In this document: piece after piece, positions 1 to 64,000 of the stretch
Layout of the letters: each line of letters opens with the position of its first letter
How positions within the stretch are numbered: position 1 is the stretch's first letter
DNA from: a virus
Taxonomy: Duplodnaviria > Heunggongvirae > Uroviricota > Caudoviricetes
Direction: 5' to 3' (one strand)
DNA length: 64,000 nucleotides
Virus record (IMG/VR): IMGVR_UViG_3300031417_000415
Position numbers and translations under genes: made by a program
Notes under the pieces: generated by a model
Seen by the model: the letters and a program-made list of their open reading frames with translations, nothing else
Told to the model about the DNA's origin: nothing
The model's database searches: none

Positions 1-10328: not shown

Positions 10329-10452
10329 CGGCCTCGACGCCGTCCAGAACAGTGTCCGGCACCGGCCGGGCAGGGTGCTTCTCCGCGAATGCGTTGAAGG
10401 CGTCTCCTCAAGGTGGGGGGAAAATGAAGTGAACAGTCGAAAGGAATACATC

Positions 10453-10803
10453 ATGAGCAAGCCCATCCCAGCATCGGTCGAAGCCAACCGCGCCAAGTTC
10501 CGCGAGCAGGGCGTCGCCAACAAGGCCGCACGCGCGACCGCACACGCCGATCTGATCGCCTCGCAGAAGCTCGTCGGCCAGGGCAACCGCGAGAGCCGCG
10601 CCTCGAACCTGTCGGCCAACGTCGAGAAGTTCCGCGCGATCGGCGTCGAGAACGCACCGCTGAAGGCGCAGGCCAAGGCCGACCGCATCGCCGGCGCGAC
10701 CGCGCGCAACGAGCAGCTCAAGGCCGAGGCCGCAGAGCGCAAGTCGGCGCGCATGTCGGCACACGCCGAGCGCAACGCGTCGATGAAGAAGGTCGCCGCG
10801 TAA
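10453..10803 (+). CDS. small Ala/Lys/Arg-rich helical protein, paralog A (internal two-fold repeat)
   Basis: about 75% identical to the 29762..30109 product; same upstream GGAAAATGAAG element and same downstream hairpins. Confidence 0.5.
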   Translation: MSKPIPASVEANRAKFREQGVANKAARATAHADLIASQKLVGQGNRESRASNLSANVEKFRAIGVENAPLKAQAKADRIAGATARNEQLKAEAAERKSARMSAHAERNASMKKVAA

Positions 10804-10813
10804 GCGGGCCTCA

Positions 10814-10874
10814 GGAGCCGCCATAGCGCGGCTCCTGTCATCGCCGGGGCGCCGTCCGTTCATGGACGGCGTCC
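10814..10874 (+). terminator. double hairpin (GGAGCCGC..GCGGCTCC and GGCGCCGTCC..GGACGGCGTCC)
   Basis: two GC-rich inverted repeats directly after the stop codon. Confidence 0.4.
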
Positions 10875-11090
10875 TTTCCAAGTCCACGCCGGCGGCCGCC
10901 TCATCTCGGCCGTTCCCTTCTCACCTCCGGCGTGGGCTCTGGAAGGACGTCTACCCGCAGGGCCTGGCCCTGCGGGAGGCCCCTTGCTTTTTCCGGACCA
11001 CCGGAAAACCGGCACGGCATCCGGGACGATGCCGTCCATGCTCTCTCCGGCAGGAGAAGGCTCGAAGACGACCAGCGAAAGGGAAAAGAA

Positions 11091-11483
11091 ATGCTTCTCT
11101 ACCGTGCACAGTCCGTGCCTTCCGGCCTGAAGATCCGCAGTCCTCAGGACAACGCGCCCGCCACGCGCGCACGCGGGCGCTGGTTCACCGAGGACCTGGA
11201 GTCCGCGTACCGGCATGCGGAACGCATCGAGGGACCGCGGCGGATCGTCTGCATCGAGCTCGCCGACGACGTCGCGGAGACCTTCCGCGTCGCGACGACC
11301 CCGGTCACGCCCTGCGGCCTGGAGCCTATCCATCATTCGGCGGCGCCCATGAGCGACTTCGTGATTCCGCGCTTCTTCGCCGATCAGGCGGAGATCGTCG
11401 AGGCCGTGGCAGACGAGGACGCCACCAGGGTGGTCAGCGTCGACTTCGGATACGTCGCGTTCGCGGACCGTCAGGCCGCCTGA
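11091..11483 (+). CDS. hypothetical protein
   Basis: conserved GAAAGGGAAAAGAA-ATG motif. Confidence 0.45.
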   Translation: MLLYRAQSVPSGLKIRSPQDNAPATRARGRWFTEDLESAYRHAERIEGPRRIVCIELADDVAETFRVATTPVTPCGLEPIHHSAAPMSDFVIPRFFADQAEIVEAVADEDATRVVSVDFGYVAFADRQAA

Positions 11484-11578
11484 CCAGGACGCCGTCCGCA
11501 TGGGCGGCAGGAAGAGGCGGATTCCGCCTCGAGGAGACCGCGCGCAGAGGCGCGACGGCGACCGGAGAAGGGGACATC

Positions 11579-11953
11579 ATGTACGTTCCGGACGAGCAGA
11601 CGACGGCGATCTACCGCGACGCCATCGTGGCAATGGGATTCTCGCTCCAGCATGCGGCGCTGGTGCAGGTGGACGTGGCGCAGCGCCCCGGCCCGCCAAA
11701 GGCGGACATGCCGTCGTACCGCGTGACGACGGGCACCGAGGTGACGCGTCGCGGCGAGAAGGTGCGACGCGCGCTCATGCTGTGGTACGTCTACGACCAT
11801 GGCGGCGTGCTGGAGGAGGCACGCGACCGCGACGCGATCGCCGTGATGCTGACCGAGACCATGTCCTATCTGCCCGGTCCGGTCCGAAACACGCTTCCGC
11901 CGCCGCCCGCGTGGGCGCAGGCCGTGAAGACTCAGGCGCGTCGCGCCGCCTAG
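11579..11953 (+). CDS. hypothetical protein
   Basis: RBS GGAGAAGGGGA. Confidence 0.4.
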   Translation: MYVPDEQTTAIYRDAIVAMGFSLQHAALVQVDVAQRPGPPKADMPSYRVTTGTEVTRRGEKVRRALMLWYVYDHGGVLEEARDRDAIAVMLTETMSYLPGPVRNTLPPPPAWAQAVKTQARRAA

Positions 11954-12333
11954 AAAAGCGACGACAGTCGCCTGCATCCATCTCTGCGCTGAGCTTGGAG
12001 ATTCGGAAAGACCGTGAGAAGGGAAAACCAGATCAGGGTCGATCCTCGTCGAAGCAACGCGATGGAGGTGGTCATGAAAGATCGACTTCGTGCGCTGGCT
12101 GCGGCGGCCCAGACGGGTCTCTGGACAACAGAGCTCCGTCAGGGCCCTCCGTAGCTGCGGGCACTGTATCCACAAGGCAGGCGCATGCATGCACCTGCTG
12201 GCTTAACGGGTTCGTGCCCATAGGGCGCGGTACCGCTTCACAGACCGGGCGGGGGAGAGATCCCACGCCCGGTCGACCCCTTTAATCTATGGCTCCGGCC
12301 CGGAAAACCCGGCCGCTGCGACGGAGACCCAAC

Positions 12334-12999
12334 ATGGCCGGACACACACGCACTGACCTGCCGCGCGGCATGCGACGCCTCGTCATCCGCGACGAGACCT
12401 GGGGCTGGCGCTTCGGCCGCGAGGTCCCCATCGTCGCACCGGACGGACGACGCTTCAAGGTGGACCTCAGGGACCTCACGGGCCTGGACTGGAACGAGAT
12501 CGAGCGCGGCACCCACAAGCGGTACTTCTCGGCCGAGCCGCAGCGGGTCGTCTCCTACATCGACCGCACGCTGCTGGGCTATACCGACGTCGCGGGCTTT
12601 CCGCGCGGGGCGCTGCCCGGCAACTGGCAGCCTGCACTGCGCAGGGGCTGGATCGGCGTCCATGGACCACGAGGTCTCTGGCAGTGGAAGCCTCATCCCT
12701 GGGTAATCCATCTGCGCAGTCCCGAAGACGTCTCCACCATGACCCGCATCTACCATCTCCTCGACATGCCCGTGGACGAGTGGGCCGACATCAAGGCCGC
12801 CGCGATCGTCGCCGCAGGATCGACCGTCGACGCGGAGATTCGCCGCGGACGGCAGAAGGACATGCGTTCCAGCGTCGAGGGGTTCTTCGGATGGGAGGGA
12901 CCGGGTCTTCCCCGCCCCACCGAGAAGCAGGTGCTGGCCTATATCGGCCGGCTGATCGAGGGGAAGTCCGAGCGTGAGAAGACGAGAGAAGCCGCTTGA
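12334..12999 (+). CDS. hypothetical protein
   Basis: ORF with GGAGAC RBS; Trp-rich. Confidence 0.4.
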   Translation: MAGHTRTDLPRGMRRLVIRDETWGWRFGREVPIVAPDGRRFKVDLRDLTGLDWNEIERGTHKRYFSAEPQRVVSYIDRTLLGYTDVAGFPRGALPGNWQPALRRGWIGVHGPRGLWQWKPHPWVIHLRSPEDVSTMTRIYHLLDMPVDEWADIKAAAIVAAGSTVDAEIRRGRQKDMRSSVEGFFGWEGPGLPRPTEKQVLAYIGRLIEGKSEREKTREAA

Positions 13000-13180
13000 C
13001 ATCCTCCCCCAGCTGAAGCCTGGGGGATTCCTATAGCTAGCCGCTAAGGGCGTCCAACGGTCATGCGGCGAGCTTGCACTCGCCGCGTATTCCCATTGAA
13101 CCTTCCTGCTTCCTTCGGAGCCATTCGGCCCCGTTCTTCGCCGGTTGCACATCGTCCTTACGAACGATGCGTCCTACATC
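12990..13180 (-). ncRNA. candidate TnpB omega-RNA (overlaps tnpB 3' end and right-end hairpin)
   Basis: inference from IS200/IS605 architecture; right-end hairpin CCCCCAGCTGAAGCCTGGGGG lies just past the tnpB stop. Confidence 0.25.
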
Positions 13181-14390
13181 GACTCCACAGGCCTTCCGCC
13201 GTTCGGCGAGGATCGCAAGTCCTGCGACCCTTATGTTGATGGCGGCGTTGACGTCCCGGTCGTGGGCCACGCCGCACGACGGACACGTCCAGGCACGAAC
13301 GTCGAGAGCCATCTCCGCCATCCGATGCCCGCAGCCGGAGCATTTCTTGCTCGAAGGCTCCCACTGCGAGATCCTGACGATCTCGCGCCCATACCACGCC
13401 GCCTTGTACTCGAGCTGCCGCACGAACTCGCCCCAGGCCGCATCGGAGATGGACAAAGCCAGCTTCCGGTTCCTGACCATGGCACTCGCCCGTAGCGTCT
13501 CAATGCAGATCACCTGGTTCTCGGCGATCAGCTTCGACGACAGCTTGTGGAGGAAATCCAGCCGAACCCTGCGCACGCGCGCGTGGACACGCGCGACCTT
13601 CCTCCTGCTCTTCTCCCTGTTCCTGCCGCCCTTGGCCTTGCGGGCGTGATCACGTTGCGCTCTCGCCAGACGATCGAGCGACTTCCTCAGCGCTCTAGGT
13701 GCATCGATGCGACTGCCCCGATCGTCCATGACGTAGTTGGTGAGGCCAAGATCGACGCCGATGGCGTCACGGCCGCCTGCGGCGGCCGAGGTCTCGACCT
13801 CGACCTTCAGCGACACCCACCAGGTGCCGTCCGGCTCGAGACTGATGGTCATGGTGCTGGGGTCGCCCCAGAACACCTGCGTCCAGACGAGGTTCAGCGG
13901 CTGCTTCGACTTGGCCATCGTCAGGACCTTGCCGTCCCAGCCGAAGGCGGAGGCCGTGAACTCCGCCGACTGACGGAGACGACGCTTCATGAAGCTCGGA
14001 TAGCCGACCTTGCGGCCGGCCGGGGCCTTGCACCATCTGAAGAACTTCCTGAACGCCCCTTCGAGATGCCGCAGCTTCTGCTGCAGCGGCACGCAGCTGA
14101 CCTCGTTCAACCAGACGAACGCGGGGTCCTTCTTCCACTCGGTGAGCAGCGCGGACATGTCCGCATAGGACATGCCCTTCTTCTCTTCGCGCCAGCGGCG
14201 CGAGCGCTCCGCGATCATCCGATTCACGACCCAGCGTTCGCACCCGAAGGTGCGAACGAGCAGAGCCGCCTGCTCGGCAGTCGGGTAGTAGCGATAGCGA
14301 AGGCCACAGATCTGCTTCACGAAGATCGTGTTATCCTGTTTTCCTGAAAAGGAAAACGCATTCCTCCCCCGGCTGAAGCCTGGGGTATCC
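13000..14390 (-). mobile_element. IS200/IS605-family (IS1341-like) insertion sequence carrying only tnpB
   Basis: near-identical 27 bp subterminal hairpin-forming direct repeats TCCTCCCCCRGCTGAAGCCTGGGGKAT at 13002-13028 and 14362-14388 flank a TnpB gene; no TnpA. Confidence 0.6.
13061..14320 (-). CDS. tnpB: TnpB (OrfB_IS605) RNA-guided RuvC nuclease with zinc finger
   Basis: N-terminus MKQICGLRYRYYPTAEQAALLVRTFGCERWVVN, RuvC motifs, CSGCGHR...CPSCG zinc finger and NAAINI RuvC-III motif. Confidence 0.8.
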   Translation of the reverse strand: MKQICGLRYRYYPTAEQAALLVRTFGCERWVVNRMIAERSRRWREEKKGMSYADMSALLTEWKKDPAFVWLNEVSCVPLQQKLRHLEGAFRKFFRWCKAPAGRKVGYPSFMKRRLRQSAEFTASAFGWDGKVLTMAKSKQPLNLVWTQVFWGDPSTMTISLEPDGTWWVSLKVEVETSAAAGGRDAIGVDLGLTNYVMDDRGSRIDAPRALRKSLDRLARAQRDHARKAKGGRNREKSRRKVARVHARVRRVRLDFLHKLSSKLIAENQVICIETLRASAMVRNRKLALSISDAAWGEFVRQLEYKAAWYGREIVRISQWEPSSKKCSGCGHRMAEMALDVRAWTCPSCGVAHDRDVNAAINIRVAGLAILAERRKACGVDVGRIVRKDDVQPAKNGAEWLRRKQEGSMGIRGECKLAA

Positions 14391-14403
14391 TGCGGAGATT
14401 ATT

Positions 14404-14628
14404 ATGATCATCACGGGACCCGCAAACGACAACGCCGCGCAGACGGAACTCGAACGGGCGATCGGCGAGTCCCCGGGCCCGATGTCCGGCGATCCGTGGT
14501 GGCAGAGACGACGGCATCTGACGATGATGGAGTACGGCGCGATGCGCGCAGTCGACGGCGAGCCGCTCTGGCCGGCGGCCGCCGAGTATCTGCGCCACCA
14601 GAACGACATGGACAGGTTCCTGCCATAG
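14404..14628 (+). CDS. hypothetical protein (74 aa)
   Basis: start 15 nt past the IS left end, RBS GGAGA. Confidence 0.25.
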   Translation: MIITGPANDNAAQTELERAIGESPGPMSGDPWWQRRRHLTMMEYGAMRAVDGEPLWPAAAEYLRHQNDMDRFLP

Positions 14629-14690
14629 ACGCAGCCCCGTTTCTGGGCACCATCAGGAACGGGTTGAATCACGCCCGGATCGGGCTGTAA

Positions 14691-14702
14691 TTTTCAGGAT
14701 AG
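14691..14702 (+). promoter_or_regulatory. TTTTCAGGATAG copy of the recurring TTTCAGGATGA motif in an AT-rich stretch
   Basis: one of six or seven copies, all 50-200 nt upstream of start codons. Confidence 0.3.
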
Positions 14703-14761
14703 CTCTTGCGCGGTTAACCATTTCGAGGTATTACTTCGTTAACCCCAGCAGGAGTACCGTC

Positions 14762-14917
14762 ATGCACTACGCAGCCATCGATCGCTCCACCAGCACCCCG
14801 GCTCCGGCACCGCGGGAACTGCGCCGCTACTCGCCGCGCATGACGCTGGCCATCCTGACGGGCATCTCGCTCACGAGCTGGTCTCTCATCATCATGGGTA
14901 TCCGCTCGGTCATCTGA
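14762..14917 (+). CDS. small membrane peptide (51 aa)
   Basis: RBS AGCAGGAG; hydrophobic C-terminus; followed by a canonical terminator. Confidence 0.25.
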   Translation: MHYAAIDRSTSTPAPAPRELRRYSPRMTLAILTGISLTSWSLIIMGIRSVI

Positions 14918-14943
14918 TCGCCTGCTCAGGTTACATCCATCAA

Positions 14944-14964
14944 GGGCCCTCCGGGGCCCTTTTT
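14944..14964 (+). terminator. rho-independent terminator GGGCCCTCCGGGGCCCTTTTT
   Basis: GC hairpin plus T5 run. Confidence 0.5.
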
Positions 14965-15006
14965 CGTGAGCGAGGCCCCGAAAAGACGGAAACGCTCCAC
15001 GGACGA

Positions 15007-15018
15007 TTTTCAGGATGA
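15007..15018 (+). promoter_or_regulatory. TTTTCAGGATGA motif copy
   Basis: recurring motif. Confidence 0.3.
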
Positions 15019-15212
15019 CACGGACCGATATCAACGGGTAGCATTGCGGATGGCCTACGGAAGGGAAAAGACCCGGAATCCGTCGCCGCGATGCGGCAGG
15101 CCGTCGTCGTCGCCCACGATACGGGCACCCAGCACCGCGAGCATGTCCACGGGAACCGGTCCTCCGGTACGCCCGACCGGCTGCGCGCACGTCCCCTGAA
15201 CGGAGCATCGCC

Positions 15213-16100
15213 ATGCGTACACTCGAGGAGTATTCGGTCGTCCTGCCTCCGGTCGCCTGCGCCGACGTCGCCACCATGGCGGGCCAGGCGCTCATCGTGT
15301 GCCCCGACGACGACTGCGAGATCATGGTACGCGACTATCTGTTCACGCCGTTCGGCCTCACGGCCACCATACGCTTCGACCCGAACGGCGGCATCGCCGA
15401 CAAGAAGCTCTCGGCCGGAAGCTGGCACGATCTCCTCAACGCAGCGATCGAGACGCTCGCCAGGCGTGCCGGCATCGACCAGGAGGACGAGGAGGACTGG
15501 CCCCGCATGGCGACGCTGCTCTCCGAATGGCAGACGGTACTCGACGACGCCGCTATCATCGCCGACCTGGCGTCGGAGCGGATCTTCGTCATTCCGGGCC
15601 TCGAGGGGCACGCGGACCTGCTAGGGTCGATCCTCGACGGCACCGTCACCATGGCCGAGGCGCGCGCCGCGGCGGTGAACCCGGTGGACTTCGAGAACGA
15701 CCAGTCGCTTCGCCGCAGCGGCGTCGTGATCGACGACACGTGGTCGCAGGACGAGAACGAGATCGACGAGGCGATCGCCGCCGCCGCGCTCGAGGACGAG
15801 GTCGTCCTGTTCGGCGTCCTCGACGACGAGGACCAGTTCCTGCACACCATCGGACTGTCGGAACTCGCGTGGCCCGAGATCGTGGTTCGCAATCTCGACC
15901 CGCACCTCTCGCCCTTCCTGCTGCGCACCATCGTGGCGCTGCACGAGATGGCCGGCGTCGTTCCGACGGCGGGGCGTATCCCTGACGAGATCATGCCGGG
16001 CGGACTGCGGCTCCGCGCGCTGGACCGGGCGACGGTGCACGAGGCGTTTCCCCGCGCCGACGGGGGCACGGGCATCCTCGAGGTCGTCTTCCCGCTATAG
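15213..16100 (+). CDS. hypothetical protein with DUF4262-like C-terminal region
   Basis: motif FLHTIGLSELAWPEIVV resembles DUF4262. Confidence 0.4.
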   Translation: MRTLEEYSVVLPPVACADVATMAGQALIVCPDDDCEIMVRDYLFTPFGLTATIRFDPNGGIADKKLSAGSWHDLLNAAIETLARRAGIDQEDEEDWPRMATLLSEWQTVLDDAAIIADLASERIFVIPGLEGHADLLGSILDGTVTMAEARAAAVNPVDFENDQSLRRSGVVIDDTWSQDENEIDEAIAAAALEDEVVLFGVLDDEDQFLHTIGLSELAWPEIVVRNLDPHLSPFLLRTIVALHEMAGVVPTAGRIPDEIMPGGLRLRALDRATVHEAFPRADGGTGILEVVFPL

Positions 16101-16115
16101 CCCCTGACGACGAAC

Positions 16116-16142
16116 CCCGCGCCGGCTTTCGCCGACGCGGGG
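16116..16142. terminator. bidirectional hairpin CCCCGCG...CGCGGGG between convergent genes
   Basis: 7 bp GC stem between the 16100 stop (+) and the 16172 stop (-). Confidence 0.3.
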
Positions 16143-16171
16143 CCTCCCCGTCCCAGGGATGTCTTGCCGGA

Positions 16172-17290
16172 CTACCGGCCGACCATGGCCGCAACGGCGA
16201 ACGAGCGGGTCGCAGCCTGATGGGCGACGACGCGGTCGGCGTCCTGCATGGAAGCAGACTGCCTGACGCGGGGCGGAAGAGCAATAGCGCCTATCGTCGC
16301 CGTCCTCTGCGACGGACGCGATCCCGGCATTGCGTCGCGTACCATCTGCGCCGTGAGGGCCGCCTCCACCCAGACCTTCCGGTCCTCGACCCTGTCCCGA
16401 TCCGGAATCGGCGCCGTGTCGCTCCCGGGCACGTCGCGGAAGCGCAGGCGGAGCGAGGCCTCCGACATCATGCCAATGCGGGCAGCCTCGACGGCCACCG
16501 CCGCGTGCGCCTCGCGGCTGCGGTCGACGAGCAAGGGAGCGGGCTCCCAGGTCGTCTCTACCGGCCCACGGCGATGCGAGGCCGCGCGGACGACGGCCGA
16601 CGGCGAGAGCAGGCCCTGCCGGGCGGCGGCATGCTCGGCGCGCAGAGCGTCCTCCATCCACCTGCGCCGCTCCTCGCCGCGGTCCGGCATGGGCACGAAC
16701 GACGCGATGGGCATGTCGCGGAAGCGGTCCTGGATCACGCCCGTGCTCTGACGCTCCAGCATCTCGGATTCCGCCGCCACGCGCTCGTCGAGCCGGCGGC
16801 CGTCCTTCATGAAGTCCACGACGCGGCCCGTCACGTCGGCCCTGAGGGCGAAGGTGCGCTCGGGAAAGTTCGACGGGACGGTCTCGTCGGAGGCGAGCCG
16901 GCTGACGACCTGGCGGTCGATCGCGTCCAGGACCTGCGGACCGGCCTCGCCCTTGGGCGTCATGTAGTCGCCGTCACGCGACAGCGCCTCGAACATCTTG
17001 CGGTCGGTCCAGCCGTCGCGGCCGGGGCCCGGCAGCGGCACGAGGGCCTCGCTCTCGAAGCCGAAGGGCTGCCCCATGCTGCGCACCGCCTCGGCAGGCG
17101 TCATGTCCGCCGTGTGCCGCCTGAGTCTCATCATGATGGCGACCAGGCTGGCCTGATGCGGATCGAGACCGGCGGGCGCGGTCCACTCGGCATCGCTCTG
17201 GAGACGGGTCTCCGCGACCGGCTGCTCGGGCATCGCGGCCTGCTCCCTGGCGCCGGTGAGCCGTTCCTTCAGCCTTCCCACAAAACCCAT
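16172..17290 (-). CDS. hypothetical protein (372 aa), minus strand
   Basis: protein-like composition (E, D, K, M, F) against an R/G-rich spurious sense-strand ORF; divergent from the 17372 gene. Confidence 0.5.
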   Translation of the reverse strand: MGFVGRLKERLTGAREQAAMPEQPVAETRLQSDAEWTAPAGLDPHQASLVAIMMRLRRHTADMTPAEAVRSMGQPFGFESEALVPLPGPGRDGWTDRKMFEALSRDGDYMTPKGEAGPQVLDAIDRQVVSRLASDETVPSNFPERTFALRADVTGRVVDFMKDGRRLDERVAAESEMLERQSTGVIQDRFRDMPIASFVPMPDRGEERRRWMEDALRAEHAAARQGLLSPSAVVRAASHRRGPVETTWEPAPLLVDRSREAHAAVAVEAARIGMMSEASLRLRFRDVPGSDTAPIPDRDRVEDRKVWVEAALTAQMVRDAMPGSRPSQRTATIGAIALPPRVRQSASMQDADRVVAHQAATRSFAVAAMVGR

Positions 17291-17310
17291 GTCGCATGTC
17301 CCGATTGCAA

Positions 17311-17321
17311 TTTCAGGATGA
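17311..17321 (+). promoter_or_regulatory. TTTCAGGATGA motif in a divergent intergenic region
   Basis: recurring motif. Confidence 0.3.
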
Positions 17322-17371
17322 TTGTCGCATGCGCCCCGGCATCCATCAACCTCAATGACTCGGAAACGACG

Positions 17372-17674
17372 ATGAGCGTCGACCTCGTGCGCCTGCTGGC
17401 CTCCTCCCTGATCGCCCTCGTGGCGACGACCACGGTCGTATGGCTGCTGCGTCGGCCCTCCGGGCGACGCTCGATCATCCTGGGCTGCACCCTCTCGCTG
17501 GCCTGCATGTCGGTGCCTGCCATGGTAATGGCGTTCGGCCCCCTTCCCGAGACCGAGAGCGTGATCGGCCGTGCCTCGGCGATCATCCCGCCAGCAGAGC
17601 CGTACCGGGAGGTGCCACCCCCAAGCCGACGGGGAGACGTCATCCTGCTCAGGCCGGCATCTGTCTCACGGTAG
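17372..17674 (+). CDS. small membrane protein (100 aa)
   Basis: C-terminal part of a long spurious ORF; two TM helices; followed by a hairpin. Confidence 0.35.
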   Translation: MSVDLVRLLASSLIALVATTTVVWLLRRPSGRRSIILGCTLSLACMSVPAMVMAFGPLPETESVIGRASAIIPPAEPYREVPPPSRRGDVILLRPASVSR

Positions 17675-17675
17675 C

Positions 17676-17698
17676 GCTCGCGTCGATCTGACGCGAGC
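17676..17698 (+). terminator. 9 bp perfect hairpin GCTCGCGTC-GATCT-GACGCGAGC
   Basis: immediately after the stop at 17674. Confidence 0.35.
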
Positions 17699-17895
17699 AT
17701 GATCAGGAAGATGGGGCGGGTGGCTTCTCCGGCATCGCCTTCGATCCGGGGGGAGGTCTGGGGCTTACGTGCGCCATTCGGGGGAGAAGTCTGCGCCGTA
17801 GTTCGGGGTGCCGGAGAAGCCGTGCCCCGATTAGCACGACGGTCCATCCTATCAACCGTGATGCGACGAACCGAACGAAAAAGCAGGAGGAACAT

Positions 17896-18162
17896 GTGGT
17901 GCTCGATCCGAGAACGTTCCTGGGCCAGTGCGTGGCCGGCACCCAGGGGCCCGACGACGTCGACGACTGGATCGACCGGTGGCACGACGGCGACTCGAAG
18001 GTCGAACTGCACGAGTATCTCGGCATGACATGGGAGGAGTACGCCAACTTCGGGCTCGCCCACGACGCGCTCCCCCACATCGTCGAGATCAGACGCCTGG
18101 TGGAGAAGGGACGCGCCGACATGCTGCATGGCCTCGCGAAGATCACCGGACGGGCGAACTAG
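17896..18162 (+). CDS. hypothetical protein (GTG start)
   Basis: AGGAGG RBS 5 nt upstream of GTG. Confidence 0.35.
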   Translation: MVLDPRTFLGQCVAGTQGPDDVDDWIDRWHDGDSKVELHEYLGMTWEEYANFGLAHDALPHIVEIRRLVEKGRADMLHGLAKITGRAN

Positions 18163-18193
18163 GCGCGAACGGACAGAGAGAAGGAAAACCAGG

Positions 18194-19852
18194 CTATTCG
18201 GATTTAGGCGTTGAAACACCTTTTGTTCTCAAACCAGACCGGTTAGTCCGCAACCATGCAGACGATCTCCGTGAGATGGACCACCGACAGTCAAGTCCGC
18301 GACACCGTCGCCGATTGGCTACGCATCGGTGCGGCCATGGTGCGTACCGGATATGCCGGCGGAGCGGACAGATCCGCCGGCGAAATCGAAGAGGTCATCA
18401 AGAAACGCTTCCCGGACCAGCCACTGGGAAGCTGGGCCGCGCACTGCGCGGCCTACGAGGCCAAGTCACTGAGGGCACGCGTGCCCAATGGGAGCATGGT
18501 GTTCGGCGGACGAGCCGAGCTGCTCCGCCGTCAGAAGGGGCTAATCTCCAGCAATATCTGGAAGGCGCGCCGCCACGGCCGCGCGCTGCCGATCATCGGC
18601 GACCGCACCCGATGGGGCAACCGACACTTCCGACTGTCGACCGACGCACGCAAATGCGTCATAACGTTCCTCAAGCACGAGGTGACTCTGGATCTGGTCG
18701 AAATGGCCGGCAAGCACGGCGCGCTGCTGCGCGCCATCGCCCTGCTCGCCGACGCCTGCCAGATCAGCGTACAGTTCTCGCTGACGCCGACGCACCTGAA
18801 CGTAACCTTCGACGAGATGGACCTGCGCCGGCTGCCGCCGGGCATGTCGCTCGAGGATGTGAAGATCCGCGAGCAGGGCGCGTCCCGCCGCGGGCGAAAA
18901 CGCAAGGACGCCTCGACGCACTATGCTGCGCACCGCATAAAGCACACCCCAGACCGGCCGGTGCACCCTGAGTGGCGTGATGCAGTACCTACCGTGGCTA
19001 CCCGCGCCATCGGCCTGGATCTAAACCCGGAATGGATCGGCATCTCCGTCATCCAGATCGACGGCGATCAACAGGATGCGGACCATGTCCGCATCCTCGA
19101 CCATGTCCTGCACCGCATCGCCGTCCCGTTCGCCGCCGAGGCCGCGAACATGACCCGTACCATGGCCAACGTGGCCGCTCAGATCATCAGTCTGGCACGC
19201 GCCTGGAACTGTGGCCTCGTCGTCCACGAGAACGGTCTCGGCAAGCTCGCCTGGTCCAAGAAATCCCGTTCCGGCCAGCAGCTGCAGACCGTGAACTACT
19301 GGTCCCGCAACGCGCTGATCGGCGGGCTGACCCGCCGCTGCAAGCTGGCGGACATAAGGTTTCTGCCAATCTGGGGTGGCTATTCCACCACGATCGGCAA
19401 CATGCTCTTCGAACTGCCTGACGCGTGCGCATCAGCAGCGGAGATCGCACGACGGGGCTTCGCCTCGACGTGCGGCATCAAGGACCGGTTTCCGGTTGTC
19501 CCAGTGCAGGTGGCTTCTCGCCGATGGAAGGATGAGAAGCTACCCACTGCCATGGTGAAGGCCCTGGCGAGCGCGGACAGCTGGCAGGCGGTCCACCGGG
19601 CAATCAAACCGGCGCAGGCCGGGACGCGCAAGCGTCCCGGCATTGGCTACCGTCGGCTGCATCCATTGTCCTCGAACATGGTACCCGGGCGCCTGCTCCG
19701 ACTTGGAGATACGGGCTACGCAGTGAACCGGCTTGGGAATGGAAAAGGAGTGAGCTGTTCGGCCCGCCCGGTTCGACTATCCAGAACGGTTCGAGATAGT
19801 TCGGACCGGGTGACGGTCAGCGTGAGCTGATTCCACACTCAAATCCGAATAG
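18194..19852 (+). mobile_element. 1.66 kb TIR-bounded element encoding a TnpB-like protein, with 10 bp target-site duplication GAAAACCAGG
   Basis: TIR-L CTATTCGGATTTAGG at 18194-18208 and TIR-R CTCAAATCCGAATAG at 19838-19852; direct repeat GAAAACCAGG at 18184-18193 and 19855-19864. Confidence 0.5.
18256..19830 (+). CDS. TnpB-like RuvC-fold nuclease (524 aa) with no recognisable zinc finger
   Basis: TnpB-like N-terminus; RuvC-I AIGLDLNPEWIGISV, RuvC-II LVVHENGLGKLAWS, RuvC-III DACASAAEIARRG; no CxxC..CxxC between II and III. Confidence 0.6.
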   Translation: MQTISVRWTTDSQVRDTVADWLRIGAAMVRTGYAGGADRSAGEIEEVIKKRFPDQPLGSWAAHCAAYEAKSLRARVPNGSMVFGGRAELLRRQKGLISSNIWKARRHGRALPIIGDRTRWGNRHFRLSTDARKCVITFLKHEVTLDLVEMAGKHGALLRAIALLADACQISVQFSLTPTHLNVTFDEMDLRRLPPGMSLEDVKIREQGASRRGRKRKDASTHYAAHRIKHTPDRPVHPEWRDAVPTVATRAIGLDLNPEWIGISVIQIDGDQQDADHVRILDHVLHRIAVPFAAEAANMTRTMANVAAQIISLARAWNCGLVVHENGLGKLAWSKKSRSGQQLQTVNYWSRNALIGGLTRRCKLADIRFLPIWGGYSTTIGNMLFELPDACASAAEIARRGFASTCGIKDRFPVVPVQVASRRWKDEKLPTAMVKALASADSWQAVHRAIKPAQAGTRKRPGIGYRRLHPLSSNMVPGRLLRLGDTGYAVNRLGNGKGVSCSARPVRLSRTVRDSSDRVTVSVS

Positions 19853-19864
19853 CCGAAAACCAGG
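19730..19864 (+). ncRNA. candidate guide/scaffold RNA region at the 3' end of the TnpB-like gene
   Basis: imperfect 13 bp inverted repeat CCGGTTCGACTATC...GATAGTTCGGACCGG inside the ORF 3' end and right end. Confidence 0.2.
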
Positions 19865-20311
19865 ATGGCACGCAACGTCACGATCGTCGCGGGAACGCTG
19901 GACGACACGACACGCGCCGCGCTCGTGGCGCTGCTCGCACGGCCGCTGCCGGCGATCGTGCGCCGGGCGCTGTCGGCGGCGCGCGACCTCGACGACGGAC
20001 TGACCAGCGCACCCCAGCACTCGCTCTACGGCGTGCTGGAGGCGTTGTACGCCTGGCAGACCAGGGCGATGCCGCAGCTGCAGGACGAGGTGCGCGCGAT
20101 CCACGCGTCGGCGGTCCGCCTGGAGGGGCCGCAGACCGTGCAGACCTGTGCGATCCGCGAGATGCTGGGTCTGGCATCGTACATCGCCGACGGCGGCAGG
20201 GCCGAACGGATCGGCGAGCGCATCGGCACGCTGTGCGGGTCGCTGTCCGAGCTCCGCCAGGGCCCGCTGCTGACGTCGGAGGAGCCGCGCGTCCTGCTCG
20301 GAGCCGCCTGA
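19865..20311 (+). CDS. hypothetical protein
   Basis: start directly after the duplicated GAAAACCAGG. Confidence 0.45.
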   Translation: MARNVTIVAGTLDDTTRAALVALLARPLPAIVRRALSAARDLDDGLTSAPQHSLYGVLEALYAWQTRAMPQLQDEVRAIHASAVRLEGPQTVQTCAIREMLGLASYIADGGRAERIGERIGTLCGSLSELRQGPLLTSEEPRVLLGAA

Positions 20312-20976
20312 TGGACAGGATCCTCAAGAGGATGCTCCCCGGACGTCCATGGGAGGTCGCGGCGCTGGCGCAGGCCAGACGCGGGGCGCTCGAGCTGGTC
20401 GAACGGTCGATGCGGGCCGCGGAAGGCGATGCGCAGGCTGCCCTGCTCGCCGTCTCCCCGGACCATCTGCGCGCGCTGGTCGCCCTGGCCGCGAACCCCG
20501 ACGCGCTGCCCTGCATGTCATGCCATGGAACGGGCTGCGGCTGCGATCCCGAGACAGGGCCGTACACGTGCGAGAACTGCGACGGCATGGGTCTTCTGGA
20601 TCCGGAGCCGGACGAACGAATTCCCGAGGAGGAAAAGGACATGGGGCTGCCCCACATCATGAAGCCGGATACCGGTCTGCTCGAGGAGGCCGGGGACCGG
20701 TGGATGCGCTCGCTGGGCGTGACGATCGAATGCGGAGCCGACCGGATCGAGATCGACGCGCTGCGGTTCGAGGAGCTGGCGATGGCGCTCGGCATCCGGC
20801 ATCTGGCCGTACATCCGCGGACCCGCGAGATCGTCGCGCGCTCGATGCCCGGCGAGAGGCTGTCGGCGCTCGTCGAGCGCAACTGGTCCGCCATCGACTC
20901 CTTCGGCATCTGCGACCTCGCACGCGACGTCCAGAAGCTGTGCGCCGGCGGCGACGTCGCGTGGAGGCGCTCGTGA
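20311..20976 (+). CDS. hypothetical protein with DnaJ-type CxxCxGxG zinc-finger repeats
   Basis: CMSCHGTGCGCDPETGPYTCENCDGMG; TGATG overlap with upstream stop. Confidence 0.45.
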   Translation: MDRILKRMLPGRPWEVAALAQARRGALELVERSMRAAEGDAQAALLAVSPDHLRALVALAANPDALPCMSCHGTGCGCDPETGPYTCENCDGMGLLDPEPDERIPEEEKDMGLPHIMKPDTGLLEEAGDRWMRSLGVTIECGADRIEIDALRFEELAMALGIRHLAVHPRTREIVARSMPGERLSALVERNWSAIDSFGICDLARDVQKLCAGGDVAWRRS

Positions 20977-21650
20977 CAGGCACCCAGATCGACACGATCC
21001 TGCGGGGCATCGAGCGGCGCAGGGCAGGCCAGAGGCGGGCGATCTGGTTCGGCGTCTGCTTCGGGATCGGCGCGCAGTCCATAGGCGTCGTCATGAACTT
21101 CCTGGACTCGTGGCAGCACGGCCTGAAGGCGATCGCCTACGGCGCACTCTGCATGACGATATGGATCCCGATCCTCCTCTACATGCGCAAGACCGCCATC
21201 ATGACGAACGCCTCCGCCATAGTGACCGAGCTCCTCCACGGCATGAACGCGAAGGACCCGGAGCGCGAGGATGCGGACCGTAACGGAGATCCGTTCTCAG
21301 GGCTCCTGTGCAGGCTGGCCATACTGAAGGTGGGCATCCTCGCATGGGGGACCCCCGAGGGCAGGTGGAAGGACGGATGCGACCCCTACCACTCCCACCC
21401 GGACGATCGCCGCCGGCGCCTGATGGAGATGCTGACGATCGCCGCCTGGGTGGATCTGCCGGAAGTGCCATGGAGGACGCGCGTCGACATGATCGCGCTC
21501 GCGCAGATCTGCATCGCCGCCGAGGTCCTCCAGTCGCGCAGCCTGTCGGGGCGCATCCGCAACGTCCTGCTGCGCATCTTCGCGCGCCGGTCGAAGCCGC
21601 GCGACGTCGCATGCCCGGTCCCCGTGGCGACCGGACCGGTCGCGGCATGA
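20973..21650 (+). CDS. membrane protein (GTG start overlapping the upstream stop)
   Basis: TM helices; GTGA overlap. Confidence 0.35.
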   Translation: MTGTQIDTILRGIERRRAGQRRAIWFGVCFGIGAQSIGVVMNFLDSWQHGLKAIAYGALCMTIWIPILLYMRKTAIMTNASAIVTELLHGMNAKDPEREDADRNGDPFSGLLCRLAILKVGILAWGTPEGRWKDGCDPYHSHPDDRRRRLMEMLTIAAWVDLPEVPWRTRVDMIALAQICIAAEVLQSRSLSGRIRNVLLRIFARRSKPRDVACPVPVATGPVAA

Positions 21651-22036
21651 GCGCGCCGCTCGTCATGCGCCATGGCCGGCCTCTGCTGATGTACCACGGC
21701 ACGACCGCTCGGTTCGAGCGGTTCAGCGAGCGTCACTGGGACAGTGATCGGGGCTTCTTCTTCACGCCCCGCCTGGCCTACGCCAGGCAGTATGCCCGCG
21801 GCGAGGGGGGCAGGATCATCTCCGCCCATCTCGCCATGTCCAATCCCTACCGGTGCACCGAGATGGACTGGGGATGGGCGAAGGGCCTGAGCATGGACGA
21901 GGCACGCGAGGCGGGACACGACGGCTACGTCGTCGCCCCCTACAGCCTCGGGACCATGTTCGTCGTCTGGAACCCCGATGCCATCCGCGTCCTCTCGCAC
22001 GACCTGGACTCACAGCAGCACAGGCTGGCCGCATAG
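21647..22036 (+). CDS. hypothetical protein
   Basis: ATGA overlap. Confidence 0.4.
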   Translation: MSAPLVMRHGRPLLMYHGTTARFERFSERHWDSDRGFFFTPRLAYARQYARGEGGRIISAHLAMSNPYRCTEMDWGWAKGLSMDEAREAGHDGYVVAPYSLGTMFVVWNPDAIRVLSHDLDSQQHRLAA

Positions 22037-22059
22037 GCCGGCCAGACAGGAGACACTCG

Positions 22060-22386
22060 ATGTCCATAGTCCCCGCTCGTCCTGGCCGGTCGCGTCAGGC
22101 CGCCGAACCCGAAGACGGTCCTCCAGCGCAGACCTCGGATTTCAGGAGCCTTTCCGCACGAGGCTCGGATCTGCAGGGCTGGCGCAGCTTCGCCTGGGAT
22201 CTGGTCATCATGTGCGCGATCGTACTCGGGGGATCCATGCTTCTGGCGCTGGCCTTCGCCCTGATCGCGCTGACGGCATGGATGGCCGCAGCGATATCCG
22301 CATGGACCCTGGTCGCGACGGTCCCGCTCTCGATAGGCCTGCTTCTGGCGGCCATGCTGGCGACATACAGGTGCATACTCGGCTGA
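22060..22386 (+). CDS. small membrane protein
   Basis: RBS GGAGAC; hydrophobic C-terminal half. Confidence 0.35.
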   Translation: MSIVPARPGRSRQAAEPEDGPPAQTSDFRSLSARGSDLQGWRSFAWDLVIMCAIVLGGSMLLALAFALIALTAWMAAAISAWTLVATVPLSIGLLLAAMLATYRCILG

Positions 22387-22422
22387 ACGACCACGAAACA
22401 GGAATCAGCGAGGGAAAAGCAG

Positions 22423-23046
22423 ATGCCCGAGACATACGGATTCACCCATGCGATCATCAGCCCGTCGACGGACCCCGACGATCCGTTCGTGCTGCACGTC
22501 CACGGCCTGACGGCCGGCGTCGACGGCAAGCCCGATGGCCAGAAGGTCCTGATCGCCACCGTGGACGACGAGCGCCCGATGCTCGCGACCCGGATCCTGC
22601 GGATGCTGCAGGCGCGCGGCATCACGATCGAGGGCGATGCTCTCGCGATCAACATGTCCGAGCCCGACATCTCGTTCCTCACCATGCGCGGATCGCTGCA
22701 CGAGGACGGTTCGGAATGGACCGACCTCGAGGTGCGCTTCGTCGACGGAGAGAAGACAGCGGCGGCCAGCTTCCCCGACGCCTACGAGGGTTTCGCCCGG
22801 GCGATGTACGATCTCCATGGACCCGCGGAGCCAGCATACCGCCGCTTCGCCATGTTCCGCCATCGGCGACACGAGGCGGCGGGAGGATGGGACGACTTCG
22901 TCGAGGGGTTCGACACTCCGGAAGCGGCCAGGGCCGACTGGCGCTGGAGCACGCCCGACCGGCACGGGGATGCGGAGGTCTCGATCGTCGACCTGTCTAC
23001 GATGACCGAGATCGAGAGCAGGAGCCTGCCGTCGCTCGAAGGCTGA
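22423..23046 (+). CDS. hypothetical protein
   Basis: conserved GAGGGAAAAGCAG-ATG motif. Confidence 0.45.
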   Translation: MPETYGFTHAIISPSTDPDDPFVLHVHGLTAGVDGKPDGQKVLIATVDDERPMLATRILRMLQARGITIEGDALAINMSEPDISFLTMRGSLHEDGSEWTDLEVRFVDGEKTAAASFPDAYEGFARAMYDLHGPAEPAYRRFAMFRHRRHEAAGGWDDFVEGFDTPEAARADWRWSTPDRHGDAEVSIVDLSTMTEIESRSLPSLEG

Positions 23047-23069
23047 TACGCATACCGAAGGAAAAACAG

Positions 23070-24203
23070 ATGGGCTTCGCAGACCACTACCCGCTCGCCG
23101 TCTTCGAGGCGGGCTACCGCGCCGGCCAGGCCGGTCGAGACGGCGCCAGCGAGCACTTGGAAGAGATCTTCCTCCCCGCCGTGAAGACGCATCTGCTCCG
23201 GCTCCGGCAGGAAGGGCGTCTCGGCACCGCGGCAGGTCTCGCCGGCCGCGACGTGTGGGCCGCGACCGACTGGAACGAGATGGTCGTCTCCGGGCGGTTC
23301 TCGCGCTGGCTGGTCTCGTTCCTGACGAGCCACGCCTTCCACGGGTCGCACGGCGACGCGGAGCGGGGATCGGTCTTCGACCCCGGCTCTCGGGAACCCG
23401 ACGTCGCTCCCGAGGAACGCATCCGGCGCGCCTGGGAACGCCTGTGCGCGCTGCTGGATGCCGGCACCACCGACCACGCCTTCCGGCTGGAGACCCAGCA
23501 GGACGGCATCACCGGCGACCGGTGCCTGCTGGAGTTCGTCGACTGGAAGCCTGCGCTCATGCGCTGGACCGGCGGCGGCTTCGAGCCCGCGCAGGACATG
23601 GGCGCCATCCCGCTCGCCACGATCGAGATCGACTGCCCGTCGGGCGAGCTGATCCTCACCGACGCGATGACCGCCGGAGACGACGTCTTCCGGGAGGCGA
23701 TCGACCTCGGCGACCGCCGTCACACGGTCGCGTCGCTGAACTCCGACCAGGGCTGCGTCAACTACTCGACCATCGTCGCCGCCGAGTACGGCTTCGGCGC
23801 GGTCGCGACCGACAACACCATGGTCGCGGTGCACCGCCAGGGTGACCGGCTCGTCGTCAGCGAGCGCCATGCCGACGAGGATCTGCGTCTCGACGACGAG
23901 GACGGCGACGTCACCGTGGCGGGCTGGGACAAGGTCGGCACGTTCTGCTGCGACCGCTGGATGGTGGAGATCATCGACCGCCAGGTCGCCGTCGACATCA
24001 TGACGCGCCACGGGACGCAGGACGCATCCGCCGCGCTCGACGCATGGATAGCCGACGAGGACGACGAGGTCGTCGTCGTGAAGATGACGCCCGGACGCTA
24101 TCGCATCAGCTTCGGTCCGGGCTTCTCGCAGAGGTTCGACAGGTCCGCGGCCGGCATCCCGAACGGTCCGGAGCCGTGGCTGCTCATGGAGCGGATCGGC
24201 TGA
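23070..24203 (+). CDS. hypothetical protein (377 aa)
   Basis: conserved GAAGGAAAAACAG-ATG motif. Confidence 0.45.
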   Translation: MGFADHYPLAVFEAGYRAGQAGRDGASEHLEEIFLPAVKTHLLRLRQEGRLGTAAGLAGRDVWAATDWNEMVVSGRFSRWLVSFLTSHAFHGSHGDAERGSVFDPGSREPDVAPEERIRRAWERLCALLDAGTTDHAFRLETQQDGITGDRCLLEFVDWKPALMRWTGGGFEPAQDMGAIPLATIEIDCPSGELILTDAMTAGDDVFREAIDLGDRRHTVASLNSDQGCVNYSTIVAAEYGFGAVATDNTMVAVHRQGDRLVVSERHADEDLRLDDEDGDVTVAGWDKVGTFCCDRWMVEIIDRQVAVDIMTRHGTQDASAALDAWIADEDDEVVVVKMTPGRYRISFGPGFSQRFDRSAAGIPNGPEPWLLMERIG

Positions 24204-24233
24204 GTGACCACCTCGATCACGGAGAGAACCACG

Positions 24234-24629
24234 ATGGACATCGTCGATAGCAACACGACACGCCGCCGGCTCTACGAGCCCGCGACCGCACGCGACATGC
24301 ATCTCTACGGCGAGACGTCGACGATGCCCGGGGACGAGCCGATGCAGCTCGACGGGACGCTGCAGTTCGAGGTCCTGCATCTGGCCGAGATCGGCGGCGA
24401 TGGACAGGCCGACTTCCTCGACGTCGCTCCGATCGGATCCTCGCCTACCGACGTCGGCGCGATCGCGCTGGTGCAGGAGCATCATGACGCCTCGGGCGAG
24501 AGCCGCCCCCTGTGGTTCCTCCGCGGCGCAGGTCGCAGCGGCGAGGAGATCCACGCAGGCTACGGTCATGGCCTGCACGCCATGACGAGGTATCGCATCG
24601 TCATGGTGCGGGGACGGACCGTACGATGA
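24234..24629 (+). CDS. hypothetical protein
   Basis: RBS GGAGAGAA. Confidence 0.4.
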   Translation: MDIVDSNTTRRRLYEPATARDMHLYGETSTMPGDEPMQLDGTLQFEVLHLAEIGGDGQADFLDVAPIGSSPTDVGAIALVQEHHDASGESRPLWFLRGAGRSGEEIHAGYGHGLHAMTRYRIVMVRGRTVR

Positions 24630-25276
24630 CGCCCGGCGGCATCGACGACGGGATCTCGCTCCGCTTCCACCTGATGCGGGACGCCCGCGAGAGCGCCTAC
24701 GACATTCCGCGTAGACGCGACGTCATGGAGACCCTGCGGCGCAGCGCGTGGCCGTGCGCGACGGTCGTCATCTGCTCCGCGCTCGCTCTGATGGCTGCCC
24801 ATGCCGGCCACTACGTCTCCGTCGCGCTCCTCGCCCTGCCCGTCTGGATCGCCTGGTGGCTCCACGGCAGGGACCGCAGGATGTCCGACGACTTCGAGCG
24901 TTCGGGCGTCTGGCAGATGGCGGCCTACGCGATCGTTCGGCACGTCGTCCGCGATCCTGCGGGAAATGACGGCCACGAGGTGCTTGCGGAGATACACCGG
25001 ACGCGCTCGGGACGCGCGCTGGGCTACGACGACGTCGCCCGGCTGATCCACCTCTCGCGGATAGTGCCGCTGCGCGCCAGGCTGCTGGTGCTGTCGTATC
25101 TCGAGCTGATGCTCCTCGCCCATGCGGAGCGCCTGCGAGCCGACGCGCTGTACCGCACGGACCGGCTGGACGACGACGAGATACGTCGCATCAGGACGAA
25201 GCTCCGGCAGATGCCGGGGCGGGGCCGCAGGCCCATGTCGGTCGCGATGCGGCAGCCGGATCAGAGAACAGCCTAG
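24626..25276 (+). CDS. membrane protein
   Basis: ATGA overlap; TM helices. Confidence 0.4.
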   Translation: MTPGGIDDGISLRFHLMRDARESAYDIPRRRDVMETLRRSAWPCATVVICSALALMAAHAGHYVSVALLALPVWIAWWLHGRDRRMSDDFERSGVWQMAAYAIVRHVVRDPAGNDGHEVLAEIHRTRSGRALGYDDVARLIHLSRIVPLRARLLVLSYLELMLLAHAERLRADALYRTDRLDDDEIRRIRTKLRQMPGRGRRPMSVAMRQPDQRTA

Positions 25277-25289
25277 AAGGGAAAACGAG

Positions 25290-26276
25290 ATGGGAGTGTC
25301 GCTCGCCAAGGAACCGTACGTGCATGACGCGCGCCCGTCGTACGACCGAAGGACCATGATCGGCGCCGCGCTCCTGCACCTGCAGGCGACCTCCTCGGCG
25401 TCGGCGCTGAGGAACAGCGCCACGTGGGCCGCGCCGCTGCTGCTCGGTCTGTGCGGTCTGGACCGCGACGACCTGGGAAGCGTCGCCCCGATCGAGTGGG
25501 ACGAGGATCCCGCGGATCGGAGGACGGCGCTCGACGAGGCGCTGCCGATCCTGATCACGACGCTGTACTCGCCTGCCCCGTGCAGCGTGCATGACCTGCG
25601 CCTTCAGGTGCTCGACGTCGTCAGGCCGCTCCGTGGAGAACTGCTCGATGCACACCGTCGTGCGTGGTACGACGACCAGATCGCGCTCGCCTTCGCGGAC
25701 CGCGTCTGGGAGGACCGGCCGACAGGACCGATAGCCAGGGCGGCCAGCATCGCCTCGTACGGCGTCACGCTCCTGATCGCGCTGCTCTGCGCGGTGGTGG
25801 CGCTTCCGCTCATCCTCGCCGGCATGACCGACCGTCCGCGTCTCCGCGACGCAGGAAACCGCCGCGATGCGCGATCGGCCATCGGCGCGCCGGACACGGA
25901 GGATGGAATCCCGCCTCTGATGGCCGCGATCGGCGACGCCGCGCTGCTTGCCGATCTCGGGCGGGCACGTTCGGATCTGCGCCGAAATGTCGAACGAAGC
26001 CCTGGGAACGGAGACGCCGCCGAGCGCCTCGAGAAGCACCTGGCAGACTTCACCCGTCGGGTCGACGCCGCCCAGAAGGCGGGATCGATGTCCCCGACGC
26101 TGCGTCGGGAGAGCGCGGCTGCACTCCAGGCGCTGATCCGCTCCATGGACGCCGTCTCGTCGCGCGACTCGCGCCAGGCCGCACAGGATCTCGAGACCGG
26201 CATACGATTCATCGCAAGTGCCCACGGCACGACCGACGACGCACTGTCGCTAGAGGGCCTGCGCGCAGCCGCCTGA
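25290..26276 (+). CDS. membrane protein (328 aa)
   Basis: conserved GAAGGGAAAACGAG-ATG motif. Confidence 0.4.
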   Translation: MGVSLAKEPYVHDARPSYDRRTMIGAALLHLQATSSASALRNSATWAAPLLLGLCGLDRDDLGSVAPIEWDEDPADRRTALDEALPILITTLYSPAPCSVHDLRLQVLDVVRPLRGELLDAHRRAWYDDQIALAFADRVWEDRPTGPIARAASIASYGVTLLIALLCAVVALPLILAGMTDRPRLRDAGNRRDARSAIGAPDTEDGIPPLMAAIGDAALLADLGRARSDLRRNVERSPGNGDAAERLEKHLADFTRRVDAAQKAGSMSPTLRRESAAALQALIRSMDAVSSRDSRQAAQDLETGIRFIASAHGTTDDALSLEGLRAAA

Positions 26277-26318
26277 ACCCCATTGCACGATCATCCACCT
26301 CCATATAGGAAGACCATC

Positions 26319-26357
26319 ATGCTCGCGATCGATCTCGACACCGGCCTCGGTACCTAG
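26319..26357 (+). CDS. possible 12-codon leader peptide (MLAIDLDTGLGT) followed by a 9 bp stem hairpin
   Basis: RBS GGAAGACC; hairpin GACCGCCCC..GGGGCGGTC at 26358-26383, upstream of the aaRS-like gene. Confidence 0.2.
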   Translation: MLAIDLDTGLGT

Positions 26358-26438
26358 ACCGCCCCTCTCCAGACGGGGCGGTCACGAAGTCGCGCAGCCA
26401 GCGCGCACCGACCGATCCCCGATCAAGAGAGAACGAAC

Positions 26439-27191
26439 ATGTCCTATGCACTCTACGACGACCTCGCCGGGCTCCGTACCTGGCGACAGAACGAACTCGC
26501 CCTGCGCCGCCGTATCCGCGACGCCATCGTCGAACGGGTCGAGACGACCGCCCGCGACATCAACCGCGCCTGGGCCTTCGAGGAGGTCGAGGCGCCGCTG
26601 ATGATGCCGCTCGAGCGGATGAGCTCGGCCTACACCTCCGACGACGTCTTCATGCTGCGGGACGCGCCCGGGGGGACGAAGGAATGGGCGATGCGCGCCG
26701 AGACCACGGACGGGACGTACTGCGCCGCCGTCCAGATCCTGCGCACCACCAGCGTCAAGGCGCCGCTGTGCGTCTGGCAGATGGGGACCAGCTTCCGCCG
26801 CGAGCTGAACGACGGGGCGACCGCCGCGCGACTGCGGTTCAACGCCTTCACGCAGCTCGAGCTGCAGATGGTGCACTATGCAGACACCGCGGCCGACATC
26901 GCGGTGCCGATCCGGGAGGCGCTGGTGCCGCTGGTGGGAAGGCTCACCGGGCTCGAGACGCGCCTCGTCGCCTCCGACCGGCTGCCCTCGTACGCGACCG
27001 AGACGATCGACATCGAGTGCCGGCTGCCGGACGTCCCCGAGAGCGCCAGCGAGGACGCCCGGTGGCGCGAGGTCGCCAGCACGTCGCGGCGCACCGACTT
27101 CCCGACGCCGCCCGGATACAAGCCCCTCAAGGTCTTCGAGATCGCGTTCGGGATGGACCGCCTCGTGGCCCTGGCCAACGGGACGCTCTGA
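26439..27191 (+). CDS. class II aminoacyl-tRNA synthetase-like catalytic-core protein (standalone; AsnA/EpmA/HisZ-like architecture)
   Basis: motif 2 GTSFRRELNDGATAARLRFNAFTQLELQ and motif 3 FGMDRLVALA; 250 aa with no anticodon-binding domain. Confidence 0.5.
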   Translation: MSYALYDDLAGLRTWRQNELALRRRIRDAIVERVETTARDINRAWAFEEVEAPLMMPLERMSSAYTSDDVFMLRDAPGGTKEWAMRAETTDGTYCAAVQILRTTSVKAPLCVWQMGTSFRRELNDGATAARLRFNAFTQLELQMVHYADTAADIAVPIREALVPLVGRLTGLETRLVASDRLPSYATETIDIECRLPDVPESASEDARWREVASTSRRTDFPTPPGYKPLKVFEIAFGMDRLVALANGTL

Positions 27192-27473
27192 ACGACGACG
27201 GTTTACGCATGGCATCGATGATGGCATGATGCTCGGGCTGCGGGTCGGGAGAAGCGCTCCCAATCTCCGAGCTGGACAAGTGAGTGGAAGGGTCCAGCCG
27301 CCGAATGACCGCCGACATGCAGGCAGTCGCCCGAGAGGATAGGCGAAACTCACGCTATCCGGCGTAGCGTCCGGAAACGCAGCGACCGCGGACGGTCCGC
27401 ATCTCCACCTGGAGGCGCGGGCCGTCGGTGCGATGGCGCAGCGACCTATCATCCAAACACATGCCTACAGCAG

Positions 27474-27929
27474 ATGGAGCATCGCATGACACGCAAGCTG
27501 TCGCAGGATCAGGGCGAACTGCGCCTGGTGCCGGTGGAGCCGTCGGATGACCTGGTCGCCGAGATCCTGTACAACATCAACCGCAAGCGGGCGAACGGGG
27601 ATGACCTGACGGCCTTCGACGTTCGCGAGGTAGTCCGCAACCTGCACTGGAACGGACGCTACGTCCCGAAGTCGGGCGCAGCCCAGCCGCGAGGCATGGA
27701 CTTCCTGCAGGACCTCGTGAGGGAGCTCTCGGCAGAGGCGCCGGCCGACCTGAAGGCGCAGGCCGTCGAGATCCTGCGGAAGCATCTCTGGTACGACCTG
27801 AGCGACGCCGAGATCGAGAATGGCAGCTCTGTCTTCGCGCACGAGGCGGTCGCGGCGCTCGTCGCGGCGCTGCGGATCGTGCGGTTCGCGGACTTCGACG
27901 CGCCGACGCCAGAAGCAGGCGCGGCATGA
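27474..27929 (+). CDS. hypothetical protein
   Basis: ORF. Confidence 0.4.
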   Translation: MEHRMTRKLSQDQGELRLVPVEPSDDLVAEILYNINRKRANGDDLTAFDVREVVRNLHWNGRYVPKSGAAQPRGMDFLQDLVRELSAEAPADLKAQAVEILRKHLWYDLSDAEIENGSSVFAHEAVAALVAALRIVRFADFDAPTPEAGAA

Positions 27930-28375
27930 CCCGCGTATCCTCGCCGGCCGAGATCGAGGAGTTCCTCGACGGTCGACGCGACGTCGTCGTGCTCAGCGAA
28001 GGCCAGGCTGCCGGCCGAAGCATCCGGAACTACGATCCGGAGTTTCTCCTGCGCCCCTTCGCCGTGAGCGTCGAGGGGTTCGGCACCTTCACCTTCCATG
28101 CGCCGACGCGGGCCCGTGCCATGGCGGACGCGTGGAACGCCTACGTGGGCGCCGGGTACGACATGCCCTACGGCGGCTTCATGAAGATCGCCCAGGTACG
28201 CTCGACCGTGCCAGGGGAGCGGTTCGGCGAGCCGATCCTGGTGGGCGGCCGCAGGGCGTTCTACGTGTCATGGGACAGCCACTACGTGCAGTTCGCATCG
28301 CCGGGCGCGACCCGCTACGGCAACTCGCATCCGCTCGACGTCACCTCCGTTACCGGAGAGCCGTTCGCGCGTTGA
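27926..28375 (+). CDS. hypothetical protein
   Basis: ATGA overlap. Confidence 0.4.
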   Translation: MTRVSSPAEIEEFLDGRRDVVVLSEGQAAGRSIRNYDPEFLLRPFAVSVEGFGTFTFHAPTRARAMADAWNAYVGAGYDMPYGGFMKIAQVRSTVPGERFGEPILVGGRRAFYVSWDSHYVQFASPGATRYGNSHPLDVTSVTGEPFAR

Positions 28376-28416
28376 GCGTCGATATCCACCTGGACATCCA
28401 CAGAACGGGGTCAGAC

Positions 28417-29619
28417 ATGCAGGCCATATCCCTGTCCAAGACGAGCGCCAGCCTCGATCGCCTCGGCGCCGCCATCATGCCGCGCACTACAAGACATCAC
28501 GGGATCGTCGTGAACCCCAAGACCCGCCAGCCCGTCGATCGCGAGATCGGAGAGATCCGCCACGTGCGAATCGATCTGCGCGGCCACCGTCGCGCGGACG
28601 CCGACATGCAGGGAGCGGAGGTCATGCTGGCGCTCCGCATCCTCTACGACGACATCGCGCCCGCCGCCGAGCAGGTAATCGCCAGGCGGGTCGGCGCCAG
28701 GACTCTTCCTCCCAGGCTCGCCCCCACGGCGTCGGATCTGACCATCGAATCGTTCGTGCGTCCGGTCGCGGCACGGATCGAGGAGCGGGCCGTCTCCATA
28801 TGGGCCGAGGTCGACAAGGAGACGGCCTGGGCCTACGAGAAATCGGGACGCCAGTCGTTCGGACCTCCGCTCGCCTCGGAGCCGGAGATCCGCCGTGACG
28901 CGATCGTCGTCAAGGGTGCGGGACTGGAAGCCCTTAGTCGAGGAGCGATCGCCGAGATCGCGCGCCGGCTGGAGCGACAGCACGACGACCTGCTACAGCA
29001 GCGGAGGACCAGGCGTCGAAAGATGACGCTTGCCGGGGCGGTCATGGCACTGATCGCGATAATCTGCCTGGGCGGTACGCTGATGGGATCCCTCATGATC
29101 CCCGTCATGCTGGCGAGCCTTCTCGTCATGGAGCTCGCGCTCAGTCCCTCGGGAGAGCGTCTTGCCGCCGCATGGAGGGATTCGCTTCGCGACATCCGCT
29201 CGGGTCGACGCCGCATCGTGACGTCGGAACCGGTCCAGGAGGCCGGATCGCAGATCCTGGAGGCGATCGGGCGACACGCTCCCGTCAGTGCAGTCGCCGC
29301 CGAGGAGGCCGTCGCCCGCATCCGGCGACTGCGAATCCTCATCGACGGTTCGACGGATCCATCGGCCCACTCGGAGATCGCATCGGTCGAGGGCGACCTG
29401 CGTGCCACGATGCAGGCCTATGCGCGTCCCGCGCGCATCGCCGTGGGCGACGAGTGCCGTGCGCTCGCGACCGATCTCGCCGCGGCGACGATCCAGATCG
29501 GACAGCGGGCCGAATCCGTGCGTCGACGCCTTCTCGACGCGGCACGGGACGGCTTCGATACGCAGCGGCGCTATCTCGCGAGCAAGGACGACGAGGGGCT
29601 TCTGGCTCCCGTAGCCTGA
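28417..29619 (+). CDS. membrane protein (400 aa)
   Basis: internal ATG; central TM helices. Confidence 0.4.
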   Translation: MQAISLSKTSASLDRLGAAIMPRTTRHHGIVVNPKTRQPVDREIGEIRHVRIDLRGHRRADADMQGAEVMLALRILYDDIAPAAEQVIARRVGARTLPPRLAPTASDLTIESFVRPVAARIEERAVSIWAEVDKETAWAYEKSGRQSFGPPLASEPEIRRDAIVVKGAGLEALSRGAIAEIARRLERQHDDLLQQRRTRRRKMTLAGAVMALIAIICLGGTLMGSLMIPVMLASLLVMELALSPSGERLAAAWRDSLRDIRSGRRRIVTSEPVQEAGSQILEAIGRHAPVSAVAAEEAVARIRRLRILIDGSTDPSAHSEIASVEGDLRATMQAYARPARIAVGDECRALATDLAAATIQIGQRAESVRRRLLDAARDGFDTQRRYLASKDDEGLLAPVA

Positions 29620-29761
29620 CCCGGTATCCACGAGCAACGCAGCCGACGCCCATACCGGCCGGCGGGTGATGGCTCGCGTCCGCATCTCGCGGACCGGCGA
29701 CCAGGGTCCAGGGAAGAATGAGTGTTCCCAAGGTGGGAACGGAAAATGAAGGAATTCAGAA

Positions 29762-30109
29762 ATGAGCAAGCCGATCCCCGCGTCCGTCGAAGCCAACCGT
29801 GCGAAGTTCCGCGAGCAGGGCGTCGCCAGCAAGGCGGCACGCGCGCAGAAGCACGCAGAGCTGCTGGCCAGCCAGAAGGCGCTGGGCGCCGCGAACCGCG
29901 AGTCGCGCGCGACCGCGCACGCGCAGCTGATCGAATCGCAGAAGGCCGTCGGCGTCGCCAACGCGCCCGTCAAGGCGCAGGCCAAGGCCGACCGCATCGC
30001 CGGCGCGACCGCGCGCAACGAGCAGCTGTCGGCAGAGGCAGCCGAGCGCAAGTCGGCGCGCATGTCGGCACACGCCGAGCGCAACGAGTCGATGAAGAAG
30101 GTCGGCTGA
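29762..30109 (+). CDS. small Ala/Lys/Arg-rich helical protein, paralog B
   Basis: paralog of the 10453..10803 product; 3' 130 nt nearly identical. Confidence 0.5.
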   Translation: MSKPIPASVEANRAKFREQGVASKAARAQKHAELLASQKALGAANRESRATAHAQLIESQKAVGVANAPVKAQAKADRIAGATARNEQLSAEAAERKSARMSAHAERNESMKKVG

Positions 30110-30117
30110 CCTCTTCG

Positions 30118-30143
30118 GGCGCCGTCCTCACAGGACGGCGCCT
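30118..30143 (+). terminator. hairpin GGGCGCCGTCC-TCACA-GGACGGCGCC
   Basis: same stem sequence as the hairpins at 10846 and 30613. Confidence 0.4.
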
Positions 30144-30321
30144 GCGCATCCCGCCAGTCGGGATGAGAGATCCGCCCCGGCGACGGGGCGGCAGGAAGGA
30201 GAGAGACGGCACGACAGGCGGCAATTCGAGAAGACGGTGTTCCAGATCGCGGCAGGAGTTGCAGCGACACCCCGGCGTCCGGCCGGGACTGGGCTGCATC
30301 GTTCCCATCGAGGAACCTGCC

Positions 30322-30609
30322 ATGTCCGACGTCAAAGACCTTCTGCCCTTCCCGGTCCGCATCATCGAACGCGAGGCGACTTCGGTCGTCTGGTTCGACA
30401 GGGTCTCCGAGATCGAACGGCACTTCAAGCTCTCCGAGCCGCTGAATGCCGACGAGATCGAGCAGGTCGTCAAGATCGCCCGGGACGGGGTCGTCCACGC
30501 ATGCATCTGTCCGTTCTCGGAGGATGTTCACGGTATCCGCAGTCTGATGGCAGACGCTTCGGCAGAGCATCTCGACCGCGACTACTGCGAGCGCTGCGAC
30601 GACATCTGA
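30322..30609 (+). CDS. small Cys-containing hypothetical protein
   Basis: internal ATG; followed by a GGCGCCGTCC hairpin at 30613-30636. Confidence 0.35.
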   Translation: MSDVKDLLPFPVRIIEREATSVVWFDRVSEIERHFKLSEPLNADEIEQVVKIARDGVVHACICPFSEDVHGIRSLMADASAEHLDRDYCERCDDI

Positions 30610-30805
30610 GCCGGCGCCGTCCTTCGGGACGGCGTCGCTCTACACGCCCACGGACATCGCGTCCGGCGGACAGCCTTCCGGCTGGATCATGACAGGCCAG
30701 CAGGAAGCGAGATCCTCCGAGAGGAGGGGAAAACGAAGAAGGTCGCCCGGCCTACCGGGGGACATTGTGCAACGCCCCCATGGGCACTTACGAGGACATG
30801 ACAGC

Positions 30806-31327
30806 ATGACCGACACCAAGCAGAGCAACGGCCGCCCCTGGACCCTGATGGTCGGCGCCACCACCCCATTCAACGAGGGCATGGGCTCGAACGACCAGCC
30901 CTACCTCAACTTCCGCGCCGACATCGAGACATCGCGGGGCGTCAAGAACCGCTTCGTGTCGGTGTTCAACACGCTGCGCTTCCCTAGCCTGATCGACGAC
31001 GTCAAGCAGGCGCTCGTCTCGGGTGCTGCGAAGCTCACCGTGCGCTTCGACTACGACAAGGGCGAGACCGTGAAGGTGCTCGGCGTCGGGTACGTCGACT
31101 TCCGCAAGTCGGCGGACGGCACGCCGCCGATCGATAGCGCTCCGGCCGGGACGCAGGCCGTCGAGCTTCCCCTCGAGAGCACGGTCGAGGAACCGGTCAT
31201 CGACACGCCAGTCGCAGAGGAGCCCGTCATCGAGGCTCCTGTCCAGGAGCCGATCGCGCAGGCCGATCCGATGGAAGGCGTCGTCGTCGAGATGAAGAAG
31301 CCACGTCGCCGCCGCAAGGCCGCATAG
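30806..31327 (+). CDS. hypothetical protein with acidic PV-rich linker and basic KKPRRRRKAA tail
   Basis: ORF followed by a strong terminator. Confidence 0.4.
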   Translation: MTDTKQSNGRPWTLMVGATTPFNEGMGSNDQPYLNFRADIETSRGVKNRFVSVFNTLRFPSLIDDVKQALVSGAAKLTVRFDYDKGETVKVLGVGYVDFRKSADGTPPIDSAPAGTQAVELPLESTVEEPVIDTPVAEEPVIEAPVQEPIAQADPMEGVVVEMKKPRRRRKAA

Positions 31328-31335
31328 GACACGAA

Positions 31336-31370
31336 GGGCGCTCTCCATACGGAGAGCGCCCCTTTTTTAT
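31336..31370. terminator. strong bidirectional rho-independent terminator GGGCGCTCTCC..GGAGAGCGCCC + T7
   Basis: 11 bp stem plus T-run between convergent genes. Confidence 0.6.
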
Positions 31371-31407
31371 ATGCAGCATGTCAAAGCGACGGAAGGCCCG
31401 GCACGGG

Positions 31408-32019
31408 TCACATGCCGTTCGCGTCCTTGTAGGCCTGCCACGCCTTCGCACGTTCGGCTGCGCTAGGAGGAACCGGCATCGGACGCATCTTCTCCTGCGG
31501 CAGCGGCCCCGACGAGCGAAGGGTCGCGACGGCCTGGTATACCGGCGCCTTCAGACCAGCTGTGCTGGCCTGCGAGCAGACGCGGCGGATCTCCGACGGC
31601 GCGACGCGCGACCTGATGGCCGGAACCTTCCCCGTAGGCGGACGGTCGTCGCGATCGGACCGACGTACCTCGATCACGGCGTAGTTCGCCCGGCCGCAGT
31701 GGAGATCGATCCTGTACACGTCGTATCCCGCCCCGCCGTTGAGCACCACGATGCGGCCGCCGGTAGCGTCGACGTCGATGAGCGCCGGTACTGATCTCCC
31801 CCCGACGACGTCCATCCGGACCGGCTTCCAGACGCCGATGCGGATCCAGGGAAGACCTACGGCCTGCTCCGCGGTCCCGCGCGCGAACGCGATGCCGCCA
31901 GCCGACACATGGCGAGGCGCCGACACCGGTGGCGTCACGGTGGAGCGGTCCCCGCCCGGACCGCAGGCGCAGGCAGACAGCGCAAGCCCCAGACCCGCTA
32001 CGATGCCGATCCTGTTCAT
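31408..32019 (-). CDS. lipoprotein (lipobox LSAC)
   Basis: minus-strand ORF; MNRIGIVAGLGLALSACACGP signal. Confidence 0.45.
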   Translation of the reverse strand: MNRIGIVAGLGLALSACACGPGGDRSTVTPPVSAPRHVSAGGIAFARGTAEQAVGLPWIRIGVWKPVRMDVVGGRSVPALIDVDATGGRIVVLNGGAGYDVYRIDLHCGRANYAVIEVRRSDRDDRPPTGKVPAIRSRVAPSEIRRVCSQASTAGLKAPVYQAVATLRSSGPLPQEKMRPMPVPPSAAERAKAWQAYKDANGM

Positions 32020-32093
32020 CCTCAAACTCCCTTGCAATCGGACTGTTTTAGGATAAGCGTCAGGATTCCACAAACGGGTTTCGGGGCGGAAAG

Positions 32094-33638
32094 ATGCGGT
32101 CGGTTTTCATTGCGAGGATGGTCCTCGCCGGTGCTTCCATACAGATGGCTGCGTCAAGCCCGGCGTGGGCAGCCATGCAGACGTCGCCCGATCAGGAATC
32201 GGTGCTCATGAGGCGCCCCATCGACGACCGCATCGGCCGCGCGGACATCCCGAGCAACAATCCCAACCCGAACCCCAATCCCGGCGGCGGCACAAACCCG
32301 ACCGACCCGACCGACCCGACCGACCCGACGGATCCGACGGATCCCAGCATTCCCACAGAGCAGCCGATCGAGGGCGGCAGCCACGATCCCGACCTAGTCA
32401 ACGACCCCGGCGATCCGGGCTGGGCTCCAGGCACCTACCAGTGGACCACAGGTCCATGGCAGGGTGCAGCGGTATGCGGCCAGAAGTCGCAGCTGACCCG
32501 CGACGTCGGCTGCCAGCGCATCATGCCCTTCTTCGGCGGCGGCGGCCCGATCGGCCGTATCGATCCCACGCTGACGGGCAAGCCCGCGGTGATGAACGCC
32601 TCGTGGGGGATGAGCACGGCGGACGGGCCACGGCTGTCGAACGGAGTATACGACCCCGCATCTTCGGGCGTGAAGCGGAAGCTGGCGCAGTTCGGAGGCC
32701 CGGACAGCGGAGGCGACTTCGTGGTGGAGGACGTGCCGGTCTCCTACTGCAGGGAGGTCGAGAACGAGATCGGACCGGCTCCCATCAACTCCTACAGCGG
32801 CACGAAGGGCGGCTGCCAGTACGATCCGGTGAAGACCGGATCGTCGGACTGGGCGCTGCCGCCCTACGCACCGGGAACGGCGAGCTGCTCGGCAAGTGCG
32901 TTCCGGATCAACCAGTACCGCTGCCAGGCATCGGACGGAAGTTCGGCTCCGCTGGCCTACTGCCTCGAGAACCTCTCCGAGGGCGGCGTCCGCAACGGTC
33001 AGCTGGTCACGCCCGAATACGGCAACTTCTCGGGCTGCACCGCACGCTGGCTCACGTACGTCGAGGACAACTACTGCCACAAGTCGGGAGACCTCTCCAA
33101 CGGATACGGCGACGACGGCCCCGTGCATACGGCCAACTACCAGTCGCGCTGCACACGGTCCGACGGCAAGGAGCTGACGGGCATCGACGAGGCCGCCTGT
33201 GCCGCCAGCGACCGTCCCTTCGACGGAGTGCAGGTCGTCGGAGCGTGCCACAAGCAGTACGCGGTCGACTACGAATATGCCTGCTTCGTGGACAATAACG
33301 ATGTCGTCGTCCACCAGGAGATCGGGTTCTACGACTACTACACGAAGGGCACCAAGATGTGCAACGACGCGGGCGCCACGTGCTGCTCGCTGCGTCAGGT
33401 CTCCAACAACAACTACAGCGGTGCTCCCTACCGTGCGTACGAGGTGATCGGCACGAAGGGCAAGGCGGTGTCGAATCCCGGATGGTACTTCGACGATCGC
33501 GCCAAGCGCATCAGCAGCGAGGGCGAGGGACCGTACTTCTACAACTACGGCGGCGGTCGTGGACGGTTCGAGCCCGACCAGTATGTCGGGGGCGTGATCG
33601 ATCCCGGTCCGGGCAACGGCGGCGGTCCCGACAACTGA
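32094..33638 (+). CDS. secreted Cys-rich protein with (PTD)5 repeat
   Basis: signal peptide; PTDPTDPTDPTDPTDPS; many Cys and Trp. Confidence 0.5.
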   Translation: MRSVFIARMVLAGASIQMAASSPAWAAMQTSPDQESVLMRRPIDDRIGRADIPSNNPNPNPNPGGGTNPTDPTDPTDPTDPTDPSIPTEQPIEGGSHDPDLVNDPGDPGWAPGTYQWTTGPWQGAAVCGQKSQLTRDVGCQRIMPFFGGGGPIGRIDPTLTGKPAVMNASWGMSTADGPRLSNGVYDPASSGVKRKLAQFGGPDSGGDFVVEDVPVSYCREVENEIGPAPINSYSGTKGGCQYDPVKTGSSDWALPPYAPGTASCSASAFRINQYRCQASDGSSAPLAYCLENLSEGGVRNGQLVTPEYGNFSGCTARWLTYVEDNYCHKSGDLSNGYGDDGPVHTANYQSRCTRSDGKELTGIDEAACAASDRPFDGVQVVGACHKQYAVDYEYACFVDNNDVVVHQEIGFYDYYTKGTKMCNDAGATCCSLRQVSNNNYSGAPYRAYEVIGTKGKAVSNPGWYFDDRAKRISSEGEGPYFYNYGGGRGRFEPDQYVGGVIDPGPGNGGGPDN

Positions 33639-33744
33639 TCATAGTCGCCCGAGCACGGACGGACGGGCCGGCATCCATCGGATGCCGGCCTTTTCCATGC
33701 CCGATACGCGGAACGGACCAGAACAGGCATCAAGGAGGAAAAAG

Positions 33745-34503
33745 ATGACGGACGTGCATTCCGACCCATGGCACCAGCTGGCCGAAGACATCGAGAACGG
33801 CTGCGCGGAGTTCAACCGCGACCGCATCGACGCGCGGCAGAGGCCGTTCCCCTTCCCCGTAGACGTGGTGCGTCGGCTGCTGCTCGTCCTGAAGGACGCG
33901 AGGCGCCCGCTTCCGGCATTCGACATCGTGACCGACGGTCCGGAATGGCGCCTCATGCTGCGCTGGACGCGGATCGGCGGCGAGGCGTACGTCACGGCTT
34001 CCAGGGACGACGTGATCGACGTTCGCGTCGCGCTGGACGGGCGCGTACTCGTGGACACGCAGGAGGCGCGCTATGCTTCGTTCGATCCGCAGCCGCTGCT
34101 GGACGCGCTGGACCACTTCACCGCGCTCAAGCAGGTCCTCGTGGTACGCCGTGACCTGAAGATGCGCCAGGGCAAGGCCTGCTCGCAGGCATCGCATGCT
34201 TCCGGCGAATTCATGCGCGAGCAGATCGTCGCGGCCATCCACCGCCACGACGATCTCAACTTCAGCGACGACGAGATCGAGTGGATGACGCTGGGCATGG
34301 CCAAGATCACCGTCCGGGCCGACACCGTAGAGCAGTTCGAGCAGGTGCAGGCCGACGCGCTGGCCCGGGGACTGAAGGTCCGTACCATCACGGACAGCGG
34401 GCGCACGGAGTTCGCCGGGGTGCCGACCATCACCGCGCTGGCGATCGGACCGACGCGCTCAGCCTATGTCGATCCTATCACTGGTGCAATGACCCTGCTG
34501 TAG
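33745..34503 (+). CDS. two-domain protein with C-terminal peptidyl-tRNA hydrolase PTH2 domain
   Basis: conserved AAGGAGGAAAAAG-ATG motif; LVVRRDLKMRQGKACSQASHAS and RTITDSGRTEFAGVPTITALAIGP match PTH2. Confidence 0.5.
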   Translation: MTDVHSDPWHQLAEDIENGCAEFNRDRIDARQRPFPFPVDVVRRLLLVLKDARRPLPAFDIVTDGPEWRLMLRWTRIGGEAYVTASRDDVIDVRVALDGRVLVDTQEARYASFDPQPLLDALDHFTALKQVLVVRRDLKMRQGKACSQASHASGEFMREQIVAAIHRHDDLNFSDDEIEWMTLGMAKITVRADTVEQFEQVQADALARGLKVRTITDSGRTEFAGVPTITALAIGPTRSAYVDPITGAMTLL

Positions 34504-34517
34504 GACCTTACGGACAG

Positions 34518-34528
34518 TTTCAGGATGA
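34518..34528 (+). promoter_or_regulatory. TTTCAGGATGA motif
   Basis: 62 nt upstream of the 34590 start. Confidence 0.3.
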
Positions 34529-34589
34529 GTCTTGACGAGGCAGTGGGCAAGGGGCATCGCGATGCGGACTCAGTTTCCGAAAGTCCACG

Positions 34590-35642
34590 ATGCGCCTTCT
34601 CGTCATGTCCATCCTGCTGTCCGCGACGGCGATCCCTGTATCAGCGCAGACGGCGGACACCATCGTCATGCGCAAGGTCATGGGGGCCATCGCCTACCCC
34701 AAAGACCTGAAGCCCAAGTACGGCTGGGCCTATGGGGAGTGGACATCACCGACGAACGCCTGCGGTACGACCGTGCAGACGCGCACGGTGACCTGCGTCA
34801 AGGGAGGCAGGCCCGAATCCCCCGATCTGTGCCGGCAGGCGCCACAGGCAGCCACGCGTACGGTCGAGGACCTGTCCAGCTGCGTGTACGACTGGAAGAC
34901 GACCTACAGCGGCTGGCAGGGAAGCTGCACTGCGGCGGCCACCCGGTCCGCAACCAGCGTCTGCCGTCGCTCCGACGGCACCGTCGTGGCCGACGCCTTA
35001 TGCGATTACACCAGCCGCCCCAAGACGGTGGAAACCGCCGCGAACTATGCTGGATGCGTCTACGACTGGAAGGTAGGGACATGGAGTCAGTGGAGCTCGA
35101 CGTGCTCCAACAGCAGCCTGCATACGCGGTCGGTGACCTGCGAGGCAATGACGGACGAAGGCACCGGCATCAGGGGGACGGTCGACAAGTGCAGGACGCC
35201 GCAGCCGGTCGACCGCGAGACGCAGAAGATCGTCACCGACTGCACAGGAATGCTGGTCAACGGCAACTTCGAGAGCGACATGACCGGCTGGACGCCCACA
35301 AGTCGTGCATCGATCAGTTCAACCGTCGCCCACGGCGGCAAGAAGTCGATGCAGATATACAACACGAGCTCGATCTCGCAGACCATCCAGACCGTCATAG
35401 GCGCAAGCTACAGCGTCACGTTCTACTCGTACCAGTACGGATCGAACGGAATACGTCTCATGATCGGCGGCAACCTGATCGCAGGAGGCCGGGGCTCCAA
35501 CGGCAACTACGAGTGGTTCCAGCGTTCCGGATCCTTCGTGGCGACCTCGGACACGACCAAGCTGACTTTCCTTGCAGAAGGCGGGTTCACCTTCACGTCC
35601 GAGTACGTAGACGACATCGTGGTTGCCCAGTCGCCCATGTAG
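34590..35642 (+). CDS. secreted protein with thrombospondin-type-1-like Cys/Trp repeats and C-terminal carbohydrate-binding-module-like beta domain
   Basis: signal peptide; repeats YGEWTSPTNACGTTVQTRTVTC / YDWKVGTWSQWSSTCSNSSLHTRSVTC; C-terminus NGNFES..GWT. Confidence 0.5.
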   Translation: MRLLVMSILLSATAIPVSAQTADTIVMRKVMGAIAYPKDLKPKYGWAYGEWTSPTNACGTTVQTRTVTCVKGGRPESPDLCRQAPQAATRTVEDLSSCVYDWKTTYSGWQGSCTAAATRSATSVCRRSDGTVVADALCDYTSRPKTVETAANYAGCVYDWKVGTWSQWSSTCSNSSLHTRSVTCEAMTDEGTGIRGTVDKCRTPQPVDRETQKIVTDCTGMLVNGNFESDMTGWTPTSRASISSTVAHGGKKSMQIYNTSSISQTIQTVIGASYSVTFYSYQYGSNGIRLMIGGNLIAGGRGSNGNYEWFQRSGSFVATSDTTKLTFLAEGGFTFTSEYVDDIVVAQSPM

Positions 35643-35682
35643 GCGGCCCCACCTGGCGGGGCCGCCCGTCGAGAGACGTCAG

Positions 35683-36639
35683 CTACCTAACGCCCATCCC
35701 TCCGGCCATCGCAGCCATGCGGACTGCGGGCGAAGGTGCGGTCCTCGTCGAATCGACATCCATCGAAGCCATCTGGACGGGAGCGCCGGAAGACGGCATC
35801 GCCCGGACCGCCTCCACGAGTTCCTTGCCGCCCGAGAACTTGATGCCCTTCGGCATGCCCGAGACCTCCCAGCCGGTCCTGTCGAACGTGGCCAGGATGT
35901 CCTTCTCGGAGATGCCCGGCTGCTTCCAGTCCATGTACGCCGCATAGGCCGCGGCCCGGGGCGTCGAGAACGAGGAGCCGACCACCTCGGCCGACCTGCC
36001 GACATAGGATCCCGGGAACACGAACTTCGTGAACTCCTGATAGCGCCTGTCCTTGGCTACGGAGCGACCGCCGCCGTCCTGTGCGATCGCGATCACCCCC
36101 TGGGAGGCCGCCGGATAGATGCCGGGGTCGTTCGTCTCGTTCGGCGTCGCGGCGAAGAGCTTCATGCCCCTAGCCTTGAACATGTCGGCGATCTTCTGGC
36201 CTTCGGTCTGGTCGGATACCGAGAAGGTGGTGACGGCGATGCTGATCCCCTTGCCTTCCAGATTCTCGAGCCCCTTGCGCAGCATGGCCTTGCTGAACAT
36301 CATCTCGCCGGTGCCCCCGTGCTTGATGAAGGGGTTCAGCGTATAGACCTCGATCGGAACGGTCCGGTCGATCTTGCGGATCTCCTCGACGAACGCCGTC
36401 GCCACGACGACGCCGTGGGAGGTCCGGCCGCTCTTGCCGACGGCCTCCCGCATCCCCGACGGCAGCTCGGGCGTCACGTCGATCAGCTTCGCGTTGTCGT
36501 CCCGGCAGTCCAGCCGGTCGGGCTGGATGTCGATGATCGCCACGCGGACGGGCCGTTCGCCGCCCTGCGTCTGCGCCATCGCCGGCGAGGCCACCGCGGC
36601 GAGCGCCATAGCGCCCGCCATCATTCCCGACTTCGACAT
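35683..36639 (-). CDS. subtilisin-like serine peptidase (S8) with signal peptide
   Basis: Asp (VAIIDIQ), His (HGVVVAT) and Ser (GSSFSTPRAAAYAA) motifs. Confidence 0.6.
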   Translation of the reverse strand: MSKSGMMAGAMALAAVASPAMAQTQGGERPVRVAIIDIQPDRLDCRDDNAKLIDVTPELPSGMREAVGKSGRTSHGVVVATAFVEEIRKIDRTVPIEVYTLNPFIKHGGTGEMMFSKAMLRKGLENLEGKGISIAVTTFSVSDQTEGQKIADMFKARGMKLFAATPNETNDPGIYPAASQGVIAIAQDGGGRSVAKDRRYQEFTKFVFPGSYVGRSAEVVGSSFSTPRAAAYAAYMDWKQPGISEKDILATFDRTGWEVSGMPKGIKFSGGKELVEAVRAMPSSGAPVQMASMDVDSTRTAPSPAVRMAAMAGGMGVR

Positions 36640-36651
36640 GCCGTTCCTCCC

Positions 36652-39600
36652 TTATCCAGTGCAGCTGCAGATGACGTTCTTGGATCCCGTAGTGGACGGA
36701 TACCCGCCTCCGTAAGATCGCTGAAGACCGTAGATCGTCCCGTAGACGCCGTTCTTCGACACGTCGCACGTTCCCGGATTGGTGCTGTTCGGCGTGTTCG
36801 AGAGATACTCGGGCCCACCGGACGCAGCGCCGTTGCTGAGCGCGTAGTACACCCACGGAATGGTTGTCATCGAGGTCGGCATGCGGCTGCTGCCCCAGCT
36901 CGTCGCGGCGCCGGACGAGCCATATCCCGGACCGCCAGCGGTCCAGCTGCACGACAGCGTGCAGGCCTGCGAGATCGTCCAGGGCTGACCACGGTTGACG
37001 CACTCCTCACCCGCCACGCTGGCGCCGTCGGAACGACGGCACAGGTTCATGCCCTGCGTCTTCGTACCGTTGGTGCACGCACCGAACGCGCCGTAGAAGG
37101 CCTGATAGGTATAGTACGTGCAGGCCTGCGAACGCGTCCATGGCTGACCGCGCGCGACGCACTCGTCGCCGGCGACGCTCGCACCGTCGGAACGCTGGCA
37201 CAGGTTCATGCCCTGCGTCTGGGTGCCATTGCTCTGGCACTCGCCGAAACCACCGTAGTACGCCGTGTAGCCGCAACCGGCGACGTTCGAGTAGCCCTGC
37301 GCACCGGCAGGCTGGCCGCCGCCGCACAGCGATCCGTCGACACGGGCCCCGTCAGAACGCTGGCACCACACGTCGCGGTACTCGGTGCCGGTCGTGCAGA
37401 CCGCCTGCTGGCCCGACCAGCCGCCTGCCTGCCACGAGTAGCCGCAACCCGAGAAGTTGGCGGTCTGGACCGACTGGGAAGTCGGAATACCCCGGTTCGA
37501 GCACTCGGCGATCGCAACATCGGCACCATCCGACCGACGACAGCCAGTCGCGTACTGAGTCGCCGTGGTATTTCCCGAACAGCTACTGGCGTAGTTGTAG
37601 CCGCTCCAGCCAGATACGGAATAGCCGCACGCCGCGTAGTTGGTATAGTTCTCGGTCGTCGGCGGCTTGCCGCCTCCGCAATAGGCCTCTGCCACGCGGG
37701 CACCGTCGGACCGGACGCAGGCGACGTCGCGGCTGTACGACGCGGTGCCGCAGACAGCCTGCTGTGCAGGGTAGCCGTAGGCGACCCAGCTGTAGCCGCA
37801 GGCCGAATAGTCGGCGAAGGTCTGAGAAGCAGCTGGCCTCGCGCCGGCGTTGCAGTAGCCTTCGGCGACCGTGGCACCGTCGGAGCGCTGGCACCATACG
37901 GACCGGGCCTGGCTGACCGATCCGCAGCTCTGCGCGGTGGTGCCCCAGCCGTTGTACGCCCAGCCGTACGAGCAGGCCGAATAGTCGGTGACGCCTTCGC
38001 CATCGGGCGGCCGCGTGCCGGGATTGCAGTTGCCCGCATCCACCGTGGCGCCGTCCGAGCGGGTGCACCACACCGCACGATAGCGGGCCGAAGCGCCGCA
38101 GGCCGCGGCAGGAACGCCCCAGCCGCCGGTGCTCCAGGTATAGCCGCACCCGTCGTAGATGCCCGTGGTCTCGGAGCGCGACGGTACGGCGACGCCGCGA
38201 TCGGTGCAGTACTGGTCGCCGGCGAACACATTGTCGCCCGCGCGGTAGCAGGTCGCGGTCCGCGTCCGGGTGGCCGACGCCGAGCAGTGACTGTTGTAGT
38301 CGGTCCAGCCGCTGACCGAGAAATACCCCGGGCAGGCGTTGGTGTAGTTCGCCCCGGTCTGGGTCTCGGTCAGCAATATACCGCGCGCGGTGCACTCGCC
38401 CGCAGCGACGATCGTTCCGTCGGAGCGCTGGCACGAATAGGTACGGGTGCGATTCGCCGTGCCCGAGCAGGCGTTGTCCCACCCGCTCCACGCCGACGGG
38501 CTGACGCGCGAGTAGCCGCACTGGTCATACACGGCAGCAGTCTCGCTGTTGTTCAGCGTCGGACCAAATCCCTCACGGGTCGCATCAGGTCGGGCAGCGC
38601 ACTGCGCATTGTCAATCTTGCGATAACAGTTGCCGCCGCCGGCGTCAGACCAGTAGTTGGCAGAGCCAACGACACAGCGTTCCTCATGGCGAAAACAGCC
38701 TATGTCACGGGTACGCGTGGCATTGGTGGAGCAGTGGCTATTCCAGTCGGTGAACCCGGAAGCCGCATACCAGTACGGAGCACAGGAGCCGTAGTTGGCG
38801 ATCGTCTGAGACGTGGTCGGCTTGGCAGCGGTGCATTCCGCGTCGCCGACCGTCTGACCATCTGAACGCTGGCATGTCACCGAACGGGTCTGCACGGCCG
38901 CAGCCGAGCAGCCGCTGTCCGGGGAACCCCAGGCGCCGACGTTCCACGTGCGGGCGCACCCGGCGGTCTGATAGGACGCCTGCGAGGTATCGGGCTTGGC
39001 GGTGGCGCAGAAGCTGTCTGCCACCGTACGACCGTCGGAGCTCTGGCACGTTACGGGTCGGGTCTGGGTCGCGCTACCACACGTTGCCGACCATGCGCCG
39101 AACGACCCCACGGACCAGCCGTAGGTGCAGGTCGAATAATCGGTCGCCGCCTGCTGCGCGGCGGGACGGCTGCCGGCGGCACACGATCCGTCGGCGACCG
39201 TCTGGCCGTCAGATCGCAGACAGGTGACCGAACGGTTCTGCACGGTCGGCCCACATGCCGGAACGGGCGAGCCGAAGGCACCGGCATTCCAGGAATAGCC
39301 GCATCCGCTCGTCTCGTAGGTCGTTTTCGAGAGATCGGGCTTCGCACCCGAACAGGAGGCGTCGGCGACAGTACGGCCATCGGAGGAAAGACAGGTGACG
39401 CTGCGCGTGGAGGTCGCGCTGCCGCAGGTCGTCGACGGCGCGCTCCAGGCGGCCGGGTTCCAGGAGTAGGTGCAGGTCTGGTAGTCGGTGACGGCCTCGC
39501 TGACGGCGGGCTTCGTTCCCGCATCGCACGATCCGTCAGCGACGACGTCGCCGTTGGAGCGCACGCACTGCACGCTGCGCGACCTGGACGATGGGCCGCA

Positions 39601-40503
39601 CGCAGGCGCGACGGCGCCCCAGGCCTGCTCCTTCCAGGAATAGCTGCACTGGCCGTACTGGTCGCCGGTCTCGCTGACGGCCGGCTTGGCGCCAGCTGCG
39701 CCGCACATGGCATCAGCGACCTCGTCACCGTTAGAACGGAGGCAGACGACCTCGCGGGTACGGGTCGCTCCCGTCTGGCACGACGACGACCACGGGGTCC
39801 ACGCCTTCTCCTTCCAGGAGTAGCCGCACTGGCCGTAGCGATCCTCGGTCTGCGATGCCGCAGGCTTCTTGCCCGAAGCCGAGCACTCGGCATCCGTGAC
39901 CTTCTCGCCGTTCGACCGCTCGCACCACACGTTGCGGGTCGAGGTCGCGGCAGTCTGGCACTCGCCCGAGAACGCCGACCATACGTCGTTCTTCCACTCG
40001 TACGAGCAGGTGCGCAGGTCGCGGACCTCGCGGCTCGTATCTGGGGCAGGAGCCGGGCACTGGTCGTTGGGGACCGTCTTGCCGTCGCCGCGCAGGCAGG
40101 TCAGCTCGCGGGTCTCGACCACCTGGCCGCAGCCGGAGGCATCGGTCCACTCGCCGGGCTGCCAGGTGTAGTCGCAGCCCTGGATGTCGTAGCACGACTG
40201 GTTGTCGGCAGGACGGTTCGGGCCGCAGTTGACCTCCGGAGAACCATGCTTGCCGTTCATCATGCACTGGACGGCGCGGGTCTGCTGACCGGCGCCGCAG
40301 CTGTTCGAGCACTGGCTCCATGCATCCGGGATCCACGCGTAGGTGCGGGTCTTCGGATCGAGCGAGCGGCGCATCACGACGACGCCCGAGTCCGCCTGCG
40401 CATACGCCGCGGTGGACTGCAGCATGCCAATTGCGATGAGTGACGCTGCTGCATACGCGGCAAGACGCATAGTTCGGACTCCCGATGGATTTGGGAGAAG
40501 CAT
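36652..40503 (-). CDS. giant secreted protein (1283 aa) of about 20 tandem thrombospondin-type-1-like repeats
   Basis: signal peptide; repeated unit W..WS.TCGSATQTR.VTC..SDG.TVAD..C...KP; the long sense-strand ORF is R/A/G-rich junk. Confidence 0.55.
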   Translation of the reverse strand: MLLPNPSGVRTMRLAAYAAASLIAIGMLQSTAAYAQADSGVVVMRRSLDPKTRTYAWIPDAWSQCSNSCGAGQQTRAVQCMMNGKHGSPEVNCGPNRPADNQSCYDIQGCDYTWQPGEWTDASGCGQVVETRELTCLRGDGKTVPNDQCPAPAPDTSREVRDLRTCSYEWKNDVWSAFSGECQTAATSTRNVWCERSNGEKVTDAECSASGKKPAASQTEDRYGQCGYSWKEKAWTPWSSSCQTGATRTREVVCLRSNGDEVADAMCGAAGAKPAVSETGDQYGQCSYSWKEQAWGAVAPACGPSSRSRSVQCVRSNGDVVADGSCDAGTKPAVSEAVTDYQTCTYSWNPAAWSAPSTTCGSATSTRSVTCLSSDGRTVADASCSGAKPDLSKTTYETSGCGYSWNAGAFGSPVPACGPTVQNRSVTCLRSDGQTVADGSCAAGSRPAAQQAATDYSTCTYGWSVGSFGAWSATCGSATQTRPVTCQSSDGRTVADSFCATAKPDTSQASYQTAGCARTWNVGAWGSPDSGCSAAAVQTRSVTCQRSDGQTVGDAECTAAKPTTSQTIANYGSCAPYWYAASGFTDWNSHCSTNATRTRDIGCFRHEERCVVGSANYWSDAGGGNCYRKIDNAQCAARPDATREGFGPTLNNSETAAVYDQCGYSRVSPSAWSGWDNACSGTANRTRTYSCQRSDGTIVAAGECTARGILLTETQTGANYTNACPGYFSVSGWTDYNSHCSASATRTRTATCYRAGDNVFAGDQYCTDRGVAVPSRSETTGIYDGCGYTWSTGGWGVPAAACGASARYRAVWCTRSDGATVDAGNCNPGTRPPDGEGVTDYSACSYGWAYNGWGTTAQSCGSVSQARSVWCQRSDGATVAEGYCNAGARPAASQTFADYSACGYSWVAYGYPAQQAVCGTASYSRDVACVRSDGARVAEAYCGGGKPPTTENYTNYAACGYSVSGWSGYNYASSCSGNTTATQYATGCRRSDGADVAIAECSNRGIPTSQSVQTANFSGCGYSWQAGGWSGQQAVCTTGTEYRDVWCQRSDGARVDGSLCGGGQPAGAQGYSNVAGCGYTAYYGGFGECQSNGTQTQGMNLCQRSDGASVAGDECVARGQPWTRSQACTYYTYQAFYGAFGACTNGTKTQGMNLCRRSDGASVAGEECVNRGQPWTISQACTLSCSWTAGGPGYGSSGAATSWGSSRMPTSMTTIPWVYYALSNGAASGGPEYLSNTPNSTNPGTCDVSKNGVYGTIYGLQRSYGGGYPSTTGSKNVICSCTG

Positions 40504-40572
40504 AGAGTCAACATGCCGCTACGTCATCCGTAAAACGGCATCTCGAAGCACGAAATTGCCGAAATCGACCTG

Positions 40573-40583
40573 TTTCAGGATGA
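40573..40583 (+). promoter_or_regulatory. TTTCAGGATGA motif
   Basis: 49 nt upstream of the 40632 start. Confidence 0.3.
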
Positions 40584-40631
40584 TGGCCCGACCGCAAACG
40601 ATTGCGCAGATATCGACACAGGAGGAAAACG

Positions 40632-40937
40632 ATGCAAAGCAGGATAGAGGGATACTGGCGAGCTCCCTACGCCATGGATCTCCCCATGCCGGTCACGGAC
40701 GTCGACTGGCCCGAGAGGCTGCACTTCCTGACGCTTCTCGACGAGGCGGAGGAGGCCGCGCGCGAGCATCACACCAAGGGCATGTCGAAGTGCCGCGTGT
40801 GCGGCGAAATGAACGGCTCCGTCGAGTACGAGCTCGGCGGCTGGCGATGGCCCGAGGGGCTGCGTCACTACCTGTCCGACCACGGAGTCCGCCCGACCCA
40901 CGACTTCGAGGCCTTCATCCTGGGGCGCAGCCGCTAG
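40632..40937 (+). CDS. hypothetical protein (possible zinc-binding)
   Basis: conserved CAGGAGGAAAACG-ATG motif. Confidence 0.4.
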   Translation: MQSRIEGYWRAPYAMDLPMPVTDVDWPERLHFLTLLDEAEEAAREHHTKGMSKCRVCGEMNGSVEYELGGWRWPEGLRHYLSDHGVRPTHDFEAFILGRSR

Positions 40938-40976
40938 ACCACACCGGCGTTCCGGATACACAGGGAGAACACGAGC

Positions 40977-41252
40977 ATGCCACGCTTCTTCAGGAACCAG
41001 CCCTGCCGCGCCATCGAGATCGAGGGCACGAAGGAGGAGATGCAGCGTCACTTCGCCCTGCAGATCGAGTTCCTCGAGCGAGGAATAGACAGCCCGCGAA
41101 GCGGAGCGAGCGGACCGGTACGAGACAAGCCCGGCCGCTACTTCGTCGTCGCCTACATCGACGAGAGCGTGGCCGACGAATACGTGAGCCGCATGAAGGC
41201 CCGCACGCAGAAGGCATTCGAGGCAGGACGGCCCGCCGGTTCGAAGTCATAG
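40977..41252 (+). CDS. hypothetical protein
   Basis: ORF. Confidence 0.35.
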   Translation: MPRFFRNQPCRAIEIEGTKEEMQRHFALQIEFLERGIDSPRSGASGPVRDKPGRYFVVAYIDESVADEYVSRMKARTQKAFEAGRPAGSKS

Positions 41253-41266
41253 CGAGGAGGAAAACC

Positions 41267-41674
41267 ATGAGAATCTTCATGGACGACGACCGCAACCACC
41301 CGCTCGGCGAGGACTGGATCGTCGTCAGGACCGTCGAGGACATGCTCGATCTGGTCGATCGCCACGACGCCGATATCCGCGAGATCTCCTTCGACAACGA
41401 CCTGCGCCAGGAACTCGACGGCATCCATGGGCTGACCATGGTCCGCGAGCACATGCTCGACGATCCGACGCGGCTGCCCGCTCTCGAGCGGATCACGGTG
41501 CACAGCCTGAACGGCGAGGCCGCCAAGGCCATGCTGAGCGACCTCGTCTCGTACGTGAAGCACGGCGTGCTGCCCGACATCAAGATCAGACGCCGGCCGG
41601 CGGAGGGCACGCTCTATCCGCTCCTGACCGAGGACGACCGCGGCATCGTCGCGTACGCGCGTCCCGGCGCATGA
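41267..41674 (+). CDS. receiver(REC)-like domain protein
   Basis: conserved GAGGAGGAAAACC-ATG motif; N-terminus MRIFMDDDRNHP...WIVVRTVEDMLDLV...ISFDNDL. Confidence 0.35.
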   Translation: MRIFMDDDRNHPLGEDWIVVRTVEDMLDLVDRHDADIREISFDNDLRQELDGIHGLTMVREHMLDDPTRLPALERITVHSLNGEAAKAMLSDLVSYVKHGVLPDIKIRRRPAEGTLYPLLTEDDRGIVAYARPGA

Positions 41675-41937
41675 GCGGGATAACGCCCTCGGCCACCATC
41701 CCGATCGGCGACGTCGCGGCCATGATGGACCGCATGTGGCAGGAGATGGTCGGCTTTCCGATGGCGCGGGTCTGCATGCACTATGCCGCAGGCATCGTCA
41801 TCCAGGAAATGGAGAAGCTCGACATCGCCCCGCCGGACGACATCGTCCGCGCCGTCGTGTTCGCGCACGACGACATACCGCTCGCCTGGACGCGTCCGGC
41901 GACATCGAAACCCGCATCCGGAGACCAGACGCCATGA
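41671..41937 (+). CDS. hypothetical protein
   Basis: ATGA overlap. Confidence 0.3.
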   Translation: MSGITPSATIPIGDVAAMMDRMWQEMVGFPMARVCMHYAAGIVIQEMEKLDIAPPDDIVRAVVFAHDDIPLAWTRPATSKPASGDQTP

Positions 41938-42476
41938 CCGACATTCCGACAGTCTCCTACGACGACATCCGCTCGCGATTCGAGGCGGACGGCATCAGGA
42001 TCGGAGACGTGCACCGCTCGCACGAGCACTTCGTGGACTGGCACGCGCGCCACGACCTTCCTGACCGGGACGCCGACGGCATGGCGATCGGCATGTCGCA
42101 CATCTTCATGTCGATGTACGACGCGGCTCCGGACGGACGCGCGCAGCGCCCGCCGTACGTCAACTTCTGGCACTGGATGCTCGACGCCTACGAACACGTC
42201 GAATGGGACGAGACGCCCCAGGGCCGTCGCAAGACGGTGCCGCTGAGCCGCGGCATGCACCAGCCCAGAGCCCCACTGTCCGAAGAGGAGGCGACCGCGG
42301 CGATCGCCGCCATGCTTGGCTCTACCGTGCTTCCCAAGGACATGCGCCGGTCGATCGACGAGCACGTGCGGCAGGACCTCTCCGATCTGGTGGTACGCCA
42401 CAACGAGAGTCTCCGGATCGTCGACGTCATCCTCGACCGGTACGGGGACGAGATCCTGGTACTGATGAGCGTCTGA
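41934..42476 (+). CDS. hypothetical protein
   Basis: ATGA overlap. Confidence 0.4.
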   Translation: MTDIPTVSYDDIRSRFEADGIRIGDVHRSHEHFVDWHARHDLPDRDADGMAIGMSHIFMSMYDAAPDGRAQRPPYVNFWHWMLDAYEHVEWDETPQGRRKTVPLSRGMHQPRAPLSEEEATAAIAAMLGSTVLPKDMRRSIDEHVRQDLSDLVVRHNESLRIVDVILDRYGDEILVLMSV

Positions 42477-42529
42477 AGGGCAGACCTTCGGAAAGAACGC
42501 GACGAGACGGATTCCAGAGAGGAAAAGCG

Positions 42530-43510
42530 ATGAACGAGAAGACCACTTCGCCGGCGGCCCTGACCACCCTGCGCAGCATCACCGGCGCGCTGTACCGCCA
42601 TGGCCCGAAGGAGAGCCGGGAGTTCCTGTCGCTCGCGACGCGGCTGGAGACCGGCATCTGGGCAGGCATCAAGGACCGGGGCGTGTTCCCCGGAAAGGTC
42701 TACGGCAAGTTCTGCGGCACCGAGGTCGTGGTCGACCTCTACCTGCACCTCGTCGCCAAGGACGGCACGGTCTCCGAGCACCCTGTCCAGTGGGCCATGC
42801 GCACGACCTTCCCGCCAGTCGTCCTTCTGGGCGTGCCCGGCGACGTGGGCGAGACGCCGCAGATCGCGCCGACCGCCGAGATGTCGTGGCCGCAGTACCA
42901 GACGATCCATCGGCCGGACATCGTCGGCGTCAGCCGCTTCGGCACCTTCGTGCCGCGCGGCGAGACGAAGTTCGACCGGCCGGTCACCGGCGTCGTCGGC
43001 TCGATCTACGAGGATCCGATGATCCAGACCTACCGCTGCGGCTCCGACGACGCCCATGACGCGCGCGCTATCTGCGTCAGCGCATCGTACGACTATCCCT
43101 CCGACGCGATCGTCGGCTGCCCGGCGGTGGACGACTTCGGTCGTCTCGTCGGCGTCACGATCGGCACCGATCCCGGGCCGGAACGCGGCCATGTCGGCAT
43201 GTACGTGCCGGCAGATCTCGTCATCACCGCGATCCCGATGGCGCGTGCCGCGATCGGAGCGCTCCGTCGCGGCGACCGGCACTCGACCGGCATCGAGCGC
43301 GTGCAGTTCTGGAACAGCGACGTCATGTTCGACGAGGAGTTCGTGCCGGACCGCCGTCCGAGCCACCGCCTCGACCAGATGGTCAAGGTCGTGCTGCCAC
43401 GTCGCACCTGGGACGCGATCATCGACCAGGCCGAGGCCGGATACGGCGCAGAGGCGAGCCAGGATTCCTACGCCGAAGTCGACGCGCTGAAGACCGCCGT
43501 CGGCGAATGA
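42530..43510 (+). CDS. hypothetical protein (326 aa)
   Basis: conserved GAGAGGAAAAGCG-ATG motif. Confidence 0.4.
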   Translation: MNEKTTSPAALTTLRSITGALYRHGPKESREFLSLATRLETGIWAGIKDRGVFPGKVYGKFCGTEVVVDLYLHLVAKDGTVSEHPVQWAMRTTFPPVVLLGVPGDVGETPQIAPTAEMSWPQYQTIHRPDIVGVSRFGTFVPRGETKFDRPVTGVVGSIYEDPMIQTYRCGSDDAHDARAICVSASYDYPSDAIVGCPAVDDFGRLVGVTIGTDPGPERGHVGMYVPADLVITAIPMARAAIGALRRGDRHSTGIERVQFWNSDVMFDEEFVPDRRPSHRLDQMVKVVLPRRTWDAIIDQAEAGYGAEASQDSYAEVDALKTAVGE

Positions 43511-43959
43511 GCGACCTGACGACCGTCCCGGCGGAGGAGGGCATCCCCTCCGTCGAGGACATCGCCATCCGGATCTCGGGTGACGCCGATCCGGACGAGA
43601 TCGTCCTCCAGATGGCCCGGGCTGTACGGTCGCGCATCGTCGCGATCAGGCACCGGGAGGCCGCACGGCCATGCATCACGTGCCGCCACCGCATCTCGCC
43701 CGGGGCCACTCCCGTCTTCATCGGAGTCTGCGTCAACCCGGTCGTCGCCGAGGTATCGTACCGTCCTGACAGCGGCGACATGAAAATCAGAGGCGTGAAC
43801 TGCGTCGAGGAGCGGGGTGTACGGCCCGGATACCGGAAGCGGATACATGTCTGCGGTCCGGAGGGGCTCCTGCACGAGCCGATGGCCGTATCCTTCCTGA
43901 TGCCCCGCCTACGAGCCTATCTGCGATGGCTGAGGCTGGGGAATGACATCCAGCACTAG
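43507..43959 (+). CDS. hypothetical protein
   Basis: ATGA overlap. Confidence 0.35.
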   Translation: MSDLTTVPAEEGIPSVEDIAIRISGDADPDEIVLQMARAVRSRIVAIRHREAARPCITCRHRISPGATPVFIGVCVNPVVAEVSYRPDSGDMKIRGVNCVEERGVRPGYRKRIHVCGPEGLLHEPMAVSFLMPRLRAYLRWLRLGNDIQH

Positions 43960-44034
43960 CTCATTCCATCCTGAAAGTTCTTCACTCCCGTCGGTCCGGC
44001 GTGATACGATGCGTGGACACGAAGGGAAAAGACG

Positions 44035-44607
44035 ATGCTGATCAGTATCTCAGGCGCAAGCTGCTCGGGAAAGACCACGCTGGCACTCGAGCTGGGGCGC
44101 CTGCTGGACGCGCCGGCGCTGCATCTCGACCGCTACTTCATCGAGGACGCCGAACGTCCGCTGGTGATGGGGCACCCGAGCTTCGAGCAGCCGCACCAGT
44201 ACGACGGCAAGGCGATGCTGCACGACGCGCGTCTCGCCATGTGCGAGAACGAACTGGTGATCGCCGAGGGCTTCCTCCTCTTCTCGTACAGTTCGTTCGA
44301 GATGGAGAGCTACCGCATGATCCATCTCGACGTCCCCCACGAGGTGCTCGCCGAGCGACGTCTGGCGCGCGCCATGTCGAAGCAGTCGACCTCCGAGGTG
44401 AAGGGCGGACGCATCAAGACGGCCGACGCAGGCTGGCAGGCGCACGGCGAGGCGGAATGGCAGCGCTGGGGAGCCTTCCAGGCCGACATTCCGGGCATGC
44501 AGGTCGTGCGCAGCCGCGATCACGGCGGCACCTACCCATCGTCGTCCCAGGACATCGCCCAGGCGATCCTCGACTCGTGGTGGGGGCCAGCGCAGCAGGC
44601 TGCATAG
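44035..44607 (+). CDS. P-loop nucleoside kinase (nicotinamide riboside kinase / uridine kinase-like)
   Basis: conserved GAAGGGAAAAGACG-ATG motif; Walker A ISISGASCSGKTTLA; IHLDVPHEVLAERRLAR. Confidence 0.45.
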   Translation: MLISISGASCSGKTTLALELGRLLDAPALHLDRYFIEDAERPLVMGHPSFEQPHQYDGKAMLHDARLAMCENELVIAEGFLLFSYSSFEMESYRMIHLDVPHEVLAERRLARAMSKQSTSEVKGGRIKTADAGWQAHGEAEWQRWGAFQADIPGMQVVRSRDHGGTYPSSSQDIAQAILDSWWGPAQQAA

Positions 44608-44630
44608 GCCGCTTCGATCCGAACCGCGTC

Positions 44631-44659
44631 AGGGGTCCTTCGGGGCCCCTTTTCTTTTG
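44631..44659 (+). terminator. rho-independent terminator AGGGGTCCTTCGGGGCCCCT + TTTTCTTTT
   Basis: GC hairpin plus T-run. Confidence 0.5.
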
Positions 44660-44743
44660 TGCGGACAGCCGAACAACCGTCCATCGAAGGCGGAGGCTGC
44701 CTCACGAACGCGACACGACATGCATTCCGAAAAGGAAAACGAC

Positions 44744-45169
44744 ATGGGCCTGCATTCCACCACCGACCTCGAAGAATTCGCAGTAATGCTGAACGAGTTC
44801 GCATCGTCATGCTACGACCACAGCGTGCTGGCGACGCACTCGAACACCTCTCTGTTCGAGTGCGCCGACACCGTATCCATCCTGTCGGGCGACGTCACGA
44901 CCGCGATCACGGGGTTCGAGGCCTTCGACGAGGATATCACGGAACGAGAGGCTGTCAGACGCATCCATGCGATGCTGTCCTCGCCAGCCGGCACGTCAAC
45001 CATAATCGCCGGAGAAGCATGCATCTCCATAGGGCCGGGACGCCCGTTCGTACGGGCGACGCGACCGACACCCGATGTGCTGGTGATCGAATCCGGAGGC
45101 ATGCGGCCCTCGGTCATGATAATGATCGTCGACCGCACACCCGGTCCCGTCGACACCGAAACCGGCTGA
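44744..45169 (+). CDS. hypothetical protein
   Basis: conserved GAAAAGGAAAACGAC-ATG motif. Confidence 0.4.
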   Translation: MGLHSTTDLEEFAVMLNEFASSCYDHSVLATHSNTSLFECADTVSILSGDVTTAITGFEAFDEDITEREAVRRIHAMLSSPAGTSTIIAGEACISIGPGRPFVRATRPTPDVLVIESGGMRPSVMIMIVDRTPGPVDTETG

Positions 45170-45204
45170 CTGGATGCCTGAGCGGACCTTCCTTCGCTTT
45201 TGAT

Positions 45205-45290
45205 GCCGTACCGCATTTCGCTTCTAATGCGTGAAATACGACGCATATCGCCGTCCATGCGCCAGATATGACGCATTTCCGCCATCCCGG
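45205..45290 (+). promoter_or_regulatory. intergenic region with two or three 30 bp imperfect direct repeats, each holding an ATGCG..CGCAT inverted repeat
   Basis: AATGCGTGAAATACGACGCATATCGCC / CATGCGCCAGATATGACGCATTTCCGCC. Confidence 0.3.
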
Positions 45291-45336
45291 GCGCGCGCCC
45301 GATCTCGCTTTCCATGCATAGAACAGGGAGTCTGCC

Positions 45337-45960
45337 ATGCAGAACGCCACCATGCTCGTATACGCCTCGGGCCAGCAGTACCGATCCATCGGCGAGATCG
45401 TCGGCGGTCTCGTCTGTCTCAAGACGATGAGCGAGGAGCTCTTCGTCATCCTGCCCGGCGAGTCCGTGAGGGCACGGTCGAGCGAGGTGCGGGTATCGGA
45501 TACCGGCATCGTGGTGCAGGGCCGTGACATGATCCCCTTCGAAGGCACCAGCAGCTGGGAACGGCACCACGGCAACGCCTGCGTGAACTTCACGCTCGCC
45601 GGCGGGGACGAGGGCATCATCGCTCCGGCCGTGCGTCCGGTCGGCATGGACGTCGCAGGCGAAGTCTCGAGCTTCTTCCGCAACGCCAGCCAGGACGACG
45701 ACATCTTCCTGATGGACCTCGGCTCGTATATCGCGGATGGCGCGGAATGCCCGGGACACAAGATGGCGGTACTGCGCAGCGCGGCCGACAAGGAGGTCTA
45801 TGACGACGAGGACGTGCTGATCGTCAACGGAAACCGGATTCCGCTGGCCGACATCACCTGGGCGGAGATGGACAAGGACGGCGACGGCAACCGGCACCTG
45901 CATCTCGTCCTTGCGGACGGGCGCTACCGCCGGGTAAGCGCTGGCGACTTCAGCCGCTAG
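45337..45960 (+). CDS. hypothetical protein
   Basis: RBS GGGAG. Confidence 0.4.
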   Translation: MQNATMLVYASGQQYRSIGEIVGGLVCLKTMSEELFVILPGESVRARSSEVRVSDTGIVVQGRDMIPFEGTSSWERHHGNACVNFTLAGGDEGIIAPAVRPVGMDVAGEVSSFFRNASQDDDIFLMDLGSYIADGAECPGHKMAVLRSAADKEVYDDEDVLIVNGNRIPLADITWAEMDKDGDGNRHLHLVLADGRYRRVSAGDFSR

Positions 45961-45988
45961 AGCACGAACGAACGGACAGGAGGAAAAG

Positions 45989-46534
45989 TTGGGCAGGAAC
46001 AGGAAGGCGCCAGTCGCCGCGAAGGACACGGGCCTCCACATCTCGTACGGCGGCGGGTACGAAAGCACGGCGGTGCAGCTCGGGCTCCTGGCGCGCTACG
46101 CGTCGGAGCCCTACGTCGTCGGGCCCAGCCGGGGCGAGGGTGTCAAGATCCTGCGCAACCCCGACTACGTCGAGAGCACGGTGGGCATCGACAAGGTCGA
46201 GCGTCTGAGCGACCTCTCGATCGAGCGGATCTTCCGGGCATGGGGACCGGCGTCCTATCCGCGCCTGAAGTACGACGCGCCTCACGCCGTGCAGCGCGGC
46301 TTCGCTCGGCACCTCGCGCTGACGGGAGACCGGCCGCTTCCGCCCGAACCGTTCGTCGTCGACCCCGCGCGCTACGGCAGCCGTGGCGGCATGGCCTCCG
46401 ACATGCGCGGCATGATGGCCGTCCTCGAGGCCGCCGAGCGAGCCGGGCGTACGGTCTACCATCCCACGGAAGCCGAGCCGGGCTCGGCCGAGGATCGCCG
46501 ACTGGCCTACGGCCTCCGCCGACAGGACGCCTGA
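45989..46534 (+). CDS. hypothetical protein (TTG start)
   Basis: conserved CAGGAGGAAAAG-TTG motif. Confidence 0.4.
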   Translation: MGRNRKAPVAAKDTGLHISYGGGYESTAVQLGLLARYASEPYVVGPSRGEGVKILRNPDYVESTVGIDKVERLSDLSIERIFRAWGPASYPRLKYDAPHAVQRGFARHLALTGDRPLPPEPFVVDPARYGSRGGMASDMRGMMAVLEAAERAGRTVYHPTEAEPGSAEDRRLAYGLRRQDA

Positions 46535-46578
46535 ATCACCGGACACCGGGTCTGGACATCGAAGCTGAGGGAAAAGAC

Positions 46579-47151
46579 ATGGGATACAGCGGCTACGGCG
46601 GCTACGGCTACCGCGACGGCGTGCGCATCGAGACCGCATCTGATGCGCTCATCACGCCCGACAGCGTCAATCACGGCGTGCCCGGGGGCTTTCCGCCATC
46701 GGAACTGATGGTGGCGGCGAACGGCGAGACCGGCGCGGCGATCAACGGCCATGTCGTCATCGGCGACGGCCCGGTCTTCGTCTCGCTCTACAAGCACATG
46801 CTGAGCGTCTATCTGCTCGCGGACGGCGTGTTCCACGACCAGAACCTCGAGACGATCGGCGTCGACCTTCCGGACGAGGTCGTCATCGACTTCGGCGACG
46901 GGACCTGCTCGCTCGACCAGGACCGCATGGTCGAGCGGACCGACATGCTGCGCTTCGAGATCGAGGGCCACGTGATCGAGTATCGCATGGTCGCGCACCC
47001 GCGCTGGGTGCAGCACGCGCGGATCACGCAGCCCGACGGCACCGTGTGGACCGGCTTCTGCGGCCTGGAGATCGGCGCCGGCCACGAGGACGAGGACGAC
47101 GACGCCACCGCGGTCATCGAGCGCAGCCACCTCGCGCTGTTCGGGAAGTAG
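46579..47151 (+). CDS. hypothetical protein (Gly/Tyr-rich N-terminus)
   Basis: conserved GAGGGAAAAGAC-ATG motif. Confidence 0.4.
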   Translation: MGYSGYGGYGYRDGVRIETASDALITPDSVNHGVPGGFPPSELMVAANGETGAAINGHVVIGDGPVFVSLYKHMLSVYLLADGVFHDQNLETIGVDLPDEVVIDFGDGTCSLDQDRMVERTDMLRFEIEGHVIEYRMVAHPRWVQHARITQPDGTVWTGFCGLEIGAGHEDEDDDATAVIERSHLALFGK

Positions 47152-47155
47152 CGCC

Positions 47156-47392
47156 ATGGACATGCGGCAGACAGCTCCCGTCGACTGGGACGGCGACCTC
47201 GTCGCGATCCACGTCGGCGGGCCGGTCCCGAACAGTCCGGCAGCGCTGATGGCCGGAACCACGGTTCCGGTCACCGCTTCGTCCTCGCTCGGTCAGAAGG
47301 CGGTGTACGGCGTTCCGGGCTTCCGGGACGGCCTGTGGGCGCGCCTGGACGGGAGCACGAGGACGCACTGGCGGATCGCCAACGCGGCATAG
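47156..47392 (+). CDS. small hypothetical protein
   Basis: ORF. Confidence 0.3.
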   Translation: MDMRQTAPVDWDGDLVAIHVGGPVPNSPAALMAGTTVPVTASSSLGQKAVYGVPGFRDGLWARLDGSTRTHWRIANAA

Positions 47393-47437
47393 GTCCGATT
47401 TCACGACGACGAGACCAACCACCGGGGAGGAGGAACG

Positions 47438-48103
47438 ATGGACTACAAATATCCGCGGACATATCATCTGCCGACCTCGCCCGGTCTGCAGAACGACGAC
47501 AGGCGGCTGCCGAGCCTCCGGCCCTTCGTGGGCAGGCGGGTGATCGGTACCGAGAAGATCGACGGCGAGGGCACGACGATGACGCCCGAGAAGACCTACC
47601 CCAGGTCGCCGGACGGCCGCTATCATCCGTCGCGCGACCTGATGAAGGCGTTCCACGCCACCAAGAAGGCCGACATCCCGCACGACTGGCGGATCTCGGG
47701 CGAGTACGGCTATGCGCGCCACTCGATCGCCTACACGCGCGATCTGGGCAACGCGCTGCCGGCATGGTTCCTGGGCTTCGGCGTATGGGACGAGCGCAAC
47801 GTGCTGCTCGGCTGGGACCAGACGCTCGAGGTGTTCGAGATGCTGGACATCGCGCCCGTCCCGGTGCTGTACGACGGCATCTACTACGACGGCCTGGCCG
47901 ACGATCTTGCGAAGTCGATCGATCCGCTCCGCCAGGAGGGCTTCGTGCTCAGCCTCGCGGATCCGATGCCGTACCCGGACGGCGCGGGCGACAGCGGCCG
48001 CTTCTTCACCGGCAAGGCCAAGTGGGTGCGGCACGGACACGTCCAGACCAATCGCCACTGGATGAGCGGCCCCGTCGTGCCGAACGAGCTCGTGCAGGGC
48101 TGA
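47438..48103 (+). CDS. RNA ligase (covalent nucleotidyltransferase superfamily, small Rnl-type)
   Basis: motif I EKIDGEG, III ISGEYGY, IV EGFVLS, V FFTGKAKWVRH. Confidence 0.55.
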   Translation: MDYKYPRTYHLPTSPGLQNDDRRLPSLRPFVGRRVIGTEKIDGEGTTMTPEKTYPRSPDGRYHPSRDLMKAFHATKKADIPHDWRISGEYGYARHSIAYTRDLGNALPAWFLGFGVWDERNVLLGWDQTLEVFEMLDIAPVPVLYDGIYYDGLADDLAKSIDPLRQEGFVLSLADPMPYPDGAGDSGRFFTGKAKWVRHGHVQTNRHWMSGPVVPNELVQG

Positions 48104-48171
48104 GGCACCGACGCAATCGCACGTTAAGATCTCGTATGCGATACGAGACCAACAGAAAAAGGGGACCTGCC

Positions 48172-48660
48172 ATGATGATCTCATTCCTGACTGCCGCAAT
48201 GCTCGCAGCGACCATGCCTCAGGTGCAGGACGCGCCGCCGATCGCGCCTGGCGTCGTCATGACCGAAGGCGGTCCGGAAGAGGACGTCATGGTGACGGAG
48301 CCTGCGCTTCGCAGCCGCATCGCGGTGAACGAGGTCCGCAACCCCTGGCGCGGTGCAGGGACGATGGCCGTACGCCGGGGACGTCGGGCGGCGCCACCGC
48401 TGCGGATCGACTACGACCGCGACGGCGTCGTCGACACGGTCCGCCTGGTGCAGAGCCGCATCCATTCGGCAGTTCTCCTGACCTCGGGAAAGACCGGTCG
48501 TACGCGGCCGATCTGGCTGATCGACAGCGACGGACTGGGCGCCGACGTGCATCTCGGCAAGGGCGAGAAGAACACGATCGAGATCGTCTTTCCCGAGTCG
48601 ACAGTGATCTTCCTGTTCGACGACCACGGCAAGCCGATGGCAACCTACCAAAACGGCTAG
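48172..48660 (+). CDS. secreted or membrane-anchored hypothetical protein
   Basis: N-terminal hydrophobic MMISFLTAAMLAATMP. Confidence 0.4.
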   Translation: MMISFLTAAMLAATMPQVQDAPPIAPGVVMTEGGPEEDVMVTEPALRSRIAVNEVRNPWRGAGTMAVRRGRRAAPPLRIDYDRDGVVDTVRLVQSRIHSAVLLTSGKTGRTRPIWLIDSDGLGADVHLGKGEKNTIEIVFPESTVIFLFDDHGKPMATYQNG

Positions 48661-48711
48661 AGACGTCCCGACGCACCTCGTGCGGATGAGACGAACCTGA
48701 AGGAAAAGCAA

Positions 48712-49662
48712 ATGCGCGCCGTGATATTCGACGTCGACGGCACACTGGCCGACCCGTCGCACCGACTTCACCACCTCGACGGCATCGACAAGGACTGGAA
48801 GTCGTTCCACCGCGAGGCCGAGAACGATCCGGTGATCGAAGGCATCGCCGAGATGGCGCGCATCCTGTACCGGACCTGCACCGAGGGCCTGGGCATCGAC
48901 GCCGTGCTGATCGTGACCGCGCGTCACGACGATCCCGCCATCAAGGCGACGCTGATCGCATGGCTGGAGATGGCGGAGATCCCGTATCACCGCATCTACA
49001 TGCGGGCGGACGAGGACACGCGACCCGACCACGTGATCAAGGCGGAAATCCTCGAGCGCATCCTCGAGGATGGCTACGAGCCGATCGGCGTCTTCGACGA
49101 CCGGCCCGAAGTGGTGCGCATGTGGCGCGACCACGGCATTCCTACGTTCCAGGTGGCGCCCGACGAGCAGCCAGCCACCCAGTATGCCGGCCAGACGCTC
49201 CTGCACATGCTGATCGGCCCATGCGGCGCCGGCAAGTCCACCTACGTGGCGGCTAACTACAGACCCGAGGACGTCATCTCGGTCGACACGCTCCGCGTCC
49301 AGCTCTTCGGCAACATGGGCCACAGCCCGGAGGCGCTGATCCGGGTCTGGAAGTACGCGCACGGCCTTGTTCGGGCGCGCCTCGAGGCGGGCGTGTTCAC
49401 GGTGCTGGACGCGACCAACCTCGACCCCGAGGACCGCGAGAAGATCCTGCGCCTCGTGCCGCGCAACGTCTTCATAAACTACATCGTGATCGACCGCGCC
49501 TACGACGACAAGGTGCGCGACCGCGACTGGCGCGACGAGGACATGGTGCAGAAGCAGCATCGCCTCTTCCGCCGCCACGAGGACGTCATCCTCGCAGGCG
49601 ACGACCATCCCTGGGTCGTGGTCAAGGACAAGCGGGATCCGCGCTCCAAGACGCGCAAGTAG
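48712..49662 (+). CDS. polynucleotide kinase/3'-phosphatase (N-terminal HAD phosphatase plus C-terminal P-loop kinase)
   Basis: conserved GAAGGAAAAGCAA-ATG motif; AVIFDVDGTLAD (DxDGT) and GPCGAGKST Walker A. Confidence 0.6.
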   Translation: MRAVIFDVDGTLADPSHRLHHLDGIDKDWKSFHREAENDPVIEGIAEMARILYRTCTEGLGIDAVLIVTARHDDPAIKATLIAWLEMAEIPYHRIYMRADEDTRPDHVIKAEILERILEDGYEPIGVFDDRPEVVRMWRDHGIPTFQVAPDEQPATQYAGQTLLHMLIGPCGAGKSTYVAANYRPEDVISVDTLRVQLFGNMGHSPEALIRVWKYAHGLVRARLEAGVFTVLDATNLDPEDREKILRLVPRNVFINYIVIDRAYDDKVRDRDWRDEDMVQKQHRLFRRHEDVILAGDDHPWVVVKDKRDPRSKTRK

Positions 49663-49687
49663 CGTCACGACAGATAGGAAGACAGAC

Positions 49688-50182
49688 ATGCGCGACCCCC
49701 TGCACGCATACGTCTTCCAGCCGCTCGTCGATCTGACGCGGTGCGATCCCCGCCGGACCGCGGTCGCATGCGCGGACGCCTTCCTGCTGATCGCGCTGAC
49801 GCTGTCGGCGACGCGCGTCGCGACGCTGGATGCCGCGACGCACGCCGGCCTCTACGGCATGCAGACGATGCACGTCGTCGGCGGCGTCATCGTACACGCC
49901 TGGATGCGGTTCTGCGCGGTCAACGGCGCCGTCGCGCGTATGGGGCCGATGGGAGTGCTCCACGCCGGGATGCGGGCGGTACTCGCCGCATGCGTCCTCC
50001 TCGACGTCAGGGAGCTTCATGTCCTGCTGACGACGGACCTCCCCGTGACGGCGACGAGCCTGGGCCGGTCGCTGCTGCAGTTCGCAGAGGACGTGCTGGC
50101 GACGGTCTCGCTCTACCTGCCGCTGTGCGACAGGCCGAAGCCGCGACGCAGGCAGCCACGCGCATCCGCGCTCCATGCCTAG
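49688..50182 (+). CDS. hydrophobic hypothetical protein
   Basis: ORF. Confidence 0.3.
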   Translation: MRDPLHAYVFQPLVDLTRCDPRRTAVACADAFLLIALTLSATRVATLDAATHAGLYGMQTMHVVGGVIVHAWMRFCAVNGAVARMGPMGVLHAGMRAVLAACVLLDVRELHVLLTTDLPVTATSLGRSLLQFAEDVLATVSLYLPLCDRPKPRRRQPRASALHA

Positions 50183-50240
50183 TGCCGGATCCGGGGTTCG
50201 CGCGATCTGAACGAAATGGACAGTGGAAAAGGAGACTGCG

Positions 50241-50540
50241 ATGATCACGTATCTCGAAGGCGTCCTGCTGCGCGACGCGGACGGTCGGATGTGCGTCGTA
50301 CCGGACGCGTCACCCGACACGGCCATACGGGTTCCGGCGACGATGCACCCGTTCGCCGCGCGTGGCCTCGGCTGCCGCTACGAGGATCTGGAACGACGGG
50401 CCGACAATGGCGCACGCGTGATCCTCACGCTCGAGAACGATCCCGACGCGAGCATCCTCGAGATCGACGAGATCGCCGCCGTGGCGCATGAGGACGTCGC
50501 AGTCGCGCGGTCCCTGCTCTCACGACCGCTCGCCGCCTGA
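50241..50540 (+). CDS. hypothetical protein
   Basis: TGGAAAAGGAGACTGCG-ATG. Confidence 0.35.
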   Translation: MITYLEGVLLRDADGRMCVVPDASPDTAIRVPATMHPFAARGLGCRYEDLERRADNGARVILTLENDPDASILEIDEIAAVAHEDVAVARSLLSRPLAA

Positions 50541-50566
50541 TCCCCGTCGCAATAGGAACCGCCCAC

Positions 50567-50953
50567 ATGAAGCCGCTTTCCGACAGTATCCTACGGCACG
50601 TCTCGAACGACCTCGCGTCCATGACGGCGATCGACGTGGCCGAACGGGTGGAGAACGGTCTCCACGAGGACGCCGCCGACATGCCCTACCCGCTGGCGTC
50701 GGTCGTCTGCATCGGCCACGATCGATATCTCGTAGGCGAGATCTCGTACGTGAACTGCGGCAGCCAGCCTGCCACCTATTCGCTGCGTGGCCATCCCGAC
50801 CTCGGGACGACGCCGTCGACGCGCGCCTGGAAGGACCATGAGGATATTCAGCTCGTGATGCTTCCCAGCCAGGAGACGTGGACGATGCTGAAGGACGCGG
50901 TGCGCATCGATCAGGAGTCCCGCATCATGACCGTCGTTCCCGCCCGTGGCTGA
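50567..50953 (+). CDS. hypothetical protein
   Basis: ORF. Confidence 0.4.
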   Translation: MKPLSDSILRHVSNDLASMTAIDVAERVENGLHEDAADMPYPLASVVCIGHDRYLVGEISYVNCGSQPATYSLRGHPDLGTTPSTRAWKDHEDIQLVMLPSQETWTMLKDAVRIDQESRIMTVVPARG

Positions 50954-51707
50954 TCCGAGCGACCAGCTGGAGGACGCGAGGGCCTTCGCGCTCGCCTACT
51001 GCACGCGGCACGGCGACCCCGAGGCAGCCACCCGTCTGAGGATCGATCTGCCGGAACGCCGGGTGATCTTCTCGGTCGTCGACGCAGCGGCCTGCGGCTC
51101 CTCCATCTCGGGATACCTGAGGGCGGACCGGCAGGAGGCCACGCTTGCGCAGGCACTCAGCCGGATCATGCGGCAGAGGGCCCGCGACAAGGCGCTGGAG
51201 CGATGGCCCGAGAAAGGCACCCCCGTCTGGTCGCTGGACATCAATGCCCTGGCCTGGACGATCCTGCGCAACGCCGGCGTCAATCCGCTCCTCCTGGTCT
51301 TCCACGAGGACAGGGCGGCCGACGGCAGCAACGGCTTCGAGCGCGCGGTCGCCGCGTCGCCGATCTCGGCCGAGGTCGAGATAAGGGCGGGACGCATCTC
51401 GGTCAGCGCACTCGGCGTACGTCCGGACCACGACATGAGCGCCGGACTGGTCTACTCGGAGGCGATGAGGCCGCCACGTCTCATCGTCCTCGGCAAGGCG
51501 CTGCCCGACACGGCGGGAGCGGCCTTCGTCGGCCGGCCGATCGGCGATCTGGTCGACCATCCGCTGCTGGATGGCGCCGACGACGTACGCGTGACGCGGG
51601 TCGTCAGCAGCGATGGCAACGTCGAGATCGAGATGGAGGACCGGCGCCGGACGCTCGCTCCGACGCCTGACGGCGCGGACTGGCTACGCTTCGCGTGGCA
51701 TCCCTGA
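50946..51707 (+). CDS. hypothetical protein
   Basis: overlaps previous stop. Confidence 0.4.
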   Translation: MADPSDQLEDARAFALAYCTRHGDPEAATRLRIDLPERRVIFSVVDAAACGSSISGYLRADRQEATLAQALSRIMRQRARDKALERWPEKGTPVWSLDINALAWTILRNAGVNPLLLVFHEDRAADGSNGFERAVAASPISAEVEIRAGRISVSALGVRPDHDMSAGLVYSEAMRPPRLIVLGKALPDTAGAAFVGRPIGDLVDHPLLDGADDVRVTRVVSSDGNVEIEMEDRRRTLAPTPDGADWLRFAWHP

Positions 51708-51890
51708 ACGGACGCCGCCACGGGTACCGGTCATCGCCGTCCGGGCCAGCGCGATGGCCATGTCGGAACTGCCGCCATCCGGAAACGCCTCGCGACTGAT
51801 CTTGCTCGCGACGATCTCGATCTCCTCCTGACAGGGGATCCGGTTCTCCTGGATGCACTCCAGCAGGGCGCGCGGGTACAGCCGCTCCAT
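51684..51890 (-). CDS. small minus-strand hypothetical protein
   Basis: GGAAGGAAACG RBS on the minus strand; overlaps the convergent gene by 24 nt. Confidence 0.2.
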   Translation of the reverse strand: MERLYPRALLECIQENRIPCQEEIEIVASKISREAFPDGGSSDMAIALARTAMTGTRGGVRSGMPREA

Positions 51891-52007
51891 CTACGTTTCC
51901 TTCCGATCAGACTACCGACACGTCTCCCTGAGACACCGACCCGCTCCGGGTAGCATAGGTCGCCTCCGCTGTCACCGCGGACGACGCGCAAAAATCACGG
52001 GATCATC

Positions 52008-52454
52008 ATGATGAACGCAGTCCAGACGAAGAGCGAGGCCCAGGCCGGCGTCACGGCCGCGCAGGCGCGTCTCGCCATGGCGCAGCAGGAGCTCAGGACC
52101 GCCGAGCAGGCCCTGGCCGAAGCCGCCGCGACCGAGGCCGCGACACGCTTCCAGAAGGTCGAGTGGGAAGTCCTCTACGAGCTCTCCATCGGCGGCGTGC
52201 TGGTGCGCTACGACGACCCGTCGGACGACAACCGCAACGGCGAGAACCTGCCGCGGCGCTTCCGGGAGAAGCCCGGCTGCCTGGTATCGGGGGAGTTCGA
52301 CCGCAGGACGCCGGTGTCCGACCGCACCATGCGCAGCATCGTCCGGTCCGGACTCGCGCACTGGGTGCACGAGTCCGGCTGCCCGGTCGAGATGAAGCTG
52401 ACTCCCGCAGGCGTCCGGCGCATGAGCGGAATGCTCCGACCAGGCATGAAATAG
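52008..52454 (+). CDS. hypothetical protein (coiled-coil N-terminus)
   Basis: ORF. Confidence 0.4.
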   Translation: MMNAVQTKSEAQAGVTAAQARLAMAQQELRTAEQALAEAAATEAATRFQKVEWEVLYELSIGGVLVRYDDPSDDNRNGENLPRRFREKPGCLVSGEFDRRTPVSDRTMRSIVRSGLAHWVHESGCPVEMKLTPAGVRRMSGMLRPGMK

Positions 52455-52498
52455 TTCGGGATCGCGATGCGAGACAGGACATGCAGAAGGAAAAAAGA

Positions 52499-53359
52499 AT
52501 GTCGAACTACGATTCCATCGCCAAGAAGGGCCGGAGCATGATCGGCTGCGGGGTAATCCTGGCCATGCTGGCGGTTGGCCTCATCGCCCTACGCCTGTGC
52601 GTGCAGCGAGTGTCACCGGACGCGGGGGTAGCGGCAGTGCTGATCGAAAAGCCGATCTTCTTCGGTCACGGCGGCGTAAGCCCGGTCGCGATCACCACCG
52701 GCTCGAGCTACGTCTGGACCACGACCGACGTCGTGATGGTCAACATGAAGCCGATACAGGAAACGGTCGACTTCAACGATCTGATGTCGTCGGACGGCAT
52801 CCCGCTCCACTTCGACAGTGCCATCCGCCTGCAGGTAGTCGATCCCGTGCAGCTGATCGCGCGGTTCGGTACCGAATGGTATCGCAACAACCTGGCGGTC
52901 GAGTTCAGCAACCGGGTACGTCAGGCCGTCCGCAAGCACGGAATGAACGAGACGGCGATCAACACCACGGCAATCGACGCGATCGACGCCGAGGTCACGG
53001 CGCAGATGCTGCAGTACATCAGGTCGTCGGGCCTGCCCATCCGTCTGATCAAGATCACCGTCGGCCGCGCTAGCCCGCCGGATTCGATCAAGAACCAGCG
53101 TATCACCACGGCGAACGAACAGCAGCGGCAGATCACCGAGGTCCAGACGCAGCGCGCCGAGGTCACCCGCAAGGGGGCCGAGGAAGCACGTGCCGACGCG
53201 GACAACGCCTATCGTCAGCGCCTGGGCCTCGACTCGCAGCAGTTCGTCGATCTGCAGCGGATCGGCATGATGCGCGACGTCTGCAAGCCCAAGGACGGCG
53301 AGAACAGCCCTTGCACGTTCATCATCGGCAACGGCACCGCGCTGGTGAATACCAAGTAA
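52499..53359 (+). CDS. SPFH/band-7 (prohibitin/stomatin-like) membrane protein
   Basis: conserved CAGAAGGAAAAAAGA-ATG motif; N-terminal TM plus SPFH-like core and coiled-coil tail. Confidence 0.6.
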   Translation: MSNYDSIAKKGRSMIGCGVILAMLAVGLIALRLCVQRVSPDAGVAAVLIEKPIFFGHGGVSPVAITTGSSYVWTTTDVVMVNMKPIQETVDFNDLMSSDGIPLHFDSAIRLQVVDPVQLIARFGTEWYRNNLAVEFSNRVRQAVRKHGMNETAINTTAIDAIDAEVTAQMLQYIRSSGLPIRLIKITVGRASPPDSIKNQRITTANEQQRQITEVQTQRAEVTRKGAEEARADADNAYRQRLGLDSQQFVDLQRIGMMRDVCKPKDGENSPCTFIIGNGTALVNTK

Positions 53360-53362
53360 TGC

Positions 53363-53397
53363 GATGCGCCCCTCCTCGGAGGGGCGCATTTTTAATG
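53363..53397 (+). terminator. rho-independent terminator GCGCCCCTCC-TCGG-AGGGGCGC + ATTTTTAAT
   Basis: GC hairpin plus T-run. Confidence 0.55.
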
Positions 53398-53448
53398 CAG
53401 GACGCCTCGAAAAGCGGCAGTCGGATACATCCACTGGAAGGAAAAAAG

Positions 53449-54486
53449 ATGTCAGCCCACGGCTCCAAGAAGGCGCTGTTCGCAGCCCTCGCCGCGAATG
53501 CGGGGATAGCCGTCGCCAAGTTCGGTGGCGCGGCATACACCGGCTCGTCAGCTATGATGTCGGAAGGCGTCCATAGCCTGGTCGACACCGGCAACCAGAT
53601 CCTTCTGCTGTTCGGGATGAAGGACTCGAGCCGCCAGCCCGACGCGTCACACCCGTTCGGCTACGGCCTACGCCTCTACTTCTGGGGGTTCGTAGTCGCG
53701 ATGATGGTATTCGCGCTTGGCTCGCTCGTCGCCATCACTGAAGGCTACGAGAAGGTTCGCGAGCCGCACGAGATCCACAACGCCGTCGTGAACTACATCA
53801 TCCTGGCCTTCGCAATCGTACTCGAAGGAGCCTCACTGCGCGTCGCGATGCGTCAGGTCGCCGTACAGGCGAAGAAGCGCGGAATGACCATGCTGCGCAC
53901 CATCCAGACTCACCGGGACCCGACAATCTTCGCTGTGATCTTCGAGGAGACCGCAGCACTCGCAGGCCTGATCATCGCCATGGTCGGCCTCGCCGCGTCG
54001 CAGATCTTCGCAATGCCCGTCATCGACGGCTACACATCGATCGGCATCGGCGTCGTGCTGGCAATCACCTCGTTCAGTCTCGCGCGCAAGTGCTACAGCC
54101 TGATGACCGGCCAGGCTGCGGATCCCGAGCTGTCGGACCGGCTATGGGACATCCTGGAAGGCATCAAGCTCGTCAAGGAGGTCAACGAGATCCGGACGAT
54201 GCACTTCGGCCCCGACGAGGTCACGATGCTCGCTTCGGTCGACTACCACGACGAGTACAACGGCAAGCCGATCACGAGCCGTACGCTTGAAAGCATCACC
54301 TCGGATGTCAGCGAAACCATGCGCGAGGAGTTTCCTGCCACGAAGCTGCGCATCTACATCGAGCCGCAGTCGAACACCCGCCACCTCGAGGAGCTCGAGG
54401 AAATGGGCGAGGAAGCCGACGCGCTCTACACCGAGGAGGAGCTGGCGGCGGAGGCCGCCGAGGCGGAAGGCCGTTCGGCTGCGTGA
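53449..54486 (+). CDS. cation diffusion facilitator (CDF) family metal efflux transporter
   Basis: conserved GGAAGGAAAAAAG-ATG motif; HSLVDTGN and HPFGYGL signatures, six TM helices, acidic C-terminal domain. Confidence 0.7.
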   Translation: MSAHGSKKALFAALAANAGIAVAKFGGAAYTGSSAMMSEGVHSLVDTGNQILLLFGMKDSSRQPDASHPFGYGLRLYFWGFVVAMMVFALGSLVAITEGYEKVREPHEIHNAVVNYIILAFAIVLEGASLRVAMRQVAVQAKKRGMTMLRTIQTHRDPTIFAVIFEETAALAGLIIAMVGLAASQIFAMPVIDGYTSIGIGVVLAITSFSLARKCYSLMTGQAADPELSDRLWDILEGIKLVKEVNEIRTMHFGPDEVTMLASVDYHDEYNGKPITSRTLESITSDVSETMREEFPATKLRIYIEPQSNTRHLEELEEMGEEADALYTEEELAAEAAEAEGRSAA

Positions 54487-54514
54487 ACGTGATACCTACC
54501 GGAAGGGAAAAGAC

Positions 54515-55249
54515 ATGACAGACACGATCGACGACGTCGAGCGTCCCGACCTGAGCGACCGCGCGAAGGCGCTCGGCGCATACCTCGGCAAGGCTCCCGG
54601 CGAGTTCGAGCCGTTCGGCGCGGGCTACGACCTGCTCAAGGAATGGCTCCGCGCGGAGATCCTGTGCAACGATCTCGACCGGATCGGGCATACGGGCATC
54701 GACCTGGTGGCCTCGCTGCTCGGCGAGGACTTCCCTCTGGCGGAGACGGTGCGCGAGCTGTGGTGCGCGGCATCGGGGCTGTCGCTGCTGTTCGGCGACG
54801 ACAGCGAGCCGTCCATCCAGATCGAACTGGGCGACTGGGCGATCACGTGGAGCGTCACCGACGAGGGCGACTTCGTCAAGCGCACGGTGCTGATCGACAG
54901 CACGCGCCAGCTGCCCAAGGGCATGCGCCACTGGTTCGAGCGCGCCGGCATCTACCAGGGCAAGCGCTACGGCATGCACCGACGCTGGCGTACCTACAAC
55001 CACATCCACGGCACGTCGCGCAAGGCCCGCTTCGCCGCTGGCACGATGGACGGCAGCCGCGAGTTCCGCGTCCTGCCGCACCTCGACCGCATGGACATCT
55101 GCGACGGAAACTTCGACCGCTGGGCGAATTCCAGGGCGGCGTCCGTACCGATGCCCCGCACCCAGGCGGAATTCGAGGCGGCGCTCGTCGAGCTCGTCAA
55201 GCGCTCCGCGACGAGGATATGCCGCGTAGCGCCGCAGGAGGCAGCATGA
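54515..55249 (+). CDS. hypothetical protein
   Basis: conserved GGAAGGGAAAAGAC-ATG motif. Confidence 0.4.
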   Translation: MTDTIDDVERPDLSDRAKALGAYLGKAPGEFEPFGAGYDLLKEWLRAEILCNDLDRIGHTGIDLVASLLGEDFPLAETVRELWCAASGLSLLFGDDSEPSIQIELGDWAITWSVTDEGDFVKRTVLIDSTRQLPKGMRHWFERAGIYQGKRYGMHRRWRTYNHIHGTSRKARFAAGTMDGSREFRVLPHLDRMDICDGNFDRWANSRAASVPMPRTQAEFEAALVELVKRSATRICRVAPQEAA

Positions 55250-55701
55250 CCGATCATATCCACACCGTGCGCGACCGCCGTATCCTGCTGCGGATCGAGC
55301 AGCTGCATCGCTGCGACAATCCGACGGTCGACAGCCCCGAGATGCAGATCGCGCTCCTGCGCGCAGGCATCTCCGGCATGGCGGCCATCATACAGGCCGA
55401 ACCGCAGGACGCGGACCTGGACGAGCGTCTGCTGCTCGAGATCGAGCGGATCCGTCGCTGCGACAACCCTTCCGTCGACAGTCCCGAAGCGGAGATCTCC
55501 GTGCTGCTCGTCGGCCTGTCGGGGCTGGCGGTACGCATCCGCGCACAGGCGGAACGCGAGGCGATCGCGCGGATCATCGACGACGAGATCTGGGACGGCG
55601 ACGGCGACTATCCGCTCGACCGGACACGGATCGCGGACCGCCGGGCAAGCGCCTACGCGCGCGCTGACCGTATCGTCGCCCTGCGCGAAAGGATCTCGTG
55701 A
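55246..55701 (+). CDS. hypothetical protein with internal about 45 aa duplication (RCDNPxVDSPE...)
   Basis: ATGA overlap. Confidence 0.4.
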   Translation: MTDHIHTVRDRRILLRIEQLHRCDNPTVDSPEMQIALLRAGISGMAAIIQAEPQDADLDERLLLEIERIRRCDNPSVDSPEAEISVLLVGLSGLAVRIRAQAEREAIARIIDDEIWDGDGDYPLDRTRIADRRASAYARADRIVALRERIS

Positions 55702-56261
55702 TGGTCGACATCATCCCCGTCCCACCCGAGACGCAGGAAGCGCGCATCGTCCGCCTCCGCGGCGAGATCGCGGCCTGCGGCCGCAACCATGCGCTGCTGC
55801 GCAGGGGATCGCCCAAGGTCGTAGCCAACAACGAGACGCTGCGCTCGGGCATACGTCGGCTGATCGACGGACTGCCTGCCGATCCGGATCTCGCTGCGGT
55901 CGCGGAGAAGCTGGAGGACGCATTGCTCCTTCCGCTCCTGTACCGGCGCGACATGCCGGCCGAGACGCCGCCTGAAGACGACGCGGAGCCCGTCGACCCG
56001 ACGGACCTGGCCGACTTCCTCGACAGGCGGCTGCGGACGGCGAGCCGGACCAACTACCTCATCCAGGAGGCGGGCGCTCCCGTCGTCTGGAACAGCGACG
56101 CGATCCGGGCCGTGCTGACCCAGCTGCGGGACGAGCTATCGCCGCCCGGCATCGAGGACGAGCCCGAGAACCCCCTCACGCTCGACCAGGCCATGATCAT
56201 GGCGATCGTCGACGAGATCGACGCGATCATGAAGGCCGGAGCGGACCGGCCCGACAAGTAG
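55698..56261 (+). CDS. hypothetical protein
   Basis: overlapping start. Confidence 0.4.
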
Positions 56262-56284
56262 AACGGTCCGGCGGCACGTCTGCG

Positions 56285-56425
56285 GGGACGTGTCTTGGGA
56301 CGTCCAATGTCGACCCGCCGACAGCGTGCTGCAGATCTGCCACCGGCTGTCTTGGGACAGTCAATGTCGACTGCCGACAGCGCACGACAGATGCGCGACC
56401 GGCTGTCTTGGGACAGCCATACTTC
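56285..56425 (+). repeat. about 2.5 tandem copies of a 55 bp repeat (CCGGCTGTCTTGGGACAGTCAATGTCGACTGCCGACAGCG...) upstream of clpP
   Basis: direct repeats at about 56289, 56344 and 56399, each with a CTGTC-TTGG-GACAG hairpin. Confidence 0.4.
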
Positions 56426-56464
56426 CCGCGCGAGCGGGCATTACCCACACCTCAGGAGAACACC

Positions 56465-57112
56465 TTGAACCTCGACAACTTCGCATCGCCCTACAGCTTG
56501 GCTCCCCAGGGCATGGGCCTCGTCCCCATGGTCCTCGAGCAGTCCAACCGCGGCGAGCGCTCCTTCGACATCTTCTCGCGTCTCCTGCGCGAGCGCATCA
56601 TCTTCGTGACCGGCGGCGTCGAGGACAACATGGCCTCGCTGATCTGCGCCCAGCTTCTCTTCCTCGAGTCTGAGAACCCGAAGAAGGACATCTACATGTA
56701 CATCAACTCGCCGGGCGGCGTCGTCACGGCGGGCATGGCGATCCATGACACCATGCAGTACATCCGTCCGGACATCTGCACCGTCTGCGTGGGCCAGGCA
56801 GCGTCGATGGGCAGTCTCCTGCTTGCGGCGGGAACACCCGGCAAGCGCATCGCGATGGTCAACTCGCGGATCATGATCCATCAGCCTTCGGGCGGCGCTC
56901 AGGGCATGGCGTCGGACATCGAGATCCAGGCGCGCGAGATCCTGCGCATGCGCACGAGCCTGAACAACATGTACGTGCAGTACACGGGCCAGCCGCTCGA
57001 CGAGATCGAGCGTAAGATGGACCGCGACACGTTCCTGGAAGCCGACGAGGCCAAGGCGTTCGGTCTCGTCGACCAGGTCTTCGACAAGCGGCCGCTGCCG
57101 GACGCGGCCTGA
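56465..57112 (+). CDS. clpP: ATP-dependent Clp protease proteolytic subunit ClpP (probable TTG start)
   Basis: [23 protein letters not shown]...[12 protein letters not shown]...GQAASMGS...MIHQPSGG; highly similar to alphaproteobacterial ClpP; RBS AGGAGA before TTG. Confidence 0.8.
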
Positions 57113-57195
57113 CCGACCTGCCCGGGCCCTCGCGCCCGGGCATCCGACTGCCGTGCGATGAAGAACGCCGGTCTCAGACGAGAAGGAAGACAATC

Positions 57196-57561
57196 GTGGC
57201 CAATAGCGCAAGCACCCGCTCGAACCGGGGTCCGAGCGTCAGCGACGTGCTGACGAGCATCATGTGCATCTTCGGCGTCACGTTCGTCAGCCTCTCCGGT
57301 ATCGCGATCTACAGGGAGGCGCATCCGTCCAAACGCGTGGCGGCACACCGCTTCGACGAACCCGAAGCCCGTCTGGACCGCACGGACGGACAGTCCGAGA
57401 CCGGCCGCCTGCTCGGAATACGGGCGACCATCGTCGGGAACATGCCCGACGAATGCCGTGGCGAGATCGCGATCTCGCTTCCGAAGGGGCCGCCGGCCGA
57501 CGAAGCGGCCATGCTCGCGACCGTGAGGCGTCTGTGCCCTCAGGCGTTCGAGGACGAATAG
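57196..57561 (+). CDS. hypothetical protein with N-terminal TM helix (GTG start)
   Basis: RBS GAAGGAAGA. Confidence 0.35.
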   Translation: MANSASTRSNRGPSVSDVLTSIMCIFGVTFVSLSGIAIYREAHPSKRVAAHRFDEPEARLDRTDGQSETGRLLGIRATIVGNMPDECRGEIAISLPKGPPADEAAMLATVRRLCPQAFEDE

Positions 57562-57733
57562 ATCACGATTGCTGACGCCTGCCCCGAACAACCGAACTGC
57601 TGAACGGAGGCCGATCGAAAGCTCGACGACCTGCACACCGAGCTGCGCTTCCTGGAGAGCCGCCATCCGGGACAGGACGTGCAACTGTCGTCCATCCCGG
57701 CCATGGCCGCCTGACCGTACCGGAGAACCTGAC

Positions 57734-57964
57734 ATGCCCAAGCATCTCGTGACCATGCTGGTCGGCCGCATCGTCGAGGCCGAGACCGCCGAGGAGGCCA
57801 ACGCGCTTGCAAGCCGACCCTTCCTCCTGGGAGCGGTGCCGGGAGTCGTCGGCATCGCTCTTTCAGGCACCCGCCTCGCCTTGCCGCAGGACGAGGACGG
57901 GTCCATCCAAGAGCGCATCCATGCGCTTCCTCCCCAGGTCAAGGAGACCACCGATGCTGTTTGA
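57734..57964 (+). CDS. small hypothetical protein
   Basis: RBS GGAGAAC. Confidence 0.3.
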   Translation: MPKHLVTMLVGRIVEAETAEEANALASRPFLLGAVPGVVGIALSGTRLALPQDEDGSIQERIHALPPQVKETTDAV

Positions 57965-58841
57965 ATGTGCAGTAGGCGACGCCTACGGTCTCGGCTGGGA
58001 ATTCGCCGACGGCCCGACCGCCCAGCACGGCGCCAACGATCTGAGCGCCTACCGGGTCAATCCACGCTACCCGGAGTATCCGGCGGGACGCTACACCGAC
58101 GACACGCTGCGGGCCCTGGCGAACGCGTCGGTCGTCCTCAGCACCCGCAGCGGCTGGTACGACCCCGCCAGCTATGCGCGCGCCTATCAGCGCATCCACG
58201 CCGTCGACGGACGTCAGGGTTGGTCGCGCGGCTTCCAGGCGTATCTCGAGGAACACCGCAGCTCGTCTGCGTTCCAGTTCATGCTGGGCCTGCGTCGGCG
58301 CGCGACCAACGGGGCCGTCATGGGCGTGGCTCCTCTGGGCTACCTGCCGCACGAGAGCTTCGTGCGCATGGCGGTGACCGCGCAGTGCGTCTCGACGCAT
58401 TCGGGCGCGACCGTGTCGTCGGCGCAGGCGATCGCGCTCGCCGCGCATTACCTCCTCTACGGCAAGGGACCGATCGACCAGCTCGAGGACTATCTCGACC
58501 AGGAGGTCGACTGGGCCAGCAAGGACGAGGCGACCCGCATCCTGTGCCGACACGGATCGGCCGTCCCGGTACCGGCGATGCCCGCCTGGACGATCGCGGC
58601 CGGCGCGGTCTTCCTGCTGACCGACGACCTGTTCACCGGCATGGCCGACCGCCTGCAGTTCGCCATCAAGCGTGGCGGCGACACCGACTCGCTGGGCGCG
58701 GTGACGATGGCGCTCTGCTCGTGCACGCAGTCGATCCCGAACGATCTTCCCCCTTCGCTGACGGACCACCTCGAGGACGAGAACGGCCGCGCCATGCTGC
58801 GCGACGTCGACAGGCAGCTGCGCGAGTTCGCCGGGCTTTAG
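57954..58841 (+). CDS. ADP-ribosylglycohydrolase family protein
   Basis: N-terminal AVGDAYGLGWEF and C-terminal KRGGDTDSLGAVTMAL signatures. Confidence 0.6.
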   Translation: MLFECAVGDAYGLGWEFADGPTAQHGANDLSAYRVNPRYPEYPAGRYTDDTLRALANASVVLSTRSGWYDPASYARAYQRIHAVDGRQGWSRGFQAYLEEHRSSSAFQFMLGLRRRATNGAVMGVAPLGYLPHESFVRMAVTAQCVSTHSGATVSSAQAIALAAHYLLYGKGPIDQLEDYLDQEVDWASKDEATRILCRHGSAVPVPAMPAWTIAAGAVFLLTDDLFTGMADRLQFAIKRGGDTDSLGAVTMALCSCTQSIPNDLPPSLTDHLEDENGRAMLRDVDRQLREFAGL

Positions 58842-58865
58842 AACACCCGACCGGAGGAAAAACGG

Positions 58866-59588
58866 ATGACCACCAAGAAGGAGATGGAGGCCCTGGAGCC
58901 GTATCTCGAGGGGATGCGCGCCGCGACGAGCGCCGAGGAACTCGAGGCGGCCTTCCAGAAGGACCGGACCTACCTGGCGCACGGCTTCCAGAGCCGCGGC
59001 ATGCGCGCCATCGAGAAGGTGCGCATCGAGGAAGGCATCCGTCTCTGCACCGAGCATCCGCACGGACACCTCGTGCCGCGCTACGGACCCCGTCGCCGGC
59101 TCGAGGTCTGCACCGAGACGTATAGTGTCGCGCGTGGCGGCAACACGGCGGGCGTGCGCTATGCCTGGGGCTACGCCAAGGACTGGGCCATCGACGTCAT
59201 GATGGAGGGCGGACTGTCCCGCAAGGCCGCGCATCTGGTCTGGGACAGCTTCCGGTCCTATCCGCACCGAGCCCTGCGGACGGTCGAGGAGGCGATAGCG
59301 GGACGGCTTCCCGATCCGCAGCTGGAAGTGCTCATACGACACGAACGCAACGGCGGCAGGCCGGTACGGTATTCGATCGAGGAGAACGAGCGGAACGGCG
59401 GACACCGGCACGCCACCCGTCCCTGTCCGTGCGGAGGTACGCTGTTCGACTGGGGCGCAGGACACAGTCTGGGCTTCGAGTTCGTCGACTGGCACTGCAA
59501 CGCCTGCCCGGACGTGTTCACCGAATACATGACGAAGGAGCAGCTGTACGCGCTGCGCTGGCGCGCCGCCGATAGGAAGGCAGCATGA
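58866..59588 (+). CDS. hypothetical protein
   Basis: conserved CGGAGGAAAAACGG-ATG motif. Confidence 0.4.
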   Translation: MTTKKEMEALEPYLEGMRAATSAEELEAAFQKDRTYLAHGFQSRGMRAIEKVRIEEGIRLCTEHPHGHLVPRYGPRRRLEVCTETYSVARGGNTAGVRYAWGYAKDWAIDVMMEGGLSRKAAHLVWDSFRSYPHRALRTVEEAIAGRLPDPQLEVLIRHERNGGRPVRYSIEENERNGGHRHATRPCPCGGTLFDWGAGHSLGFEFVDWHCNACPDVFTEYMTKEQLYALRWRAADRKAA

Positions 59589-60046
59589 ACGCCAGCGACA
59601 GCGAAGAGGGTGCCGACCTTCCAGCGACGACGGACCAATACGGACTGCCGTTGCCCGGGACGCTCGCCTCGATGATCGCCGGAACCAACGAGCCTGACGC
59701 ACGCACGATGGCGATCGCACGCGCCACACACAGCCGCCTGGTCACGAAAGCGCTGAGGACGGCGCCGACATGTTCTTCGTGCCGACATCATACGGTATTC
59801 TGTCGTAGCGTGCCGGTATTGCACTGCATGCATCCGGCGATAGCCCGGACGACGCGCGACACGGCGCACGGACATACGACGATATCCAGCGAGCATTGCG
59901 AAAGCGAGCGCAAGGACTGGGGCATCGACAGTCCCGGCAGGGTGACGCTGTGCGGCGTCGAAGGACGACTGCACGAGCCCCTCGCCCTGCCTTGGTTCTT
60001 CGGCGTGACGCGCGCACTGATCCGCAAGACGGTCGCACAGCGGTGA
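59585..60046 (+). CDS. hypothetical protein
   Basis: ATGA overlap. Confidence 0.3.
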   Translation: MNASDSEEGADLPATTDQYGLPLPGTLASMIAGTNEPDARTMAIARATHSRLVTKALRTAPTCSSCRHHTVFCRSVPVLHCMHPAIARTTRDTAHGHTTISSEHCESERKDWGIDSPGRVTLCGVEGRLHEPLALPWFFGVTRALIRKTVAQR

Positions 60047-60081
60047 GCATCGACCCGAACGAACCTCAGAAGGGAAAAGAG

Positions 60082-60432
60082 ATGATCGATCTGCTGGACA
60101 CGGTCTGGGGCAGTCCCACCCACATCGTCGAGTGGAGCCGCGTCGACGGGACCAGCGACGTGCAGCGCTTCACGAGCCAGGACGCGATGACGAGCCGATA
60201 CGACGAGCTGGTCTCATCGGAACCCGAAGCGATCTTCGTCGTGTCGGTGGCATTGGACGGCGGCGTCGCTCGACCGGTCTCCCGCTTCCGCCGGGACACT
60301 GATCCATCGATCGCGCTGCTGTCGACGGAGCGGCAGGGCCGCGCGAAGTACCTGTGCGCCGGCGCGCAGTCCCGTCACGAGCGTCGCTATGGGGACGCAG
60401 CAATCATTGCCAATTCGGGAGCATGCCGATGA
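60082..60432 (+). CDS. hypothetical protein
   Basis: conserved GAAGGGAAAAGAG-ATG motif. Confidence 0.4.
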   Translation: MIDLLDTVWGSPTHIVEWSRVDGTSDVQRFTSQDAMTSRYDELVSSEPEAIFVVSVALDGGVARPVSRFRRDTDPSIALLSTERQGRAKYLCAGAQSRHERRYGDAAIIANSGACR

Positions 60433-61475
60433 ACGCAGGCAAAAAGGCCCGGCAGCTGGCGGACCAGCTGTTCAGGCGCATCTGGTCGCAGCGGTTCGAA
60501 GTCGTAAGGAACGACGAGACCTTCGATCTAGGCGGACTCAAGGACGTGGCCATGTGGACGCTGTCGCTTCCGGACGGGCTGAAGATCGCATGCCACCGGG
60601 TATCGAACGTGCCGACCTCATCCGACGGCGTATACATGGTTCTGCCGGATCGTCTGGTGAAGCTCGAATTCGCCGATATCGAAGAGGTATCGCGCTGCTA
60701 CAATGCGCTCGTCGCATCGCAGATACTCAATGCGGCAGGATACCCCGATGCCCGGAACGGACGCACGGTGGCGATCGACTTCCGCAGCGACCATGAAGAC
60801 ATCCTGCCTCGCAACCATGGTCGGAAGCGGACCGAACCCTATCTGTTCGACCATCTGGACCGGATCGCGGCCGATGCGATCAGGGCTCTGTCCACCAAGC
60901 ATGCGCACACCACGAGCTTCACCCTGCCGAACGGCATACAGATCAGCTACGTCACCCGTGAAGGACAGACCGACAATGGCGACGTCTGGGTGTCGCACGT
61001 CGACGTGAAACGGCGGATACGGGTACCTCACAGGGCAAGGGCTGAATATGCAACCTGGCGCATGAACGAGACGGCACATCTGCTGGCCGGCACCATGCCT
61101 CCGCCTCTGCAACCACCCCCGAACATAAACGGGAATGCACGTCTTACGCGTGCCCTTCAGCTGTGCCATCAGGCTCTGGGCATCGATCCGGATCTGACGG
61201 ATGACGCCGGAACTCCGCTGCGACCGCTTCTCGAGGACCACGTCCCCGAACTGATGGAGCGGCATCGCCAGGCGAGCATAACCGCCGACGCCCGCGACAT
61301 GGAGGCCATCGACGCGGAACTGGACGACGGCATCGCGGGAATCTGCGACGCCATCGACCAGGGACTGTCACGTATCGCGGACGAACGGCGCCACGCGCTT
61401 CGCGAGCAGCTGGCGTTTCTCGAGATGCGCCACCCCAAGCCCGACAGGCTGCTGGGCATCGCGTCCAGCGGCTGA
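60429..61475 (+). CDS. hypothetical protein (about 349 aa)
   Basis: ATGA overlap. Confidence 0.4.
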   Translation: MNAGKKARQLADQLFRRIWSQRFEVVRNDETFDLGGLKDVAMWTLSLPDGLKIACHRVSNVPTSSDGVYMVLPDRLVKLEFADIEEVSRCYNALVASQILNAAGYPDARNGRTVAIDFRSDHEDILPRNHGRKRTEPYLFDHLDRIAADAIRALSTKHAHTTSFTLPNGIQISYVTREGQTDNGDVWVSHVDVKRRIRVPHRARAEYATWRMNETAHLLAGTMPPPLQPPPNINGNARLTRALQLCHQALGIDPDLTDDAGTPLRPLLEDHVPELMERHRQASITADARDMEAIDAELDDGIAGICDAIDQGLSRIADERRHALREQLAFLEMRHPKPDRLLGIASSG

Positions 61476-61502
61476 TACACCCACACAGCAAGGAGACACA
61501 CC

Positions 61503-61817
61503 ATGACCCTGCGACTTCCCGCCCGCTTCTGGATCGAGTCCGAGGCCGGCTGGGGCACCCGCCCCGACGGCTACACCGTGCACCGCGACGAGGACGTCGC
61601 ACAGCAGTACGTCGCCGACTACTGGAAGCGCGAGCGCGAGCGCAATCCGGGCGGCGGGGTACCGGCCGAATACAGCCGCCCCGCCGAGGAATCCGTCATG
61701 GTCGAGGTCTCGCAGGACCTCTACGACGAGGTCATGGAGAAGGGCAGCGCCTGGGCGCATGTCACCAGCCATCTCGAGACCCACGCGAAGTCGTGGCGCC
61801 GGCCCGTCGCCGCCTGA
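61503..61817 (+). CDS. hypothetical protein
   Basis: RBS AAGGAGAC. Confidence 0.4.
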   Translation: MTLRLPARFWIESEAGWGTRPDGYTVHRDEDVAQQYVADYWKRERERNPGGGVPAEYSRPAEESVMVEVSQDLYDEVMEKGSAWAHVTSHLETHAKSWRRPVAA

Positions 61818-61878
61818 TGCCGGCCTCCGCCCGGCATGTCCGGGCGGATCGAACCGACATCCGCAGGAGCATACCGCC

Positions 61879-62106
61879 ATGCAGGACATGACACGCATTC
61901 CCGCCGACTGGCCCCTGGAGCTCGTGGTGATCGGCCGCGACGTGAAGCGGGGCAGGAACCTCAGGTTCCACGGCACGCAGCGAGAGCTCGTGCACCACCT
62001 CAAGCAGCTGAACTCCGTCGGCACCGGGGGATACTGGGACGTCGACCGTTCCCAGATCCCGGAAGGCGTCGACCTTCCCAGGAGCCGGCGCCGCAGGACC
62101 GCCTGA
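61879..62106 (+). CDS. small hypothetical protein
   Basis: RBS GCAGGAG. Confidence 0.3.
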   Translation: MQDMTRIPADWPLELVVIGRDVKRGRNLRFHGTQRELVHHLKQLNSVGTGGYWDVDRSQIPEGVDLPRSRRRRTA

Positions 62107-62153
62107 ACCCGACAGCTGAATGCGGCGGCTGATACGACTACGAAGGAAAAGAC

Positions 62154-62489
62154 ATGGGCAGGAAGACCGCTCCGACAGAGGGCAACATCATCGCGCAGCT
62201 GCTGGCCGCGGCGAAGCGGCATCCCGACCATGCCGCGATCCAGGCGATAGCGCAGACCCTGAAGACCTCCGTCCAGATGGCGCAGCTGAGCGGGCGCGAC
62301 CATTCCGTCATGCTGGAGGGATACCGCCGGGGCCTGGCCGGCGACGAGGGCTATGCCGTGATGCACACGGTCGACGAGGCGGGTCTCAGCGGCATGATGC
62401 GCGAGATCGGCTCGATGCGCGAGGTCGCAGGCGTCGTGATCGCGATGATCGCGGTCATGGAGACCGTCGGCGAGACCTTCGACTACTAG
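62154..62489 (+). CDS. hypothetical protein
   Basis: conserved GAAGGAAAAGAC-ATG motif. Confidence 0.4.
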   Translation: MGRKTAPTEGNIIAQLLAAAKRHPDHAAIQAIAQTLKTSVQMAQLSGRDHSVMLEGYRRGLAGDEGYAVMHTVDEAGLSGMMREIGSMREVAGVVIAMIAVMETVGETFDY

Positions 62490-62509
62490 ACTAACAGGGG
62501 TTACGACCG

Positions 62510-63325
62510 ATGAACGACACGCGGAACGCCGGCCATTCGGGCAGGGTATCGAAATCCACCGACCAGGCCGGACTGATCACGTCCTACGCCGCCATGCGGG
62601 CCGCCGCATCGACACCTGCAGCAGCACCGCGGTCACACGAAACGACGCCCGAGGAGCGGCGTCTCGAGGACCTGAAGCAGATGGCCGCCTACCGTGGCCC
62701 CGTCGTCTCCTTCGAGGTGCGCGAACCCTACTATCTCGCCTCGTGCGACCACTGCGGCTGGGTAGGATCGTCCGAGCTGTGCGGCACGAGCGACGCCGAC
62801 GACGTACACTGTCCACGCTGCCATTCGGCGGGAGCGGACTGCGGCAAGGTCGCCGCCGCGCTCGCCTTTCCGGGGACTCCCGAATCGAACGAACAGGACA
62901 TCGACGCTCTGACGGGCTGCGCCGACGACCAGGGCCTTTTCGCGATGGTCGACATGGACGAGAATCGTGAAGCGATCCGACGGGCGCTCTACGACGGGCT
63001 TCGCTGGGTTGAAACTCTGCCCGAGCCGAATGGCGACGTTCCGGCACTGTATAGCGGCTGGGACGACCTCGGCGATCTTGCGGACCGCATCATCGCCGCC
63101 GACGCGTTCGAAGCGTCGGTCCGGGAAATCGCCGGACGTCGGGAAGAAATTCGTCAGGCGCTCTACGACGGACTCTGCCGGGTAGGGACTCTGCCTGAGC
63201 CGCAGGGCGACGTTCCCATGCGATATCACCGCTGGGACGATCTGGGCGAGCTCGCGGACCGCATCATCGCCATGACCCCGGCCGTACGGACGAAAGCGGC
63301 TGACGCCGGGCAGGAGACGCCCTGA
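62510..63325 (+). CDS. zinc-ribbon-containing protein with internal duplicated about 40 aa module
   Basis: CDHCGW...CPRCH; repeat ALYDGLRWVETLPEPNGDVP...DDLGDLADRIIA x2. Confidence 0.4.
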   Translation: MNDTRNAGHSGRVSKSTDQAGLITSYAAMRAAASTPAAAPRSHETTPEERRLEDLKQMAAYRGPVVSFEVREPYYLASCDHCGWVGSSELCGTSDADDVHCPRCHSAGADCGKVAAALAFPGTPESNEQDIDALTGCADDQGLFAMVDMDENREAIRRALYDGLRWVETLPEPNGDVPALYSGWDDLGDLADRIIAADAFEASVREIAGRREEIRQALYDGLCRVGTLPEPQGDVPMRYHRWDDLGELADRIIAMTPAVRTKAADAGQETP

Positions 63326-63576
63326 TGGGCCGCTGCGGCAACCGGAGCGCAGCGGCGCAGATGGAGCGGGACGGCATCCGCACCCTGCCGCGCTGGTCGA
63401 AGCCGAAGCGCGGCGTCGGCGCCTCGATCCAGCACCGCCTCGATCACGGCGGATGCGGCGAGGCGGCCTGCGTCAAGGAAGCCCGCTACTCCACGCCGGC
63501 GGGCGACCGCTGCTACGATCACGCCATCGCGTTCCGGGACCGGAAGGCGGTCATGTCCACCCAGGAGACCGGATGA
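63325..63576 (+). CDS. small Cys-containing protein
   Basis: ATGA overlap. Confidence 0.3.
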   Translation: MGRCGNRSAAAQMERDGIRTLPRWSKPKRGVGASIQHRLDHGGCGEAACVKEARYSTPAGDRCYDHAIAFRDRKAVMSTQETG

Positions 63577-63908
63577 TGTTCGGAGACAGATGCTACGAGA
63601 TGCCGGGATGCGGCCATTCCACCAACTGGACGTGCCCCTGCACGTGCGACGAGGAGATGGCACGGGACACGGGACCAGCGCCATCGGCGACGGTCGTCGT
63701 GGCCGCCGCGAAGCCCCCTAGCGAGATCGATCTCCTGAAGGCGCGCATAGAGGGCATGGCGCTATACGTCGCGCATGATCCGGGATGCGAGGCAAACGAC
63801 CTCGACTATCTCGACAAGTCGCCCTGCACCTGCGGCCTGCGCCGGTACCACAACCCCAAGGGCCTCGACGACGACCGCATGCGAGCGCTCGCCGCCGATC
63901 AGGCATGA
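63573..63908 (+). CDS. small Cys-rich protein
   Basis: ATGA overlap; CGHSTNWTCPCTC...CTCG. Confidence 0.35.
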   Translation: MMFGDRCYEMPGCGHSTNWTCPCTCDEEMARDTGPAPSATVVVAAAKPPSEIDLLKARIEGMALYVAHDPGCEANDLDYLDKSPCTCGLRRYHNPKGLDDDRMRALAADQA

Positions 63909-64000
63909 CATGGATTCCGGCACTGGACTCCTCCGGCGTCATGGCATATCAGGATGGCATGAGCCGCCTGAGCATAGCCACCGCGATCCACGCCGCCTAG
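63905..64000 (+). CDS. hypothetical protein, 5' fragment (runs off window)
   Basis: ATGA overlap. Confidence 0.25.
   Translation: MTWIPALDSSGVMAYQDGMSRLSIATAIHAA

Follow-up and report, generated by a model that had tools for sequence, protein, structure and literature searches.

A predicted minimal glycyl-tRNA synthetase core of huge phages and the conserved glycine-codon leader in front of its gene

The window analysed here is the whole 64,000-nucleotide (64-kb) stretch of DNA from a virus of the class Caudoviricetes (IMGVR_UViG_3300031417_000415). It carries a gene for a 250 amino acid protein related to glycyl-tRNA synthetase (GlyRS), which is preceded by a compact leader region. The features of the locus, all on the + strand, are as follows.

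26283..26310, +, promoter-like pair, TTGCAC (26283-26288) and TATAGGA (26304-26310)
26319..26357, +, leader mini-ORF of 12 codons plus TAG, MLAIDLDTGLGT*; an ORF is kept at the same place in 15 relatives
26357..26383, +, hairpin 1, a 9-bp stem plus 2 inner pairs, called on fold energy and covariation
26384..26426, +, C-rich, G-poor spacer from hairpin 1 to the main ribosome-binding site, called on base composition
26391..26405, +, hairpin 2, CGCGC-AGCCA-GCGCG, weak alone (-9.2 kcal/mol, z -1.8)
26439..27191, +, stand-alone GlyRS-like class II catalytic core, 250 aa
26574-26609, +, motif 1 of the core (residues about 46-57)
26694-26714, +, RAETTDG of the core (residues 86-92)
26790-26867, +, motif 2 of the core (residues 118-143)
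27138-27176, +, motif 3 of the core (residues 234-246)

A first-pass annotation of the DNA had recognized class II motifs 2 and 3 in the protein and noted that it has no anticodon-binding domain, and both points were borne out. The motif 2 R-x-E and the motif 3 G-x-D-R are invariant in an alignment of 43 sequences with 49–94% identity, and the phage protein ends 4 residues past the motif 3 helix, without the C-terminal anticodon-binding domain of dimeric GlyRS. Profile comparison recovered a class II aminoacyl-tRNA synthetase catalytic fold, with an antiparallel beta-sheet core and motifs 1, 2 (fRxE..R) and 3 (GxGxDR), and its type was that of dimeric GlyRS: the catalytic domain is closest to GlyRS among class IIa enzymes, and GlyRS models were the best match for all 43 aligned relatives. 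The earlier assignment to AsnA-, EpmA/PoxA- or HisZ-like paralogues was therefore wrong. The AspRS/LysRS-type core of the class IIb paralogues AsnA and EpmA (PoxA, GenX) was not found, and the HisZ model (TIGR00443) scored 16 bits against a 272-bit cut-off, matched only 15 of the 43 members and always ranked below GlyRS; the catalytic residues of the phage core are intact. The full-length GlyRS family model gave 47 bits, below its 312-bit cut-off.

The acidic glycine pocket of Thermus thermophilus GlyRS is made up of E188, E239 and E359, with Ser361 close by. E88 and E141 of the phage protein align with E188 and E239, and E234 aligns with the Glu in LELSFGVDR of the N. equitans enzyme; all three glutamates, like the ATP-binding arginines, are invariant in the same alignment of 43 sequences. 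The phage core retains its fold, the full set of class II ATP-binding residues and an intact acidic glycine pocket. Two changes were seen at the pocket: where GlyRS has a Ser beside the third Glu, the phage family has Ala throughout (A236), and an invariant Gln replaces the Glu two positions after E141 (T. thermophilus E239), so the substrate could be an amino acid other than glycine.

Beyond the class IIa fold, motifs 1–3 and the three pocket glutamates, the phage core shares with dimeric (alpha2-type) GlyRSs (N. equitans, 5z5e; T. thermophilus, 1ati; Mycobacterium, 8sld) the signatures RxETxxG, FRxE...R..F.Q.E, (Y/H)Y..T.D(I/L)E, E..S/G...RTD and E-x-[SA]-F-G-x-D-R. It differs from them in being about half the size, in lacking the anticodon-binding and insertion domains and in being nearly confined to phages. 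Alphaproteobacterial hosts are expected to carry the alpha2beta2 GlyRS, which is of another type than the phage core. Judged by its sequence, the ORF at 26439-27191 is predicted to be a phage-specific minimal dimeric-type GlyRS catalytic core from which the insertion and anticodon-binding domains have been removed, and this reduction may leave tRNA binding weak or absent. Among catalytic-core-only, anticodon-blind synthetases, Desulfitobacterium PylSc (2zni, 279 residues) belongs to another subclass, uses another amino acid and serves a dedicated tRNA, whereas the window gene has no linked dedicated tRNA. A literature search found no description of a phage mini-GlyRS family and no Gly-codon leader for any GlyRS; judged by that search, neither this mini-GlyRS nor its leader has been described previously.

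The family comprises 205 clusters when grouped at 90% identity and 206 at 50% (E<1e-10), with nearly all proteins between 210 and 260 aa. The carriers are phage contigs of up to 587 kb, and only one match was found among 185,579 species genomes; the family occurs almost nowhere outside jumbo/huge phages. Many loci have the gene inside a tRNA array or directly next to one, and RNA ligase and Pth2 were the only neighbours that recurred across clades. The top neighbour "cluster" was an antisense frame of the enzyme gene itself and not a partner. The suggestion that the enzyme acts with Pth2, RNA ligase and Pnkp in a concerted manipulation of tRNA or translation remains plausible: Pth2 (ORF 33682-34503) and a Pnkp-type kinase/phosphatase (48712-49662) are present in the window, and RNA ligase, Pth2 and tRNA arrays recur near homologues, but RNA ligase in the window was not matched by tblastn with one probe taken from a homologue's neighbourhood. 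ARAGORN found no tRNA genes in the 64-kb window, and PADLOC gave no defence-system match.

The mini-ORF and 9-bp stem had been placed about 80 nt upstream of the enzyme gene. Measured from its stop codon, the mini-ORF lies 81 nt before the main ATG, and the arrangement is present in 15 related loci with different sequences. These leader-bearing relatives have 65–98% protein identity, include one held-out locus (L087, leader score 49.8 bits) and are phylogenetically related to one another, so the 15 instances stand for few independent events. The leader is always directly 5' of the enzyme gene, with no other match in 883–971 kb. Its ORF is 6–12 codons long. The N-terminal part varies, insertions and deletions come in multiples of three (3 and 18 nt), and the ending, G-[LRV]-G-(x)-stop, is conserved. 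The Gly codons in the window are GGC (26343-26345) and GGT (26349-26351). The GGT is invariant in 15/15 leaders and a second Gly codon is found in most; in L067 the leader's first Gly codon is replaced by Ala. Taken together, mini-ORF and hairpin form a leader that is conserved, specific to this gene and marked by one unchanging Gly codon. The mini-ORF of the window shares its reading frame with the main ORF (120 nt away), which is a coincidence: across relatives the offset ranges from 92 to 126 nt and takes all three frames, so a readthrough or frameshift fusion was rejected. Neither ARAGORN nor Rfam detected a tRNA-like or known RNA (T-box, riboswitch) upstream, with no Rfam match at E<=1 in 20000-34000, and no similar mini-ORF and hairpin were seen in distant lineages with GGC/GGT (GGY) avoidance (L047, L061 and L054).

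Hairpin 1 has the final G of the TAG stop as its first base, which places it 8 nt 3' of the start of the GGT codon, a distance kept in nearly all leaders (14 nt in L085). Its stem arms are GACCGCCCC (26357-26365) and GGGGCGGTC (26375-26383), and its fold energy is -21.2 kcal/mol (z = -4.55; 0/200 shuffles fold equally well). Across 13 leaders, 91.5% of cells are paired, with changes on both sides at four of the nine pairs. Covariation is 0.400 compared with 0.246 +/- 0.031 in shuffles, none of 500 reaching 0.400, and the signal collapses when the register is slid. The stem is 10–12 bp, and neither loop nor stem sequence is conserved. No U-tract follows the hairpin; CACGA or a similar sequence is there in most leaders, and a consensus scan for intrinsic terminators was empty at this site. 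Because the U-tract is missing, the leader is not a classical intrinsic attenuator. The likeness to attenuation control proposed earlier is supported by the gene-specific leader and its Gly codon. Hairpin 2 is specific to part of the clade: a 4–7 bp hairpin of other sequence occupies its site in L005, L076, L069 and L078 and is absent from L074 and L071.

The spacer has 42% C and 26% G in the window. The C/G ratio is 1.3–3.5 in 13/13 leaders, and 9/13 spacers rank in the top 6% of same-length windows from their own locus, which is compatible with a candidate Rho-loading site. Upstream, the promoter-like pair lies in the 42-nt gap between the preceding gene's stop (26274-26276) and the mini-ORF. 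An ATG-anchored comparison, read by eye, placed TTGCNN or GTGACT at about -36 and TA 10–12 nt before the mini-ORF ATG in 10 of 12 distinct leaders, while the spacer between the two elements diverges. A strict E. coli consensus scan gave no promoter match at 26283..26310. If the promoter is real, transcription would begin on or beside the ATG of the mini-ORF, which is thus probably leaderless.

Mutually exclusive antiterminator pairing was searched for across the leaders and no conserved alternative was found. A long-range helix, P1, between the Gly-codon segment and the segment before the main ribosome-binding site was convincing in L005, L076, L078/L081 and L085 (a 10-bp perfect match), but the window was no different from shuffles (p about 0.7). 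For start-to-start pairing, P0, significance was confined to the MTW-type leaders (L067-L069), and the window did not reach it. In translational attenuation of the ermC/cat type, a stalled ribosome releases a ribosome-binding site that was sequestered. Here, free folds had the main start codon paired in 8/11 leaders, and in thermodynamic models it opened with a ribosome placed at the mini-ORF start; a ribosome modelled on the Gly codons caused no consistent accessibility change at the main ribosome-binding site.

As in known leader-peptide control of amino acid and aaRS genes (trpL/hisL/pheST attenuators; ermC/cat translational attenuation; tnaC), a short ORF with cognate amino acid codons just before its stop is immediately followed by a stable structure ahead of the regulated gene, and as in tnaC, which is subject to Rho-dependent attenuation, the post-stop spacer is C-rich and G-poor. 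The combination of terminator hairpin, U-tract and exclusive antiterminator that defines a classical attenuator is missing. In contrast to those systems, the sensor codons number only one or two, a U-tract terminator is absent, no alternative pairing is shared by every member, Rfam gives no match, and the mini-ORF is probably leaderless. ORFs that begin at a 5'-terminal uAUG offer a further leader-type comparison (PMC4965119), and the known control of bacterial GlyRS is the T-box riboswitch (PMC4574755).

Glycine codon usage sets the enzyme gene apart. It has 0/11 GGY codons against a background of 69% (p<5e-6) and uses only GGG and GGA, while its other 12 amino acid families show normal codon use; among 60 ORFs it is the only one with zero GGY. 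GGT, the invariant leader codon, is used less than any other Gly codon in the window (9%), and it is decoded through wobble by tRNA-Gly(GCC). With GGG and GGA only, the enzyme gene should be translatable without that tRNA. Eight distinct leader-bearing genes have zero or one GGY codon, compared with GGY fractions of at least 0.70 in 4/4 members without a leader. Avoidance is not universal, and leader-bearing L067, L068, L087 and L085 are at 0.58–0.77.

We propose that the gene encodes a minimal, anticodon-blind GlyRS that would be induced through its leader when Gly-tRNA(GCC) runs short, a reading in which the amino acid, the acceptor, catalysis itself and the leader mechanism are all inferred, and to which we give an even chance of being correct. 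The enzyme would most likely form glycyl-adenylate and load the glycine onto the 3' terminus of tRNA-Gly irrespective of the anticodon, and so might supplement or replace the host GlyRS during infection. Its expression would be controlled by the promoter-like element, the very short ORF and the stable hairpin that starts from the stop codon. In a shortage of Gly-tRNA(GCC), a ribosome may stall on the leader GGT at the foot of the hairpin and raise enzyme output, either because the leader RNA is kept open or because the C-rich spacer is masked from Rho. With Gly-tRNA plentiful, the ribosome would terminate, the hairpin re-form and expression drop.

Instead of charging tRNA, the enzyme could be a tRNA-independent ligase for glycine or another small amino acid, which forms the adenylate and then hands the amino acid on to a non-tRNA acceptor (for instance the thiol of a carrier protein, a side chain of another protein or some small molecule), as do carrier-protein ligases, AsnA and EpmA. 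The amino acid:carrier-protein ligases (Bll0957/Atu2573, truncated SerRS homologues) derive from the zinc-dependent methanogen-type SerRS and adjoin carrier-protein genes; the Cys/Glu/Cys zinc site is shared with that SerRS, and its residues define the family. The phage family, in contrast, has no invariant Cys for a zinc site, and no carrier protein, other small gene or conserved partner recurs beside the gene across 24 clades. The location of the gene within tRNA arrays in many phages also argues for a tRNA substrate, and isoacceptor-specific codon avoidance with a Gly-codon leader is explicable only if the enzyme's product acts back on decoding. We therefore regard such a ligase as unlikely.

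The leader might also work as an autoregulatory operator bound by the enzyme, like the thrS leader and ThrRS, with the core ACGGAC[GT][AC]GGTA and the hairpin as the protein-binding site and the mini-ORF incidental or modulating access. The core is conserved at the nucleotide level, third codon positions included, and is identical in L074 (64% GC) and L071 (49% GC), and the 10–12 bp stem is similar in length to an acceptor/T minihelix. However, nothing like NCCA follows the hairpin, its loop and stem sequences vary, and GGY avoidance in the gene is left unexplained, which makes an operator a distinctly improbable account of the leader.

A protein without catalysis is very unlikely. In that reading it would be a class II paralogue that serves as regulator, decoy or accessory subunit, on the model of HisZ or the DNA polymerase gamma accessory subunit, the hairpin would be the preceding gene's terminator and the mini-ORF a product of chance. 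Unlike in degenerate paralogues, none of the catalytic residues varies among the 43 diverse sequences. The covarying hairpin lies downstream of a conserved promoter-like element and lacks a U-tract, the mini-ORF frame has been kept through indels of 3 and 18 nt together with its GGT, and the combined motif occurs nowhere else in 883–971 kb.

The least probable account is a charging enzyme dedicated to a phage suppressor tRNA(CUA), a natural orthogonal pair placing Gly at amber codons. A Phosso-like clade (34–39% identity) does carry a CUA tRNA as the sole tRNA in the 12-kb locus; in 9 loci it lies on the gene's own strand, 70–2000 nt upstream, and TAG is only about 5% of stops there. As a feature of one clade, however, this counts as a single event in evolution, and the tRNAs concerned have G73 and acceptor stems that vary. 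In the window phage, about 45% of likely genes end in TAG and no tRNA was found, which excludes an amber-suppressor role there even though the link is real in that one distant clade. G73 and variable acceptor stems also fit charging by host GlnRS.

Returning to a minimal GlyRS under leader control, a more speculative and rather doubtful extension is that leader and enzyme work as a self-contained circuit that rescues a single tRNA isoacceptor. The leaderless mini-ORF, with its wobble-read GGT at the hairpin foot, would detect a Gly-tRNA(GCC) shortage caused by abortive-infection toxins of the AtaT2/TacT type, which acetylate Gly-tRNA-Gly (PMC7470980), or by nucleases that hit tRNA-Gly. The output would be the 250-residue anticodon-blind GlyRS, from an mRNA free of GGC and GGT and hence still translatable. 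Phage Pth2 could strip acetyl-Gly from the tRNA and, with the enzyme, restore translation.

If the enzyme charges tRNA-Gly, it would be a natural minimal synthetase of about 240 residues that works without anticodon reading, and it would inform how little of an aaRS suffices for specific charging, how early synthetases are modelled and how compact orthogonal pairs can be designed; if the rescue circuit is true, it would be among the smallest natural class II synthetases to charge a canonical tRNA. The leader would be a new class of amino acid- or tRNA-sensing control element, found in phages and on a translation gene. A gene that avoids the codons of one isoacceptor while its sensor uses them is an unusually clean and testable signature of feedback through a single tRNA. 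Considered alongside the Pth2, Pnkp and RNA ligase of these genomes, it suggests that jumbo phages defend or seize the Gly-tRNA pool, and defence of that pool would be a plausible counter-measure to the known toxins against Gly-tRNA-Gly.

Judged from its sequence, the protein encoded by the ORF at 26439-27191 (+) is a glycyl-tRNA synthetase (GlyRS) core minus the insertions and, as the first-pass annotation had it, the anticodon-binding domain; we refer to this 250-amino acid protein as mini-GlyRS. Single-sequence profile searches gave weak matches: Pfam tRNA-synt_2b at E = 7.7e-4, under the family threshold, and the NCBIfam profiles for GlyRS (PRK04173) at 1.7e-12, HisRS at 1.7e-7, and HisZ at 4.5e-3. 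An alignment of 43 members, 49–94% identical to the query, has 47 invariant columns. The invariant class II residues are P53 in motif 1, R120, E122, and R133 in motif 2, and G238 and R241 in motif 3; the block R86-x-E88-T-T-x-G92 is likewise invariant. Together with the GlyRS profile matches, these residues bear out the class II fold claimed previously. The family profile matched GlyRS chains at 1e-14, and the figures by class II type were ThrRS 19.3, carrier-protein ligase Bll0957 18.8, methanogen-type SerRS 18.6, HisRS 17.6, Pol gamma B and HisZ 16.7, PylRS core 15.9, AsnA 14.9, and GenX/EpmA 14.8. The NCBIfam GlyRS model was the best match for all 43 members, each far under the full-length cut-off. 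The AsnA, EpmA, or HisZ paralogs first proposed are thus not the closest kin, and membership of these families or of the carrier-protein ligases was rejected, with GlyRS nearest. Mini-GlyRS also lies outside the GlyRS equivalog because it has no anticodon-binding domain and scores far below the family cut-off; the nearest functional precedent is PylSc, a core-only, anticodon-blind synthetase.

E88 and E141 align with E188 and E239 of T. thermophilus GlyRS, and E234 with the Glu of LELSFGVDR in N. equitans GlyRS; these three glutamates form the glycine-binding pit of GlyRS. All three are invariant in the family. Near them, mini-GlyRS differs from GlyRS in two invariant residues, Ala236 for Ser and Gln143 for Glu. 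The active site looks functional, and in its working the protein probably resembles a class II synthetase core, with dimeric-type GlyRS closest.

No deposited phage matches the window (64 kb, GC approximately 67%) closely at the DNA level, and the window contains no tRNA genes. Protein relatives of mini-GlyRS occur in the Caulobacter Bertelyvirus phages CcrBL9/CcrSC (52% identity), Brevundimonas vB_BpoS phages (51%), Sinorhizobium phage Phosso (39%), Xanthomonas phage XbC2 (34%), and two uncultured phages of approximately 635 kb each, with annotations of hypothetical, "aminoacyl-tRNA synthetase," "serine-tRNA synthetase," or "RNA synthetase class II." Every one of these phages has a genome larger than 300 kb; therefore, the window is part of a jumbo phage genome. 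Its host is probably an alphaproteobacterium. The window also carries a TnpB/IS605 OrfB-like gene (13061-14320 (-); HTH_OrfB_IS605, OrfB_IS605, Cas12f1-like TNB), a second of which lies on the related contig L076 (16378-17661 (-)), and a 962-amino acid ORF (5457-8345 (+)) with a C-terminal YadA-like membrane-anchor domain (PF03895, 5e-10), the anchor of trimeric autotransporter adhesins and unexpected for a phage.

The family comprises 205 clusters at 90% identity, and 206 family clusters were counted at 50% identity with E<1e-10; nearly all members are 210–260 amino acids without an extra domain, on contigs of up to 587 kb. IMG/VR holds 57 loci with a relative, mostly on 100–560 kb contigs. 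Among 185,579 bacterial/archaeal species (one genome each), the single real match was on an 84-kb scaffold of a Reyranella isolate assembly (L087; NZ_VOHA01000032.1, Reyranella sp. CPCC 100927), probably a jumbo phage that accompanies or infects Reyranella; if so, this is a candidate host for the clade. One contig of 13 kb (JGI 3300047160) may break the phage-only pattern: it encodes the member P0048 among cellular-looking neighbors (MFS transporter, lipocalin, VIT1, PMT_2 glycosyltransferase, methyltransferase); the same protein is encoded on a 1-kb contig, L085, there with the leader described below. Homologs in BFVD are all short and uncharacterized, PHROGs and PADLOC searches gave no match, and the literature, as far as searchable, holds no description of the family. 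Al-Shayeb et al. reported as many as 15 aminoacyl-tRNA synthetase genes in individual huge phages, as well as a single phage CRISPR spacer that targets host GlyRS, with nothing on truncated forms. The family and its leader are both undescribed.

Upstream of the gene lie two elements, exactly as the first-pass annotation described them:

26319-26357 (+), mini-ORF of 12 codons, MLAIDLDTGLGT, stop TAG
26357-26383 (+), hairpin with a 9-bp stem, GACCGCCCC/GGGGCGGTC

The hairpin has a predicted stability of -21.2 kcal/mol (z = -4.55; 0/200 shuffles as stable). Among relatives with 65–98% protein identity, the intergenic architecture is constant and the sequences are divergent.

Leaders of mini-GlyRS genes: locus, mini-ORF with stop codon, hairpin arms
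Window, L065, L007: M[LF][AT][IT]DLDTGLGT-TAG; GACCGCCCC / GGGGCGGTC
L005: MTTRHITNGLGM-TAG; GGCCGCC / GGCGGCC
L076: MNTYITHGVGM-TAG; GGCGGCCCC / GGGGTCGCC
L067, L068: MTWMVRQA[AG]RG-TGA; GGCCGCTCCC / GGGAGCGGTC (L067)
L069, L070, L078, L081: MTW....GRGR-TAG; GGCCGTTTCC / GGAAGCGGTC and variants
L074, L071 (L071 49% GC): MNGRGI-TAG; 12-bp bulged stem
L085 (contig-truncated): ...FRGRRR-TAG; GGCCGGCTCC / GGGACCGGCC

Mini-ORF indels are of 3, 6, and 18 nt, which preserves the frame, and the N-terminal codons vary freely. The mini-ORF ends in G-[LRV]-G-(x)-stop, with GGT as the second Gly codon throughout. This GGT lies 8 nt from the first paired hairpin base, even in L067/L068, where the stop is shifted by one codon, with the exception of L085 (14 nt). 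In the hairpin alignment, 91.5% of cells are paired and four of nine pairs have double-sided changes; the covariation score is 0.400 compared with 0.246 +/- 0.031 in shuffles (0/500 reach it), and the signal is lost when the register is slid. A covariance model of the leader core matched each leader-bearing locus exactly once, in every case immediately upstream of mini-GlyRS, with no further match in 883 kb; scanning 971 kb with a looser regular expression had the same outcome. The leader of the held-out Reyranella-associated locus was recovered at 49.8 bits (MTWMVLQCGRGR-TAG plus hairpin). No Rfam family matches the leader. Four clade members in which the gene overlaps the upstream operon gene have no leader (L008, L079, L086, L089); in L086 (1112-3004), the overlap is with the end of a response-regulator gene preceded by a PAS/HWE histidine kinase, and mini-GlyRS seemingly forms the third member of a two-component operon, on a contig that looks phage-like. 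Overall, the leader is conserved and specific to this gene. Approximately 1 kb upstream of mini-GlyRS in L068, a second short frame with a leader-like ending (2869-2920 (+), ...GLRRGRGR-TGA) is followed by a 10-bp hairpin, yet it has no covariance-model match and may simply be where an ordinary gene ends.

In 10 of 12 distinct leaders, a promoter-like pair was found by eye, anchored on the ATG: TTGCNN or GTGACT at approximately -36 and TA 10–12 nt before the ATG, with a diverging spacer. The pair resembles alphaproteobacterial sigma-70-type promoters. Such a putative promoter would start transcription at or beside the ATG, leaving the mini-ORF leaderless; the six-codon leaders of L074 and L071 have a clear Shine-Dalgarno sequence instead.

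The mini-GlyRS gene lies within or adjoins tRNA arrays in many loci, next to Gly-GCC/Gly-CCC (L044, L050), Ser (XbC2, L054), Glu (L022), Val (L060), or Met (L071, with tmRNA and tRNA-Gly(UCC) also nearby). All-against-all neighbor comparison over 24 clades found no universal partner gene; the sole genuinely recurrent neighbors were an RNA ligase-like protein (five clades) and Pth2 (three clades). The window contains Pth2 and, 14 kb beyond it, Pnkp, both of which the first-pass annotation had listed; the RNA ligase listed with them was not found with a single probe.

33682-34503 (+), Pth2 ORF, 273 amino acids (PF01981, 5.5e-26)
48712-49662 (+), Pnkp-type phosphatase and kinase (PF25109 and AAA_33)

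The Pth2 domain spans residues 149–273 (approximately 34126-34500), which points to either a later true start or an N-terminal extension. These neighbors place mini-GlyRS in a tRNA/translation context, with no sign of a carrier-protein system. In the AT-richer relative L071, tRNA-Met, Val, Pro, and Gly(UCC) lie at 724, 1702, 5279, and 5422 around the gene, with a tmRNA gene at 3518-3894 (+) (tag ANDNNGMEIALAA); this phage-encoded Gly(UCC) reads GGG/GGA, the sole Gly codons of the mini-GlyRS gene. Related contigs have further genes for tRNA function and translation rescue in the vicinity: L074 encodes CysRS and a homolog of the alternative ribosome-rescue factor ArfA (3604-5067; 18842-18991), L005 a Thg1-family enzyme (15095-15934), and L079 a YqeY/GatB-like protein (12812-13228). 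A cREC_REC (PF20274) gene lies within a few kb of mini-GlyRS in L005, L006, L074, L076, and L079.

tRNA-Gly(GCC) reads GGC and, via wobble, GGT (together GGY). Likely genes in the window use GGC for 60% of Gly codons, GGA for 16%, GGG for 15%, and GGT for 9%, and the window leader uses GGC and GGT. The 11 Gly codons of mini-GlyRS are nine GGG and two GGA, with no GGC or GGT (multinomial p below 5e-6); the other 12 amino-acid families in the gene use genome-typical preferred codons (each p > 0.05). Mini-GlyRS is the only one of 60 window ORFs with zero GGY, the next-lowest fraction being 0.36. Eight distinct leader-bearing relatives, including L071 at 49% GC, also avoid GGY (0–1 GGY, 7–12 GGG); avoidance is partial in four (0.27–0.42) and absent in L067, L068, L087, and L085 (0.58–0.77). 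The four leaderless members have fractions of 0.70–1.00 (leader versus leaderless, Mann-Whitney p = 0.0035, for the set before L089 was added and ignoring phylogeny). Independent avoidance was seen in a few distant lineages (L047, 0/8; L061, 0/10; L054, 0/5), with no analogous leader seen in them. A GGY-free gene with a glycine-type active site is what would be expected of an enzyme needed when Gly-tRNA(GCC) is lacking. The strongest argument for tRNA-Gly as the inferred acceptor, and for a leader that would sense its charging, is that the enzyme gene avoids, and its leader conserves only, the codons of tRNA-Gly(GCC).

The leader pairs an invariant GGT with a covarying hairpin at nearly fixed spacing, the hairpin beginning at the mini-ORF stop codon. 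The switch that we infer, as a general model, is that stalling of a ribosome whose A site contains GGT, against the hairpin, would raise mini-GlyRS expression. The leader RNA could be opened translationally, or the C-rich spacer could be shielded from Rho in a tnaC-like manner. The post-hairpin spacer is C-rich and G-poor (C/G 1.3–3.5; 9 of 13 leaders in the top 6% of own-locus windows). In folding, masking a ribosome footprint on the Gly codons had no consistent effect on the main ribosome-binding site. Of 11 leaders, 9 had their main start codon freed when the footprint was placed at the beginning of the mini-ORF; the start-to-start pairing behind this is significant in L067–L069 only, not in the window. 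Pairing of the Gly-codon segment with sequence that precedes the main ribosome-binding site gives a second helix, which is strong in L005, L076, L078/L081, and L085 but not in the window. A live alternative to charging control is that the leader is an autoregulatory operator bound by the enzyme itself.

The attenuation-like arrangement first proposed holds for the conserved mini-ORF and covarying hairpin; a classical intrinsic attenuator is unlikely because no U-tract follows the hairpin. In nine loci of the Phosso-like clade of huge phages, the sole tRNA in the 12-kb locus has anticodon CUA and lies 70–2000 nt upstream of mini-GlyRS on the same strand:

L003, 4579-4654
L025, 5525-5599
L027, 4990-5065
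L030, 5521-5596
L031, 5760-5835
L032, 4877-4950
L033, 4038-4111
L037, 5857-5933
L040, 5521-5595

These tRNAs are of amber-suppressor type, with discriminator G73 and variable acceptor stems. TAG makes up only approximately 5% of stops in these loci, and the standard code gives them a normal coding density. The pairing could be a natural anticodon-blind synthetase/suppressor tRNA pair or simple synteny, but it is confined to this clade, and since TAG ends approximately 45% of likely window genes, a suppressor role is impossible for the window. Finally, the mini-ORF ATG of the window, L065, and L007 lies exactly 120 nt upstream of the main ATG, in frame, with TAG the sole intervening stop (26319-26441); a readthrough fusion was dismissed as coincidence because offset and frame differ among other relatives.

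The leader belongs to the broad kind of leader-peptide control, yet it matches no described family, and we found no GlyRS gene reported to have a Gly-codon leader. In bacteria, GlyRS is known to be controlled by the T-box (PMC4574755). Acetylation of Gly-tRNA-Gly by the GNAT toxin AtaT2 stalls ribosomes at Gly codons, and Pth returns the tRNA to a state in which it can be recharged (PMC7470980). A link between the mini-GlyRS circuit and AtaT2-type toxins is speculation; the toxin study nevertheless provides a published rationale for why a phage might need such an enzyme. The codon signature itself yields a prediction that is specific and testable.

Follow-up and report, generated by a model that had tools for sequence, protein, structure and literature searches.

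The 64-kb stretch of DNA analysed here (the window) raises the question of what proteins made of thrombospondin type-1 repeats (TSRs) are doing next to a subtilase-like protein, and on what kind of genetic element they reside. The original prediction had placed three open reading frames at this locus, a large TSR protein and a subtilase on the minus strand and a second TSR protein convergent to them, and all three were present. The large TSR protein had the following features:

36652-40503, minus strand: gene of the large TSR-array protein (ORF of 1283 aa; stop codon 36652-36654)
40399-40470, minus strand: predicted Sec signal peptide MRLAAYAAASLIAIGMLQSTAAYA, read from the sequence, with signal peptidase I cleavage predicted after AYA
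40366-40380, minus strand: N-terminal motif VVMRR, 6-10 residues past the cleavage site
36961-40347, minus strand: array of 19 tandem TSR repeats (aa 53-1181), from segmentation and alignment
36655-36960, minus strand: C-terminal tail "type A", ~100 aa, Cys-containing, ending in ...NVICSCTG

The true start of this gene is probably the second ATG (40470), giving 1272 aa, because a GGGAG ribosome-binding site precedes it and the gene call on the identical public contig is also 1272 aa. The protein matched the Pfam family PF19030 TSP1_ADAMTS in 13 stretches (E = 2.1e-55, 185.3 bits, cut-off 23.8), and its remaining Pfam matches were weaker and all to TSP1-clan families. The repeats are therefore of the TSP1 clan, as proposed, and not a PKD, GPS or other bacterial repeat. 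A chance match is excluded by the E-values and by the 158 homologues described below. The tandem array was recovered as well, with 19 repeats by segmentation and 19 domains by a self-built HMM instead of the estimated 20 or so. The repeats were 51-62 aa long (~57 aa), with a single repeat of 88 aa, and followed the consensus [GST]Y.W....W.....C(G)...TR.V.C.RSDG..V.d..C....kP......Y..C. Their mean pairwise identity was 38.5%, with four Cys invariant.

In total the large protein had 84 Cys, an even number, in a repeat-periodic pattern. The six-Cys pattern expected of a TSR, whose cysteines form three disulfide "C layers", was found in repeat 1 only. Repeats 2-19 fell short of it, with four Cys each and, in repeat 10, a 30-aa insert and two extra Cys. 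Alignment with repeat 1 identified the absent residues as C1 and C5, which in thrombospondin-type TSRs reportedly pair with each other, as Tan et al. are said to have described in 2002. Repeats 2-19 would be a two-disulfide variant of the TSR. The aromatic pair (Y.W....W) and TR.V.C.R were conserved in the expected strands, and the last TSR was modelled as beta-strands (pLDDT 86-90). A fold search with the mixed-quality model of this last TSR plus the tail gave no significant match. Within it, the type A tail was modelled poorly by AF2 (pLDDT 30-50), and the same search found nothing for it.

The best PDB match of the repeat profile was a TSR of human THSD7A (E = 5e-5). Like the ADAMTS/THSD7A repeats, the window repeats scored above the PF19030 threshold, and the pattern Y/W....W...C.G...TR.V.C......C....(K/R)P.....C aligned with THSD7A. 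PF19030 repeats miss one Trp layer and have a hydrophobic residue after the Arg (10.1101/779553), and the sequences of the window repeats agree with both traits. In contrast to ADAMTS/THSD7A, 18 of the 19 repeats lacked two of the six cysteines, the window proteins had no metalloprotease, CUB or PLAC domains, their N-terminal motif and tails were specific to a bacterial family, and the genes lie on a bacterial extrachromosomal element.

A human protein as the best solved match, the full animal-type motif W..WS.CS.SCG.G.Q.R.V.C kept in repeat 1 and the restriction of the TSR family to few element lineages would all fit eukaryote-directed mimicry, that is, effectors or adhesins for a protist, alga, plant or animal matrix, horizontally acquired from eukaryotes. 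The apicomplexan TSR adhesins (TRAP, CSP, MIC2), which are exported and mediate host-cell attachment through TSR modules (PMC3417536), offer a parallel for exported TSRs outside animals. However, in these adhesins one or few TSRs are joined to vWA domains, to a helix that spans the membrane and to a motor-linked cytoplasmic tail, whereas the window proteins have long arrays and polymorphic tails, and no transmembrane segment was found in the large protein or the others. Against mimicry, the eukaryotic glycosylation motifs (WxxW, CxxS/TCxxG) were absent from 18 of the 19 repeats, and related Azospirillum copies sit in an operon for conjugation between bacteria. We consider mimicry unlikely.

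The large protein was accompanied by two other TSR proteins, in the following setting:

34590-35642, plus strand: short TSR family member, 350 aa, convergent, with signal peptide, IVMRK motif, repeats and tail
34719-35243, plus strand: three TSR repeats of the 350-aa protein, found with the HMM built from the large protein
35244-35639, plus strand: CBM-like/DUF642-like tail of the 350-aa protein, from sequence comparison
35642-35666, no strand: GC-rich hairpin GGCGGCCCC, 7-nt loop, GGGGCCGCC, between the convergent stop codons, read from the sequence
32094-33638, plus strand: divergent TSR family member, 514 aa, from repeat HMM and BLASTP
31408-32073, minus strand: predicted lipoprotein with lipobox LSAC, oriented divergently to the 514-aa gene

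The 350-aa protein matched TSP1_ADAMTS with 35.8 bits (E = 1e-8), and gave sub-threshold matches to DUF642 (E = 1.3e-5, 25.5 bits, threshold 27) and to the NCBIfam choice-of-anchor C family (3.7e-6, 27.3 bits, threshold 120). Its tail was 28-42% identical to tails of long TSR proteins, including P0083, whose tail carries a precomputed PF02018 (CBM_4_9) annotation. The convergent gene thus does encode a second TSR protein, and its tail is probably CBM-like. The hairpin behind it is a candidate bidirectional terminator; lacking a T-run, it escaped the scan for consensus terminators.

The cluster contained the genes first reported, and reached further than them. The 514-aa protein consists of a signal peptide, a VLMRR motif, a Pro/Thr/Asn-rich linker, degenerate TSR-like segments and a Cys-rich C-terminal part. 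It had no Pfam match, hit the self-built repeat HMM in three weak segments (full-sequence E = 2.3e-6) and aligned by BLASTP at 1e-8 to 1e-4 with homologues, in their TSR regions. From these similarities we assign it to the family as a third, degenerate member. The neighbouring lipoprotein gene and the 514-aa gene were both missing from L001 and L004-L007, and among strains the two either co-occurred or were jointly absent. Whether the lipoprotein is part of the TSR module is uncertain.

Literature searches on bacterial or phage TSR proteins found no paper on such proteins. The family is rare, yet the view that it is unexpected did not hold: we found at least 158 metagenomic homologues, some already named "thrombospondin type-1 domain-containing protein" at NCBI. 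Signal peptides were recognised in the sequences of all three window TSR proteins, and homologues of the large one had N-termini of the same type. All three also shared an N-terminal motif, [VIL][VILM]MR[RK] (variant xFRVP). It was exact in 64 of 120 homologues, with seven more gene-called from the motif Met and ~20 having the FRVP variant (about 90 of 120). In the window and the related loci, only TSR-family proteins had this motif after the signal peptide, and the NCBIfam sorting-signal models did not match the TSR proteins.

The C-terminal tails were highly polymorphic, forming at least 42 clusters among 123 family proteins. Such extreme polymorphism on a conserved scaffold, the recombination between arrays and tails, and an acidic-hhhMRR N-terminal segment that loosely resembles TonB boxes would suit a bacteriocin- or polymorphic-toxin-like weapon, built from a conserved N-terminal translocation motif (a beta-strand like a TonB box), a long stalk and a C-terminal effector that varies. 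However, Pfam, NCBIfam and PADLOC gave no toxin or immunity match, the downstream gene encodes a protease with a signal peptide instead of a small immunity protein, CBM-like binding domains make up several of the tails, and the type A tail is well kept (64%) between distant elements. A weapon is thus highly improbable.

Downstream of the large TSR gene we annotated:

36640-36651, minus strand: intergenic spacer of 12 nt, holding the GGGAGGA ribosome-binding site of the subtilase gene
35683-36639, minus strand: gene of a predicted exported S8-like subtilase, 318 aa, without propeptide

With 14.4 bits, the 318-aa protein stayed below the cut-off (21.8) of the Pfam S8 family (PF00082), and the subtilase assignment, which stands despite this, needed fold and profile evidence. 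The AF2 model (pLDDT 71, pTM 0.74) retrieved only subtilases among its top 50 Foldseek matches (E down to 1.8e-9, probability 1.0, TM 0.5-0.6). Profile relatives exceeded the S8 cut-off (P0131 25.9, P0135 49.3, P0158 26.1 and P0168 24.1 bits), and the family profile extended to classical S8 enzymes of 98-187 bits. The predicted catalytic residues were D37 (36529-36531), H75 (36415-36417), the oxyanion N167 (36139-36141) and S223 (35971-35973), which aligned with IDSG, HGT, GN and GTS in true S8 enzymes. They were conserved in 30, 29, 31 and 31 of 31 family members, respectively, and also in the L010 and L024 subtilases. On the predicted fold, the profile bridge and the catalytic tetrad together, we assign the protein to peptidase family S8, as part of a divergent branch that lacks the propeptide. 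It bears a signal peptide, and ~40 residues follow the catalytic domain, ending in a conserved Met/Ala-rich C-terminus with a final Arg in 40 of 46 relatives.

The subtilase gene has the same orientation as the large TSR gene and starts 12 nt past its stop codon, without overlap. Close spacing and co-orientation were therefore as predicted; translational coupling was an overstatement, given the 12-nt gap and the gene's own strong ribosome-binding site. The search for the same pair in related genomes, suggested at the outset, was successful: in six independent loci an S8-like gene followed the TSR gene after 9-64 nt (9-21 nt in L009, L012, L014 and L024; 64 nt in L010), with S8 identities from 25% to 76%. 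The inheritance was modular. Between the window and L014 and L012, tails were 64% and subtilases 57-71% identical, and the arrays only ~35%. P0020 and P0021 have tails 64-65% identical to type A and arrays only ~35% identical. Between the window and L010 and L024, the N-terminus (63-71%) and array (52%) were similar, the tails unrelated and the subtilases 25-40% identical. Tail and subtilase thus co-vary as a unit.

This co-variation could be mere physical linkage, since the tail codons abut the S8 gene, and such linkage would suffice if the subtilase acted independently of the TSR protein, for example on host envelope proteins, nutrients or competitors, and only shared its operon. Six further family loci, half of those sampled, had no S8 neighbour, so the TSR family as a whole does not require the protease, and the N-terminal motif did not correlate with S8 presence. 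In addition, clustering at 50% identity gave about 45 representative clusters for the S8-like family. On the other hand, the pairing was retained over S8 identities of 76% to 25%, in differing neighbourhoods and with very short spacers, and the pair was often the only unit on its strand and therefore behaves as one insertion. An independent subtilase seems rather unlikely to us.

If the two proteins do work together, the subtilase could also cut the 19-repeat array into small disulfide-rich peptides, as in kexin-processed or multi-core precursors. The regular repeat size, a weak NCBIfam QhpE match and the peptide-maturation proteases PatA and PagA among the structural neighbours of the S8 model point in this direction. 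However, there was no conserved dibasic or other cleavage motif between repeats, the conserved Cys being followed directly by the next repeat. The repeats have also diverged (38% mean identity), and some family members have only three repeats plus large non-repeat tails. A polyprotein precursor is extremely improbable.

The window can be found unchanged within a 552-kb metagenomic contig, which is probably half of an element of ~1.06 Mb. It was ORFan-rich, with almost all genes in one orientation, and carried a jumbo-phage-type RNA ligase, PNKP, ClpP and PTH2; the closest phage relatives of the RNA ligase were in 310-440-kb phages. Together with the tail-fibre-like layout of conserved base, repeat stalk and variable tip, these traits would agree with the phage-like host-range module of the original prediction, or with a virion role in which a huge phage used the TSR array to decorate its head or tail or to bind receptors as a fibre, and the subtilase to mature its virions. 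Yet the phage setting of the window is doubtful, and neither it nor a host-range module was supported. Pfam and PHROG searches found no capsid, portal, terminase or tail genes among the 57 window proteins, which represent 64 kb out of the element's 552 kb or more. As "head maturation protease" the ClpP alone was matched, and there was one weak "virion structural protein" match (5e-6). The TSR and S8 proteins had no PHROG match, no TSR protein was present among 50,697 phage records, and the window had no DNA match to phage records. The S8-like partner had no relative in IMG/VR viral contigs, and PADLOC and phage-family scans gave no defence-system or phage-family match. Moreover, every family member has a Sec signal peptide and needs oxidative folding. 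Tailed-phage virions assemble in the cytoplasm, and the signal peptides and 84 cysteines therefore argue against a virion protein. We regard a virion role as very unlikely.

The relatives with named records were circular 0.3-0.5-Mb plasmids of cultured Alphaproteobacteria, and the related elements were likewise on record as plasmids, and carried ParB, flagellar, chemotaxis or pilus genes. The host of the carrier is probably a diderm alphaproteobacterium. In two Azospirillum megaplasmids, TSR proteins (WP_136705937.1, WP_136705936.1) were encoded in an F/H-type conjugative T4SS operon, between traA (pilin) and dsbC/traC. They had the same repeat subtype (53-58 bits per repeat with the window repeat HMM), and are likewise exported, with a Cys-rich tail, from large extrachromosomal replicons. 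They differ from the window proteins in having only 2-3 repeats behind an unrelated ~290-aa N-terminal region, no hhMRR motif, no S8 partner and the conjugation setting.

We favour the explanation that the cluster, cargo of a giant extrachromosomal element, encodes Sec-exported, disulfide-stabilised fibrous adhesins, with the subtilase as their dedicated maturation or release protease; in our estimate the case for and against it is evenly balanced. Each TSR protein would start with a cleavable signal peptide, followed by the hhMR[RK] motif as a sorting or anchoring element, 3-26 TSRs as a rigid stalk and, at the C-terminus, an exchangeable "head", which is CBM-like in the case of the 350-aa protein. 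The proteins would fold in the periplasm via host Dsb enzymes, and then be displayed or released as adhesins for glycans or cell surfaces. The co-transcribed periplasmic subtilase may mature or release them by cutting at or near the head. The sequences themselves show the domain layout, the signals for export, the complete catalytic tetrad, the conserved pairing of the genes and the joint inheritance of tail and protease; adhesion, the way of display and cleavage of the TSR protein are inferred from them. An adhesin-like logic is suggested by at least 42 tail types on a conserved scaffold, some CBM-like, by the T4SS setting in Azospirillum and by a YadA-anchor adhesin also encoded in the window. 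The proposed extracellular adhesion module thus agrees with what we found, all its products being predicted as exported and plausibly adhesive. No route across the outer membrane was identified for the TSR proteins.

Adhesin maturation or release by a dedicated S8-family protease is known from Bordetella, where FhaB is matured by the subtilisin-like SphB1, and from Neisseria NalP. The likeness, a very large exported adhesin with its own S8 protease, is one of proposed working and not of family. SphB1 and NalP belong to the autotransporters, being lipid-modified and anchored by a beta-barrel, whereas the window subtilase is a bare catalytic domain with a short C-terminal peptide and no autotransporter Pfam match. 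FhaB is a beta-helix protein of two-partner secretion, and no TpsB-like gene was found here. LapA and SiiE, with Ig-like/BIg arrays, and the YadA-type trimeric autotransporters also project a binding head on a stalk of small beta-rich repeats. Their repeat fold is another one, their type I or V secretion signals were absent here, and they rest on calcium or trimerisation, whereas the window fold is predicted to rest on disulfides.

A wider scenario is possible but doubtful: a new lineage of giant elements (0.3 to ~1.06 Mb) in Alphaproteobacteria may have domesticated a eukaryote-derived TSR scaffold into modular surface fibres, with a family-specific N-terminal signal for sorting or anchoring, a head that can be swapped and an Arg-terminated mini-subtilase that co-evolves with them. 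Such fibres would control host adhesion to cells and surfaces, including contacts that aid element transfer or interactions with eukaryotes.

TSRs are textbook eukaryotic matrix and adhesion modules, and here they form a sizeable, fast-recombining exported family on very large bacterial extrachromosomal elements. An N-terminal motif of its own and dozens of heads that can replace one another set this family apart, and one clade also has a miniature subtilase dedicated to it. Cultured strains with family members, namely Erythrobacter aureus YH-07, Sphingosinicella sp. BN140058 and Azospirillum oryzae KACC 14407, make direct tests of the function feasible. With an apparent size of about 1.06 Mb and largely unknown genes, the carrier element may outweigh the TSR cluster in importance. 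If the TSR proteins are element-controlled adhesins, they would give giant plasmids or phage-like elements a new means of remodelling the surface of their hosts, and would be a clean case of inter-domain transfer and minimalisation of a eukaryotic fold, from three disulfides to two.

All three open reading frames (ORFs) named in the original prediction were present as described. The cluster extended further than predicted, as it included a 514-aa protein which, judged by its sequence, is a degenerate third member of the thrombospondin type-1 repeat (TSR) family. The features of the cluster were:

36652-40503, minus strand: large TSR protein (ORF of 1283 aa), by our own segmentation a signal peptide, then 19 repeats (aa 53-1181), then a tail of ~100 aa
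35683-36639, minus strand: S8-like protein (subtilase), 318 aa
35683-35730, minus strand: C-terminus of the subtilase, Met/Ala-rich with a terminal Arg, e.g., ...RMAAMAGGMGVR
34590-35642, plus strand: convergent TSR protein, 350 aa
32094-33638, plus strand: degenerate TSR-family member, 514 aa
between the convergent stop codons of the subtilase and 350-aa genes: GC hairpin of 9 bp

Promoter and terminator scans gave results no better than background.

The large TSR protein matched the Pfam family TSP1_ADAMTS in 13 stretches (185 bits, E = 2e-55). The remaining Pfam matches were weaker and came only from TSP1-clan families, and therefore its repeats are TSR-like, as first proposed, and not PKD, GPS or another bacterial repeat. 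In searches of PDB sequences, with the single sequence and with the repeat profile, the sole match both times was a TSR of human THSD7A. The array held 19 repeats instead of about 20, counted by segmentation and by an HMM built from the repeats. Their consensus, [GST]Y.W....W.....C(G)...TR.V.C.RSDG..V.d..C....kP......Y..C, has four Cys. The complete animal-type six-Cys motif, WSQCSNSCGAGQQTRAVQC, was kept in repeat 1 alone, the first and fifth Cys being missing from repeats 2-19. The consensus fits the description of PF19030, a TSR subtype without one Trp layer and with a hydrophobic residue in place of an Arg (10.1101/779553). Pairwise identity between repeats averaged 38.5%, with only the last two reaching 78%; by their sequences, the repeats are old.

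A second ATG (40470) was preceded by the ribosome-binding site GGGAG, and public gene calls had 1272 aa. The predicted mature protein had ~130 kDa, a pI of 5.4 and 6.7% Cys. Its tail (type A) returned nothing as lone query in a word-index homology search, though full-length homologues contain it. The AF2 model of this tail was unreliable, and the fold search with it uninformative.

The subtilase gene started 12 nt past the stop codon of the large TSR gene, with GGGAGGA in front. Its predicted identity as an S8 peptidase was upheld by fold, family profile, relatives and catalytic residues, with the Pfam S8 score of the protein itself being sub-threshold. NCBIfam matches (QhpE and mycosin) were both weak, and PDB sequences gave no match. 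An AlphaFold model built with ten homologues (pLDDT 71, pTM 0.74) had only subtilisins as Foldseek neighbours, with E down to 2e-9. Searching 1.84 billion representatives with a family profile retrieved about 45 full-length relatives (~320 aa) and, after them, classical S8 enzymes; several of the ~320-aa relatives passed the Pfam S8 threshold. When aligned with true subtilases, D37, H75, N167 and S223 fell on the catalytic Asp, His, oxyanion Asn and Ser, and they were nearly invariant across this mini-subtilase family; the predicted catalytic tetrad is intact. A signal peptide was present and a propeptide absent. The C-terminal Arg after a Met/Ala-rich stretch was found in 40 of 46 representative relatives, and could act as a sorting signal or as an autoinhibitory peptide that resembles a product. 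No S8-like relatives were found in IMG/VR or in 185,579 species genomes, scanned by single protein and by family alignment.

In the 350-aa protein, a signal peptide was followed by three repeats and a tail. This tail gave sub-threshold matches to DUF642 and choice-of-anchor-C, and was 28-42% identical to those of long members of the family, of which one is annotated as CBM_4_9, in agreement with the expected second TSR protein with a CBM-like domain. When positions 31408-35642 of the window were compared with six related loci (L001, L004-L008), strains were 92-98% identical, yet gene content differed. The 350-aa gene was variably present, being missing from L001, and so was the 514-aa gene jointly with an adjacent lipoprotein gene. 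In L001 and L004-L007 these two were absent, with a 174-184-aa gene in their place.

Homologues of the large TSR protein numbered 158 at E <= 0.001. About 90 of the best 120 carried an N-terminal motif 5-10 residues past the predicted signal-peptidase site: 64 had the form [VIL][VILM]MR[RK], in 7 more the gene call began at the motif's own Met, and about 20 had an xFRVP variant. All three TSR proteins of the window had the motif (VVMRR, IVMRK and VLMRR), and in the window and L001-L010 the combination of signal peptide and motif was confined to the TSR family. Gene calls in the family often began at the Met inside the MRR motif, by which the signal peptide was lost (P0006, P0007, P0024, P0032 and others; the 514-aa ORF, too, had been called with 476 aa, and Sphingomonas sp. 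3-13AW was affected in its NCBI models); the DNA of these genes showed an in-frame signal peptide upstream. The flanks of the Sphingomonas gene had no significant match with the window beyond the TSR gene itself.

The tails of 123 family proteins fell into at least 42 unrelated clusters. The gene pair, when sought in related loci, was found in six independent ones including the window (with L009, L010, L012, L014 and L024), the S8-like gene following the TSR gene after 9-64 nt. S8 identity across these loci ranged from 76% down to 25%, and the pair was often the sole unit on its strand. Six other TSR loci lacked an S8 neighbour. A tie between N-terminal motif and S8 partner was rejected, as L009 combined the FRVP variant with an S8 gene and loci without S8 kept MRR. 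Tail-specific S8 pairing was partly rejected: S8 accompanied at least three unrelated tail types, though tail and S8 co-varied.

Compared with the window, L014 and L012 had tails 64% and subtilases 57-71% identical, with arrays only about 35% identical. L010 and L024 were 63-71% identical at the N-terminus and 52% in the array, with unrelated tails and subtilases only 25-40% identical. This mosaic pattern indicates that tail and protease travel as a 3' module, which fits a functional link; physical adjacency could also account for it. Between strains, the TSR gene had a dS of 0.37, against 0.09-0.14 in its neighbours, but a dN/dS of 0.17, pointing toward purifying selection on an allele that is either recombinant or older. 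The sequences thus indicate allele exchange, not hypermutation, behind the divergence. Hypervariability, diversifying selection or targeted mutagenesis of the TSR gene was rejected, given this dN/dS and the age of the repeats (38% mean identity).

The phage-like context that had been assumed for the cluster was not borne out. Among 50,697 phage records there was no match by megablast of 15 kb or by tblastn of the TSR protein, PHROG had none for the TSR or S8 proteins, and neither phage hallmark genes nor tRNAs nor Rfam RNAs were found in the window. PADLOC gave no defence-system match. Related elements with named records were plasmids. For the carrier we therefore prefer the term giant extrachromosomal element to phage; it might be a huge phage, a megaplasmid or another kind of element.

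The window was 100% identical over 20,957 bp to the JGI contig Ga0308169_10000012 (552,210 bp), and an identical subtilase was found on contigs of up to 1,059,898 bp. A second TSR and subtilase pair was on a 505,866-bp contig from the same sample, and also on a 1,057,871-bp contig elsewhere. Since 552 and 506 kb add up to 1.058 Mb, we infer at least two such pairs on a single element. The data suggest one element of ~1.06 Mb, mostly with ORFans on one strand.

The named plasmids included Sphingosinicella sp. BN140058 p1 (347 kb) and the TSR-carrying, circular 408-kb plasmid of Erythrobacter aureus YH-07, with ParB, ThyA/DHFR and a flagellar cluster. Positions 1-50000 of the latter (L019) encoded flagellar basal-body/export proteins, MotAB, ThyA/DHFR/MazG, three DNA methyltransferases, a strawberry-notch-like helicase and ParB. 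A 524-aa ORFan of the window (18256-19830, plus strand) was shared with Acetobacter plasmids of 471-526 kb, its homologues on the circular 526-kb and 471-kb plasmids being 38-40% identical. The 526-kb plasmid of A. persici matched this ORFan in eight places and had chemotaxis and type IVb pilus operons. Two Azospirillum megaplasmids, A. oryzae NZ_CP054622.1 (L018) and Azospirillum sp. TSA2s NZ_CP039651.1 (L021), carried TSR genes within a conjugative T4SS operon of the F/H type. There, an insert coding for a 1192-aa hypothetical protein and for one or two proteins with TSR domains separated traA (pilin) from dsbC/traC.

The window had a G + C content of 66%, and nearly all plausible genes were on the plus strand. 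Besides a HAD_SAK_2 gene, the following were noted:

51-875: R2K ATP-grasp (RNA-repair/translation-rescue set)
33682-34503: PTH2 peptidyl-tRNA hydrolase (same set), with an N-terminal extension of ~145 aa
47438-48103: RNA ligase (same set)
48712-49662: PNKP (same set), a HAD phosphatase plus kinase
56408-57112: ClpP (same set)
5457-8345, plus strand: protein of 962 aa, YadA-like membrane anchor at the C-terminus (E = 5e-10)
13061-14320, minus strand, opposite to its neighbours: TnpB of the IS605 family (OrfB_IS605, Cas12f-like TNB domain)
10441-10795 and 29762-30109: two paralogous small genes
53311-54486: cation-efflux (CDF) transporter, cellular-type cargo amid ORFans
57807-58841: ADP-ribosylglycohydrolase, likewise

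In L001 and L003, the gene corresponding to 29762-30109 (115 aa) also matched 10441-10795, with ~82% DNA identity. Two tandem TSR genes were also present on a TARA Oceans contig, which shared with the window ClpP (79% identity), RNA ligase (69%) and PNKP (62%). The nearest phage relatives of the window's RNA ligase were from 310-440-kb phages. The 962-aa protein is predicted to be a trimeric-autotransporter-type adhesin, which adds another kind of surface protein to the element, and its YadA-like anchor implies a diderm host.

Predicted export signals were found on all four cluster proteins, i.e., the three TSR proteins and the subtilase, and the periodic Cys of the TSR proteins imply that oxidative folding is required. 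Signal peptides and disulfides speak against TSR proteins being part of a virion, making such a role unlikely. Sequence comparison shows a conserved operon pairing with modular inheritance, and predicted CBM-like heads (tails) on some family members. We propose that the TSR proteins would be folded in the periplasm as fibres and act as adhesins. If one TSR spans about 5 nm, the large fibre would measure roughly 90 nm. The N-terminal motif may act as a signal for sorting or anchoring. The subtilase would mature or release the fibre near its head, as SphB1 does with FhaB. The repeats could also be units of a polyprotein, which is unlikely because cleavage motifs between them are lacking; a bacteriocin is similarly improbable, because toxin and immunity signatures are absent.

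Automated annotation already recognises bacterial TSR proteins. Our literature search found no study of bacterial or phage TSR proteins, and nothing on strain 3-13AW or on phages or extrachromosomal elements of this kind at megabase scale. Newly described here are the architecture of the family, with its N-terminal motif, its polymorphic heads and a dedicated mini-subtilase, and the putative two-disulfide variant of the repeat. The finding is real; the domain is known, its setting is new, and the most intriguing side is the ~1-Mb element that carries it.

Follow-up and report, generated by a model that had tools for sequence, protein, structure and literature searches.

Stem-loops that act as operators or leaders of phage mRNAs are exemplified by lambda nut boxB, HK022 put, and the T4 translational operators. 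Cellular ClpP has already been documented in very large phages, namely the jumbo phages Agrobacterium phage Atu_ph07, Sinorhizobium phage Phosso, and Pseudomonas phage PA5oct (PMC7824862, PMC6102473), and Atu_ph07 encodes ClpX, ClpA, ClpB, and ClpS as well (PMC6102473). Considering that such genes are already known, the clpP gene analysed here adds one more independent acquisition, with a Sphingomonadales-like donor. It lies in a 64-kb stretch of DNA (the window) and is preceded by a tandem repeat with internal palindromes (Table 1), which we read, with about even confidence, as a clpP-specific cis-regulatory leader that would have been amplified by tandem duplication and would act as RNA stem-loops.

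Both the assignment to cellular-type ClpP and the TTG start codon, which had been suggested in the original prediction, were confirmed. Pfam CLP_protease (PF00574) covers the ORF over its full length (E 1.4e-84; 282.9 bits versus a cut-off of 20.2), NCBIfam PRK00277 scores 330.4 bits (cut-off 249), and the TIGR00493 clpP equivalog model gives 309.9 bits, barely over its curated threshold of 308.6. ClpPs in the PDB are matched full-length, including solved tetradecameric ClpPs down to E 1e-84, and the N-terminal region resembles that of host ClpP, with the conserved LVPMV... stretch kept. The Ser-His-Asp triad S114/H139/D188 does not vary across the alignment with cellular ClpPs; we take these residues to be E. 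coli S97/H122/D171, with a 17-residue offset from E. coli mature numbering. Judged by its sequence, the product is a ClpP of the cellular type and is catalytically intact. All nine aligned relatives share an unchanged CAGGAGAA-N5-TTG, with 6 nt between AGGAG and the TTG, whereas conservation does not extend to the in-frame ATG at 56515, which one relative (L006) lacks; public gene calls yield the identical 215-aa product. The possibility of a ClpP-like prohead protease was rejected: the NF045542 model reaches 97.2 bits (cut-off 120) with a match limited to residues 70-205, and portal, scaffold, and capsid genes are all absent beside clpP.

Among cellular proteins, Sphingomonadaceae ClpPs come closest (78-85% identity); identity is 66% to Rhizobiales and 63% to E. 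coli. Since the protein is only 49-60% identical to jumbo-phage ClpPs, the acquisition was independent of those phages. In the phylogenetic tree the element ClpPs form a separate monophyletic clade beside the Sphingomonadaceae ClpPs (74% bootstrap) with substitutions of their own (PD(I/V)xT, xPGKR, NSRIM, and RMR(T/R)SLN), and at several positions they agree with PDB ClpPs of other bacteria where the sampled Sphingomonadaceae differ. The same clpP occupies the same syntenic slot in approximately 10 related contigs, one of which is from the cultured Sphingomonas sp. 3-13AW. Four-fold synonymous site identity within the element family is 0.48-0.82 (0.48 to L006), and synonymous sites among the element ClpPs are close to saturation. 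Thus, the proposed phylogenetic comparison with the host supports a Sphingomonadales-like origin, but the recent host capture that had been suggested is not supported, given the clade structure, shared synteny, and near-saturated synonymous sites. These sequences show that clpP was taken from a Sphingomonadales-like cell well before the element family diversified, and has been kept in one syntenic slot.

The 186-aa gene directly upstream is the last of an overlapping three-gene block (54518-55249, 55246-55701, and 55701-56261) and adjoins clpP in every relative (L002, L004, L005, L006, L138, L140, and L142). Its product has no match in Pfam, NCBIfam, PHROG, or PADLOC, and only 9 homologues among 5.8 billion proteins; an AF2 model is all-helical (pLDDT 71), and Foldseek gave no PDB match (best E 0.53). 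With no family, helix-turn-helix (HTH), or fold match, this protein was set aside as a candidate regulator or adaptor. The other flanking gene encodes a 121-aa membrane protein, and wider neighbors include Band_7, a CDF transporter, unknown-function proteins, and an ADP-ribosylglycohydrolase. Zero PADLOC matches for ten neighboring proteins led us to reject a defence or anti-defence module. The original prediction had also noted the lack of a clpX partner, and we found none adjacent to clpP; tblastn with Sphingomonas ClpX over the window gave a best hit of only E 0.14. The arrangement is therefore not the canonical clpP-clpX operon, host loci being organized as tig-GT2-clpP-clpX. Downstream, 7 nt past the clpP stop, lies a hairpin (-20.5 kcal/mol, z -3.7) without a T-run, which the consensus scan did not call an intrinsic terminator and which could be a transcript end or mRNA stabiliser.

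No capsid, portal, terminase, or tail gene was detected in the window. A jumbo or huge phage has indirect support: 11/49 of the window's proteins match PHROGs, one protein is shared only with Caulobacter and Brevundimonas giant phages, RNA-repair genes are present, and genes are co-oriented. Speaking against it are the lack of relatives in IMG/VR and the existence of contigs of approximately 1.06 Mb, the other contig size of the carrier element being 0.55 Mb. Relatives of the locus were not found in INPHARED (near mode), PLSDB, or IMG/VR, and a literature search on the sample or strain found nothing. We regard the carrier as a member of a Sphingomonadaceae-associated family of very large extrachromosomal elements that are phage-like; this element is a stranger item than the clpP finding and may deserve more attention.

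Table 1. Positions of clpP, its leader elements, and adjoining features in the window
Feature	Position	Strand	Description
Conserved 186-aa gene of unknown function	55701..56261	+	directly upstream of clpP spacer; synteny
Spacer/leader, 203 bp, upstream gene to clpP	56262..56464	+	holds all repeated and palindromic elements
Repeat unit 1, distal, 57 bp	56291..56347	+	core GTCTTGGGAC at 56292-56301
Repeat unit 2, 56 bp	56348..56403	+	core GTCTTGGGAC at 56349-56358; block A at 56377-56397
Block A ACAGCGCACGACAGATGCGCG, hairpin GCGCA-N7-TGCGC	56377..56397	+	most conserved non-coding leader stretch
Proximal core, perfect 7-bp-arm palindrome GGCTGTC-TTGG-GACAGCC	56401..56418	+	core at 56405-56414; begins partial unit 3
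Small hairpin CCCGC-GCGA-GCGGG	56425..56438	+	between proximal core and ribosome-binding site
Ribosome-binding site AGGAG and TTG start	56454-56458 and 56465-56467	+	motif conserved among relatives
clpP	56465..57112	+	215-aa cellular-type ClpP proteolytic subunit; catalytic Ser114, His139, Asp188
G+C-rich hairpin, 9-bp stem TGCCCGGGC/GCCCGGGCA, 6-nt loop	57119..57142	+	folding

The spacer was originally described as containing 2.5 copies of a 55-bp unit, each with a CTGTC-N4-GACAG hairpin. The tandem repeat is real, but its unit is 56-57 bp: TRF reports 56291-56416 with a period of 56, 2.2 copies, 84% matches, and a score of 175, and repeat search places three in-register copies at 56291, 56348, and 56404 (spacing 57 and then 56). 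The core GTCTTGGGAC is present three times, each time inside a palindrome. Perfect CTGTC-TTGG-GACAG occurs in copies 2 (GGCTGTC-TTGG-GACAGTC, 56345-56362) and 3, but not in copy 1, which reads GTGTC-TTGG-GACGT and instead retains a hairpin through a register shift (GGACGT at 56286-56291 and ACGTCC at 56300-56305, GGACGT-N8-ACGTCC); its second hairpin has decayed to GCAGATCTGC. By self-BLAST the array is the sole intergenic repeat among five in the window. When up to 3 mismatches are allowed, a 16-mer consensus matches the window four times, three of them in this array, versus 0.54 expected, and none of 100 shuffles reached four. A coding repeat was rejected, since the unit lengths are not divisible by three and relatives differ by indels of whole units. 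A CRISPR mini-array was also rejected because the inter-core segments are homologous and whole units are 79% identical; Rfam CRISPR models gave a single match at E = 10 only.

Comparison with relatives that carry clpP at the identical position reveals zero, one, two, or three core copies. Four of them (L004, L140, L006, and L138) have none and yet keep the gene, implying that the repeated stem-loop is dispensable for clpP. All observed copies carry the same 10-nt core despite 18-31% divergence between whole units, and the proximal palindrome (-10.9 kcal/mol, z -4.2) is identical in L002, L013, L005, and L142. Block A (-7.8 kcal/mol, z -3.4) shows a single loop-base difference across the window, L002, L005, L004, L140, and L006; in L013 and L142 it differs in the 5' ACAG too, and L138 carries GACGAC-GCAGATG-GTCGTC in its place. 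It is 20/21 identical between lineages whose flanking genes retain just 31-48% identity at synonymous sites (in comparison with L006). As the second hairpin, this block (ACAGCGCACGnCAGATGCGCG) is almost invariant among relatives and its apex CAGAT is kept on four different stems, while the small hairpin has a conserved stem with GCGA, ACGA, ACGC, or CCT as the loop. Folding of the whole spacer as RNA gave z = -2.9; Rfam 15 (ROSE, fourU, leaders, and others) had no gathering-level match in the window, and for 56150-56600 returned noise with E up to 10. This pattern of conservation argues that the leader is under selection. The core is absent elsewhere in the window and, in the compared loci, occurs at this position only, with a single chance match on the minus strand of L006/L015 as the exception; scans of IMG/VR found only single chance matches of the core and none of block A. 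A general promoter or motif of the element was rejected because CTTGGGAC and block A are limited to this locus in the 64 kb.

The promoter context of the captured gene is different from that of its host counterpart. Upstream of host clpP we detected CTTGAA-N16-CCGATGT, a sigma-32-type promoter that agrees with the rhizobial RpoH1 consensus CTTGAA-N15-16-CCTATAT (PMC4843759). All that the element shows of it is a -35-like piece, CTTG(G/A)(G/A)AC, and in none of the relatives was an RpoH -10 element found 15-17 nt from it. A scan for promoters and terminators detected neither a sigma-70-type promoter nor an intrinsic terminator in the spacer, and none of the sites compared by eye or by scan (sigma-70, RpoH, sigma-54, ECF, Caulobacter sigma-73, LexA, PhoB, and GntR-type) fitted convincingly. 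The upstream gene runs in the same direction and the interval up to the array has no terminator, so the leader region is likely transcribed.

How the core varies bears on whether it would act as RNA or DNA. All core stem-loops share the loop TTGG and the closing GTC/GAC, whereas the outer pairs change: pair 3-16 is always paired (C-G, G-U, or G-C), and pair 2-17 is G-C, G-U, or A-U. In a set of eight distinct copies, which are related and include both paralogous and orthologous ones, the covariation score was 0.224 versus 0.091 in shuffles, and 4/500 shuffles reached 0.224. Two core copies have C-A mismatches, which the other strand would read as G-T. An invariant centre with a co-varying outer stem makes an RNA-level element slightly more likely than a DNA operator, although a protein that binds DNA sequence-specifically would fit an invariant centre as well.

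According to the operator hypothesis, which we regard as a tentative second choice, the GGCTGTC-TTGG-GACAGCC palindromes would bind a dimeric factor of the element or the host at a clpP promoter in the spacer; the bound factor would repress or activate, and duplication would add cooperative sites. Palindrome arms of 5-7 bp, a 10-bp centre invariant in all copies, constant spacing of 56-58 bp, and restriction of the motif to this locus are consistent with such an array, and the proximal site is placed as expected for a promoter, approximately 47-64 bp ahead of the start codon; at the homologous position L006 has CCTTGAACAGC, which resembles the host -35 CTTGAA. However, the scan detected no recognisable -35/-10 pair, and conservation is higher in the centre than in the arms, which is the opposite of most dimer operators. 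Arm changes preserve complementarity, G-U type pairs included, and a spacing of 56-57 bp misses helical phase by about one third of a turn. Moreover, the neighborhood revealed no DNA-binding protein; the product of the upstream gene has neither an HTH nor a fold match.

It is also possible, but rather unlikely, that the repeats are neutral products of slippage, i.e., that the palindromes make replication slippage or unequal exchange more frequent, that units drift between zero and three, and that only the proximal leader matters. Copy number does differ among close relatives, zero-copy lineages exist, and distal block A copies are decaying. Furthermore, unit 1 of the window is nearer to unit 2 of the window (79%) than to unit 1 of L013 (69%), which suggests recurrent duplication or gene conversion, and conservation of the core across copies could come partly from gene conversion. 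Neutral drift is nevertheless difficult to reconcile with a core that is intact in all distal copies while the units are 18-31% divergent (a rough chance of approximately 0.005 for two independent pairs), and with the retention of three copies by two lineages, that of the window and L013, between which the upstream protein is only 80% identical.

Two further explanations appear very improbable. An RNA thermometer, in which the Shine-Dalgarno CAGGAG pairs with C-UUG of the start or UCUUGG of the core to make translation heat-inducible, would explain why TTG is conserved in all relatives, would suit a classical heat-shock gene (as the host RpoH-type promoter indicates), and is compatible with the 5-6-bp Shine-Dalgarno:start hairpin that all relatives are predicted to form even though they have four different spacers; but these hairpins are weak (-2 to -5.4 kcal/mol), their stability not exceeding that of shuffled sequences (z -1.4 to +0.5), Rfam has no ROSE or fourU match, and the core folds into a stable local hairpin that is not predicted to contact the Shine-Dalgarno. 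Direct repeats with internal palindromes beside a horizontally acquired gene might also be taken for replication iterons, a partition site, or the recombination remnant of capture, two of which had been offered originally, but the locus lacks the several direct 17-22-bp repeats beside a rep gene with an AT-rich or DnaA-box region that we took to define iterons, there being no adjacent replication or partition gene, no AT-rich tract, and a low, variable copy number of at most 3; moreover, several relatives with clpP in the identical slot have zero copies within an overall range of 0-3, no such repeat was found upstream of clpP in four Sphingomonas host loci, and IMG/VR gave only single chance matches.

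Returning to the RNA leader, we propose the following scenario. The element ClpP would probably form the usual tetradecamer, since the window is without an unfoldase and the N-terminal region is host-like; host ClpX or ClpA, or an unfoldase from elsewhere on the element, would drive it, and the driven protease would reshape the set of proteins in the carrier or infected cell. Expression of clpP would bypass the host sigma-32 promoter and use an element-specific leader with four parts: the block A hairpin, the GTCTTGGGAC stem-loop, the small CCCGC/GCGGG hairpin, and AGGAG with a weak TTG. A module of approximately 56 nt consisting of block A plus the core stem-loop may have been amplified from one to two to three copies in a lineage-specific manner. 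The repeated stem-loops with their invariant apex most likely act in the transcript, where a trans-acting factor would bind or process them and thereby set clpP mRNA stability, read-through, or translation, and extra module copies might give a stronger or more cooperative effect. A bolder and quite speculative extension is that the GUCUUGGGAC-apex stem-loops and the CAGAU-apex hairpin constitute a previously undescribed riboregulatory module, either a platform for an RNA-binding protein encoded by the element or a cis-acting, put-like read-through RNA, whose copy number would tune the timing and amount of the hijacked host-type ClpP produced by a giant element (0.55 to approximately 1.06 Mb) associated with Sphingomonas.

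The locus provides evidence that a captured protease can persist for a long time under purifying selection, and that a captured clpP has lost its host heat-shock promoter and gained a conserved leader of its own. The natural series of zero, one, two, and three modules suits tests of how accessory genes are regulated on giant elements, and the relative in the cultured Sphingomonas sp. 3-13AW makes the system experimentally reachable.

Compared with cellular ClpP (MEROPS S14; TIGR00493; e.g., E. coli 1TYF), the element protein is alike over its full length, in its triad, and in its N-terminal region; in contrast, cellular clpP sits in a tig-clpP-clpX-lon type neighborhood, whereas the element gene has no such neighborhood, starts with TTG rather than ATG, and has no RpoH-type promoter. 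The proximal core CTTGGGAC (CTTGAAC in L006) lies approximately 58-61 nt before the start codon and the host -35 CTTGAA approximately 64 nt. Phage head-maturation proteases (NF045542; PHROG 94) have the same fold and weak profile matches to the element ClpP. With the jumbo-phage ClpPs it shares the status of a cellular-type, accessory, and patchily distributed gene on a very large element, and, as in Atu_ph07, a PTH2-type peptidyl-tRNA hydrolase is encoded near clpP. Unlike Atu_ph07 with its ClpX, ClpA, ClpB, and ClpS, none of these was seen in this window, and the clpP spacers of Atu_ph07 and Phosso (L136 and L137) measure 87 and 75 nt, with no repeated leader seen as judged by annotation spacing only. 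The clpP leader differs from the phage mRNA stem-loops mentioned at the outset in having no sequence similarity to them, no Rfam match, and tandem amplification, and its action as RNA is putative; it resembles them in being short, in its invariant apex and tolerant stems, in lying in a leader between co-directional genes, and in its specificity for one transcription unit.

The 215-aa product of clpP matched the Pfam CLP_protease family end to end (E 1.4e-84), scored above the cut-offs of NCBIfam PRK00277 (330 bits, cut-off 249) and of the TIGR00493 clpP equivalog (309.9, cut-off 308.6), and gave full-length alignments to ClpP tetradecamers of known structure (E as low as 1e-84), with Ser114, His139 and Asp188 invariant in the alignment with cellular ClpPs. 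A model of ClpP-related head-maturation proteases was rejected, as it scored just 97 bits (cut-off 120). The TTG start proposed in the original prediction was upheld: AGGAG lies 6 nt before TTG, CAGGAGAA-N5-TTG is unchanged in nine relatives, the internal ATG is not conserved in the alignment, and public gene calls also yield 215 aa. Likewise, no clpX partner was found within the window (best ClpX tblastn E 0.14), and, judging from sequence conservation, the element ClpP may be driven by host ClpX or ClpA. Giant phages can carry their own Clp ATPases, as reported for Atu_ph07 (PMC6102473).

The proteins closest to the element ClpP (98, 98, 90, 85, 90, 86, 86, and 91% identity) share one neighborhood wherever it could be traced, with the order cation-efflux gene, 244 aa, 151 aa, 186 aa, clpP, (121 or ~450 aa), 76 aa, and ADP-ribosylglycohydrolase; gene content directly downstream of clpP is polymorphic. 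Identity is 78-85% to cellular Sphingomonadaceae ClpPs, 79% to a Sphingomonas megaplasmid copy, 66% to Methylobacterium and Sinorhizobium, 63% to E. coli, and 60.5%, 58.8%, and 48.6% to phages Phosso, Atu_ph07, and PA5oct, respectively. In a neighbor-joining tree (Kimura distance, 200 bootstraps), the eight element ClpPs form one clade (74% bootstrap) beside, not within, 26 Sphingomonadaceae sequences. Four-fold synonymous identity of clpP to the window falls from 0.82 (relative L002) through 0.74 (L005), 0.71 (L138), and 0.57 (L004) to 0.48 (L006), and that of the upstream gene ranges from 0.31 to 0.88. The identities, neighborhood, tree, and synonymous divergence thus support the predicted cellular, Sphingomonadales-like origin but not a recent capture: clpP was captured before this element family diversified.

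The window is 100% identical to JGI contig Ga0308169_10000012 (552,210 bp) over the 241 nt compared. An identical ClpP is present on that contig and on a JGI contig of 1,057,871 bp, and a member of its cluster (>=90% identity) on an independent 1,059,898-bp contig from ENA; because the last two assemblies are almost equal in size, they point to a complete replicon of ~1.06 Mb, phage-like in gene content, which to our knowledge would exceed any described phage. G+C content of the window is 66.5%, nearly all likely genes lie on one strand, and neither tRNAs nor Rfam families were detected in it. PHROGs matches were obtained for 11 of the 49 window proteins, and recognizable domains are few (R2K ATP-grasp, HAD_SAK_2, RNA ligase, PNKP, PTH2, TnpB, YadA anchor, eight TSP1 repeats, Band_7, CDF transporter, and ADP-ribosylglycohydrolase). 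The only matches of a 243-aa protein, encoded two genes before clpP, are to giant phages of Caulobacter and Brevundimonas. No near relatives were found in INPHARED, and the locus had no match in PLSDB or IMG/VR. We treat the carrier as a huge extrachromosomal element of Sphingomonadaceae with phage-like character. One of the ClpP relatives above lies in the assembly of the cultured Sphingomonas sp. 3-13AW (L006/L015; JASNVZ010000001.1, 581,572 bp) as a compact collinear module (247 aa, 174 aa, clpP, ADP-ribosylglycohydrolase) adjoining ordinary bacterial genes (C39 ABC exporter, HlyD-like protein, Ros/MucR, and RES toxin), and could hint at the host and offer a system for experiments.

Several other features of the window were recorded (see table). 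RNA repair and translation toolkits of the kind encoded here are typical of giant phages, and the three intergenic GAGAC(C/G)AAC sites may represent a promoter, transcription start, or processing signal shared across the RNA-repair cluster. The TSP1 domain is uncommon in bacteria or phages, and TSP1-repeat genes are among the few minus-strand genes of the window. A canonical intrinsic terminator follows the Band_7 gene, so at least some element genes are likely transcribed by host-type RNA polymerase.

Coordinates of features in the window (or in relatives L002, L004, and L005 where named)
Feature	Coordinates	Strand	Details
clpP leader	56262-56464		203 bp
Tandem array	56291-56416		TRF: single array, period 56, 2.2 copies, 84% matches, score 175
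In-register copies (n=3)	starts 56291, 56348, 56404		repeat search; spacing 57 and 56
Block A	56377-56397		second hairpin
clpP	56465-57112	+	215 aa
Content 3' of clpP	57196-57561; L002 4411-5769; L004 2316-3665; L005 10660-12015		121-aa membrane-protein gene only (window, L001); 121-aa and ~450-aa genes (L002, L003); ~450-aa gene only (L004, L005)
RNA repair/translation genes	47438-49662; 4357-4992; 33682-34503; 51-875		RNA ligase, polynucleotide kinase-phosphatase, HAD 'Swiss army knife' RNA-repair domain, archaeal-type PTH2, R2K ATP-grasp protein
GAGAC(C/G)AAC	47411; 48145; 48688	+	~20-25 nt before starts of RNA ligase (47438), an ORF (48172), PNKP (48712)
TSP1 protein	36652-40503	-	1283 aa, eight TSP1_ADAMTS repeats, E 2e-55
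Neighboring protein	34590-35642	+	one TSP1 repeat and DUF642
YadA-like protein	5457-8345	+	~960 aa, membrane anchor at end, like trimeric autotransporter adhesin
Tandem repeat in YadA-like CDS	7522-7766		105 bp, 2.3 copies, 90%
IS605-type TnpB	13061-14320	-	OrfB_IS605, Cas12f1-like TNB and HTH domains; opposite to nearly all genes
Paired copies	10441-10795; 29749-30104		~355 bp, 82% identical, small paralogous gene, 19 kb apart
Intrinsic terminator	53360-53400		GCGCCCCTCC-TCGG-AGGGGCGC then TTTTT

The repeat array predicted upstream of clpP was confirmed with small corrections to its description (see table). Its consensus TCTTGGGACANCCAAT (<=3 mismatches) has 4 matches in 64 kb, three of them in the array, against 0.54 expected, and none of 100 shuffles reached 4; the exact 8-mer CTTGGGAC is confined to the three array sites within the window. 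Self-BLAST detected five internal repeats in the window, among which the array is the sole intergenic one. The CTGTC-N4-GACAG hairpin ascribed to every copy is perfect (CTGTC-TTGG-GACAG) in copies 2 and 3, and longer in the proximal copy (GGCTGTC-TTGG-GACAGCC), but copy 1 reads GTGTC-TTGG-GACGT and forms the register-shifted palindrome GGACGT-N8-ACGTCC instead.

Among relatives, the GTCTTGGGAC core occurs three times in the window, L001, L002, L003, L012, and L013, twice in L005, once in L142, at least once in L014 (contig end), and not at all in L004, L140, L006, L138, and L139. Since clpP is kept in relatives without the core, the core module is an add-on. The single-copy leader is ordered as block A, core palindrome, CCCGC/GCGGG hairpin, AGGAG, and TTG; longer leaders carry block A plus core in tandem, with the distal block A decayed and the core intact. 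In 6 of the 9 aligned lineages, L006 included, block A (ACAGCGCACGnCAGATGCGCG) varies at a single loop base and nowhere else; L013 and L142 vary additionally in its 5' ACAG, and L138 has GACGAC-GCAGATG-GTCGTC in its place. Unit identities (79% between window units 1 and 2, 69% between the first units of window and L013, 82% between their second units, and 93% between L013 unit 2 and L005 unit 1) point to either repeated duplication or gene conversion. No match to the amplified leader was found in Rfam or in the collections scanned, and it is a new, yet small feature with a putative function.

Between the window and L006, block A is identical at 20 of 21 positions while neutral sites are only 31-48% identical, and the 10-nt core shows zero changes in any copy while whole units differ by 18-31%; given this conservation against a diverged background, the leader is under constraint. 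We hold, with about even confidence, that an old captured ClpP is combined with a leader that is specific to the element and constrained, and in which the repeated module works mainly through RNA stem-loops. The TTGG loop and closing GTC/GAC are invariant among stem-loop copies, whereas outer pairs change with pairing preserved (pair 3-16 is C-G in five copies, G-U in two, and G-C in one; pair 2-17 is G-C, G-U, or A-U), which favors structure in the sense-strand transcript. Paired cells reach 80%, compared with 23-52% when partners are slid, and the covariation score of 0.224 versus 0.091 was reached in 4 of 500 shuffles, although it is based on just eight distinct, related copies, two of which contain C-A mismatches that count against an RNA reading. 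The copy 1 hairpin is kept through its register shift, the leader hairpins folded individually give z values between -2 and -4.2, and the entire spacer folds with z = -2.9. CAGAT occupies the hairpin apex on four different stems, and the third leader hairpin has a constant stem with loops of four kinds. The gene upstream of the array is co-directional, and no terminator was detected between them.

A DNA operator array, the regulatory role raised in the original prediction, is plausible though on the unlikely side: the invariant palindromic center would likewise fit a DNA-binding protein, but a scan recognized no promoter in the leader and the search for a regulator yielded no candidate. The upstream protein matches no family, and its all-helical model (pLDDT 71) matches nothing in the PDB. 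Neutral slippage appears improbable, the chance of the core staying intact in two independent unit pairs being roughly estimated at ~0.005 jointly. An iteron array or capture scar, also suggested originally, is very hard to sustain, as copy number varies from 0 to 3 in relatives and the repeat was not found at the host clpP loci examined, which show the order tig-GT2-clpP-clpX, an ATG start, and an RpoH-type promoter, CTTGAA-N16-CCGATGT (consensus CTTGAA-N15-16-CCTATAT; PMC4843759). Equally doubtful is a thermometer-like SD:UUG hairpin, which is predicted in every relative yet shows no greater stability than shuffled sequences.

The regulatory question can be tested with the natural series of 0-3 copies and the cultured relative, and the carrier replicon stands out by its size as the more surprising lead. 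Jumbo phages are known to carry cellular ClpP as a patchily spread accessory gene (PMC7824862, PMC6102473, PMC11242549); compared with the ClpPs of those phages, the element clpP was acquired independently and from another donor.

Follow-up and report, generated by a model that had tools for sequence, protein, structure and literature searches.

A stand-alone predicted ADP-ribosylglycohydrolase in a huge phage-like element and its relation to an NRK1-like kinase

Does the ADP-ribosylglycohydrolase gene at 57954–58841 form, jointly with a kinase gene at 44035–44607, one NAD+/ADP-ribose counter-defence set, as the first-pass annotation of this DNA had proposed, or does it act on its own? The window, i.e., the whole stretch of 64,000 nucleotides analyzed here (positions 1–64000, lying within a contig of at least 552 kb; IMG/VR record IMGVR_UViG_3300031417_000415), is part of a huge, phage-like element. 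No structural genes were found in the window (PHROGs searches with ten large proteins gave no structural match), so that the window does not establish that the element is viral. No tRNA was found, and a megablast search of phage records with 14 kb of sequence returned nothing. A related Sphingomonas contig carries plasmid-like and ordinary bacterial genes. A C-terminal -Ala-Ala was observed in 23% of the element's proteins.

Identity and active site of the hydrolase

The gene (57954–58841, + strand) encodes 295 aa, has a GC3 of 0.86 and was called identically on 9 public contigs; a Shine-Dalgarno-like AGGAG (57942–57946, +) can be read in the sequence 7 nt before its ATG. The protein matched Pfam PF03747 above the cut-off (68.3 vs. 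26.2 bits, E 1.1e-18), with residues 6–255 covering positions 7–275 of the 287 in the profile, as well as PHROG 6572 ('ADP-ribosylglycohydrolase') in the PHROGs collection. This profile assignment, together with the fact that the motifs quoted earlier are those that bind the metals, upholds the initial recognition of an ADP-ribosylglycohydrolase with clear signatures, here a stand-alone member of the ARH/ARG superfamily.

The key residues are E16 (in GDAYGLGWEF), D49, D50 and T51 (D49/D50 in YTDDT), D85, T148-H149, and D243, D245 and S246 (D243/D245 in GGDTDS). In an alignment of 40 homologues, the metal ligands E16, D49, D50, D243, and D245 are invariant, as is H149 of the TH motif, while T148 and D85 are conserved in at least 90%; D85 occupies the alignment column that distinguishes the DraG entry 2woc from the D97N entry 2woe. 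The full active-site set is strictly conserved among homologues of as little as ~30% identity; the search for homologues gave 208. The five metal ligands correspond to E28, D60/D61, and D243/D245 in DraG and to E41, D77/D78, and D314/D316 in ARH3, so that the catalytic residues, whose absence would have spoken against the annotation, are present, conserved and aligned with those of DraG.

The predicted structure (AF2, pLDDT 97.3) is all helical and was matched by Foldseek with a probability of 1.0 to ARH3, DraG, Tri1, and MJ1187 (TM 0.74–0.76; 0.74 for the Tri1 structure 6dre), a Thermus protein being also among the matches. Profile searches ranked ARH3 first (1.1e-21), followed by DraG (7e-21) and Tri1 (2e-19), and the NCBIfam Tri1 model gave 14.6 bits against a cut-off of 490. 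The hydrolase thus has its fold (TM ~0.75) and its metal-binding and catalytic residues, among them the counterpart of DraG D97, in common with DraG, ARH3, and Tri1, but it is at most 20% identical to them and equidistant from all three. With the arginine-, serine-, and ribose-specific ARHs equally far away, its specificity is not readable from the sequence. Taken as a whole, the gene is predicted from sequence and model to encode a catalytically competent hydrolase of the ARH (DraG/ARH3) superfamily.

The kinase and its RNA-repair neighbors

The kinase gene (44035–44607, +), for which an identical call was obtained on 10 contigs, encodes 190 aa with the P-loop GASCSGKT and a C-terminal -AA. 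Its sole Pfam match above the cut-off was the generic AAA_18, with no match to the NadR-type AAA_28, and its best NCBIfam match was a sub-threshold uridine kinase. In a PDB profile search NRK1 (2.3e-15) was followed by Udk (3.6e-11), and the top seven Foldseek matches of the kinase model were human NRK1 (E 1.6e-10, TM 0.74–0.79), with uridine-cytidine kinases coming next. Human NRK1 (PMC1994991), the best match by structure and by profile, is ~20% identical to the kinase, yet many of its functional residues have counterparts (Lys16 in K13, Asp36 in D32, Phe39 in F35, Tyr55/Asp56 in Y56/D57, Glu98 in E78, and Arg129/Arg132 in R109/R112). The essential carboxylates Asp36 and Glu98 are kept, as are the ligands of the ribose 2'/3'-OH (Asp56, Arg129) and of the phosphate (Arg132), and across the kinase family (36 members) D32, Y56, D57, E78, R109, and R112 are invariant and K13 is conserved in at least 90%. 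At the positions that stack on the pyridine, the kinase has Y56 and F35, but the second base-stacking residue of NRK1, Tyr134, is not conserved and aligns with M114, which adjoins a lid modeled at low confidence (pLDDT < 50 at residues 119–124). The product is accordingly predicted, by homology and modeling, to be a ribonucleoside 5'-kinase of the NRK1/uridine-kinase type and not a dNMP kinase or a member of an unrelated P-loop family, in agreement with its first description as uridine/nicotinamide-riboside-kinase-like. Its cellular relatives resemble uridine-kinase-type salvage enzymes. Beside one of them, in a Verrucomicrobial MAG, a PF01467 gene just upstream was considered as an NMN adenylyltransferase and rejected, as it resembles RfaE domain II (heptose-1-phosphate adenylyltransferase).

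The kinase gene lies between genes for a cREC domain protein (41267–41674, +; PF20274), 2.4 kb upstream, and an RNA ligase (47438–48103, +; PF09414), 2.8 kb downstream, the latter followed by a polynucleotide kinase-phosphatase (PNKP; 48712–49662, +; HAD_PNKP and AAA_33 domain matches). All four are found within 8.4 kb, and the window therewith contains an RNA-repair module in the sense of an RNA ligase and an end-healing enzyme close together. The cREC family is predicted to handle the cyclic phosphates of RNA repair and ADPr>p (PMC9503650). Elsewhere, kinase homologues adjoin non-orthologous RNA ligase or Pnkp genes; of the 9 independent contexts of the kinase, 5 had such a gene at a distance of 0.3–10 kb, as against 3 of the 53 loci of the hydrolase (Fisher P = 9e-4). 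A similar gene mix (tRNA ligase, cREC, nucleotide kinase) has been described for phage RNA-repair neighborhoods (PMC9503650, section 3.7.3), although the published kinase is not specified as NRK1-like. Neither a sirtuin nor KptA was called in the window.

A role of the kinase in restoring NAD+ pools, also suggested in the first-pass annotation, finds no counterpart among the genes called in the window. Known phage routes to NAD+ by phosphorylation of nicotinamide riboside (NR) are NARP3, composed of a PnuC-like transporter and a NadR-like bifunctional enzyme (PMC13464706), and the nadR/nadM/pnuC clusters of jumbo phages (PMC11662467). In these, a NadR-type kinase is fused to or placed beside an NMN adenylyltransferase and accompanied by PnuC, whereas the kinase of the window belongs to the unrelated NRK1/Udk type. 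Among the genes called in the window (1–64000, within the ≥ 552-kb contig), no PRPS-like, Nampt, NMNAT (PF01467), or PnuC family was present, and hence none of the pairs NARP1 (Adps and Namat), NARP2 (Nampt and Nmnat), or NARP3 (PnuC and NadR). The recurrent linkage to RNA ligase and Pnkp genes is a better lead to the function of the kinase than the rebuilding of NAD+.

Neighborhood and distribution of the hydrolase

Gene calls on the source contigs place a 76-aa ORFan (57734–57964, +) immediately before the hydrolase, its stop overlapping the hydrolase start by 11 nt, and a 240-aa ORFan with a C-terminal -AA and no family match (58866–59588, +) directly 3' of it; conservation of both is limited to close relatives. 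The 76-aa ORFan matched nothing in Pfam, NCBIfam, or PADLOC, and none of 53 related loci had a homologue of it in the vicinity of the hydrolase. A ClpP protease gene further upstream (56465–57112, +; Pfam CLP_protease, E 1.9e-84) is separated from the hydrolase by two small genes and adjoins it directly in the syntenic Sphingomonas sp. 3-13AW contig JASNVZ010000001.1. Around the hydrolase, no promoter or terminator signal exceeded the shuffled background, and a PADLOC search with the hydrolase, the kinase, the cREC gene, an ADP-ribosyltransferase gene (see below), and their neighbors came back empty.

The hydrolase loci were compared by clustering all ORFs within 10 kb on either side of each homologue (53 related loci). 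The search for a conserved partner gene yielded at best a neighbor family in ≤ 14 of 53–54 loci, and the recurrent neighbors (HD_4, WYL, HNH, and an AAA_33 kinase) all came from one sister lineage. Apart from ClpP within the clade, none of the window's genes, the kinase and the ADP-ribosyltransferase included, had a homologue in the 10 kb on either side of the hydrolase at the 53 loci. Bacterial relatives of the hydrolase (~34% identity) are found near an NrtR-type Nudix regulator, a context described for ARG-centered conflict systems (PMC9503650).

The hydrolase family occurs in 51 IMG/VR viral contigs, 24 of which are larger than 200 kb, and the GC content of these loci ranges from 24 to 68%. 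A single-sequence scan of IMG/VR with the hydrolase and tblastn against plasmids returned nothing. No member of the kinase family was recovered from IMG/VR, the single-sequence scan of IMG/VR and tblastn against phages being likewise empty. As for genome contigs and metagenomes, the kinase scans missed the Sphingomonas sp. 3-13AW contig and the window's own contig, respectively, and therefore absence from these scans is not evidence of absence.

The element also has a predicted ADP-ribose 'writer' of its own, a stand-alone ART-PolyVal ADP-ribosyltransferase of 129 aa ending in -AA (21647–22036, +; PF18760, 58.5 bits, E 1.7e-15), in which H17-G18, Y49, and D92 are invariant in the alignment. 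Its homologues (n = 929) are mostly located inside giant polyvalent proteins. It lies 36 kb upstream of the hydrolase, and the genes called in the window up to 10 kb from the hydrolase include no ART family. Viral contigs with ART-PolyVal were collected with a narrow alignment, a first, broader one being too divergent; the best 80 of the 221 contigs are all shorter than 93 kb.

Possible roles of the hydrolase

We consider it highly improbable that the two genes work as a set in which the hydrolase would remove ADP-ribose marks and the kinase would make NMN from nicotinamide riboside, thereby refilling NAD+. Both are intact, belong to the right families and are found again in a related 1.27-Mb contig, and NARP3 is a precedent for phages that rebuild NAD+ through NR phosphorylation (PMC13464706). 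However, 13.3 kb and 22 genes separate them here, the distance in the 1.27-Mb contig is ~310 kb, and when the neighborhoods were checked, 0 of 53 related hydrolase loci had a kinase homologue within 10 kb; moreover, the one family recurs in IMG/VR and the other was not found there. The AAA_33 P-loop kinase directly 3' of the hydrolase in the sister lineage (8 contigs) favors a functional link between kinase and hydrolase, but it is different from the kinase at 44035. With no NMNAT, PnuC, or Nampt called in the window, nothing encoded there would carry NMN on to NAD+, and NR is no more than a candidate substrate, given the non-conserved Tyr134 and the sub-threshold uridine kinase match. What remains of the first-pass interpretation is the identity of the two enzymes; the link between them is not borne out. 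It is unlikely, too, that the hydrolase serves as eraser or antidote of the element's own ART-PolyVal, limiting in time or reversing the marks on host or phage targets, in the manner of DraT/DraG or Tre1/Tri1. This would be in keeping with an intact ART in the same element, with the ART-ARG pairs of Aeromonas phages (PMC9503650), and with Tri1 being among the fold matches. In known ART-ARH pairs (DraT-DraG, Tre1-Tri1, phage ART-ARG) the transferase is nevertheless adjacent, whereas the hydrolase is not next to the ART, has no transferase called within 10 kb, and lacks a DraT/Tre1-type partner as well as GlnB/GlnZ or a nitrogenase context; none of the 53 related loci has an ART-PolyVal homologue within 10 kb, and, as a weak further point, none of the best 80 of 221 ART-PolyVal viral contigs carries the hydrolase.

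Small soluble ADP-ribose derivatives (candidates being O-acetyl-ADP-ribose, immune signals made from ADPr, e.g., the gcADPR or His-ADPR of TIR/Thoeris systems, and by-products of NAD+-dependent RNA repair) are likewise unlikely to be the substrates. ARH3, which heads the profile search, hydrolyzes OAADPr and ribose-ribose bonds (PMC9503650), and the element has cREC, RNA ligase, and PNKP genes, which the literature ties to ADPr>p metabolism (PMC9503650); the same survey argues, however, for macromolecular conjugates as the preferred substrates of phage ARG domains, and among 53 hydrolase loci only 3 have an RNA ligase within 10 kb. It is improbable that the gene is a passenger or housekeeping gene acquired from a bacterial host, with no part in conflict, or that its product uses the ARH fold on some ribosyl compound that is not ADP-ribose. 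Several proteins of this fold have no known function or one that does not involve ADPr, the matches include MJ1187 and the Thermus protein, and the related Sphingomonas contig bears ordinary bacterial or plasmid genes, but the strict conservation of the full active-site set and the recurrence of the gene in 51 viral contigs that differ greatly in GC point to a selected enzymatic function in such elements.

The explanation we favor, to which we give roughly an even chance, is that of a stand-alone ARH hydrolase which erases ADP-ribosylation in a huge phage-like element independently of the kinase at 44035. The two-metal center (E16, D49/D50, D243/D245) would cleave the C1'' bond between ADP-ribose and its substrate, releasing free ADP-ribose from phage or host macromolecules. 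As to the source of these marks, we infer that they would be placed by enzymes encoded elsewhere, e.g., ADP-ribosyltransferases of host defenses or toxins, because the hydrolase has no conserved partner and turns up repeatedly, on its own, in many huge phages whose hosts differ widely. The element's own ART, a possible internal source of substrate, counts against this explanation.

Published phage ARG domains, present in ~5% of jumbo phages and predicted to remove macromolecular ADP-ribose adducts (Iyer, Burroughs and Aravind 2022, PMC9503650), are likewise stand-alone PF03747 proteins of very large phages, and the hydrolase, with its binuclear metal site and TH motif, is most likely a further case of this already predicted eraser. 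It differs in being ~40% identical to its nearest IMG/VR relatives and in residing in a phage-like element with no structural genes in the window. Phage-encoded ADPr erasers that counter DarTG defense have been described in the NADAR protein AdfN (PMC11825919) and in a DarG2-like macrodomain of chimalliviruses (PMC13309987). The logic proposed for the hydrolase, an orphan phage enzyme reversing the ADP-ribosylation by a host toxin, would be the same. The NADAR and macrodomain folds are, however, unrelated to ARH, and the activity of these erasers on ADPr-guanine or ADPr-thymine in DNA has been demonstrated, whereas the hydrolase is known from sequence and model.

A counter-defense role of the hydrolase alone is plausible, but the presence of two genes with an NAD theme in one window of 64 kb is not enough to make them a system. 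To our knowledge, all phage erasers described so far have either the NADAR or the macrodomain fold. We tentatively raise the possibility that, next to NADAR AdfN and the DarG2-like macrodomains, the ARH fold is a third superfamily of phage ADP-ribose erasers, which many huge phages would use in counter-defense, and, as a separate matter, that phage RNA-repair modules have a new accessory enzyme in the NRK1-like kinase, which may supply a nucleotide or NAD+ precursor to RNA ligase/Pnkp systems or act on a ribose 5'-OH generated in repair. The conserved, solitary ARH of at least 51 viral contigs would be a concrete and easily expressed candidate with which to establish a third eraser fold and the modification that it targets.

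Hydrolase family, active site and neighbourhoods

The gene at 57954-58841 (+ strand, 295 aa, with AGGAG 7 nt before the ATG) had been read in the first-pass annotation as an ADP-ribosylglycohydrolase, and this reading was borne out by Pfam PF03747 (68.3 bits, cut-off 26.2), by a match to a PHROG annotated as ADP-ribosylglycohydrolase and by the fold. Its AlphaFold2 model is all-helical (mean pLDDT 97.3), and the Foldseek matches (ARH3, DraG, the immunity protein Tri1 and two uncharacterised ARH proteins, one archaeal and one from Thermus) have the same fold, with a TM-score of about 0.75, but at most 20% identity. In an alignment of 40 homologues (identity down to about 31%), D9, E16, D49, D50, R87, G89, H149, D243 and D245 are invariant, while T51, D85 and T148 are at least 90% conserved. 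When the protein is aligned pairwise with DraG, E16, D49/D50 and D243/D245 match the metal ligands and T148-H149 the TH motif, while D85 falls in the column where wild-type DraG and the D97N variant differ; the catalytic residues are all in place. The family profile hits ARH3 (1e−21), DraG (7e−21) and Tri1 (2e−19) almost equally, with ARH1 far behind, and because the first three are nearly equidistant, similarity assigns the hydrolase to no substrate class. On sequence and model together, the protein is a genuine ARH with a competent-looking active site and forms its own subfamily.

The family was detected in 51 IMG/VR contigs by an alignment-based scan; 24 of these exceed 200 kb, and the GC content of the loci ranges from 24 to 68%. 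When 20-kb regions around the homologues were compared, no gene family was common to more than 14 of the 54 loci, and the ± 10 kb around 53 hydrolase homologues contained no homologue of the kinase described below, of the ADP-ribosyltransferase of the element or of the immediate neighbours of the hydrolase. Bacterial relatives have an NrtR-type Nudix regulator nearby, as do conflict systems centred on ARH-superfamily (ARG) domains (PMC9503650). A HD_4 (RelA/SpoT-type HD) protein was found in 14 hydrolase loci. In a sister lineage of huge phages (L076, L077, L079-L083 and L115; IMG/VR contigs of 58-465 kb, positions about 5,000-11,400), it lies about 5 kb upstream of the hydrolase homologue (about 35-40% identity); a WYL-domain protein precedes that homologue by about 1.4 kb, and the gene immediately following the homologue encodes a 161-aa AAA_33 P-loop kinase. 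A 1.27-Mb contig (L209) carries two PF03747 paralogues (8001-8900 and 14316-15257, 5.4 kb between them), with PhoH, R2K ATP-grasp and aminoacyl-tRNA synthetase genes nearby.

The NRK1-type kinase and RNA repair

The earlier identification of a uridine/nicotinamide-riboside-kinase-like P-loop enzyme at 44035-44607 (+, 190 aa) also held up, the nearest matches being NRK1 and then uridine kinases, not dNMP kinases or an unrelated P-loop family. Generic AAA_18 is the sole Pfam family above threshold, and the top NCBIfam match (uridine kinase) is far below it. Searched against solved structures, the single sequence hit human NRK1 best (2e−4), and a profile of the 36-member family hit NRK1 at 2.3e−15 and uridine kinase at 3.6e−11. 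The top seven Foldseek matches of the AlphaFold2 model (pLDDT 90.4) are NRK1 (TM 0.74-0.79), followed by uridine-cytidine kinases. Taking residue roles from the NRK1 structure paper (PMC1994991), the NRK1 residues whose equivalents are present and invariant in the family are Asp36 and Glu98 (catalytic), Asp56 and Arg129 (ribose ligands), Arg132 and Tyr55 (stacking); Phe39 also has its equivalent in the window kinase, and the Tyr134 position falls on Met114 in the alignment, adjoining the low-confidence lid of the model. Archaeal and bacterial relatives (27-36% identity) resemble uridine-kinase-type salvage enzymes. The protein is thus a predicted ribonucleoside 5′-kinase of the NRK1/Udk family, and the conserved 3′-OH ligands argue for a mononucleoside rather than a polynucleotide as its probable substrate.

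In the window, the kinase stands between a cREC gene upstream (41267-41674, +) and genes for an RNA ligase (47438-48103, +) and a PNKP (48712-49662, +) downstream; its flanking genes are not conserved beyond close relatives. Nonetheless, an RNA ligase or a Pnkp-type fusion (AAA_33 + Metallophos + RNA_lig_T4_1) follows the kinase closely in four other contexts, at 0.3 kb (L234, region 5277-7147), 1.1 kb (L219, 3-2402), 2.9 kb (L226, 10001-16055) and 9.6 kb (L213, 2736-13278). The kinase therefore lies 0.3-10 kb upstream of non-orthologous RNA ligase/Pnkp genes in 5/9 independent contexts, as against 3/53 hydrolase loci screened with the same queries (Fisher's exact P = 9e−4, or 6e−3 without L213, whose ligase was seen via precomputed Pfam and not phmmer). 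The window resembles phage neighbourhoods noted in a survey to combine tRNA ligase, cREC and "a nucleotide kinase" (PMC9503650), in that cREC, RNA ligase and a nucleoside kinase likewise occur together.

Linkage of the two genes and the source element

It had been proposed that hydrolase and kinase form a joint NAD/ADP-ribose counter-defence set, and here the 20-kb neighbourhoods compared give evidence against one set, with the kinase at 0/53 hydrolase loci. In the window, the two genes are separated by 13.3 kb and 22 called genes, including those for the RNA ligase, PNKP, a Band_7 protein, a cation-efflux protein and ClpP; in the 1.27-Mb relative, about 310 kb lies between the homologues of the kinase (61% identity) and the hydrolase (46%). 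The same kind of alignment-based scan returned no member of the kinase family from IMG/VR. The suggestion that the kinase restores NAD+ fared no better: no NMN adenylyltransferase, PnuC, Nampt or Adps/Namat was called in the window, so the product of a nicotinamide riboside kinase could not be carried on to NAD+ by enzymes encoded there, unlike in NARP3 and the nadR/nadM/pnuC arrangements, which encode such a route.

The window (GC 66.5%) carries nearly all its genes on the + strand, most of them without family assignment. Both proteins are identical on a 552,210-bp JGI metagenome contig (Ga0308169_10000012), and a look-up with other window genes retrieved the same gene run from a 1,059,898-bp ENA contig. 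The Sphingomonas sp. 3-13AW isolate assembly has a hydrolase homologue (79% identity) on a contig of 581,572 bp, with a peptidyl-tRNA hydrolase PTH2 gene near it, and metagenome contigs of 658 kb and 1.27 Mb carry more distant relatives. All these contigs (loci L001, L015, L016, L017 and L209) are dense in unassigned genes with mostly one-way orientation. No capsid, portal or terminase gene was found in the 64-kb window, nor any PHROG structural match for ten of its large proteins. On this basis we describe the source only as a huge phage-like element. Were these true phages, some of the contigs would surpass the 735 kb of the largest genome in the 2020 huge-phage survey; sizes above that may reflect concatemers, misassembly or megaplasmids.

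Among the unassigned genes lie PTH2 (33745-34503, +), a Band_7/stomatin-like protein (52499-53359, +) and a cation-efflux (CDF) transporter (53449-54486, +). The few − strand genes include an IS605 OrfB/TnpB with a Cas12f-like TNB domain (13061-14320), whose exact protein was found in two contigs only. A 1,272-aa protein with thrombospondin-type (TSP1_ADAMTS) repeats (36652-40470, −) and its smaller neighbour with faint TSP1/DUF642 matches (34590-35642, +) are of a type uncommon in a bacterial mobile element.

Across the window and 5 kb beyond, 21 of the 92 called genes (23%) end in -Ala-Ala, against 1.6% expected from the internal dipeptide frequency (binomial P about 1e−18). They include the ADP-ribosyltransferase, TnpB, kinase, ClpP, cation-efflux protein and the gene after the hydrolase (example stops at 22036, 44607, 57112 and 59588 on + and 13061 on −); the hydrolase lacks the tail. 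The kinase family retains this end while the residues before it vary, and such genes make up 11-20% in relatives and 1.4% in distant hydrolase-bearing viral loci. By analogy, the ends look like an ssrA-type C-terminal ClpXP degron used genome-wide in the element, which itself encodes ClpP.

Likely role of the hydrolase

The most likely reading, though we regard it as an evenly balanced proposition, is that the hydrolase would act on modifications placed by enzymes encoded elsewhere, which fits its solitary position, strictly conserved active site and recurrence in very large phages whose hosts are unrelated. ARG domains occur in about 5% of jumbo phages, with macromolecular ADP-ribose adducts proposed as targets (PMC9503650). 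Functional precedents for ADP-ribose erasers are the phage AdfN, of the NADAR fold (PMC11825919), and a DarG2-like macrodomain (PMC13309987); both folds differ from the ARH fold of the hydrolase.

Alternatively, the hydrolase could be the eraser for the element's own ADP-ribosyltransferase, a stand-alone ART-PolyVal protein (21647-22036, +, 129 aa, 58.5 bits) in which H17, G18, Y49 and D92 are invariant; its 929 homologues are mostly single or repeated domains within giant polyvalent proteins of 1,000-7,000 aa. However, the two genes are 36 kb apart in the window, and the best 80 of 221 viral contigs with ART-PolyVal are all < 93 kb, with no hydrolase contig among them. The hydrolase might also act on soluble substrates (OAADPr or TIR-derived ADPr signals), or might be a passenger gene with no part in conflict.

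Phage ARHs predicted to de-ADP-ribosylate are already known, and the hydrolase is a divergent new member of this group. A stand-alone NRK1-type kinase of predicted function, linked to RNA-repair genes in such an element, is less familiar.
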